Notes under the pieces: generated by a model
Database searches by the model: none
Told to the model about the DNA's origin: nothing
The model's input: only the letters and a program-made list of their open reading frames with translations
Made by a program: the position numbers and the translations under genes
NCBI GenBank assembly: GCA_034660155.1
Contig: JAYEIP010000084.1
Location: forward strand, 1-37,821
Reading direction: 5' to 3'
Origin: Actinomycetota bacterium
GTDB lineage: Bacteria > Actinomycetota > Acidimicrobiia > Spongiisociales > UBA5794
DNA: 37,821 nucleotides
Shown: in pieces, positions 1 to 37,821 of the stretch
Position numbering within the stretch: position 1 is the stretch's first letter
Layout of the letters: every line of letters begins with the position of its first letter

Positions 1-17
1 TAAGTCAAGCGGCGGCT

Positions 18-82
18 ATCAGTCCCCCTCCGGGGAAAGTACCGCAGGCGCTAGCCGGGGGGGGTCTGAGCAGGTGTCCGAA
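18..82 (-). repeat. Mosaic intergenic repeat, copy A (modules M3 and M1, reverse orientation)
   Basis: The reverse complement reads ttcggacacctgctcag (M1) ... ccggctagcgcctgcggtactttccccggagggggactgat (M3). This matches modules at 12616-12803, and M1 also at 19916 and 37567. Confidence 0.6.
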
Positions 83-219
83 ACGCGTTGGTCCACGACG
101 TGTCCCCTCACGTCCTTGGTGTAATCCCGCTACCCAGTTAGCATTCCGGTTCGGCGGCGGAGAAGGGGAGAAGAAAACAACTCTTGCGGTCGGTGCGCTC
201 CGGACGCAAAGGGAGTTTC

Positions 220-1134
220 ATGATCCGTCTCCAGAATGTAACCAAGGTCTACGACAACAGTGTCGTAGCCCTAAGAGAAGTCAGCCTTGAAGTCGGGAAG
301 GGCGAGTTCGTCTTTCTCGTGGGCCCTTCGGGTTCGGGCAAATCCACGCTGCTGCGTTTGATGATGCGTGAGGAACGGCCTGATTCCGGGGAAGTGTGGG
401 TTGCCGGAAAGCATGCATCGGCTTTGCCTTCATGGAAGGTCCCGCATCTGCGCCGCTCGATCGGTACCGTATTCCAGGATTTCAAGTTGCTGCCGAATAA
501 GACGGTCTACGAGAACGTTTCTTTTGCGCTCGAAGTGACGGGGAGATCACGTCATGTCATTCGTAGCCAGGTTCCGCAGGTGCTCAAGCTCGTCGGCCTG
601 TCCGACAAGGCTGATCGACAGCCCCGTCAGCTCTCTGGCGGTGAGCAGCAGCGTGTCTCGGTCGCCAGGGCCTTTGCTAACCGCCCGCTCATACTTCTCG
701 CCGATGAGCCGACCGGCAACCTCGACCCCGGCACGTCTGTCGGGATCATGCGAATCCTTGACCGAATCAACAGGACGGGCACCACAGTGGTCATGGCTAC
801 GCACGATCATGCCATTGTCGATGCCATGCGTCGCCGCGTCGTGCAACTCGATGAGGGCCGGGTAATCCGCGATCAGCGCAGCGGGGCATACGAGGTCAGA
901 GTGCAGGCCAGTGCAGCAGCGACGGCGGGGCGTGAACCGGCGCCGGCCACCAAAGAGACCGTTGCTCCAGACCCACCTGCCGCCGCCCCATCGGTCGACG
1001 CCGCGGTGGAGCCCGTAGTTGAGCCGGCACCAGCGGTCGCTGAGCCCGTAGAGAAGCTGCCCAATGTAACCGCCACCTCTGAACACGATTCAGCCGAGGC
1101 CAACCCAGCCGAAACCGAAGAGGCGGGTACCTGA
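220..1134 (+). CDS. ftsE: Cell-division ABC ATPase FtsE with a ~78-aa Pro/Ala/Glu-rich C-terminal tail
   Basis: Walker [13 protein letters not shown] signature LSGGEQQR, Walker [11 protein letters not shown]-loop ATHD. ATG at 220 is preceded by GGGAG (211-215). The stop TGA overlaps the ftsX ATG by 1 nt. The ORF-track start at 184 is a TTG upstream extension. Confidence 0.9.
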
Positions 1135-2015
1135 TGCGGATTGCATATGTCTTGAGGGAAGCGTTTAACAACATCCGCCGCAACGGTCTGGTCGTCCTCG
1201 GTGCGGTGCTGGCAGTATTTGTGTCGTTGTTCCTCACATTTGGCACATTGATCTTTGGCGAGATCGCGAGGGTTAATACCGAGCGCTGGCAAGAAGACGT
1301 TCGCGTTATCGGATTCCTTCGCGTTGACTTCCGTGAAGTTGATGCCTTGATCCTGGAGATCGAAGGCTGGGCGGAGGTTGACAAAGTGATCTACTACACC
1401 CCGGCGAAGGCTCTTGACGAGGCGCGTGTGCTGTTTGCTGATGATCCCCGGCAGTTGCAGATAATTGAAGAGGATCCCTCGATCATCCCGGCTTCGATCC
1501 GCGTTCGGCCGGTCGACCTCAACGAATACGACACCATCAAGCAGCGTCTCACGAACTCGCCGGGTGTTTCCCAAGTGATCTCCGCCGATGAGGCGGTGCA
1601 ACAGATCGCAGCGATTCGAGACGGGCTGCGAGTCTTCTTCTGGGTGCTTGCGGTGGCCCTCGGGGTAGCAGCAATCGCGCTGATTGCGAATACGATCCAC
1701 ATGGCTATTTATGCACGTCGCGAAGAGCTCGAGATCATGCAGCTTGTTGGAGCCAGCAACTGGTTTGTACGGACCCCGTTTGTCATTGAGGGCGTGGTCG
1801 AAGGGGTCTTGGGATCGAGTCTGGCGATCGTCAGCGGCATCGGGCTATACAACCTGGCACGGGACCGGCTTGCCGATCTGCCGGAGTTCATCAACCTGAC
1901 CATTGACAGCTCGTTCTTGGTGCAGTGGGGGATTCTGATGGTGGCCTTCGGTGCGATAGTGGGGATGATCGGTAGCGGAATTTCGCTCGCTGTTCACAAG
2001 TTCGTTCGCACATGA
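1134..2015 (+). CDS. ftsX: Cell-division permease-like protein FtsX
   Basis: 293 aa with an N-terminal REAFNNIRRNG segment plus TM helix, a large extracytoplasmic loop and three C-terminal TM helices. It lies immediately after ftsE and has an ATGA overlap with the next gene. Confidence 0.85.
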   Translation: MRIAYVLREAFNNIRRNGLVVLGAVLAVFVSLFLTFGTLIFGEIARVNTERWQEDVRVIGFLRVDFREVDALILEIEGWAEVDKVIYYTPAKALDEARVLFADDPRQLQIIEEDPSIIPASIRVRPVDLNEYDTIKQRLTNSPGVSQVISADEAVQQIAAIRDGLRVFFWVLAVALGVAAIALIANTIHMAIYARREELEIMQLVGASNWFVRTPFVIEGVVEGVLGSSLAIVSGIGLYNLARDRLADLPEFINLTIDSSFLVQWGILMVAFGAIVGMIGSGISLAVHKFVRT

Positions 2016-3196
2016 GGCGTTTGCTGCTCCTCGGGATCGTTGCCGCGCTTGTTGCCCAGGCTGGGGTCGCCGGGGGGTTCGATCTGTCCGATGATCTTGC
2101 TGAGGTCAATCGCAGAATCGACGCCGTCAATGAGCGGATCGTCGCCGCCAACTCCGGCAGAACAGCAGTGGTCGCCGACATTGTGGCAACCCGCGATCAG
2201 CTCGAACTGCGCCAGGCTGAGTTATTCGCCACCGAGGATGAGCTGGATTCGACGGAACAGCAACGTCTGGAACGCGAGGGGGTCCTGGACAGTCTCCGGC
2301 GTCAGCTCCAGGAGTCGTACCAGGCGCTCATCGAGACGAGACGTAGCCTCGTTGCATCGAAGGAGGAGGCCCGCGAGTGGGTGCGGGCCGCCTACATAGG
2401 TACCAACGATGGTCTGGACACCGTGGCTTTCTCGGCTGATACGGTCACCAGTGTCTACGTCGGTCTTGAGTACCTGTCATTGCTGGCGGCCGAGAATGAC
2501 CGATCCATTCTTGTGTACGAGTCTTTGCAGACCCAGGAGGAACGGCAGCAGGTTCGCATCGAGTCGGATGAAACCGAAGTGGCGGACCAGGTTGGACAGC
2601 TAGAGGACATTGAGGCGGAACTGGCTGCGCTGGCTGCTGAACAAGCAGAGCAGGCTGCCGCGGTCGCGACGGATCTGGCTGCTCTGGCGACCAAGCTGGA
2701 CAAGGTCGATGAGGATATTGCTGAGTTTGCGGACGAGCTCGATGGCCTGGAGGCGGAGCAATCGCGTGTTGAGCAGCTGATTGAGGGAGAGGCTTCGAAG
2801 GATGGAATCGCACCGGGGATCCTGGTACGACCGGTTCCGGGAGCGATCACATCTCCCTTTGGCATGCGGATGCATCCGATCCTGGGTTACTCCAGGATGC
2901 ACACAGGTGTCGATATGAGCGCACCGCTCGGTCAGGAGATCAAGGCTGGCGGCTCCGGCCGAGTCATTCTCGCCGGGCCGTACGGTGGCTACGGCAATGC
3001 GGTGATCATCGACCACGGCGGCGGTATGACAACGCTGTACGCCCACCAATCCCAGTTGAATGTCTCATATGGGCAACAGGTAGCAGCAGCAGACATCATT
3101 GGCTACGTTGGGTCCACCGGACTGTCGACCGGCCCGCACCTCCACTTCGAGGTGCGACTCAGCGGCCGCGTCGTTGACCCGGAGGACTACATCTAA
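2012..3196 (+). CDS. Secreted coiled-coil M23 metallopeptidase (EnvC/PcsB-style FtsEX partner)
   Basis: Hydrophobic N-terminus, ~240 aa of Glu/Leu/Ala/Gln-rich coiled-coil-like sequence, and a C-terminal M23 domain. Both metal motifs are intact: HTGVD (HxxxD) and GPHLHFE (HxH). There is a 4-nt ATGA overlap with ftsX. Confidence 0.85.
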   Translation: MRRLLLLGIVAALVAQAGVAGGFDLSDDLAEVNRRIDAVNERIVAANSGRTAVVADIVATRDQLELRQAELFATEDELDSTEQQRLEREGVLDSLRRQLQESYQALIETRRSLVASKEEAREWVRAAYIGTNDGLDTVAFSADTVTSVYVGLEYLSLLAAENDRSILVYESLQTQEERQQVRIESDETEVADQVGQLEDIEAELAALAAEQAEQAAAVATDLAALATKLDKVDEDIAEFADELDGLEAEQSRVEQLIEGEASKDGIAPGILVRPVPGAITSPFGMRMHPILGYSRMHTGVDMSAPLGQEIKAGGSGRVILAGPYGGYGNAVIIDHGGGMTTLYAHQSQLNVSYGQQVAAADIIGYVGSTGLSTGPHLHFEVRLSGRVVDPEDYI

Positions 3197-3224
3197 TGGA
3201 CTGCGCCTCGAGGCGTGTTCGCTG

Positions 3225-3680
3225 ATGGCCGGGCACAAGGTGGTGGCCACCAACCGGCGCGCCCGACACGAATACGACATTCTCGACACCTTCGAATGCG
3301 GGATGGTCCTCCGTGGGTCTGAAGTGAAGAGCCTGCGGGATGCCCAGATCCAGCTCAAGGATGCTTACGCGGATATCAGGGATGGCGAGATCTGGCTAGA
3401 AAATGCCCATATCGCTCCGTACCAGTTCGCCCTCGGCGGAGGGCACGATCCAGAACGACCACGCAAGCTTCTGCTCCACCGGCGTGAGATTCAGAAGCTC
3501 GTCGGCAAAGTGAACGAAGCGGGGCTAACCCTTGTACCTCTCCAGGTCTACTTCAAGAACGGCAAAGCCAAAGTCGAGATCGGATTAGCCAGGGGCCGTC
3601 GCACTTACGACAAGCGCCAGAGGATCCGCGAACGGATGGAAAAGCGCGAGATGGACCGAGCCCAACGCCACCGCCGCTAA
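3225..3680 (+). CDS. smpB: SsrA-binding protein SmpB
   Basis: Sequence KVVATNRRARHEYDI...GMVLRGSEVKSLR...IAPY...RPRKLLLHRREI plus a basic C-terminal tail. ATG at 3225. The ORF-track start at 3099 overlaps the M23 gene and is not needed. Confidence 0.92.
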   Translation: MAGHKVVATNRRARHEYDILDTFECGMVLRGSEVKSLRDAQIQLKDAYADIRDGEIWLENAHIAPYQFALGGGHDPERPRKLLLHRREIQKLVGKVNEAGLTLVPLQVYFKNGKAKVEIGLARGRRTYDKRQRIRERMEKREMDRAQRHRR

Positions 3681-3756
3681 GTCAGTACTACCAAGTACCT
3701 AGTACCAGGTACAACCCGACCTCCCTCTTCGCGTTGCATGCTTCGATGCAGGTGCC

Positions 3757-4602
3757 CTAGGTCTCCGTCGCCATCTCTTCGAGCTGGGCGAAGATCTGGT
3801 CCACGTTATCGACATCGAGTGCACCGGCTACGCGCAACACGACTGTTCCCTCGGCGTCGGTGACTGCCCAGAACGGAAATGCAGTCGTTCCGAAGAGCTG
3901 GGCCACCTCGCCGGTCTCGTCAACGATCACGGGAAATGGGAATTGCTCTGAGTCGAGGTAGGGGACCAGTGGATTATCCCGGGTATCGTCGATTGCCGAG
4001 CTAATCGTCACTAGTTCCACGTTGGGAAATCGTGCCGCGTTTGCCGGGTACCACTCTTTGAGCTCCGGCAACTCCGCCTGGCAGTACGGGCACCAGTGGG
4101 CCCATACCATCCAGACACGAGCCTTGCCGTCGGTTGCGGCAAAACTGGCATCAGCGCCGGTGTAGTACTCGGGGCCGCTAATGGTGGCGATCGTCATCGC
4201 GTTCAGGACCGCGGCGTCGTTGGCGCTGTCTTGGAACGGCGGGAGGCTGCCGTCTGCACCCTGGGCGACGACAGCGGTGGGGGAGGCACCCGTCGTGGCC
4301 CCGGAGGCGAGGCGGCTGTCGAGAGCAGCGACCTGAGAGCCGAGAATGTCGACATCGCGGCGCAGCGGCTTGAGATCCGTTACGTCTTCGGCGAGGGCAG
4401 CTACCTCATCGCTGGTGTTGCTCGTTTGCCGTAGTTGGATGATCTGGACTGCCAGGACTGTTACCAGCAATAAGATTACAAGTCCGAGCAGACCCTTGGT
4501 TAAGTCGCGTGTTTTGGGGCTGGCGACGGCGGGTGGGTCGGTCCGCTCGAGGGTATCGAGCTCAGCTTCGAGCGCGTCAGGAGACGCCGTTGTTTCTTCC
4601 AT
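3757..4602 (-). CDS. Membrane-anchored TlpA/ResA-like thiol-disulfide oxidoreductase
   Basis: One N-terminal TM helix (LLGLVILLLVTVLAV), then a C-terminal thioredoxin-fold region with the WCPYC active-site motif. Confidence 0.75.
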   Translation of the reverse strand: MEETTASPDALEAELDTLERTDPPAVASPKTRDLTKGLLGLVILLLVTVLAVQIIQLRQTSNTSDEVAALAEDVTDLKPLRRDVDILGSQVAALDSRLASGATTGASPTAVVAQGADGSLPPFQDSANDAAVLNAMTIATISGPEYYTGADASFAATDGKARVWMVWAHWCPYCQAELPELKEWYPANAARFPNVELVTISSAIDDTRDNPLVPYLDSEQFPFPVIVDETGEVAQLFGTTAFPFWAVTDAEGTVVLRVAGALDVDNVDQIFAQLEEMATET

Positions 4603-4658
4603 GACTGAAGTATGCCCGGGAATGCATATCAGAGCGAGTCGAGTTTGCCCCTCGGCGA

Positions 4659-5201
4659 CTATTTTACCGTTGGCGGCGGTGTTGAGTCGGCGGCCACTTC
4701 AGCCGCCTGTTCGGCTCCGCGCACAGTGACCATCGGTTCTTTGCCCGTTAGGTCGACCAATGTGTGAGCCGGCTCGAGGATGTTGCGCAACTCGTCGATA
4801 GAACCGGCGACACGGGTGGCAATGCCGTCGATCATGACGTTGTTGCCGCCAGGCTCGCCGTCGCGAAAGTCTGTCTTGAGGCCGATGACCCGCTTGTTCA
4901 TTCCCCACGCGATCCCTGCTTCGATACAGGCCCCCTCGTCGGGTACCCGGCCATCAAGGACGAACACCACAAGGTCCGCTTCCTGGACCTCCTTGATGTT
5001 CAAACGGAAGATGTGCTCGCGGGCTTCTTCAATCGTCATGCCGTCCTTTTCCAGCATGTCGGAGAGCAGACCCACGTCTTCCTGGGGGAACCAGGTGGAA
5101 TAGCCCAGTTCATGGATCATCGCAACTACTTGCCGGTTGAAGGCACGTTCGCCTTCGTTGAACAAGCTGGCCGCGTAATAGACGCGAGGCTGGCGTGACA
5201 T
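4659..5201 (-). CDS. Nucleoside 2-deoxyribosyltransferase-like protein
   Basis: N-terminal VYYAASLFNEGERAFN motif and the size (180 aa) are typical of the family as I recall it. Confidence 0.6.
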   Translation of the reverse strand: MSRQPRVYYAASLFNEGERAFNRQVVAMIHELGYSTWFPQEDVGLLSDMLEKDGMTIEEAREHIFRLNIKEVQEADLVVFVLDGRVPDEGACIEAGIAWGMNKRVIGLKTDFRDGEPGGNNVMIDGIATRVAGSIDELRNILEPAHTLVDLTGKEPMVTVRGAEQAAEVAADSTPPPTVK

Positions 5202-5359
5202 TCGATTGTGCCCTTCCGTGGCCTCTTGCGCACCAAGACCACTTGGCTACGCACAGTAGCGGCGAACCTGAGACGACGCACGTCTCTGCTGATGGTGTCG
5301 TTTGGCGGAAAACCCGAGTATCCTTGGGGGGACGGACATATGACCCGTACTCCGTTCGT

Positions 5360-5713
5360 GGGGGTGACATGGTTTCGACTGTGAGGGTTGAGGTGTCGGA
5401 AGCGAGCCGAGGAACCCCGGAGTCCTCGTTAAATTGCCGGGAAACAAATACGTGCCGACAACGAACTGGCACTGGCTGCCTAAATAAGGCGCCTGTCCGC
5501 CCGGGGGGTCCCTGCCTCGCCGGAATCGGGCAACGCAATGCAGGGTGCTCTCGTCCGGGAAGTCAGGACCGACGAGTCAAGACTTAACTGACTAGGGCCT
5601 TGGGAAACTGGCCAGCAGAGTCCCTTGGCCCGAAAACTCGCTGCTGGCTGCGCTCGGAGATGCCGGCGCTGATACCTCATAGGACGGGGGTTCGATTCCC
5701 CCCACCTCCACCA
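5360..5713 (+). ncRNA. ssrA: tmRNA (transfer-messenger RNA)
   Basis: The 5' GGGGGTG pairs with 3' CACCTCC, including a G3:U wobble (alanine identity), followed by ACCA. T-arm is GGGGG-TTCGATT-CCCCC. The internal tag frame GCC GAC AAC GAA CTG GCA CTG GCT GCC TAA (5454-5483) encodes ADNELALAA-stop. smpB lies nearby. Confidence 0.93.
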
Positions 5714-5718
5714 CGATC

Positions 5719-5752
5719 GAAGAAGCCCCGCCAATAACGGCCGGGCTTCTTC
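5719..5752 (+). terminator. Stem-loop terminator after ssrA
   Basis: A perfect 10-bp stem, gaagaagccc (5719-5728) with gggcttcttc (5743-5752), has a 14-nt loop and a T-containing tail (gcattctt). Confidence 0.6.
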
Positions 5753-6000
5753 GCATTCTTGACTGAGGGAATCAGCGGGCTTCGTCGCGTGGCCTTTTTT
5801 CTGTCTGGAGCCTTGTACCCGCGGCCTCAGCCTTCCAAGGGCATTTCTTAGCGACCCTGCCCTCGCGGTCGGGGCCGCTGGTTCGGACAGGGAGGGGATC
5901 CGAGTGTGTGAACCCTCACGACACAAAGGGACCTCCGGCACGTTCCAGTCCTAGCTCCGCGCGATATCCTGTTATCAGAGGCATGGACGTGGAGGTTGAT

Positions 6001-6177
6001 ATGTTGCGCCCCGGTACCAAGGTCCGCAGGATGACAAAGAAGGTTGGTCAGCCATCGCCAGAGGGCAAGATCCTCGCCACCAGAGGTAGCGCCTATGAGA
6101 TCCGATGGGAAGACGGCCACACCAGCATCACAGACGCCATTGGGGTCGTGAAAGTGAAAAAGGACGAACACCGCTAG
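6001..6177 (+). CDS. Small DUF1918-like protein
   Basis: 58 aa containing G.PSPEGKILATRGSAYEIRWEDGHTS, which resembles the DUF1918 core (...VRWxDGHE...). ATG at 6001 has GGAGG 5 nt upstream (5991-5995). The ORF-track start at 5908 is possible but unneeded. Confidence 0.55.
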   Translation: MLRPGTKVRRMTKKVGQPSPEGKILATRGSAYEIRWEDGHTSITDAIGVVKVKKDEHR

Positions 6178-6254
6178 GACCCCGGTGAGTCGGACCCTTG
6201 TGTGGTCCTGCTTGTTGCCGACAGTGAAGCCACAGCACCCGGAAGGGAAGAGCT

Positions 6255-6689
6255 GTGGCGAAGACAGTTGGCAACTTCAACAACGGAGTGATCGAGCAGC
6301 AAGAGCCGCCCTGGGCTAACTCCACCGAGCAGCAGTTCGCCTCGCTCCTAGATAGTTACGGCGTTGAGTGGCAGCACGAGCCACACCGGTTTCCGATCGC
6401 TTTCGACAATGCCGGCTTGCCAAGCGAGTTCTTCACCCCCGACTTCTATCTTCCCGAGACGGATGAGTACATCGAGCTCACAGTGTTGAGGCAATGCCTG
6501 TGCACCAAGAAGAACCGCAAGCTGCGGTTGATGACGGAGTTGTACCCGGACATCCGGTGCCGCATCATCTACCGGAGGGATTATGAGCATCTTGCCCTCA
6601 AATATGGGTGGGAGCCCGATCCTGGTTTTCCTCAGCTCGGTTTGCCGACCCGGCCTCCCGGGCCGCCGCGGATTCGTGTTACGGCTTGA
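6255..6689 (+). CDS. Conserved hypothetical protein, possibly with a restriction-endonuclease-like fold
   Basis: GTG start with GGAAGGGA upstream. The motif FTPDFYLPE...YIELT loosely resembles a PD-(D/E)xK core, but no lysine follows the Glu. The stop abuts the stop of the convergent gene with a 0-nt gap. Confidence 0.45.
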   Translation: MAKTVGNFNNGVIEQQEPPWANSTEQQFASLLDSYGVEWQHEPHRFPIAFDNAGLPSEFFTPDFYLPETDEYIELTVLRQCLCTKKNRKLRLMTELYPDIRCRIIYRRDYEHLALKYGWEPDPGFPQLGLPTRPPGPPRIRVTA

Positions 6690-9194
6690 CTAAGGCGCCG
6701 ACAGGCTTCCATTCGGATCCTGGCCGTAGGTCCTTTGCCAGGTCGTAAAGGTTGCGCTGCCGCCCTGGTCCCAGACCCAGTAGTCACCCGACGTGTCGGA
6801 GTAGATGTAATCGTTGTAGTTGAAGGTCGCCGTGCTAAAGACTGTGGCGATCCCATTCGTGACCACTCCGGTGTTGCCTGATGCGCTGATGCTATTGCCC
6901 GTCACCGTGGTGCGCAGCGGGGTCAATGAGCCGTACGCTCCGATATTCGAATCGAGGTCGTAGCCGATCACGACTACGGCGTTGTGGTTGCCGACAATGA
7001 TGTTGTTGGTCACGGTCGCGTCGGGGCCGGTAATCTGAACGGCACCGTTATAGAACTTGTCGGTGGCGAGTGCCTTGGTTCCGTTTCCACGGAACTCATT
7101 GGCGTCGATGGTGACCGCATAACTCTGGTCGTGACTGATCCCGGCGTAGTAATTGTCTTCGACAACATTGCCCTGATAAAGGGTGCCGGTGTTGTCCTTG
7201 TATGTCCATAGTCCGTAGCCATGGTTGCCGTGGACAGAATTATTGCTCACCACGAGGTTCTTGGTTGCCAGGAACTTGGCGCCGGCAAAGTAGTAATCAC
7301 CGGACGTTTGATCGTGGTTGTTGTTATCAATCTCATTCCCGTGAATAACAGAGCCGCTGCCACCATCAACCAAGATCCCGAATTGAGCGTTGCGGTGGAT
7401 GTGACTATTGGAGATTGTCGAGCCCCCGCGAATCGACACGCCCGCGTACGCGTTGTCATGAATGTCTGAGTTGGTGATCAGCCATCCGATTCCGTCGGTG
7501 TGGACGGCCCCTTTGCTGGAACCGGAGGTGTAGTTCTTGATCTCGATACCGTCGATGGTGACGTTGTCGACGCTCCCGGAGAAGGCAAAGCCCGTCTCGC
7601 CGAGACCGTCCATCACAGCGCCGGGCGCACCGATGAACTCCTGTCCCGCTTTGGGGAATACCTGTTGTCGTTGGTGGGTGCCTGCCTCGATAAAGATGCG
7701 CGCCCCCGTTGGCTGGGAGTCGGCGACCTCCTGAATGGACCATCCGACGGGAACAACCGCGTCGAATCCGTCGGGAATCTCAGGTGGGGTGTATCCCGGC
7801 GGTGGTGGCGGAGGGCTAGGCAGCGTCAGTGCCCGGCTCAGGAATGACGCCATCTCGCCACGAGTGACGTTGGCATGAGGGCAGAAATCCGAGTTAGTTG
7901 GCGGATTGCACCCGGCCGTGACACCTGCTCCCGCAAGACGGTCAATTGCCGTCTCAAAGATCGAATCGTTGTCGTCGACGAACCAGTCTGGCGTTGTCGC
8001 CGGCAGTGCTAACGCTCGATCCAGGAATGCCGCCATCTCGCCCCTGGTGACAGCTCGATCTGGGCAGAACGCAGAAGCACCGCACCCTTTGGTTATTCCT
8101 GAGGCGGCTAGGGCGTTGATATTCGCCTCGAAGACCGACTTGTTGTCATCGGTGAAGTAATCAGTTGCGGAAGAGGGTAGGTTGAGAGCTCGCACCAGGA
8201 ACGCAGCCATTTGCCCCCTGGTGACCGAGTCGTCCGGGCAGTAGAGATCATTGAGGGGTGGATTGCAGCCCCGTGTTATGTCTGCGAAGGCCAGCTTGGT
8301 GATGTTGGTGTTGTGGACGCTTGCGGCTGTGTCTCGGAACGACCCGATGGGGGCGTCGCCACAGCCGACACGTTCGCTGCTGAGGGCAAGCGAATCGAAG
8401 TCGAATGACAAGCTTCCCGGGGCCTTGGCGTCGCCGCCGTAATACACGTCGAACCAGAAGCTCTTGATGTCGATTCCGCCATCGGCACTGCCACGGAACT
8501 TGAAGTCGTCCTGATAAAAGGCGAGTTGTTCGTCTACCCAGCCTTCGAGGAGCCCATTGGGCTGTCCCGGTGTGTTCATTGCCACGTGGCCCTCCACGCA
8601 GTACCAGGCACCGTGTCGCAGCACGCCGGGCTGCGGATCCCACAGAATCAGGTCTCCGTTGTCCGTAGCCTGATCACGGTGGTAGACGTAGAACCCGATT
8701 TGGGTGAAATCAGAGTCGCGGGCTGTGTAAGTCGGCGAGAAGAACATTCGTGCCGACCACCCCGGCTGGGAGTCGCTGGGTTTGATGTTGTTGCGGGCCG
8801 ATCCTGTGTAGAGGCCAGCAGGCCCGGGAAGCTTGCCACGACCGTAATTGGTGAACCCGTCAGGCACACGCAGGTAATAGCGGAAGTACAACTCCTCTGG
8901 CTCAGGAATCCCCTGGTCTTCGAACTGCCAATGCATCGCCGATCCAAAATGAGAGTTGGCTGGGATCGAGACTTTGATCCCGGTTCCGTCGGATCCATCA
9001 GCAACCGTCGACACCTGATTACGGGGTCCGATATCGGCGTCGAACCAGTCCGCGGCCCAGGTGGTGGGGGTATCGCTAAACGGCTCATCGAGGTAGACGG
9101 TAGGGGCGGCCGTCGCCGGGCCGGTGGCCAGCATGCCGGCGAGAACCAGCGACGAGGCGAAGACGGACACGAGGCGAGTTGAGGGTCGATTCAT
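6690..9194 (-). CDS. Secreted multidomain protein: polysaccharide-lyase-like (concanavalin-type) N-domain, 3x Cys-SLH-like modules, Pro linker, right-handed beta-helix domain
   Basis: Signal peptide MNRPSTRLVSVFASSLVLAGMLATGPATA from ATG at 9194. GKLPGPAGLY...GWSARMFF...GAWYCVEGHV.MN...NGLLEGWVD resembles the Polysacc_lyase family. Three modules span aa 352-524 of the 900-aa ORF. PPPPPP linker. PbH1-like repeats NSDIHDN, NSHIHRN, HGNEIDNN, NNSVHGNHG. Confidence 0.75.
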   Translation of the reverse strand: MNRPSTRLVSVFASSLVLAGMLATGPATAAPTVYLDEPFSDTPTTWAADWFDADIGPRNQVSTVADGSDGTGIKVSIPANSHFGSAMHWQFEDQGIPEPEELYFRYYLRVPDGFTNYGRGKLPGPAGLYTGSARNNIKPSDSQPGWSARMFFSPTYTARDSDFTQIGFYVYHRDQATDNGDLILWDPQPGVLRHGAWYCVEGHVAMNTPGQPNGLLEGWVDEQLAFYQDDFKFRGSADGGIDIKSFWFDVYYGGDAKAPGSLSFDFDSLALSSERVGCGDAPIGSFRDTAASVHNTNITKLAFADITRGCNPPLNDLYCPDDSVTRGQMAAFLVRALNLPSSATDYFTDDNKSVFEANINALAASGITKGCGASAFCPDRAVTRGEMAAFLDRALALPATTPDWFVDDNDSIFETAIDRLAGAGVTAGCNPPTNSDFCPHANVTRGEMASFLSRALTLPSPPPPPPGYTPPEIPDGFDAVVPVGWSIQEVADSQPTGARIFIEAGTHQRQQVFPKAGQEFIGAPGAVMDGLGETGFAFSGSVDNVTIDGIEIKNYTSGSSKGAVHTDGIGWLITNSDIHDNAYAGVSIRGGSTISNSHIHRNAQFGILVDGGSGSVIHGNEIDNNNHDQTSGDYYFAGAKFLATKNLVVSNNSVHGNHGYGLWTYKDNTGTLYQGNVVEDNYYAGISHDQSYAVTIDANEFRGNGTKALATDKFYNGAVQITGPDATVTNNIIVGNHNAVVVIGYDLDSNIGAYGSLTPLRTTVTGNSISASGNTGVVTNGIATVFSTATFNYNDYIYSDTSGDYWVWDQGGSATFTTWQRTYGQDPNGSLSAP
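7821..8339 (-). repeat. Triplet of Cys-containing SLH-like modules (internal position)
   Basis: FRDTAASVH..ITRGCNPPLNDLYCPDDSVTRGQMAAFLVRAL / YFTDDNKSVFE..GITKGCGASAFCPDRAVTRGEMAAFLDRAL / WFVDDNDSIFE..GVTAGCNPPTNSDFCPHANVTRGEMASFLSRAL. Confidence 0.8.
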
Positions 9195-9284
9195 TTTGGA
9201 GTTGTGTGTCGGACAGGCGGAGGATCCGAGGGGTTGCTGGCCTGAAACAGTGATCGGCATTATGGGTTGATTCCTGTAGCTACC

Positions 9285-9314
9285 GGAACCAACCTCGAAA
9301 TCGACCTTTGGTTC
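9285..9314. promoter_or_regulatory. Inverted repeat in a divergent promoter region (candidate operator)
   Basis: GAACCAA (9286-9292) and TTGGTTC (9308-9314) are separated by 15 nt, within the 215-bp gap between two divergent secreted-protein genes. Confidence 0.2.
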
Positions 9315-9409
9315 GTGCAGTTGCTGCCGATAGTTTTTGTTGGGAGACGCGGTGCCATTGCTGCGGCATCGTCGGCTCCAGGTTCTGACCATCTACAGAG
9401 AGATCATCC

Positions 9410-11440
9410 ATGAAGGCCAGCAGGGTTCTCGTATTCCTTCCCGCTTTGATGCTGGTGCTTGCGTCATGTAGCAGTGATTCGGCACCCCCGACCTCGGTTG
9501 TGCAAGCGACGAGCAACACGATCGCTGCTGTCGCTAAGACCACTCAGCCCGAGGCCAGCGAAGCTGTCGGCAACCTCGAGGACGTCCGGGGTGCGATTGT
9601 GAGAATCGTTGCCGAGGGCAGCTTCGCCGACCCCGAGTTTGGCCAGCAATACAATGCTGCCGGGTCGGGTAGCGGCTTCTTTGTCGACTCCGCCGGTATC
9701 GCTGTCACCAACAATCACGTGGTCACCGGTGCCGCTTTCTTGCAGGTCTATGTCGAGGGTGAAGATGAGCCTCGCAACGCCCGAGTCCTGGGCGTCTCCG
9801 AGTGTTCCGATCTTGCTGTGATCGACGTCGAAGGCGACGGCTATCCATTCCTCGAATGGTCTGAAGGGGATCTTGCCGTCGGGACTCAGATTTATGCCGC
9901 AGGGTTTCCACTGGGCGACGAGGAATTCACCCTGCTCGATGGGATCATTTCTAAGGAGAACGCTGATGGCGAGTCGGACTGGGCCTCGATCGACAGTGTG
10001 ATCGAGCATTCTGCCGACACTCTCCCGGGTAGCTCAGGAGGACCGATCGTCACCGAAGATGGCAAGGTCGTAGCCGTCAATTACGCTGGCGATAGCCAGG
10101 GCCAGTCTTACGGGATTGGTCGTGATGAGGCGCTGGCGATTCTCCCCCAACTCATCGACGGTGACGATGTAACCTCCATTGGAATCAACGGTCAGGCGCT
10201 GAGCGACGGTGTGTTCACTGGTATCTGGGTGTCGTCGGTAGCTTCCGGAAGCCCGGCAGACCTGGGTGGTATCCAAAGCGGCGATCTAGTGACTCTTGTT
10301 GAAGGTCTGATCCCGGCGACCGACGGAAGCATGGCCGACTACTGCGACATCCTTCGCTCCCACGCTCCCGGTGACCCTTTGAGTGTTGAGGTCTACCGTT
10401 CGGCAGACGATGTGTTCCTCGAGGGGACCCTCAACACCGACAAGTCACTCGACGTGTCCTTCTCGTTTGAATCGGCTCTTGAGGATGAGGTTGCTGCCGC
10501 CACCGGAATTACAGATCCGGGTACAGCCGGTTACCCCTCCTATGTCAGCATCACGGACGTCAACAACACCATCAGCGTGGACGTTCCAACGGAGTGGGTT
10601 GACTCAGACGTCGAGAGCCTCTGGTTCTATGAAGATGAGGTGGTCGGGGCCTCCGTCAGCGCCGCCACCAACTACACGGATTGGGTCGATGGTTGGCAGA
10701 CGCCCGGCATGTTCTTTGGAGCATCGGCGACGATCTCTTCGTATGAGACGGTCGACTCGATTCTCGACAAGCAAGATTTCTCGTTTGCGTGTACCTACGA
10801 CGGACGTTTCGAGTATGCAGACGTGTATTACGAAGGCGCCTACGACTTGTGGGCGGATTGCGCCGGTGAGGACACGCTCTTTGTTGATCTGGTGGCACAG
10901 CCCCCGGGTTCGAATGTCCTGATGTTGTTACAGATCGTCGTCGTCTCGGATGCAGACCTCGAGGCGCTTGACACGATCCTGAACACCTTTGTTGTCGATG
11001 AAGCGGCGTTGGCCAATCTTGCCGGTGATACGACGGCCGCTCCGCCTGATGCGGGAACGGGTCTGGTCCTGGCGGCCTGGGAGATGTTGCCGGGCGATTG
11101 CTTCGATGACAGCTCAGTCACCTATGCCGATGACGGGACGATTTCGACTGTCACAACGTTGTCCTGCGACACTGCCCACGACAACGAGGTCGTACTTGCA
11201 TACGAGTTCCCGGCTGCACCCTGGCCCGGCGAGGAAGCCGTGTTCGAGAGTCTTGATGCGGTCTGCTCGGCAGCCTGGCCGGACTATGTCGGGGTGCCCT
11301 ATGTGGACAGCGCTCTCTTCTTCACCTATTTCTACCCGACTGAGGCGAACTGGGCGGCCGGCATTCGGACCGGCACCTGCTTTGCGTACGACGGCAATCT
11401 GGCACCGCTGACCGGTAGTGCCTACATGACCGGCCAGTAA
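9410..11440 (+). CDS. Lipoprotein S1C (HtrA/trypsin-like) serine protease with PDZ, an unassigned middle region and a septum-formation-like C-terminal domain
   Basis: Lipobox LVLASC. Triad contexts TNNHVV, DLAVIDV, GSSGGPIV. PDZ-like GIWVSSVASGSPADLGGIQSGDLV. The C-terminus GDCFDD...LSCDTAHDNEVV...AVCSAAW...TGTCFAY resembles the Septum_form family. Confidence 0.8.
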   Translation: MKASRVLVFLPALMLVLASCSSDSAPPTSVVQATSNTIAAVAKTTQPEASEAVGNLEDVRGAIVRIVAEGSFADPEFGQQYNAAGSGSGFFVDSAGIAVTNNHVVTGAAFLQVYVEGEDEPRNARVLGVSECSDLAVIDVEGDGYPFLEWSEGDLAVGTQIYAAGFPLGDEEFTLLDGIISKENADGESDWASIDSVIEHSADTLPGSSGGPIVTEDGKVVAVNYAGDSQGQSYGIGRDEALAILPQLIDGDDVTSIGINGQALSDGVFTGIWVSSVASGSPADLGGIQSGDLVTLVEGLIPATDGSMADYCDILRSHAPGDPLSVEVYRSADDVFLEGTLNTDKSLDVSFSFESALEDEVAAATGITDPGTAGYPSYVSITDVNNTISVDVPTEWVDSDVESLWFYEDEVVGASVSAATNYTDWVDGWQTPGMFFGASATISSYETVDSILDKQDFSFACTYDGRFEYADVYYEGAYDLWADCAGEDTLFVDLVAQPPGSNVLMLLQIVVVSDADLEALDTILNTFVVDEAALANLAGDTTAAPPDAGTGLVLAAWEMLPGDCFDDSSVTYADDGTISTVTTLSCDTAHDNEVVLAYEFPAAPWPGEEAVFESLDAVCSAAWPDYVGVPYVDSALFFTYFYPTEANWAAGIRTGTCFAYDGNLAPLTGSAYMTGQ

Positions 11441-11468
11441 CGGGTAGAGAGGGGGTTATCGTTCGGCG

Positions 11469-11831
11469 ATGCACGAACCGTGGATCGAACGCGTGATCCG
11501 GGAGGCTCAGCAAGCCGGCAGGTTTGACGGTGTCGAAGGTACCGGCAAGCCGATACCTGACCTGGATCGTCAATACGAACCCGGCTGGTGGGCCCGAAAG
11601 TGGGCTCATCGGGAGCGACATCGAATGGAGACCATCGAGTTGGCTCACGAGGTCGATAACGACTTGCCGCGAATTCTCGCCGGGACCGTCGAGCATGAGG
11701 TGCGGGCGGCGTTAGAGTCGCTCAACACCAAGATCAAGAAACACAACACCTCGTCCTCGGCTGGGGAGGGCCTTCCCCTGCTGGATGTGGAGCGACTGCT
11801 GCTTGAGCGGACTGGCCGGCAGAGAAGCTGA
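11469..11831 (+). CDS. DUF1992 (DnaJC28-like) protein
   Basis: IREAQQAGRFDGVEGTGKPIPDLD is the characteristic DUF1992 N-terminal motif. Confidence 0.65.
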   Translation: MHEPWIERVIREAQQAGRFDGVEGTGKPIPDLDRQYEPGWWARKWAHRERHRMETIELAHEVDNDLPRILAGTVEHEVRAALESLNTKIKKHNTSSSAGEGLPLLDVERLLLERTGRQRS

Positions 11832-11849
11832 TCGGCTTCGGCGGCGACG

Positions 11850-12593
11850 GTGGAAGGGACGGGCACCGTGAAGTTGCAAAAGATTGTTATCGGCCTGGCC
11901 GGGGTGGGGCTGCTGCTCATAGGAGCCGTTTGGTTCTTCTTCATCCGAAGCGACGCTCCGCCGGAAGCATCGTTAGAAGATGCGGTCGCTGCCGTTGGTG
12001 AGGATGCCATAGCCGACACCGGGAGCGGGTCGGGTGATTCGATTGGCGCCGATGGGGTTGACGGACTCGATGGGGCATGGGTGGTGGACCAAGGCTTGTC
12101 GTTCGTGGGGTATCGCATCACTGAAGAGCTGGCCAGCATCGGGGCAACAACCGCTGTTGGCCGAACCAGCGACGTGGTCGGCACCCTCACGTTTGCCGGG
12201 ACCCAGGTGACCGAGCTATCGGTGAGTGTCGACATGACGACGTTGCAAAGCGACCGATCCCGCCGGGATTCCGCGATGAGAACCCGGGGACTGGAAACGG
12301 ACACGTTCTCCACTGCAGCTTTCGTGCTGTCCGAGCCAATCGAACTGGGCGCGGCACCACGAGAGGGTGAGACCGTCAATGTCACGGCCGTCGGCGAATT
12401 GACTGTGCACGGGACGGCCAACACCGTCTCGATAGATTTCGAAGGGTCGTTGGTCGAAGGAACGATGGTCGTGGTCGGATCCGCTGATGTAGTTCTCACC
12501 GACTACGCCATAGAGGCCCCGACCGGCTTCTCAGTCGTAAGCATCGCCGACACCGGAACGATCGAACTCCAGCTTGCCTTTGTCCGCGGGTAG
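11850..12593 (+). CDS. Membrane-anchored YceI-like protein
   Basis: N-terminal TM helix, then W.VD...SFVGYRI......G.FAG..V.......V.VDM.TLQSD...RD, typical of YceI. An alternative GTG start at 11868 has a better SD (GGAAGGG). Confidence 0.65.
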   Translation: MEGTGTVKLQKIVIGLAGVGLLLIGAVWFFFIRSDAPPEASLEDAVAAVGEDAIADTGSGSGDSIGADGVDGLDGAWVVDQGLSFVGYRITEELASIGATTAVGRTSDVVGTLTFAGTQVTELSVSVDMTTLQSDRSRRDSAMRTRGLETDTFSTAAFVLSEPIELGAAPREGETVNVTAVGELTVHGTANTVSIDFEGSLVEGTMVVVGSADVVLTDYAIEAPTGFSVVSIADTGTIELQLAFVRG

Positions 12594-12615
12594 GGCGATC
12601 AAACGGCGGTCGTGG

Positions 12616-12803
12616 TTCGGACACCTGCTTAGAAACCCGACGTTTCGGACACCTCCTCAGACCAGGAGTTCGCTTTGCTAACTCCCAAGGTACTCACCCT
12701 CGGTGAGTACCCCTCTACCTCCGGCTGGCGCCGGCGGTACTTTCCCCCCGGAGGGGGGACTGATGCGAAGCGCTTCCCGGCTGGCGTCGGCGGTACTTTC
12801 CCG
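12616..12803 (+). repeat. Mosaic intergenic repeat, copy B (M1-M1'-M2-hairpin-M3-M3')
   Basis: M1 ttcggacacctgcttag (12616-12632). M1' ttcggacacctcctcag (12644-12660). M2 ccaggagttcgctttgctaactcccaaggtactcac (12662-12697). A perfect 10-bp hairpin ggtactcacc/ctc/ggtgagtacc (12689-12711). M3 (12721-12764) and a partial M3 (12777-12803). Confidence 0.75.
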
Positions 12804-12831
12804 CTGAGTGACACCGGAGGGAGGACGCTCC

Positions 12832-14595
12832 CTAGCTGAGGGCTCGTTTGAGGAAGGCTGCCATTTGTTCTCTGGTGACACGGCTGCCGGGGCAGAACAT
12901 GGTGTTGTCCGGGGGGTTGCAGCCTTTGGTGATGCCGGCTGTCGCCAGCTTGGCGATGGCGTCTTCGAAGACGCTGCCGTCATCGTCGATGAAAGTGTTC
13001 CCACCACCGTCATCGGTCAAGTTGAGAGCGCGTACAAGGAATGCGGCCATCTGCTCCCGGGTGACAAGATCGTTGGGGCAGAACATGGTGTTGTCCGGTG
13101 GGTTGCAGCCTTTGGTTACGCCGGCCGTTGCGAGCTTGTCGATGGCATCCTCAAAGATATCGCCATCATCATCGATGAATAGGTTTCCATCGCCCGCATC
13201 TGTGTAACCCAGGGCCCGTACCAAGAATGCGGCCATTTGGCCACGAGTGACAAAGTCGGTCGGGCAATAGCTGTTGTTGTCGCAGCCTTTTGTGATTCCC
13301 GAATCGCCAAGCCACAAGATGTCGGTGAGGAACACGGAGCTGGCGACATCGTCGAAACCGATCAGCTTGATCGTCAAGCCCTCAGCCGTTTCTGCCAGCA
13401 CCTTGAGGATGGTCCCGTGTGCGATGAGTTGCTCACCCTGGTTGAGATCGAAGGTGGCCTCGGTCCCAACCGCAGTCACATGATCGAGCGCGTTGGGGGA
13501 GGGTGGGTAACTGTACGGGCGGGAGGACAAGCCTCCACAAGGCAGGGCGGCAGCCTCCGGAAACGCCTTGCACCATTGCTCGATGTAGTGCGCGCTGACA
13601 CCTTCGAAGTTTGCCGGGATCGGGTCCAGGACCGAGCTGAGCCGAGCGTCGAGGGCAACAAACGCATACTCATAGTCGCTCGGCAGGATCACCATCTGGG
13701 TGCCGGGTATGCCGACGGGGGCCAGGGTCATCTCCGTGATTCCCCCGTCGTAGATCACTACGTCCGCAGGGTCCACCCAACCGGCGCGGTAACGGTTGAA
13801 CGCAAGCGAAGCGTAGGGATCGTCTGCACGACCGAGAAGTTCGCTTGGCATGTTGCCGCTCATGAAATCGATCGGATTGTCGTACTCATCGACCGTTTCG
13901 CCGGAGTAGGAGTGGGGAAAGCTGATCGTGTGACCGATCTCATGCGCCGCGGTGGTGATGTGCTCTGGTCCCCAGGACCCGGCCTTCAGCGAGCCGCCGT
14001 CGACTACTGCCCACCGTGAATTAGTCGGGAACGTCGTTGAGCTGAGGCTCTCACAGTTGTTGCAGTACAACCCGGGTCCGCCGAGTCCAGCATTGAATTG
14101 GTTGTCGAGCACGCCGATCGCAGCACTATCCCCCCAAAGCGGATTGGCTGCAGCTGACATCTTGGCCGCACAGTCGTTGAAACTGTTGGCCTGCGTCGTG
14201 ACAGTTGTCCTCGCAATGAACGTTGGGTTGTAGTCGCCGTCGGACAGTCCGAGAAAATACGAATTGACCTGGTTGTTCAGGGTCATCGTCGCGTTGGCCA
14301 GATTTACGCCGAACGTTGCTCCCGCCCAGGTGCACACATAGACGCCGATCTGGTCAGTTCCCTGTGAGTAGCGTCGCACGTCATTAGGCCACACGACCAA
14401 TCTGAGTGGGTCGCCGGAGAACTCATCAAGTGCCGCAATAGACCGCGCATTGGCATCAAGGATTGGAGCTACGGCATCCGTTTCGGCCGCGTCAAACTCT
14501 GCGTCAGCGAATGGTTGTGGTCCGCCGGCGGCACCTACGGGTGCCGCGACAAGCAGGGACGCTGTGACTAATAGGGCTGCGAAGATCTTACGCAT
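12832..14595 (-). CDS. Secreted metzincin-like zinc metalloprotease with C-terminal triplet of Cys-SLH-like modules
   Basis: Signal peptide MRKIFAALLVTASLLVAAPVGAAG from ATG at 14595 (SD GGAAGGG). HEIGHTISFPH (HExxHxxxxxH, 13912-13944). Three modules at the C-terminus. The ORF-track start at 14670 adds 25 non-signal residues. Confidence 0.75.
   Translation of the reverse strand: MRKIFAALLVTASLLVAAPVGAAGGPQPFADAEFDAAETDAVAPILDANARSIAALDEFSGDPLRLVVWPNDVRRYSQGTDQIGVYVCTWAGATFGVNLANATMTLNNQVNSYFLGLSDGDYNPTFIARTTVTTQANSFNDCAAKMSAAANPLWGDSAAIGVLDNQFNAGLGGPGLYCNNCESLSSTTFPTNSRWAVVDGGSLKAGSWGPEHITTAAHEIGHTISFPHSYSGETVDEYDNPIDFMSGNMPSELLGRADDPYASLAFNRYRAGWVDPADVVIYDGGITEMTLAPVGIPGTQMVILPSDYEYAFVALDARLSSVLDPIPANFEGVSAHYIEQWCKAFPEAAALPCGGLSSRPYSYPPSPNALDHVTAVGTEATFDLNQGEQLIAHGTILKVLAETAEGLTIKLIGFDDVASSVFLTDILWLGDSGITKGCDNNSYCPTDFVTRGQMAAFLVRALGYTDAGDGNLFIDDDGDIFEDAIDKLATAGVTKGCNPPDNTMFCPNDLVTREQMAAFLVRALNLTDDGGGNTFIDDDGSVFEDAIAKLATAGITKGCNPPDNTMFCPGSRVTREQMAAFLKRALS
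12835..13356 (-). repeat. Triplet of Cys-containing SLH-like modules (C-terminal)
   Basis: FDDVASSVF..GITKGCDNNSYCPTDFVTRGQMAAFLVRAL / FIDDDGDIFEDAIDKLATAGVTKGCNPPDNTMFCPNDLVTREQMAAFLVRAL / FIDDDGSVFEDAIAKLATAGITKGCNPPDNTMFCPGSRVTREQMAAFLKRAL. Confidence 0.8.
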
Positions 14596-14729
14596 TGCGG
14601 TGCACCCTTCCGAGGCGGTCTGAGGAACTCTATCGGCATCGGCGTCTGCATGCTTGCACTTAAATGACAAGCCATTGATAGGTGCTTGGTTTTTCGTAGT
14701 TGGTATGAAGAATCAGATTTCGTTGGTGG

Positions 14730-16022
14730 TCAGCCGAGGGCTCTGTGTAAGAACGCTGCCATTTGCTCTCGCGTTACAACGGAGTCGGGGCAATAAAGGT
14801 CGTTGGTTGGGGGGTTGCAGCCGCGGGTGATTCCTGCGGTGCCGAGTTTGTCGATTGCGTCTTCGAAGACGGAGCCGTCATCGTCGGTAAAGAGGTTGCC
14901 GTCGCCGGCGTCGGTGTATCCGAGGGCGCGTACCAGGAAGGCGGCCATCTGCGCTCTGGTTACGTTGTCGTTGGGGCAGAACAGGTCGTTGGTTGGCGGG
15001 TTGCAGCCGCGGGTAACTCCTGCGGTGCCGAGTTTGTCGATTGCGTCTTCGAAGACGGAGCCGTCATCGTCGGTAAAGAGGTTGCCGTCGCCGGCGTCGG
15101 TGTATCCGAGGGCGCGCACCAGGAACGCAGCCATCTGCGCCCTTGTGACCGGATCGCTTGGGCAATACTCAGTGTTGGCTGGAGGATTGCAGCCCTTGGT
15201 GATGCCGGATTCAGCTAGCCAGGTGATGTCGGGCTCGAACACTGACCCGTCGTCGTCGGTGAAATCGACGACACGTGCGATGGTGTTGGTGATGCAGGTA
15301 TCGCACGATGCCGTCGACGAGAACGCATCGAAGACCAGCACCATGTCGCCGGGTCCAAAATCGTAGGTGGTCGCGGCACCCGGCTTCTGACACAAGTCGG
15401 TGTTCGCAGGGTCGGCAGCAACTGAGAAATCGACAAACCAGCCACCGGAGGCATCGGGAAACCCTATCCGACCGCAGTAGTCGGTGAGGTCGCCGGTGCC
15501 TGCCTGGAAGACCTCTTCAGGAACCACCCAGACATCGGCGCGACCCCCCGTTGGAAGTGTCCCGGTCACCACCTCAGTCTGCGAGTTGACTGAAGCGGTT
15601 ACGGAGCTGACGGTGTACTGGAGCGTCTTTGCGTTTGATGTCACCAATACATGGTTGCCGGTCACCAGCGGCCCGGTGTCCACTGCCCAGCGGTCTTGTG
15701 TCGGCACAGTGGTTGTGGTGAAAAGCTGCTTCGACTTCGTCTGGTCGGTCCAGACCGTGAGGGTCGTGGTCTCACCGCTGTAGCCGTATACGACAACCCG
15801 GCAACCGCCAATGTCGAAGGGGGTGATGTGTTTGCACTCGAGTTGGCCCAGGTCGCCGGAGAAGACTCCGACCGTCTTTTGGTCGCCGACACCCTGCGGA
15901 GTGGCGTCTCGCGAAGCTGCAGATGCGGTCGGAGCGGCCAGTGCCGCCACCAGGGCGAGTACCAAGCCGAACCCTATTCCTAGCCTGTTCCTGGCTATCG
16001 CTCCTGCCGGCCGAACACCCAT
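14730..16022 (-). CDS. Secreted protein: beta-rich N-domain of unknown function plus C-terminal triplet of Cys-SLH-like modules
   Basis: ATG at 16022 with AAGGAGGG 5 nt upstream. Signal-like GIGFGLVLALVAALAAPTASAAS. Three modules span aa 254-430. Confidence 0.75.
   Translation of the reverse strand: MGVRPAGAIARNRLGIGFGLVLALVAALAAPTASAASRDATPQGVGDQKTVGVFSGDLGQLECKHITPFDIGGCRVVVYGYSGETTTLTVWTDQTKSKQLFTTTTVPTQDRWAVDTGPLVTGNHVLVTSNAKTLQYTVSSVTASVNSQTEVVTGTLPTGGRADVWVVPEEVFQAGTGDLTDYCGRIGFPDASGGWFVDFSVAADPANTDLCQKPGAATTYDFGPGDMVLVFDAFSSTASCDTCITNTIARVVDFTDDDGSVFEPDITWLAESGITKGCNPPANTEYCPSDPVTRAQMAAFLVRALGYTDAGDGNLFTDDDGSVFEDAIDKLGTAGVTRGCNPPTNDLFCPNDNVTRAQMAAFLVRALGYTDAGDGNLFTDDDGSVFEDAIDKLGTAGITRGCNPPTNDLYCPDSVVTREQMAAFLHRALG
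14733..15263 (-). repeat. Triplet of Cys-containing SLH-like modules (C-terminal); modules 2 and 3 are nearly identical at DNA level
   Basis: Three copies of FTDDDGSVFE.DI..L..(A/S)G(I/V)T(K/R)GCNPP.N..(Y/F)CP....VTR.QMAAFL.RALG. The DNA period is 186 bp, with a ~98-bp exact repeat at 14833-14930 and 15019-15116. Confidence 0.85.
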
Positions 16023-16181
16023 GTGCGCCCTCCTTCAAACCCGGTAAATGCGGAGGCAACGCTGAGCTTAGGGACCTGCGCCAACGCTGCAACGCAAGCC
16101 CCACTCTCCCGTCACCCCCCTACTCCGAGTCAGAATAGTGGTACGAGCCCGTAGGGCCCAGGCCGCTCGGTCAGTGGGCCG

Positions 16182-18368
16182 CTAATTGCGCCACAACGCA
16201 TGCTCGAGATTCATGTCCGGGATATGGGGCAGATGCTCCAGATTGCCGGCGCCGCCAATCTGATAGCAGGTATATGCGAACAGCCATGGGTCTTGGGCCG
16301 AACAGTCGATACGATCCGCTGCCGCGTTCTTCTTGAATTCGAGGTGGAAGCCGGGTTGCACATACTGTCGGCTGGCCAGCTCGTTGGCGGGGCTGAGTAG
16401 ACCATTTCCGTAGGCATCCGTGTAGTACTCACCGGTCGCCAGCGCGTGGTCGGCATCGAATTCGAAATCCGCTCGCCAGCTAGCCATTTGCAGCGTACGT
16501 CGAGTGGCATTCTCCCGATCTGGGTTCCGCACCACGACCGAGTTGCACGTCATGTTGGCGCAGTGTGACATCGGGTTGCGGATGTCGAATGCGTGATCGA
16601 ATTGGACCATCCCAAGGTTTAGCACCTGTGGGGTCTCCTCACGGCTATCCCAGGTCTCGTAGTTGTTCGAACCGGCACCGACGTTCAACCGGCGTCGTTG
16701 CTGGTCGTCCACCTGATTGACCAGGCCGGGCATGCTGTAGCCACAGTTCGTTGGATTGAGAACTCCGCTGCCGGCGTCACCCGTGGCGAACGCAGCGCCG
16801 TAATCGGCCTTGAAACCAACTCCGAACTCCTCTTTGCCGTCCAGGTCGTATACCGACACGTAGAGCGTATGGAGCTGGGAGCAAACCCGCCGGCCGGACG
16901 AGGTGCCGGAGTGGACGATGAAACGAACCCAGTGGTTACCGGTCATGTCTTTGAAGATGAATTCCTTGAAACCCATGTTCGGTTCGTTCTGAGGGACATT
17001 CGATGCGACGTACTCGTAGGGGATCAAGGGCGTTCCCGGTATCAACGCTGGATTCGACCCATGCTCGTGGCCGAAGTAGCACCAGTACACGGGGTCGATT
17101 TGTGGATGCCATGTGTTGTAGGTGCCACCGTCAGGCCCAACCGTGGTGTGCAAATCGTGCACCCAAGCGGGGCAGGGTGTGTTGGCGGCCGCCGGGCTAA
17201 ATCCGTCGGGAGCAGGAGGTGCTGTGGTCGGGTTGCCGGAGGACTCGGCGAGCAGGATGAGGTACATCTCACGCCACTCGGTCGTGTACTCGACAGTCCC
17301 GAGCTGCACTGGACCAGCGGGGAGGTTCTTCTCATAGACGGGGTGCAGATCCCCATCGATCGCAACGGATCCGCCTTCCTCCCAGTCGGACAGCCAGCTG
17401 GGGAGTGGGAAATCGTCACGCCAAACGATGGCCACCCGGGCTGATCGGTTGAGCGTGAAGTTCATCCAATCGTTACGGGCTCCAGTGTTCTTGAACTCCC
17501 AGCGGGTCGAAGGCGACAGCACATCCCACCCGCCATACCGTCCCGGGCTGTCTACCGTCTGCGTACGGTCCGGATCGGGCTCGATATCGAGTCCCTTGAT
17601 CAAGCCGCGCGGCCAGTACTGCATGTCGTCGGTGTAGACGCCGTCAACCCCGTCTTGTTTGCGGATGACGTGGTACCGAGCGACGAGTGCCATATCTGCG
17701 TCGTCTACAGCAAATCCCGCTGGAGGTGCGACCGGCAGGTCCAGCGCTCTGGTCAAGAATGTTGCCATTTCGGCGCGGGTCAGGGTGTTATCCGGACAGA
17801 ATCTCGTGTTGGCTGGGGGATTGCAGCCTTTGGTGATCCCGGCTGTGGCTAGCTTCTCGATGTCACTCTCGAAGATTGAGTCGTTGTCGTCCGTGAAGTC
17901 GATCCCGGAGTCGCTGGCAGTCAGGCCGAGGGCGCGAACCAGGAACGCGGCCATCTGCCCACGGCTTACGGTGCTGTTGGGGCAGAATTGTGTGTTGGCC
18001 GGGGGATTGCAGCCTTTGGTGATCCCGGCCGTGGCCAGTTTCTCGATATCAGCTTCGAATATCGATGAGTTGTCGTCGGTGAAGTCGACTGAGCCCGCGG
18101 CCGACAGGCCAAGACCTCGAACGAGGAATGCTGCCATTTCTCCTCTAGTGACGTTGCGGTCGGGGCAGAAGTCGGTGGCGAACGGCGGGTTGCATCCCGA
18201 GGTGATGCCCGCATTGGAGACAGCCTCAATAGCCTGTTCGTGAAGATTGCCGTTGTCGTCGTTGAAGCCCTGCCCTGCAATGGCTGTCTGCGGGATGACC
18301 ATGATCGTGACGAGCACCATGAGTGCCATCGCTGCGCGAGTTAGGCGTGGAACGCGCTGCAATTTCAT
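16182..18368 (-). CDS. Secreted protein: N-terminal triplet of Cys-SLH-like modules plus ~510-aa Cys/His-rich domain of unknown function
   Basis: ATG at 18368 (SD-like GAGG 9 nt upstream; the ORF-track GTG at 18386 is the alternative). Signal MKLQRVPRLTRAAMALMVLVTIMVIPQTAIA. Three modules, then an unassignable C-terminal region. Confidence 0.75.
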   Translation of the reverse strand: MKLQRVPRLTRAAMALMVLVTIMVIPQTAIAGQGFNDDNGNLHEQAIEAVSNAGITSGCNPPFATDFCPDRNVTRGEMAAFLVRGLGLSAAGSVDFTDDNSSIFEADIEKLATAGITKGCNPPANTQFCPNSTVSRGQMAAFLVRALGLTASDSGIDFTDDNDSIFESDIEKLATAGITKGCNPPANTRFCPDNTLTRAEMATFLTRALDLPVAPPAGFAVDDADMALVARYHVIRKQDGVDGVYTDDMQYWPRGLIKGLDIEPDPDRTQTVDSPGRYGGWDVLSPSTRWEFKNTGARNDWMNFTLNRSARVAIVWRDDFPLPSWLSDWEEGGSVAIDGDLHPVYEKNLPAGPVQLGTVEYTTEWREMYLILLAESSGNPTTAPPAPDGFSPAAANTPCPAWVHDLHTTVGPDGGTYNTWHPQIDPVYWCYFGHEHGSNPALIPGTPLIPYEYVASNVPQNEPNMGFKEFIFKDMTGNHWVRFIVHSGTSSGRRVCSQLHTLYVSVYDLDGKEEFGVGFKADYGAAFATGDAGSGVLNPTNCGYSMPGLVNQVDDQQRRRLNVGAGSNNYETWDSREETPQVLNLGMVQFDHAFDIRNPMSHCANMTCNSVVVRNPDRENATRRTLQMASWRADFEFDADHALATGEYYTDAYGNGLLSPANELASRQYVQPGFHLEFKKNAAADRIDCSAQDPWLFAYTCYQIGGAGNLEHLPHIPDMNLEHALWRN
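17739..18266 (-). repeat. Triplet of Cys-containing SLH-like modules (N-terminal)
   Basis: FNDDNGNLHEQAIEAVSNAGITSGCNPPFATDFCPDRNVTRGEMAAFLVRGL / FTDDNSSIFEADIEKLATAGITKGCNPPANTQFCPNSTVSRGQMAAFLVRAL / FTDDNDSIFESDIEKLATAGITKGCNPPANTRFCPDNTLTRAEMATFLTRAL. Confidence 0.8.
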
Positions 18369-18548
18369 TCGAGTGATCCTCTTCACCGCCGCTACATACT
18401 GTGTTCGCTAGCCACGCAGCGTAGCGATCCGCTCCGAAACCACAACAGGTTCCTGAGATCTAGTGTAAGCAACTCCCCGTTCCTACCCGCAAACTTTTGT
18501 CAATCCCCGGTGGTCCCAACGCGTATTGGCTGCCCCTATTGTCACCTT

Positions 18549-19901
18549 ATGAGCACCACTTTCCCCGACGGCTTCAGTTGGGGCGTCGCAACATCCGCAT
18601 ATCAAATAGAAGGTGGTCGCTTCCAGCAGGGGAAGGGCGAATCCATCTGGGATCGATTTGCCGACACCGGCCGGATGACTGACAGCGGAGACGTTGCGTG
18701 TGATCATTTCCATCGCTGGCGCGGCGACATAGCCTTGATGGCGGAACTCGGGGTTACCTCCTATCGCTTCTCTACATCGTGGACTCGAATAGTCCCCGAT
18801 GGCGTCGGCAAGGTGAACCAGGCTGGCCTCGACTTCTACAGCCAATTGGTGGACGAGATGCTCGCCAAAGGCATCACGCCATGGCTCACGCTCTACCACT
18901 GGGACCTCCCCCAGGATCTGCAAGATAGTGGGGGCTGGCTTAACCGGGACACCGTGGATGCGTTCGCGAGGTATGCCGATGTTGTCAGCGAGGCGCTGGG
19001 GGACAGGGTCAAGAACTGGATAACGCAGAACGAACCCTGGGTGTCCGCTCACCTCGGTCACGGAATCGGTATGTTCGCTCCGGGGATTGCCGACTTCGCT
19101 TCGGCGCTCCTGGCCGGGCACCATCTGCTGTTGTCGCACGGTCGGGCGGTGCCGTACATCAGGGCCAACTCGGCTGACGCCCGAGTAGGGATCGCCTTGG
19201 ATTGTCGGCCGTCACGCCCGGGGTCGGCTGATCAGGCCGACATAGTGGCCAATCGGATCCACGACGGGTTTCGCAATCGCTGGTTCCTTGACCCCGTGTT
19301 CGGCCGGGGGTATCCCAACGACACGATCAAGGTGGTCGAGGACCGTGCCATCTTCGACGGTCCGGCGCTGCCGTATGTTCGGTCGGGCGACATCGAAGAA
19401 ATCGCGGCGCCGATCGACTTCCTCGGTCTGAATTACTACAGCAGTGTTGCGATCTATGCCGGGGATGAAGATGGCGACGATGCGGTTCTGCCCATGGGTC
19501 CGGATCAACCCGAGGGGTACACCGAGATGGGATGGGAGATCACCCCCGAAGCTCTAACCAGGTATCTGGAATACCTCAACACGGAATACTCGCCTAATGA
19601 GATAGTGATCACAGAGAATGGCGCCAGCTATTCCGACGGTGTGGACGCAGACGGATCCGTCCACGATCAACGGCGTATCGATTACCTGGCGAGCCATATA
19701 CGGGCCACTGCCGACGCGTTGGATTCGGGCGTTCCGGTTCGCGGCTACTTCGTGTGGAGTCTGCTCGACAACTTGGAATGGGTCGCAGGATTCAGCCAAC
19801 GATTCGGGATCGTCTGGGTCGATCACGCAACCGGAGAGCGAATCCCCAAAGACAGCTACCGCTGGTTCCAAAGAGTCATCGCAGATGGGCTACCGAAGTA
19901 G
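18549..19901 (+). CDS. GH1 family beta-glucosidase
   Basis: FPDGFSWGVATSAYQIEGG, acid/base TQNEPW, nucleophile ITENGA, and WSLLDNLEW near the C-terminus. ATG at 18549 has no obvious SD. TATTGT lies 6 nt upstream, so the mRNA may be leaderless. Confidence 0.9.
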   Translation: MSTTFPDGFSWGVATSAYQIEGGRFQQGKGESIWDRFADTGRMTDSGDVACDHFHRWRGDIALMAELGVTSYRFSTSWTRIVPDGVGKVNQAGLDFYSQLVDEMLAKGITPWLTLYHWDLPQDLQDSGGWLNRDTVDAFARYADVVSEALGDRVKNWITQNEPWVSAHLGHGIGMFAPGIADFASALLAGHHLLLSHGRAVPYIRANSADARVGIALDCRPSRPGSADQADIVANRIHDGFRNRWFLDPVFGRGYPNDTIKVVEDRAIFDGPALPYVRSGDIEEIAAPIDFLGLNYYSSVAIYAGDEDGDDAVLPMGPDQPEGYTEMGWEITPEALTRYLEYLNTEYSPNEIVITENGASYSDGVDADGSVHDQRRIDYLASHIRATADALDSGVPVRGYFVWSLLDNLEWVAGFSQRFGIVWVDHATGERIPKDSYRWFQRVIADGLPK

Positions 19902-19915
19902 GTCGCCATTGGGTG

Positions 19916-20015
19916 TTCGGACACTTGCGGTGCCCCCGGAGTTCGCCTTGCGAACTCCCAAGGAACCCAACGGGGGAATGATGCGAGGGGGGACTGATGC
20001 AGCCGTGGGTTCCTT
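19916..20015 (+). repeat. Mosaic intergenic repeat, copy C (M1-M2-partial M3), forming nested hairpins between convergent genes
   Basis: M1-like ttcggacacttgcggtg (19916-19932). M2 has a perfect 9-bp hairpin ggagttcgc/ctt/gcgaactcc (19938-19958). Partial M3 gaggggggactgatgc (19985-20000). An outer 10-bp stem pairs aaggaaccca (19960-19969) with tgggttcctt (20006-20015). Confidence 0.7.
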
Positions 20016-21206
20016 TCAACCTGCGGAAGCTGAGGTGGCCAATTCTGCCCGGGCTCGTAGCATCATGCGGTCCCACGTCGCGAACGCGGTGGTGGCGGCA
20101 ATGATCGTGATTGCCGAGAACGTGAACATTGCCGAATAGCCAAGGCTGCCGATGATCACGCCCAAGATCGGCCCACCCACGAGCACCCCGAAGTCGAATA
20201 GCGCGGTGAAGAACGATATCGCCGAGCCGCGGTCCTCGTCGGGCGCCCGGCTTACGACCATGCCAGAGAGGATGGGGAACCCGAAACCGTGGCCGATGCC
20301 ACACAGCACACCGGCGATAGCGATGTGCCAATTCCCGCTTGCAACGGCGAGGACGAGGAACCCACCAGCCAGGCTCCCCATCGACGGGTAGAGCACACGT
20401 TTTTGACCCACCCGATCCGGGAGCCAGCCCAGCCCGATTCGCAGCAGGATCGCCGCCATGCCGTAGGTGGCAAAGAAAAGGCCCACCGAACCAATCCCCG
20501 TTTCGTCGACAAAGGTCCTCAGGAACGTGAAGTAGGCAGTGAGTACAAAGGCGAGGCCGCCGGCCATCAGCCAGACCGGTCGCAGACCCTGTAGCTTCAC
20601 GACGGAGAAGAATCCGCGGCGCTCCGTGCCCTCCCGTTGCATCGGCTGACGCTCCCGCAGCCCGAGCGAGACCACGAGCGCCAGTGCGGCGAAGGCAGCG
20701 GCGGTGATGAAGAGCTCACGGAATCCAGCGACGTTGAGGACGATGTCGCCGATCACGCCGGCCGCCGCGATTGGCAGCAGCCCCGAGACGCCAAAAAGAG
20801 CGAACCCCTCGGTGCGTCGCGACTGTGGAACCACATCGGCTCCGTAAGTGAAGAAGGCGCTGAACAGGGTGGCCAGCCCGATACCGTGGATGATGCGTAC
20901 GAAGTAGACCCAGGGACCGATCGTCGAGACCGTCAGGTACAGCAGGATTGAACCCACGTTGATTGCGTTGCCGATGTAGATCACGGGCATGCGGCCGAAT
21001 CGGTCCAGCGTCTGGCCTACCAGCGGTCTGACGGCCACAGCGGCAAGCGCCGCGATACCGAAGATGAGCCCTATCTGGGCTTCCGATGCTCCCAGATCTT
21101 CGAGGAAGCCGGGCAGGTGGATGAACAACGACCAAGACAGGCCCTCGAAGAAGCTAGCCAGCCACGCGAGAGCAAAGTCGCGGGTAATGAGGGGTTCTCG
21201 AGTCAC
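20016..21206 (-). CDS. MFS transporter
   Basis: 396 aa, multi-TM throughout. MFS motif A-like GQTLDRFGRMP lies between the predicted TM2 and TM3. GTG start. Confidence 0.8.
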   Translation of the reverse strand: MTREPLITRDFALAWLASFFEGLSWSLFIHLPGFLEDLGASEAQIGLIFGIAALAAVAVRPLVGQTLDRFGRMPVIYIGNAINVGSILLYLTVSTIGPWVYFVRIIHGIGLATLFSAFFTYGADVVPQSRRTEGFALFGVSGLLPIAAAGVIGDIVLNVAGFRELFITAAAFAALALVVSLGLRERQPMQREGTERRGFFSVVKLQGLRPVWLMAGGLAFVLTAYFTFLRTFVDETGIGSVGLFFATYGMAAILLRIGLGWLPDRVGQKRVLYPSMGSLAGGFLVLAVASGNWHIAIAGVLCGIGHGFGFPILSGMVVSRAPDEDRGSAISFFTALFDFGVLVGGPILGVIIGSLGYSAMFTFSAITIIAATTAFATWDRMMLRARAELATSASAG

Positions 21207-21294
21207 GGCGTGAGTCTACGCACAACAACGCCGCTGCCATCCAGTACCTAGCGGATGCGCGGATTGGCGAAGCCGCTACTCCTACCCGCTGCCC

Positions 21295-22002
21295 CTAATA
21301 CTTCTCCGCCCGGTTGCGGAGTAGCGCAACGATCGCCTCGGCAAGAGCGTCGAACGGGACCTCGTCGGTGTTCCAAACCGCGTCGTATAACAGGGGGTCA
21401 TCGATATCAACGCGAAAGTGTCGCTTCAGAAGACGGGCGCGGCCTCGATCATTCCTGTCGAGCAATTCCTTTGCTTTCTTCTCATTGGAACCGTGCAATT
21501 CCATCAGGCGCTTGATGCGAACTGGTTCAGGGGCGATGAGGCGTACCGACACTGCCGGCCCGAGTCCGCGTGTCACCTCGGAACCACCGCGGCCGACAAT
21601 CACAGCGTGTCCCACTTCTGCCAGCAGCCTGACTAAACGGAACATCCGATCCATCACTATGTCCTGGTGTGTGGTTGAGCTCAGGATTTGCCGGAAGAAG
21701 TCATCGGCGCCGCTGTGGTACTGCTCGCCGAGCAGAGATTCCATGGACACGGTGAGGTCGGGATCGTCGGCGACCATAGCCACCAGCTTCTGATCGAACA
21801 TGTCCCAATTGCCGAAGACTTCCTTGTCTTCTTGCTGGTCGAAAATCTCGATCAGTTTGTTGGCCAACGAGTGGCCGCCGGCACCCGTTTGTCGCGAGAT
21901 GGTGACGAATGGCCGAATCCTGGCAAGCCTGGGTGATCCCTCTCCTTGAGGTCCATACAGATGCCCGTGGAGGAACCTTTCTATCGGATTGGCGGGACTC
22001 AT
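21295..22002 (-). CDS. Cytidylate-kinase-like family protein
   Basis: VTISRQTGAGGHSLANKL P-loop-like start and the size (235 aa) are typical of the Cytidylate_kin2 family. AGGAGG lies 9 nt upstream of the ATG. Confidence 0.6.
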   Translation of the reverse strand: MSPANPIERFLHGHLYGPQGEGSPRLARIRPFVTISRQTGAGGHSLANKLIEIFDQQEDKEVFGNWDMFDQKLVAMVADDPDLTVSMESLLGEQYHSGADDFFRQILSSTTHQDIVMDRMFRLVRLLAEVGHAVIVGRGGSEVTRGLGPAVSVRLIAPEPVRIKRLMELHGSNEKKAKELLDRNDRGRARLLKRHFRVDIDDPLLYDAVWNTDEVPFDALAEAIVALLRNRAEKY

Positions 22003-22279
22003 GACAGATCGCCTCCTGGATGGTTAAACGGTCCGGTCGTTGACCTATCTCGATTGTATGTGCTCTTAGGCTTTGCTCCTAGGGCGATTTGGCCCATCTT
22101 CAACCCGGAAAAATGGGACCGAGCAGGGATGCCGGCATCGCATCGACGAGGGGCGAAGTTTGCAGGCCAGCCGGATTCCCGGCTGGTGAAACCGTCTAGG
22201 GTCGTGCCTTCGCAGCACGGCCGACCTTTGGGTACGCTCATCCAAAATCGGTCAGCCACCGACCGGTATGTGAGGAAAA

Positions 22280-25200
22280 ATGGAGAGGGAGCACGGCCAG
22301 CTTGGGCAGGCACAGGGGCTCTACGACCCTGCCTTCGACCACGATGCCTGCGGCATCGGGTTTGTTGCCGACATCAAGGGCCGCAAGAGCCACGAAATAG
22401 TCACCCAGGGTCTAACGGTGTTGGCGAACCTTACGCACCGTGGCGCGGTCGGGGCCGACCCACTCGCCGGCGATGGTGCCGGGATGCTGATTCAGATCCC
22501 CGATGGATTCTTCCGCCCTGAGATGGCGAGACAGGGAATCGACCTCCCGGATCCCGGTAGCTACGGGGTCGGGATGATTTTCCTCCCGCAAGATCCAGTA
22601 GACCGGATTGTGTGCGAAAACCTGCTTGTGGAACTGGTGATCCGCGAGGGGCAAGAGCTGCTGGGTTGGCGGGACGTCCCGGTGGACTCTTCATGTCTTG
22701 GAGAGAGCGTTAGGCCCATCGAGCCCGTGATGCGTCAACTGTTTGTGGGCCGCGGCGAGAACATCGTCGATGCCGATCATTTCGAGCGCAAGCTGTACAC
22801 CATTCGCAAACAGGCCCACGTGCACCTGGCGAAGCGCGCTCCCTACCTCATCGGGCAGCGTGAGTTCTATGTGACCTCGATGTCGGCTAGGACCATCACG
22901 TACAAGGGCATGATGCTGGCGAAGAATCTCTCCGTGTACTACGAGGACCTTGCCGATGGAAGAGTCGAATCCGCTCTGGCACTCATCCACCAACGATTTT
23001 CCACCAACACGTCCCCGTCGTGGAGGCTCGCGCAGCCGTTCAGGTTCCTGTGCCACAACGGTGAAATCAACACGGTGCAGGGCAACATCAACTGGATGAT
23101 GGCCCGGCGCCAGAACATGTCGTCAGACATCATCGGCGATGACCTGGAGAAGCTGTGGCCGTTGATTGGGGACGGCGCCTCGGACTCGGCGACATTCGAC
23201 AATGCGCTTGAGTTATTGCTGGCCGGCGGGTACTCGCTCGGTCATGCCATGATGCTGATGATCCCTGAGGCCTGGGCGGACAACCCGCTGATGGACAGTG
23301 GCCGCAAGGCGTTTTACGAGTACCACGCCGCGGTGATGGAACCCTGGGACGGTCCCGCGGCCGTGGCCTTCACCGACGGCAGACAGATTGGCGCAACGCT
23401 CGACCGCAACGGCCTTCGCCCGTCGCGGTACTTCATCACCGACGACGATCTTGTTGTCATGGCGTCAGAGATGGGGGTCCTCGATATCCCTGAGGAGAAG
23501 ATCGTCAAGAAGTGGCGTCTCCAGCCCGGCAAGATGTTGCTGATAGACCTCGAACAAGGCCGCATCATTGACGATGCGGAACTAAAGGACGAGCTCTCCG
23601 GGGCCAAGCCTTATCAGCAGTGGCTCGACGAAACGCAGATCCACATTGCCGAGCTTCCGCCAGAGGTCGCGGCCATGGGGCCTGACGCCGAAACCTTGCG
23701 CAATGCGCAGCGGATCTTTGGCTACACCAAAGAGGACATCGAGTTCTTTCTGAAGCCGATGGCAACCGATGGCAAGGACCCGATCGGGTCGATGGGTCGG
23801 GACACGCCGCCGGCGGTGCTGTCGGATCGACCCAAGATGCTTTACGACTACTTCACACAACGATTCGCCCAGGTCACTAATCCTCCGATTGACCCGATCC
23901 GGGAAGAGACGGTGATGTCGTTGGTGTCGCTGATCGGGCCGCGACCCAACCTGCTCGATCTCAACACCGGTGGTACCCACAAAAGGCTCGAGGTAACCCA
24001 TCCGATCCTGACCAACGTCGACCTGGAGCGTATCCGTCGCATCGAGAATCACGTTGACGACGCCTTCCGGACCCGCAAGCTGAGCATCTGCTACCCGGCG
24101 AGTGAAGGCGTTTCGGGTATGCGAGGCGCGCTGGAGCGACTGTGCGATCGGGCCATCGAGACGGTGCGTGCGGGACGCAATATCCTCATCCTATCTGACC
24201 GCTGTGTCGACTCGGAGCGCATAGCCATCCCCGCCCTGCTGGCCACGTCGGCAGTGCACCACCACCTGATCCGGGCTGGTCTCCGCACTGAGGTGGGTCT
24301 GGTTGTCGAGACCGGGGAAGCCCGCCAGGTTCATGACTTCTGTCTGCTTGGCGGCTACGGCGCTGAGGCGATGAACCCTTACCTTGCCATCGACAGCGTC
24401 CATGCTCTCGCCGATGAGCTTCCCGGCGGCCCCTCCCCTGAGGAGGCTGAGAAGCGCTACATCAACGCCATAAACAAGGGGATGCTCAAGGTCATGTCGA
24501 AGATGGGGATCTCGACATTCCAGTCTTACTGCGGCGCCCAGATCTTCGATGCCGTCGGTCTGAGCAGCGAGTTCATCGAATGGTTCTTCACCGGTACGCC
24601 CTCGGTGATCGAGGGTGTCGGTCTCGAAGAGATCGCCGCAGAGACGGTCCGTCGTCATGATGCCGCCGTCGGTGCCAAGACCTACAGCACCGCAGAGCTC
24701 GACGTTGGCGGGGATTACGCCTTCCGGCTGCGCGGCGAGCAGCATGTTTGGAACCCGGAAACTATCTCAACCCTGCAGCACGCGGTTCGCTCTGGCGATT
24801 ACGAACTATTTGAGAACTACACCGGCCTGGTGAATGACCAGACTCGAAAGCTCAAGAACTTGCGTGGGTTGTTCCACCTCGATTTCCTCGACGAACCGAT
24901 CCCGCTCGAGGAGGTGGAGCCAGCCTCTGACATCGTGAAACGGTTTGCCACTGGGGCGATGTCGTTCGGCTCGATCTCATGGGAGGCGCACACCAACCTC
25001 GCGATTGCGATGAACCGCCTTGGGGCCAAATCGAACACGGGTGAAGGTGGGGAAGAGCCGAGTCGTTTTGTGCCCATGGAAAACGGCGACTCGATGCGAT
25101 CGGCGGTCAAACAAGTGGCTTCCGGCCGCTTCGGGGTTACCGCTGAGTATCTGGTGAACGCCGACGACATCCAGATCAAGATGGCACAGGGTGCCAAACC

Positions 25201-26893
25201 CGGTGAAGGCGGCCAGCTTCCCGGCCATAAGGTCAATGAGTGGATTGCCAGGGTGCGGCACTCGACACCGGGAGTCGGGTTGATCTCTCCACCACCGCAC
25301 CACGACATCTATTCGATTGAGGACCTCAAACAGCTGATCCTCGACCTGAAGAACGTCAACCCCCGTGCTCGTATCAGCGTGAAGTTGGTGTCGGAGGTAG
25401 GCGTCGGGACGATCGCCGCAGGCGTTGCGAAAGCTCACGCGGATCACGTTCTCATCTCAGGGAATGAGGGCGGCACCGGCGCCAGCCCGCTCACGTCAGT
25501 AATGCAGGCGGGGTCCCATTGGGAGATTGGTCTTGCCGAGACGCAACATACCCTGGTTGCCAACGGGCTTCGAGGACGGATCGCCGTCCAGGCCGATGGC
25601 GGTATTCGCACCGGCCGGGATGTCGTGATCGCGGCGCTGTTGGGTGCGGATGAGGTCGGCTTCGGTACGGGTGCTCTCATTTCTGAGGGATGCATCATGA
25701 TGCGCAAATGTCATCTCAACACTTGTCCGGTTGGGGTGGCGACCCAGGACCCCGAACTGCGGAAGCTCTTTCCCGGGGAGCCGGAGCACGTCATCAACTT
25801 CTTCATGTTCATTGCACAACAGGCCCGCGAGATCATGGCCAGGCTTGGCTACCGCACCTATGCCGAGATGATCGGCCACAGCGACCGCATCCGCATGAAG
25901 GACGCCATCGAGCATTGGAAAGCACGTGGTTTGGACTTCTCCAAGGTTCTGTTCAAACCGCAACCAGGGCCGGGGATTGCCATCAGCAACACCGAGCGGC
26001 AACAGCACGGCCTGAGCAGAGCCCTCGACAACGCCCTTATCAAGGAAGCGGCTCCGGCCCTGGAGAACCAGACGTCCGTGTCCATTGAGACCGTCGTTGA
26101 TAACACCAACCTCGCCGTTGGTGCGATGTTGTCGGGTGAGGTTGCCGGTCGGTATGGCCATGCCGGTCTCCCCGACAACACAATCCAGATCAAACTCGCT
26201 GGTACTGCCGGGCAGAGCTTTGGAGCGTGGCTGGCACACGGTGTCACGCTCCATCTCGAGGGGGACGCTAACGACTACGTTGGGAAGGGGCTGTCGGGAG
26301 GCCGGATCATCATCGAGGCCGAGCCTACGGGACCGACGGTTCCTCGAGAGAACGTCATCATCGGAAACACGGTGCTTTACGGCGCCATCTCCGGTGACTG
26401 CTATTTCAATGGTGGGGCGGGGGAGAGGTTCGCCGTTCGGAACTCCGGGGCCATCGCGGTTGTGGAGCGGATTGGTGATCACGGTTGTGAGTACATGACC
26501 GGTGGATGTGTGGTTGTGATCGGCAAGGCCGGCAGGAACTTCGGCGCCGGGATGAGCGGTGGAGTTGCCTACGTGATCGATGACGCCGGTGACTTCGACC
26601 AACGGGTTAACCATCAGATGGTCGAGATCGAAAGAGTCGTCATCGACGACGGCCCGCCGCTCGGCGTGCGTGCCAAGCCCACGGCAGAAGAGCTCCTCGC
26701 AAATCCCCTGCGGCACGACGTGTGGCGGCTCAAGACGCTTATCGCTCGTCACGCCAGGCTGACGAATAGTTCACGAGCCGAGGAGATTCTCACCAACTTC
26801 GGTGAGTACCTCCCGCGGTTCTACAAGGTGGTCCCGATTGAGTACCGGCGAGCTCTGCAGGAGCAACGTAGCGCTGTCGTTGGAGGCGTGTGA
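22280..26893 (+). CDS. gltB: Glutamate synthase large subunit
   Basis: 1537 aa. N-terminal amidotransferase Cys in [13 protein letters not shown]. Central and FMN domains with [14 protein letters not shown]-terminal G-rich beta-helix domain ([23 protein letters not shown]). Confidence 0.95.
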
Positions 26894-28332
26894 TGGGATC
26901 ACCGACAGGATTCCAGGAGATCGACCGTCAAGAACGCGGCCACCTACCGGCCGAAGAACGTCGCACAAATTATCGGGAGTTCTCGATCCCGTTGACGGAT
27001 GAATCGGTGGCCAAGCAAGGCGCCCGTTGCATTGACTGCGGTGTTCCTTATTGCCACTACGGGTGTCCCGTTGACAACATCATTCCGGACTGGAACGACC
27101 TCGTTTACCGCGGGAACTGGCGTGAGGCAATCGAGGTACTGCACTCCACAAATAACTTTCCGGAATTCACCGGCCGGGTCTGTCCGGCACCGTGTGAGGA
27201 GGCTTGCACGCTGAATCTCCACGACGCCCCGGTGACGATCAAGACCATCGAATACTCAATCATCGAGAAGGCCTGGCAGAACCGGTGGATCGAACCCAAA
27301 ATTCCGGGTCGCCGCACCGACAAGCGGGTGGCAGTTGTCGGGTCGGGGCCTTCGGGCTTGGCGGCTGCGCAACAGCTTGCCCGGGCCGGTCATCAGGTTG
27401 AGGTGTACGAGAAGAATGCCAAGATCGGTGGCCTCCTCCGCTACGGCATCCCGGACTTCAAGCTTGCGAAGTCCGCGATCGACCGTCGCTTGGCGCAGAT
27501 GCAGGCCGAAGGCGTGGAGTTTCGTGTCAACAGTCACGTTGGGGTGAATGTGTCCGTGGATCGTCTCGCCGAGAAGTACGACGCGGTCGTGCTGGCTGCT
27601 GGGTGCGAGAGTCCTCGTGACCTGCCTGTTCCGGGGCGCGATCTTCGCGGTGTCCACTATGCAATGCCTTTCCTAACCCAACAGAACCGTCGGATCGGCG
27701 GCGAGTCGCTTGATGACCTGGAGCCTATCTCCGCTGCAGGGAAGCACGTCGTCGTGATTGGTGGGGGAGACACCGGTGCTGACTGTGTCGGGACTTCAAA
27801 CCGGCAGGGTGCCGCTTCGGTTACGCAGTTGGAGCTACTGCCGAGGCCCCCGGACCGTCCCGACAAGATGCTTACCTGGCCCGATTGGCCGACCAGATTG
27901 CGCACTTCCACCTCACATGAAGAGGGGTGCGAGCGGCTGTGGTCGGTCTCGACCAGTTCATTCGAGGGATCGAACGGGCAGGTGAAGGCCTTGCGGGGGA
28001 TCAGCGTTGACTGGAAGCAGGATGGTGACCGCTGGGAGATGACCGAGGTGGCCGGAACCGCGTTTGAGTTGCAGGCCGACCTCGTATTGCTGGCAATGGG
28101 TTTTGTCAGCCCGATCCATGAGGGTCTGATTGAACAGCTCGGTGTGGCTCTCGACCAGCGGGGCAACGTGGATGCGGACACCGATAGTTACTCAACAAGC
28201 GTGCGCGGCGTCTTTGCAGCCGGCGACATGCGCCGCGGCCAATCGCTGGTGGTGTGGGCGATCCGCGAGGGTCGGCAGGCGGCGCGGGCGGTTGACGAGT
28301 TCCTGATGGGCCACAGCGACCTTCCCCGCTGA
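26893..28332 (+). CDS. gltD: Glutamate synthase small subunit (NADPH)
   Basis: Cys clusters [14 protein letters not shown] and CPAPCEEAC. Dinucleotide folds [14 protein letters not shown] and [16 protein letters not shown] at 26893 has GGAGG 6 nt upstream and overlaps the gltB stop (GTG at 26890 is the alternative). Confidence 0.93.
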
Positions 28333-28419
28333 CCGTCGTTCGTCGACACGAATGTCACCTGCACAGATGCACCTTGTCTTGATAGATTTTGTTGCAGGAA
28401 CCCAGGAAGGGGGCTTCTG

Positions 28420-29081
28420 TTGAACACCCGAGAACTCTCTGTCGTGGTGTTGTGGCTCGCGGCAGCCCTGTTTGTTGTCGGGTGCGACTCCACTTTCGTT
28501 GGCGGGGAGCGTGGATCAGGGAACGTGGTCTCAGAGGGACGGGATGTATCCGGCTTCGACGAGATCGTGGTGATGGTTAGCGGCAACGTTGTCGTCACGG
28601 TTACCGGAACCGAGTCGCTCACGATCGAGGCGGAGGACAATATCCTGCCGCTACTGACGACCGAGGTTCGTGGCGGTCGTCTCGAGCTCGGCTCAAACTC
28701 GAGCTTCTCGACGACACGCGGGGTCACCTACACGATCACTGCCGTCGCGCTGAAAGGTGTCGAAATCGACGGAAGCGGTGACGTGGCGGCCTCCGGTATC
28801 GATGCCGATTCCTTCGAGGCCACCATCAATGGGTCGGGCAACGTTACAGCTGAGGAACCAGTAGGGACGTCGACATCGAAATCAACGGATCCGGCAACTA
28901 CAACGGTGAAGACCTGACTGCCACCATCGGCATCGTGGAGGTGTCAGGCAGCGGCTCTGCGGTTGTCAACGTCACCGACGAGCTGAGAGCGGACGTCACT
29001 GGCTCGGGCAACGTCGAGTACATCGGCGACCCGTCGCTGGATGAGAGCGTTAGCGGATCAGGTGGCGTGTCGCGGCGCTAA
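28420..29081 (+). pseudogene. DUF2807 (GIN-domain) lipoprotein gene interrupted by a 1-nt frameshift
   Basis: TTG start with GGAAGGGGG upstream and lipobox FVVGC. GSG(N/D)V repeats continue in another frame after ~28854 (GTSRDVDIEINGSGNYNGEDL...VTGSGNVEYIGDPSLDESVSGSGGV, stop at 29079-29081). One extra G in GAGGA (28852-28856) would restore a single ~220-aa frame. Confidence 0.7.
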
Positions 29082-29373
29082 TCCCGACGTCGACCTGAGA
29101 CGTTGGGAACCGGGCGTCTCGGCCTCGGTCTGCCATCCGCTGGCCGTCGTCCTACTGCATCGTGTCTTTCGACTGCGCCGGAGCCGACCGCCGCAAGATG
29201 AGATAGCCAGCGATGCCGGCGACGGCGACCCAAGGCGCAAGGCCTGTGAACGTTCGTCCTCACCTGAGAGAGGTCCCGTCGGACTCGGGGTCGAACGCGC
29301 CACGGCGCTATGGCACTCACTGCCCCAGCGCTGGGAATCGCTGATACTCTTGGCCGAGTGGGAAGGCAGGCGC

Positions 29374-32300
29374 ATGCGGATCGTGCGGATCATTTTCGGG
29401 ATTCTGGGCATCCTCGTCGGAGCGGCGCTGGTCGCAGGAGCAGTGACGACGCTTACTGAGGAACGCGACGCAGACGACTTCTTCGTATCCGATGGCCATC
29501 GCTTCGAGCGATCGTCGTTTGCCATTACGTCCGAGGGGGTGGACGTTCTCGCCGACGCTCCCGGTTGGGTGGCAGACCGGCTGACAGATCCTGTGGACGT
29601 AAGGGTGAGGGGAGCCTCAAATGATGGCTCCAGCCTTTTCCTCGGGATTGCAGCTTCCAAGGATCTCGAGGCTTACCTGGCCGAGGTGCCGTACGACGAG
29701 GTCGAGCAACTCGAATTCGAAGGCTCGCGTATCGACTACGTGCATCACGCCGGCACGTCTGTTCCCGGAGCCCCTGGTACGGAGACGCTGTGGGTGACCT
29801 CGGTCGAAGGCCTCGGTGTCCAGACATTGGACTGGTCTGTGGAGCAAGGCGACTGGACCGTTGTCGTGATGAATGCCGATGGTTCCGCGGGCGTCGACGC
29901 CAACCTTGTGCTCGGCGCCCGGATCTCCAACATCGTCGGGGTGATGTGGGGCGCCCTGGCGCTTGGCTTGATTTCCATGTTGGGCGGCGGTCTTCTCGCG
30001 TTTCGCGGGCTTGGGAAACCGCGGGCCGAGCCCACTGGCGTTTCGGATGATATTCGTGGGAGAAAACGGGACCGGAGAATCGCGCAAGAGAAGGGCGAGA
30101 ATGTGATGGGACAAAGGTTTTTTGAGTGGGTAAATCGTCGCTACGCCCTAATCACGGTTGGTGTTCTCATACTGGCTGTGCTGATGGCCGGTGCGTTTTC
30201 TGCCTTAGGATCCGACGAGGAACCACAATTCGATCCGTCTGGCGAGATCTACGACACCGCCGATCGAGTCGAAGAGGTTTTCGACTTCACCGGGGGGACT
30301 TCGCAGCTTGTCTTTCTGGTTGAGGGCCCCGACGAGGGCGATGTGCTAACGCGCAACGCGTTGCTGGAGTGGAAGACAAATTCGGAGAGACTACGAGCCG
30401 CCACCCGGGATGTCGGCGGGGACCCCCTCAACTCACATCTGACCACCGCGTTCCACAGGGATCTCAACGTCGAGATCGCCAACGTGTACTCAATCGCAGA
30501 TGCCGTTGATGCGGAACTCGCCGGAGGGCTCGAAGGCGCCAGCGACGCCGACGTCAAAGTGGCACTGGCTACGGTGCTGGCACCGAACTCACCGAACGCG
30601 GCTCTGCGGGGCACGTTGTCGCGTCTGACAACGGTGACGCCGGGCACTGTCGCTGGCCAGGAGATTGAGGTCTGGGAGGGCCCCGCTTTCCAGGCGCTGG
30701 TTGTGTACGACCTCGACACGTTTGAAGTAACGACGACGTCCACGGATCAAGATGTCATCGACCAGGAGCGTTTCCTCGAGGTACAGCGTTGGGCACGTCA
30801 AGTGCAGATCGAGCTGCGCGGGGACCAGGAGTACTACACCGCCCTCGGGTTGGGCATCGACATTGACCTAGCGTTTGAGGAGCAGGCGGCAGAAGCCATG
30901 CCGTTCATCCTCGGGGCCGTCGTGGTTATCGTTATCGTCGTCGGTGCTCTACTGCGTTCCTATTGGGCTGCTGTGTATGTGGGCGCTGCTCTCACCGTTT
31001 CGACCATTATCTACAAGGGTATCTGGGCGCTGGTAGGGCTCAAGGGTGGCATGCTGCTCGGGTTCATCGTCCCGATTTCGGTCATCAGCTTTGGTGTCGA
31101 CTTCTTCATCCACGCCATCGGCCGTGCCCGCGAAGCCCAGGTCGAAGGCCACAGTCGTGAACGGGCCTACCCGATAGGCCTGTCTGCGGTAATGCTGGCT
31201 CTGCTGCTGGCGGCATTGTCGTCGTCGGCGGCCTTCCTCTCCAACGCCGTGTCCGGCATCGAGACGATCACCCAATTCGGGGTGGGCGCCGCCATCGCAA
31301 TCCTGGTCGCCTTCGTGGTTCTGGGGTTACTGACGCCAAAGCTGGTCCTGGCGACCGAAGAGGGCATGGGATCGCCTCCTGAGTACCATGGTCCGCGTAT
31401 CCCAACCAAGTTCGGGTTCCTGCTTGCTGCGCTGGTGGCCGGGGTGACGGTGGCCGGCGCAGTGCAATTCCCAACAATCGGGGTTGTCGCTCTACTCGTG
31501 TATGCGACGCTCTTTATCTGGCTGCCGTTCCGGTGGACGCGAAGGCGCAACAAGCGGGCCGCGGACAAAGGCATCGCCCCCGACGACACAATCAAGGGTG
31601 TTGGCCACGGGCTGCACGCCGCCGGCTATGTGGTCCACTTCCTGGCCCGGTGGCGGGTCGTCACCATCCCGGTGGTGGTCGTGCTGGCCGTGGCAGGAGT
31701 GTGGGGGGCGCTTCAGGTCAGGTCGGACTTCTCCTTCACAGATTTCCTGTCGAGTGATTCCGATGCGGTGAAGAGCTTCGAACGCCAAGAGTTCCACTTC
31801 GGTGCTCTGGGGGTCGGTACTGGCTACATCTACGTCGAGGGTGATCTCACCCCTCCGACAACGTTGCAGGCGATGCAGGTGGCGCTCGATGAGGTGACGA
31901 ACTCGGGCGTTGATTTCTCCCGCGATTTCAACGGTGAAGTCGAAGTGGTTCCCAACGCGGTGACCCTGGCACAATTCGCCACGATTTCGGCGGCAGCGGC
32001 CGGTGACGTGGAGGCTGGAACCGGGGTCGAGATCACCGATACCGACGGAGACGGATATCCCGACACCCCGCAGCAAGTTGCGGCCATATATGCCACAGCC
32101 ACCAGGGATGGACTGCGGGATGACACCGGGCAGATCGTTTACACGTCCGAGACCGTCCAGAGGATCCTCTACTTAGATGGTGACACCCAGGGCACGCGGC
32201 TCGAGGTCGTGATCGGCTCGCTCACCGATGGTCCCCTCATTGATGCCAGCCAGGTCGCCCTCGAGGAGGCCGCCGCAAGCCTGACCACGGCAACAGCCGG

Positions 32301-32943
32301 TGCCGACGTCGTCCTGATCAGTGTGTCCGGAGAGCCGATTACGTTCCGCAACACTCTGAACGCGTTCACCAAGTCGATGTTGCTCTCGCTGCCGCTGGCA
32401 TTGGTACTCACGTTCCTGATCGTTGCCTGGATGCTCCGGTCGGTGAGGTACGCGCTGGTGTCGGTGATACCAATCTTGCTGGTTGTCGCGTGGGTATACG
32501 GGTTCATGTATCTCGCCAACTACACCATCAACCCGGTGACGGCGACCATCGCCGCGATCTCGATCGGTGTAGGGATCGACTTCGCGACTCACTTCACCGT
32601 GCGTTTCAGAGAGGAACTCGCCGGCGAGCCCAGCCGCTTCCCCGCGCTACGCCGGGCAGGCGAAGGCACCGGGGGTGCGCTGACGCTGTCGGCGCTCACC
32701 TCGATCGCCGGGTTCACTGTGCTCGGCATGGCGCCGATGCCCATCTTTGCCGTGTACGGCGTACTGACCGCGGTGATGATCGCCCTCGCCGTATTGGTGA
32801 CTCTGCTGGTGTTGCCAAGCCTGTTGTTGTTCGTCACCCCGTCGTTGAAGGGTGAAGAACGTGAACAGCTCGAATGGGAACGCACCCGCGGCGAATGGGT
32901 CTACGAACCACACAAGAGGGAGACGGCTACTCAGGAGAGATAA
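29374..32943 (+). CDS. MMPL/RND-type membrane transporter with in-frame N-terminal two-TM extracytoplasmic domain
   Basis: ATG at 29374 (SD GGAAGG). Residues 1-244 are TM helix, ~190-aa soluble domain, TM helix. From the in-frame ATG at 30106 (MGQRFFEWVNRRYALITVGVLILAV) a 945-aa MMPL-like layout follows: two 6-TM blocks and two large loops. There is no stop between the parts. Confidence 0.75.
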   Translation: MRIVRIIFGILGILVGAALVAGAVTTLTEERDADDFFVSDGHRFERSSFAITSEGVDVLADAPGWVADRLTDPVDVRVRGASNDGSSLFLGIAASKDLEAYLAEVPYDEVEQLEFEGSRIDYVHHAGTSVPGAPGTETLWVTSVEGLGVQTLDWSVEQGDWTVVVMNADGSAGVDANLVLGARISNIVGVMWGALALGLISMLGGGLLAFRGLGKPRAEPTGVSDDIRGRKRDRRIAQEKGENVMGQRFFEWVNRRYALITVGVLILAVLMAGAFSALGSDEEPQFDPSGEIYDTADRVEEVFDFTGGTSQLVFLVEGPDEGDVLTRNALLEWKTNSERLRAATRDVGGDPLNSHLTTAFHRDLNVEIANVYSIADAVDAELAGGLEGASDADVKVALATVLAPNSPNAALRGTLSRLTTVTPGTVAGQEIEVWEGPAFQALVVYDLDTFEVTTTSTDQDVIDQERFLEVQRWARQVQIELRGDQEYYTALGLGIDIDLAFEEQAAEAMPFILGAVVVIVIVVGALLRSYWAAVYVGAALTVSTIIYKGIWALVGLKGGMLLGFIVPISVISFGVDFFIHAIGRAREAQVEGHSRERAYPIGLSAVMLALLLAALSSSAAFLSNAVSGIETITQFGVGAAIAILVAFVVLGLLTPKLVLATEEGMGSPPEYHGPRIPTKFGFLLAALVAGVTVAGAVQFPTIGVVALLVYATLFIWLPFRWTRRRNKRAADKGIAPDDTIKGVGHGLHAAGYVVHFLARWRVVTIPVVVVLAVAGVWGALQVRSDFSFTDFLSSDSDAVKSFERQEFHFGALGVGTGYIYVEGDLTPPTTLQAMQVALDEVTNSGVDFSRDFNGEVEVVPNAVTLAQFATISAAAAGDVEAGTGVEITDTDGDGYPDTPQQVAAIYATATRDGLRDDTGQIVYTSETVQRILYLDGDTQGTRLEVVIGSLTDGPLIDASQVALEEAAASLTTATAGADVVLISVSGEPITFRNTLNAFTKSMLLSLPLALVLTFLIVAWMLRSVRYALVSVIPILLVVAWVYGFMYLANYTINPVTATIAAISIGVGIDFATHFTVRFREELAGEPSRFPALRRAGEGTGGALTLSALTSIAGFTVLGMAPMPIFAVYGVLTAVMIALAVLVTLLVLPSLLLFVTPSLKGEEREQLEWERTRGEWVYEPHKRETATQER

Positions 32944-33071
32944 CGCAACGCTCCCGGGCGGCCGCAGACGACTGCCCGGGATTCCAGTGGATGCGGTTTT
33001 GTACCGGGATCGAAGGTTGAGATGAGCTCAGTTCGACGAAGCCTTCGGCCGGAACGATAGAGTCAGTAGCA

Positions 33072-35600
33072 ATGGTCGACCGCGATTCGTCACGAGCCCC
33101 TGGAGCACCCTTGATTCCCGTCGCAGGGGAGGAGGGGTATCGACGTCGGCGATTGCCGAGTGACCTCCTCAGGCTGGTCGTGGCTCTCCTGGCCGGAGCG
33201 ATCGGGTTTTTGCTCGCCAGCGTCCTCGACAACATCAGCGTAGGTATCACTATTGAGGTGATCGATGCGTTCGATGGGTTGCCGGCAGCGATGGTCGTCA
33301 CGACGATTCTTGCCATCCAACTCGTAGCCTGGATCCTCCCGGTCGTGGTCCTGGGCCTGTTGTTGTTCTGGCGGCGCTACCGCAGGCTGACACTCGTCAT
33401 CCTTTCCATGGCGGTCGCGGTCGGGGTTTCGTGGGGTATCCAGAGCGAGCTCACGGCGCGTTTCGCGCCACCAGAACTGGCTGTAGATCCACCCGCGTGG
33501 GTTTGCGACAATCTGGCACGATCAGCGGAGCAGGGTGTAAGCGCCGACGACGCGGGTGCCGTCGGGGACATCGTTACTGAGCCAGGCGAAACCATCGAAA
33601 GCGTCTTCGGGTCACATGCGTGCGTTCCCGGCGACGGCTTTCCTTCGATGGTGTACATCGCCGGACTCGCTGCCGGATTCTCCACGCTGACACCGTGGCT
33701 CAATCGCCGCTGGCGCCGCGCCGGGTGGATAGTCCTATTGGTGTTCCTCACAGTGCGGCTCATTGACGGTCTGTTGATCCCCGTGGACGCGCTCCTGATC
33801 GTGGCCCTGGCTTACGCCATCGGAGCAGGAACATTGCTCATATTTGGCTCCCCGGACCGCAGGCCCAAGGCCTCCGACGTAGCGACGACCTTGACCCTGC
33901 TCGGCTTCGACATTGCCACGGTCGAGCCGGCCAAGGTAAGGGGGACCAGTACGAGGCTGTTTGCGGTTCGAGCAACAAGCGGCCGCCGTATTTTCGTGAA
34001 GGTGCGCAGTCCAGAGGAACGAGCGGCCGAGATACTGTTTCGCATCTATCGCTCGCTGCGTCTCAAAGGCTTCGGCGACGAGAGGCCTTTCGCATCGCTT
34101 CATCGGGAGGTAGAGCATGAGGCGGGGATGTCGCTTGCGGCGTCTGCTGCCGGCGTACACACCCCACAGCTGTTGAGAGTTGCGGATGTGACGGCGACAT
34201 CTATGTTGATCGCCTACGACGAGATCGATGCGCAAGCACTCGATGAAGTCGATTCCGCTCTGATAACCGACGAGGTGCTCCGATCGACGTGGGCACAGAT
34301 CGGACAGCTGCACTCGGCACGCATCGCACACCGGCATCTGAGCCCTGCCAACGTCCTCGTCACGTCTGAGGGACAACCATGGTTGGTCGATTTCGCGTTT
34401 GCTGAGGTATCCGCTTCCGATGGCGACCTCAGTGGGGACATCGCTCAGTTGATGGTCACTCTGTCTCTGGTGGCCGGGGCGAGCCGGACCGTAGCGGCAG
34501 CCGTGGACCAGTTGGGGTCGGACGCAGTCGCGGGTGCTGCTCCACGACTCCAGCCGACCGCCCTCAGCACTACAACCCGGGATGCTCTCAAGAAACGCAA
34601 GGGTCTCCTCAAGGAGATCCAGTCTGAGGTCAAGGTCTGTACCGGTCTCGAAGACGTTGGGCTGGAGAAGCTGGAGCGGGTGAATTCTCGCACCGTCTTC
34701 ACAACTGTCATGCTCGGCTTCGCTTTCTACTTCCTAATACCGCAGCTAGCCGAGGTCGACTTCGACGAGGTTGTTGGTGCTGACTGGCAGTGGTTCCCCG
34801 TGGTCATCCTGTTCTCCCTACTGACCTATGTAGGCGCGGCCGTTGCATTAATGGGTGCGATGCCTGAGCGGCTGCGATTCCTCCCGACCCTGCTGGCGCA
34901 GGTGGCGGCATCCTTCTTCAACCGCATTGCCCCGGCAAAGGTGGGCGGCATCGCCGCCAACATCAGGTACCTGCAAAAGAGCGGCATTGACCCGGCGGTG
35001 GCTATCGCCGGCGTCGGACTCAACAACGTCGCGGGAATCGTCGTTCACGTGCTGCTCCTGACCATCTTTGTAACGACGGCGGGTCGCTCTGCGACCGATG
35101 TCATCGCGCTTCCGTCGGGCGAAACTGTCCTCTTTGGGCTGGTGATTGTGCTCACCGCGACCGGCGGACTGATGCTGTTGCCGTGGGGCCGTACCCTGTG
35201 GCTACGACGGATCTGGCCCATCTTGCGCAAGTCGTTGTCGGGTGTCACCAAGGTCGCCGTCAACCCGGTGAAAATGCTGGAGCTGTTCGGTGGCTCATTT
35301 GTGATCACGATGTCGTACGTGTTTGGTCTCTGGTACAGCATCGCCGCCTTCGGCGGAGGTATCGGCTTCGTGGCGGTCACGGCCGTCTACCTGGCCGGTT
35401 CGGCGCTCGCCCAAGTGGCCCCGACGCCGGGTGGCATTGGCGCCGCCGAGGCCGCCCTCATCGCCGGGCTCACGGCGTTCGGTCTCGACGCTGTCGTCGC
35501 CGTTCCGGCTGTGTTCCTTTTCCGGATCGGCACTTTCTGGTTCCCGATCCTTCCCGGGTATCTCGCATACAAGCGGCTCCAGGCCATCGGCGCCCTCTAG
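33072..35600 (+). CDS. Multidomain membrane protein: degenerate PAP2-like TM region, kinase-like domain (HRH instead of HRD), LPG-synthase-TM/flippase-like C-terminal domain
   Basis: PAP2-like remnants are FPSMV (for PSGH) and TVRLIDGLLIPVDAL (for SRxxxxxHxxxD). Kinase-like motifs are IFVKV, IAHRHLSPANVLV and LVDFAF. The C-terminal 8-TM region has FFNRIAPAKVGGIAANIRYL, typical of the UPF0104/MprF TM domain. Confidence 0.7.
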   Translation: MVDRDSSRAPGAPLIPVAGEEGYRRRRLPSDLLRLVVALLAGAIGFLLASVLDNISVGITIEVIDAFDGLPAAMVVTTILAIQLVAWILPVVVLGLLLFWRRYRRLTLVILSMAVAVGVSWGIQSELTARFAPPELAVDPPAWVCDNLARSAEQGVSADDAGAVGDIVTEPGETIESVFGSHACVPGDGFPSMVYIAGLAAGFSTLTPWLNRRWRRAGWIVLLVFLTVRLIDGLLIPVDALLIVALAYAIGAGTLLIFGSPDRRPKASDVATTLTLLGFDIATVEPAKVRGTSTRLFAVRATSGRRIFVKVRSPEERAAEILFRIYRSLRLKGFGDERPFASLHREVEHEAGMSLAASAAGVHTPQLLRVADVTATSMLIAYDEIDAQALDEVDSALITDEVLRSTWAQIGQLHSARIAHRHLSPANVLVTSEGQPWLVDFAFAEVSASDGDLSGDIAQLMVTLSLVAGASRTVAAAVDQLGSDAVAGAAPRLQPTALSTTTRDALKKRKGLLKEIQSEVKVCTGLEDVGLEKLERVNSRTVFTTVMLGFAFYFLIPQLAEVDFDEVVGADWQWFPVVILFSLLTYVGAAVALMGAMPERLRFLPTLLAQVAASFFNRIAPAKVGGIAANIRYLQKSGIDPAVAIAGVGLNNVAGIVVHVLLLTIFVTTAGRSATDVIALPSGETVLFGLVIVLTATGGLMLLPWGRTLWLRRIWPILRKSLSGVTKVAVNPVKMLELFGGSFVITMSYVFGLWYSIAAFGGGIGFVAVTAVYLAGSALAQVAPTPGGIGAAEAALIAGLTAFGLDAVVAVPAVFLFRIGTFWFPILPGYLAYKRLQAIGAL

Positions 35601-35740
35601 GAGACCGGGTTGCCTCAGGGTGTTCCGGGGCGGAGCGGCCGGTCTTCACGTTCCCTGATGCGATGGTGCGAGGTGTCAACACGTCGCCGCTCGGTGCACC
35701 CAACCTGCTCCGCTGCCGGGCTCGACCTCGCCAACACAGG

Positions 35741-36898
35741 TCATTCGGACCGGATGATGTCCCCGGTGTCGATTGTTGCGTTGGAGACGGTCTGTCGCCG
35801 GGAACCGCGAAGAAGCGTGACCCGACCGAAACGTGCCGGCAGGCACTCCGCGGTGAGGTAGTCGGGTCCGTCCATCAATTGATAATGGAGGTGCGAGTAG
35901 ACCGTGGCGGCCCCGGAGAAGCCGATCCGCCCAAGCAGATCCCCGGCTTTCACCAGCTCGCCTGCTTCTACGTTGATACTCCCGGCCAAGAAATGGAACA
36001 GGTGGCTGTACTCGCGGTCGTTATGCCGGATCACGACGTAGTTTCCGGCCAGGTCGTGGACCCGGCTGCCCGCTACGGCGGCATCGAAATCGAACGGGCT
36101 CTCGTAGTGGTCCGGTTTGCCGTCGACAGCGACCGCCACTTCCCCATCGGCAGGGGAGAAGACGGGTGCTCCGTCCGAGTAAAACCGTCTTGCATCCGGG
36201 AACCGGAGGTCGTAGTTAGCCTCCCGCTCTTCGTCGGGCATGCGACGGGTATTGCCGTCCTCTCCAATGTGAACAAAGTCGAGCGCGTAGCGGGCGAAAT
36301 TGGTCTGCATTGCTCCCTGGGTATAGGCACGGGCGATGTTCATGTCGAATCTTCGGTGGTGCGAGAAGTAGTCGTGCCCGTCGATCACGGTGACGGTGCC
36401 TCTCACCGGTAGCGCAAGTTGCACGGCTTGGTTGTAGGTCGTCGGAGTAACCACGACATTCCCGTAGTAGAACTCCTGATTCGTTTCGATGTCACGGAAC
36501 GTGAACATGTACCGCAGGTGGTCCATTGCGAGGTCCACCGGGAAGGTGTGGAACGGGTTGAACAGGTGGAGCGGTTGCGTTCCCTCGATCCGGGTCGCCA
36601 CCAGAGTCTCGATGCCGGCCGGGCCGACTGCGTTCCGGTTGACGTATCGGTAGGTGAGAAGCCGATCCTGCTGGTCGTATGCCGCCACCTTCAGGAACAC
36701 GAGATCGAGCACCCGTGTGGTGAGACCGGTCAGCGAGAAGTCGAAATTCAGGTGGACGCCGTAGCGTCCCGCCTCGGCGTAGATGACTTCGGGCTCTACC
36801 GAGATGTGAACTACGGTTTCCGTCGAGGTGTGATCCGACAGGAAACCTTCCAGTCGTGGAGCGACAGGTGGGTCCAGCGTCCGCTCCTTCTGCGTCAA
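35741..36898 (-). CDS. M23 family metallopeptidase without signal peptide, with ~250-aa N-terminal domain of unknown function
   Basis: HRRFD (HxxxD) and YSHLHYQL (HxH) motifs. NYVVIRHNDREYSHLFHF...GDLLGRIGFSG. TTG start at 36898. No hydrophobic N-terminus. Confidence 0.7.
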   Translation of the reverse strand: MTQKERTLDPPVAPRLEGFLSDHTSTETVVHISVEPEVIYAEAGRYGVHLNFDFSLTGLTTRVLDLVFLKVAAYDQQDRLLTYRYVNRNAVGPAGIETLVATRIEGTQPLHLFNPFHTFPVDLAMDHLRYMFTFRDIETNQEFYYGNVVVTPTTYNQAVQLALPVRGTVTVIDGHDYFSHHRRFDMNIARAYTQGAMQTNFARYALDFVHIGEDGNTRRMPDEEREANYDLRFPDARRFYSDGAPVFSPADGEVAVAVDGKPDHYESPFDFDAAVAGSRVHDLAGNYVVIRHNDREYSHLFHFLAGSINVEAGELVKAGDLLGRIGFSGAATVYSHLHYQLMDGPDYLTAECLPARFGRVTLLRGSRRQTVSNATIDTGDIIRSE

Positions 36899-37110
36899 GA
36901 CAGCTCCCTCAGTGGCCTTGCCGCAACATTACCGTCCTCGGCTGCGGTGCGATATGGGTCGATTGGCTGTGTCAGATGGCGCCCTTCTGAGCGATTCACA
37001 CCTGCCGGAGCGGTCGGGGATTTCTTATTGAGCCACAGCGACGTTTCACGGTAACCGTCGTCTCGGAGCACGCTGCCGACCAGAATGGACCGATCAGAGG
37101 AAGGGATCAC

Positions 37111-37530
37111 ATGGGCAAATTCTTCTTTCGGCTCTTCACCGGGCTCCATGCCAGGTTGTACAAGCTGTTTGGTGGCCGGTTCTTCGGAGGGGGGAGCAAG
37201 GACGGTTCCGTGCTCGTCCTCACCCACAAAGGTGCCAAGAGCGGCAAGCTGCGCGACACGCCGTTGATGTTTGTAAACCATGACGACGGGTATCTACTGA
37301 TTGGCTCGGCGGGAGGAAGTGATCAGAATCCGGGTTGGTATTACAACCTGATGGCCAACCCCGAGACCACTGTCCATATCGCCGGCGAGACGGTCGGGGT
37401 GCGGGCGCACGATGCCGGTGCGGAACGTGACGCTCTCTGGGATAAGGTCGTCGATACCGAGCCCCGCTTCGGTCGCTACGAGTCTCGGACCGAGCGGGTG
37501 ATCCCGGTGGTGATCCTGGAGAAGGTGTAA
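37111..37530 (+). CDS. Deazaflavin (F420)-dependent nitroreductase/oxidoreductase family protein (DDN-like)
   Basis: VLVLTHKGAKSGKLRDTPLMFV..DG.YLLIGSAGGSDQNPGWYYNLMANP...V........A......ERD.LW, typical of the family. SD GGAAGGGA. Confidence 0.75.
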   Translation: MGKFFFRLFTGLHARLYKLFGGRFFGGGSKDGSVLVLTHKGAKSGKLRDTPLMFVNHDDGYLLIGSAGGSDQNPGWYYNLMANPETTVHIAGETVGVRAHDAGAERDALWDKVVDTEPRFGRYESRTERVIPVVILEKV

Positions 37531-37566
37531 GCGGCGCGTTTTCCAGCGAGGACGCCCCTTGCGTGG

Positions 37567-37821
37567 CTCGGACACCTGCTCAGTTGGCAATCGTAGTCCA
37601 GACGCCTGCTCAGACCCCGGAGTTCGCTTTGCGAGTTCCCAAGGTACTCACGTTGGTGTGTGTGCCGATACGTGTCAACGGACACGAGTTCAGGCCCCGG
37701 AGTTCGCTTTGCGAGTTCCCAAGGTACTCACGTTGGTGTGTGTGCCGATACGTGTCAACGGACACGAGTTCAGGCCCCGGAGTTCGCTTTGCGAGTTCCC
37801 AAGGTACTCACGTTGGTGTGT
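37567..37821 (+). repeat. Mosaic intergenic repeat, copy D (M1-M1'-M2), expanding into an exact 80-bp tandem array that runs off the window
   Basis: M1 ctcggacacctgctcag (37567-37583). M1' tccagacgcctgctcag (37597-37613). The 80-bp units 37615-37694 and 37695-37774 are identical, and a third partial unit reaches 37821. Confidence 0.85.

Follow-up and report, generated by a model that had tools for sequence, protein, structure and literature searches.

Four Predicted Exported Proteins with Twelve Two-Cysteine Modules

Four minus-strand genes, here called A to D, in the window (the whole 37.8-kb stretch of DNA analyzed, a single contig of this Acidimicrobiia genome) encode proteins that each carry a triplet of repeated modules with two conserved cysteines. 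The question they raise is whether these modules form a novel cell-surface display system, as a sequence-only reading of the DNA had proposed, or a variant of an anchoring system already known. All four open reading frames lie where that reading had placed them: gene A at 12832–14595, gene B at 14730–16022, gene C at 16182–18368 and gene D at 6690–9194. The open reading frame of gene A reaches 14670, the likely true start being M26 (14595), where the signal peptide begins. Gene C probably starts at M7 (18368), which corresponds to the 728-aa NCBI product, and gene D at M67 (9194), in agreement with the start assigned earlier. The product of gene C is identical to a protein that NCBI names “S-layer homology domain-containing protein.” The expectation that all four products carry signal peptides was borne out by inspection of their N-termini, which show a basic n-region, a hydrophobic core and A-x-A sites; this call is heuristic (12-aa hydropathy of 2.3–3.0 in the core).

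Between the signal peptide and the C-terminal triplet, protein A has a putative Zn-metalloprotease domain with the motif HEIGHTISFPH, and protein B has an unannotated β-rich N-terminal domain. Protein C carries its triplet at the N-terminus, followed by a 484-aa conserved domain without assigned function (16185–17636, minus strand) that consists of a β-sandwich and then a His/Cys-rich core. In protein D the triplet is internal, between a polysaccharide lyase 14 domain (Pfam PL14, 42 bits) and a right-handed β-helix (Beta_helix, 68.4 bits). Fusion to varied passengers, as described earlier, therefore holds, whereas the “metzincin-like” label given to A corresponds only to sub-threshold matches (Reprolysin_3, E = 0.014; the M6 domain model TIGR03296, which scores 23 bits where its cut-off is 110.8). 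A PDB sequence search with the passenger domains of A, B and C returned no meaningful match. For the passenger of C, Pfam likewise gave no match and the PDB no credible neighbor; in a fold search only its β-sandwich of ∼130 residues was matched (GH2, 6HPD; GH138, 6HZE), and β-propeller-like matches were discarded as noise, with rmsd above 20 Å.

Each protein contains exactly three tandem copies of a module of ∼60 aa. An HMM built from these copies gave exactly 12 matches in the window, none elsewhere in it and 0 in reversed-sequence controls, which bears out the earlier count of three modules in each of four proteins. The triplets, all on the minus strand, occupy 12835–13356 in A (A1 13207–13356, A2 13021–13179, A3 12835–12993), 14733–15263 in B (B1 15105–15263, B2 14919–15077, B3 14733–14891), 17739–18266 in C (C1 18108–18266, C2 17925–18083, C3 17739–17897) and 7824–8339 in D (D1 8181–8339, D2 8007–8156, D3 7824–7982). 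Their variable placement had also been recognized correctly, as had the consensus and its two invariant cysteines: both Cys, together with F1, D3, G24, P32, R38 and M41, are present in 12/12 modules. The two Cys are separated by 8 residues in ten modules and by 5 residues in A1 and D2.

Relationship of the Modules to the SLH Family

The sequence-only reading noted that the module parallels the SLH domain, and proposed a comparison with Pfam PF00395 (SLH; PROSITE PS51272). All four proteins score above its gathering cut-off of 20.8 bits (A, 54.6; B, 44.3; C, 43; D, 37 bits). When modules were compared singly, 11 of the 12 matched SLH, with scores that were weak to modest (best E = 6.4e-7), and the precomputed Pfam calls for orthologues are marked “weak” or “faint”; together these reflect a real divergence from the canonical SLH family. 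Triplet residues 21–182 align end to end with the SLH domains of Bacillus anthracis Sap (3PYW; E = 5.5e-5).

The pseudo-trimeric SLH fold, also put forward for checking, was recovered in an AF2 model of the B triplet (pLDDT 93.7, pTM 0.87), which has two helices per module and agrees with the Sap and SpaA trimers. The top 15 PDB matches found by Foldseek were all SLH trimers, including 3PYW, 6BT4 and Paenibacillus alvei SpaA (7SV3/6CWH), and the next, non-SLH match lay at E>0.5. Judged by sequence and modeled fold, the modules are genuine SLH domains and not merely “SLH-like.” They thus represent a sequence variant, in lineage-specific form, of a well-known anchoring system, and the claim of a novel display system falls on the Pfam cut-off, the Sap alignment, the predicted fold and the SLH annotation already given by NCBI. 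What survives of the earlier proposal is a module that occurs as triplets and behaves as a portable, predicted wall-anchoring unit. The use of SLH triplets to anchor assorted exoenzymes is textbook.

The Cysteine Pair and the Ligand-Contact Residues

The two Cys fall at position SLH-30, directly after SLH-Gly29, and at SLH-36, between a conserved aromatic residue and Pro. The central segment of the SLH domain had been described as replaced; A1 and D2, with their short C-x5-C loops, keep the canonical G-x7-P loop length, and the common form differs from it by a 3-residue insertion, usually NPP, between the two Cys. The expectation that the pair would be conserved in homologues was met in 300/301, 386/394 and 442/446 modules in three surveys (>98% of about 1,140). 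Among 80 related loci no full-length module has lost just one Cys, and loop indels occur only between the two Cys, giving spacings of 8, 7 or 5 residues. In exported proteins of this lineage, the Cys outside the modules are biased to even numbers (80:17, 92:16 and 75:23), which matches the actinobacterial disulfide signature (PMC2823432). Co-occurrence of the two Cys, confinement of indels to the segment between them and the even-Cys bias all fit a loop disulfide, and the pair most likely forms an intradomain bond that would staple the groove-lining loop. Such a bond would suit Actinobacteria, which oxidize exported Cys, whereas the Firmicutes, the source of most work on SLH domains, exclude Cys.

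The ligand-contact residues of SLH domains have been defined experimentally, and a backbone flip of SLH-Gly29 is needed for ligand binding (PMC6081394). The equivalent G24, in the GIxxG motif, is found in 12/12 modules of the window and in 387/394 modules of related loci. R38, the counterpart of SLH-Arg43 in the TR-x-[QE] motif, is likewise present in 12/12 and in 386/394; the motif variants seen are TRGQ, TREQ, TRAQ, TRGE, TRAE and SRGQ, with Q or E at the fourth position. Position SLH-13, a ligand contact and not a criterion of family membership, mostly keeps its aromatic character but not the consensus Trp. In SpaA and Sap this Trp stacks on ManNAc, whereas the modules of the window have Phe (10/12) or His (2/12, one of them C1) and the 394 related modules have F (320), H (53) or Y (8), and never W. 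Because Trp is never found at this position, the ligand may differ.

Distribution, Local Evolution and Pyruvyl Transferase Context

The two-Cys SLH domain defines a large subfamily, with 5,612 clusters at E≤1e-30, and in the sequences surveyed it is the form typical of Acidimicrobiia. Exactly three modules were present in 123/139 and 126/138 relatives in two surveys. The triplet was C-terminal in 63 and 87 cases, N-terminal in 35 and 41, and internal in 2 and 3, and its fusion partners span many domains, including the wall enzymes M15 and SpoIID. Related genomes hold many different SLH proteins with varied catalytic domains, up to nine in one 12.7-kb locus. NCBIfam holds no model specific to the two-Cys subfamily. 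A limited literature search returned no paper that links SLH domains to Acidimicrobiia taxa, and a search that combined SLH with disulfide, Actinobacteria and CsaB yielded, by their titles and abstracts, general SLH and CsaB papers only.

High DNA identity between modules had been taken as a sign of ongoing gene conversion. Pairwise nucleotide identities range from 50 to 84%, with a median near 60%, and so do not confirm the premise. The highest value belongs to B2/B3 (84%, with a 60-nt exact tract in common), and gene B alone contains exact tracts of more than 30 nt (60 and 48 nt), those shared between genes reaching at most 20 nt. The modules of C and D are 77–91% identical to their positional orthologues in the syntenic region of L082, a related locus, versus 53–77% to their own paralogues. 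Conversion is therefore at most local, with weak support at B2/B3 and A2/A3, and pairwise identities, tract lengths and the L082 comparison rule it out as a widespread process. L082 also contains orthologues of gene D and of gene A (62% identical), and gene B is absent from its syntenic region. We also considered, and rejected, a mobile island lying downstream of the tmRNA, since the region remains syntenic with L082 and shows a flat composition. The GH1 β-glucosidase gene noted earlier is indeed a neighbor, but an incidental one: it lies on the opposite strand in a conserved housekeeping neighborhood and its product has no signal peptide, and a functional link was rejected on these grounds. 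A scan of 12500–18700 for promoters and terminators found nothing above shuffled expectation.

No PF04230/csaB gene is present in the 37.8-kb window. In one related MAG locus, L040, the gene immediately upstream of three two-Cys SLH genes encodes a combined GT2 and pyruvyl transferase protein. This protein matches PF04230 (60.8 bits), and among pyruvyl transferase models CsaB (TIGR03609) is the best, at 79.5 bits versus 21 for WcaK, a score far below the TIGR03609 equivalog cut-off of 213. This GT2 plus PF04230 protein has about 50 close homologues, of which several come from Acidimicrobiia MAGs. In a search of 830 kb of related loci and of the window, seeded with Escherichia coli WcaK, L040 gave the only PF04230 match and the window gave none.

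Comparison with Known SLH Systems

The closest structural relative is Sap (3PYW; 6BT4 with a pyruvylated SCWP unit), which also has three tandem SLH domains, aligns over the full length of the triplet and superimposes on the B model with TM 0.78/0.81 and an rmsd of 2.3 Å over 176 columns; the GIxxG Gly and the TR-motif Arg are conserved. Identity between the two is only about 24%. The Acidimicrobiia form places Cys at SLH-30 and SLH-36, usually lengthens the groove loop by the 3-residue insertion, substitutes Phe or His for Trp13 and keeps Arg in all three modules. Its passengers here are enzymes or uncharacterized domains, not an S-layer lattice domain. SpaA (6CWC–6CWR, 7SV3–7SV6; PMC6081394, PMC8942822) shares the fold with the modeled B triplet (TM about 0.72/0.80) and shows TRAE/TRAQ-type motif variation, and conservation of Gly29 is consistent with its backbone-flip mechanism. 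In SpaA, however, one motif is degenerate (TVEE) and one groove is dead, whereas Arg is present in all three modules here, and the Trp platform is missing from the Acidimicrobiia form. Since the first Cys directly follows the flipping Gly, a disulfide here would limit the movement that this loop shows in SpaA.

In Firmicutes, SLH-anchored exoenzymes include xylanases, pullulanases and the cellulosome anchors of Clostridia and Thermoanaerobacterium. They resemble the proteins described here in carrying a portable triplet before or after catalytic domains of various kinds and in non-covalent wall display, which for A to D is predicted; the differences are the host phylum (Actinomycetota, class Acidimicrobiia), the two-Cys variant and partners that include uncharacterized families. 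SLH domains have been described as serving “also to anchor other proteins” (preprint). The OmpM/Slp outer-membrane tethers of diderm Terrabacteria (PMC10628300) likewise use an SLH domain to recognize the wall, but OmpM combines a single SLH domain with a coiled coil and a porin β-barrel. Proteins A to D have triplets, a Pfam search detected no porin or barrel family in them, and their passengers are enzyme-like or uncharacterized soluble domains; an OmpM-type tether was rejected on these grounds.

Discussion

The 12 SLH modules probably make up four wall-binding units of the canonical three-domain kind, in a form particular to this lineage whose loop is probably closed by a disulfide. Each triplet would fold into a pseudo-threefold “three-pronged spindle,” as in Sap and SpaA, and after Sec export would hold its passenger (a putative metalloprotease, a β-rich domain, a His-rich domain or a PL14 lyase with a β-helix) non-covalently on the cell wall. 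The predicted ligand is a secondary cell-wall polymer that is anionic and most probably pyruvylated and that would bind in grooves lined by SLH-Gly29 and SLH-Arg43, with the Cys pair, as a disulfide, stapling the groove-lining loop.

Two other readings concern what the modules are and what they bind. A module outside the SLH family that mimics its layout, the view from which this analysis started, could draw on the modest single-module scores with one of 12 modules undetected, the lack of a subfamily-specific NCBIfam model and the lack of literature found linking SLH domains to Acidimicrobiia. The Pfam cut-off passed by all four proteins, the full-length alignment to Sap and the Foldseek matches to SLH trimers refute it, and the conserved ligand-binding Gly and Arg and the public SLH annotation leave it next to no probability. 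The SLH fold could, on the other hand, be kept while the ligand is not 4,6-pyruvylated ManNAc but, for example, peptidoglycan itself or a different anionic glycopolymer of the wall. The replacement of the Trp13 platform by F, H or Y would fit such a change, as would a groove loop remodeled by the insertion and by a Cys pair beside the flipping Gly29; moreover, in the pyruvylated wall polymers so far described from Actinobacteria the pyruvate sits on non-ManNAc sugars (PMC6801904), and OmpM-type SLH domains of Negativicutes bind polyamine-modified peptidoglycan (preprint). Yet Arg43 and Gly29, the residues that hold the pyruvate carboxylate, hardly vary at any of the three triplet positions, most modules retain an aromatic side chain at position 13, and the L040 locus has a CsaB-like pyruvyl transferase next to its SLH genes, so that we regard a different ligand as unlikely.

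The remaining readings concern the cysteines and the role of the proteins. That the Cys pair serves as a metal site, a redox switch or a source of intermolecular crosslinks polymerizing surface proteins is very unlikely. In favor of such roles, the Cys are invariant and the first abuts the ligand-gating Gly29. A metal site, though, would be poorly served by just two Cys, both members of each pair lie within one module and are always found together, loop length changes only in the segment that they enclose, and the even-Cys bias of the passengers points to ordinary oxidative folding (PMC2823432). It is highly improbable that A to D are S-layer lattice subunits instead of wall-anchored enzymes. 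SLH triplets do anchor the true S-layer proteins Sap and SpaA, and the passengers of B and C have no assigned function; against this, A and D carry enzyme-type domains, the SLH proteins of related genomes are many and catalytically varied, and nothing points to high abundance or to lattice-forming domains.

Within the wall-anchoring interpretation, a bolder possibility, which we consider unlikely, is that the two-Cys Phe13 triplet is the main protein-to-wall anchor of Acidimicrobiia, an abundant class of Actinobacteria with few cultured members, and has diverged functionally, its groove loop being locked or made redox-sensitive by a disulfide beside Gly29 and its specificity retuned by the W-to-F/H change. 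If so, anchoring would depend on oxidative folding and on a wall glycopolymer, not yet described, other than 4,6-pyruvyl-ManNAc.

The two-Cys SLH triplets reveal no new principle of display. Per-domain Pfam calls for the subfamily are often no more than “weak” or “faint,” and a profile built for two-Cys SLH domains would allow thousands of predicted wall-anchored exoproteins to be picked out reliably in Acidimicrobiia metagenomes, and would define a surface proteome of lyases, proteases, wall-remodeling enzymes and several uncharacterized domains. The family also offers a clean example of a Cys-free wall-binding fold, studied in Firmicutes, gaining a conserved, predicted disulfide in a phylum that oxidizes its exported proteins, and the predicted covalent staple beside the ligand-gating Gly would amount to a natural experiment on the SpaA mechanism.

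Four Genes Each Encode a Triplet of SLH Domains

Four minus-strand ORFs of the window, which is flat in composition and GC-rich (∼60% GC), contain a signal-peptide-like segment that places the gene start. The segment begins at M26 in ORF A (12832–14670, 612 aa; gene start 14595), at M1 in ORF B (14730–16022, 430 aa; start 16022), at M7 in ORF C (16182–18386, 734 aa; start 18368, in accord with the 728-aa NCBI product), and at M67 in ORF D (6690–9392, 900 aa; start 9194). A motif scan and alignment identified 12 modules, three per protein, and an HMM built from them recovered the same 12, and no others, when run on the window's six-frame ORFs, with no match in reversed controls. All 12 modules share F1, D3, G24, P32, R38, M41, and the two Cys; 8 residues separate the Cys in 10 modules and 5 in A1 (the first module of A) and D2. 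The gene and module counts, the module consensus, and the invariance of the Cys pair reported in a sequence-only reading are thus all borne out.

That reading termed the modules “SLH-like.” They are in fact true SLH domains, because they pass the Pfam threshold, align with B. anthracis Sap, and have a predicted fold that matches SLH trimers. The requested comparison with Pfam PF00395 gave 54.6, 44.3, 43, and 37 bits for the four proteins, all above the curated threshold of 20.8, with 11 of the 12 modules matching SLH when searched singly. The B triplet aligns with the SLH region of Sap (3PYW) over all three modules (E = 5.5e-5). An AlphaFold2 model of this triplet, computed from an alignment of 106 sequences, is confident (pLDDT 93.7, pTM 0.87) and displays two helices per module, supporting the pseudo-trimeric SLH fold proposed earlier; its top 15 Foldseek matches in the PDB are all SLH trimers, including 3PYW (TM 0.78/0.81, rmsd 2.3 Å), 6BT4, and SpaA entries, followed by one S-layer cytochrome and thereafter noise. 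Among the best 120 of >4,214 homologues, nearly all have a precomputed PF00395 match, and several homologues, protein C among them, are named “S-layer homology domain-containing protein” by NCBI. For the C, A, and D orthologues in L082, a locus from a related MAG (GCA_008633255.1), the precomputed SLH matches are marked “faint” or “weak”; therefore, per-domain pipelines can miss part of the two-Cys subfamily.

Departures from Canonical SLH Domains

In SpaA of P. alvei, the ligand is contacted by SLH-Trp13, SLH-Gly29, as well as the TRAE-motif residue SLH-Arg43, and binding requires a backbone flip of SLH-Gly29, the final G of GIIxG (PMC6081394). SLH-Gly29 (G24) and SLH-Arg43 (R38) are invariant in the 12 modules and present in 387 and 386, respectively, of 394 modules from 80 related loci. 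Position 13 in those 394 modules is Phe (320), His (53), or Tyr (8), and never Trp. In its fourth position the motif has Q or E, a variation shared with the TRAQ of SpaA. Aligned with Sap, Cys1 falls at SLH-30, immediately after the flipping Gly, and Cys2 sits between the conserved aromatic residue and Pro. A1 and D2, with their short loops, keep the canonical G-x7-P spacing exactly, whereas the common form has three additional residues (NPP). The central segment, previously described as replaced, therefore differs by two substitutions and a short insertion within the loop that lines the groove.

The Cys pair is strongly conserved in homologues: both residues are found in 300 of 301 modules from the best 120 homologues, in 442 of 446 from 138 representatives of 50%-identity clusters, and in 386 of 394 from the 80 genome loci, the remaining 8 being gapped in the alignment at one Cys column or both. 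The loop varies in length (8, 7, or 5 residues) solely between the two Cys. After the signal region, the number of Cys is even in all four proteins (12, 12, 14, and 8), and in relatives the Cys outside the SLH modules are biased toward even counts (even:odd of 80:17, 92:16, and 75:23; p = 3e-11 to 7e-8). This bias matches the signature that led Daniels et al. to infer that aerobic Actinobacteria form disulfides in the proteins they export, unlike Firmicutes, which exclude Cys (PMC2823432). We infer that the pair probably forms an intradomain disulfide. The window also encodes a 281-aa protein (3757–4602, minus strand) with a C-terminal AhpC-TSA/Redoxin/thioredoxin-like domain and an N-terminal extension of ∼145 residues. 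Possibly it is a thiol-disulfide oxidoreductase of the TlpA/ResA type that is exported, and if so it would matter for the oxidative folding of the Cys-rich exoproteins.

Distribution and Passenger Domains

The requested profile search showed the subfamily to be large, with 5,612 clusters (50% identity) at E≤1e-30; the 35,444 clusters at 1e-10 and 91,603 at 1e-3 represent the wider SLH family. A genome scan confirmed at least 576 loci, and the named records among the loci listed come overwhelmingly from MAGs of Acidimicrobiia or Actinomycetota, which carry many such loci apiece. In the 80 related loci, the module count is exactly three in 123 of 139 SLH ORFs, the triplet is C-terminal (63), N-terminal (35), internal (2), or stand-alone (8), and 35 loci have more than one SLH gene. 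A dense array in L045 (contig CAVUUV010000002.1) comprises 9 ORFs with two-Cys SLH modules in 12.7 kb. Fusion partners include GSDH, M15 peptidase, and SpoIID domains, as well as what we take, by Pfam accession, to be PKD, plastocyanin-like, cadherin-like, and FN3 domains. The varied placement and many partners confirm the “portable anchoring module” of the sequence-only reading, a behavior already known for SLH domains.

The passengers in the window are diverse. D carries a PL14 lyase and a right-handed β-helix (Pfam), and the N-terminal domain of B has no match to Pfam or PDB sequences. The “metzincin-like” assignment of A holds for the HExxHxxxxxH spacing, with database matches below threshold. 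The C-terminal 484 aa of C (16185–17636, minus strand) form a conserved family that has no Pfam model or PDB sequence match. In its 370 homologues, the fusion partners are either two-Cys SLH triplets or different Pfam modules, chiefly PF00353 and also PF17957 and PF07691 (presumably RTX calcium-binding repeats, Big_7, and PA14, respectively). The invariant residues include H160, H177, D181, H190, H192, H242, H256, and four Cys. Searched with a confident AlphaFold2 model (pLDDT 93.2), the PDB yielded fold neighbors for the first ∼130 residues, a β-sandwich resembling accessory domains of GH2 (6HPD, E = 2.9e-5) and GH138 (6HZE), and none for the core. The domain, arguably the least-known thing in the region, is possibly a new extracellular metalloenzyme family.

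Genomic Context and Module Evolution

The other genes of the window are housekeeping genes (FtsEX, M23 peptidases, tmRNA, HtrA-like protease, YceI, GH1, MFS, GltBD, MMPL, and MprF-like). The GH1 β-glucosidase is indeed adjacent, as noted before, but it lacks a signal peptide, lies on the strand opposite to the SLH genes, and belongs to a housekeeping context conserved in L082. The ORF-poor stretch upstream of D is accounted for by the tmRNA gene (5360–5713, plus strand; Rfam RF00023, 165.6 bits; ARAGORN tag peptide ADNELALAA), beside which there is no sign of an integrated island, given the conserved synteny. Between D and A, in L082 as here, lies an HtrA-like gene (9410–11440, plus strand) encoding a trypsin-like protease, a PDZ domain, and a C-terminal “Septum_form” domain (PF13845). 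A promoter and terminator scan of 12500–18700, which covers A, B, and C, gave no signal beyond shuffled expectation.

The order GltBD-GH1-C-A-YceI-HtrA-D is syntenic with L082, where the A orthologue is 62% identical. The high DNA identity claimed between modules was measured at 50–84%, with long exact tracts confined to gene B (60 and 48 nt) and tracts of ≤20 nt between genes. Modules are 75–91% identical to their positional orthologues in L082 versus 53–83% to paralogues, and both the short loops (A1, D2) and the His13 modules (C1, D1) occur at the same specific positions in L082. However, the A2/A3 paralogues are 83% identical, exceeding the 77% and 75% to their respective orthologues. These comparisons suggest that the gene conversion proposed earlier is at most a local homogenization, at A2/A3 and B2/B3. 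Gene B, which separates C from A here, is missing at the corresponding L082:10001–14314; because of this absence and its 60- and 48-nt internal exact repeats, it may have arisen recently by insertion or duplication.

Wall Ligand and the Nature of the System

No pyruvyl transferase is found among the window genes. A search of 830 kb of related DNA seeded with E. coli WcaK gave a single match (L040:3164–5791), whose product joins a GT2 glycosyltransferase to a PF04230 domain scoring 60.8 bits. Of the pyruvyltransferase models in NCBIfam, CsaB TIGR03609 fits this fusion best (79.5 bits, under the cut-off of 213), against 21 bits for WcaK, and its PF04230 domain has ∼50 close homologues, several from Acidimicrobiia MAGs. 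The fusion gene is preceded by another glycosyltransferase gene and followed directly by three two-Cys SLH genes (GSDH-like, M15 peptidase, and SpoIID), a cluster spanning 627–11791 (MAG MFD05684.bin.2.275, contig CAWDDT010000007.1). L040 looks like a candidate locus in which Acidimicrobiia couple pyruvylation of a wall polymer with wall enzymes anchored by SLH domains. Together with a preprint stating that the SLH/CsaB pair is retained in “a few examples within Actinobacteria” (10.1101/2021.05.31.446380), it supports, short of proof, the view that these SLH domains bind a pyruvylated polymer in the classical way. That the two-Cys triplets bind a different ligand is unlikely, an idea that keeps some weight because Trp13 is missing.

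The earlier observation is therefore correct and its interpretation over-reaching: rather than a “novel cell-surface display system,” the modules belong to known SLH wall anchoring, under a name NCBI already applies. With wall binding predicted, this is a lineage-specific variant typical of Acidimicrobiia, marked by a disulfide that probably closes the loop, an insertion of three residues, and Phe or His at position 13; we found no published description of it in the searchable literature. We consider it quite improbable that Acidimicrobiia anchor proteins mainly through redox-dependent or re-specified wall binding. Annotation of the subfamily would benefit from a profile dedicated to two-Cys SLH modules.
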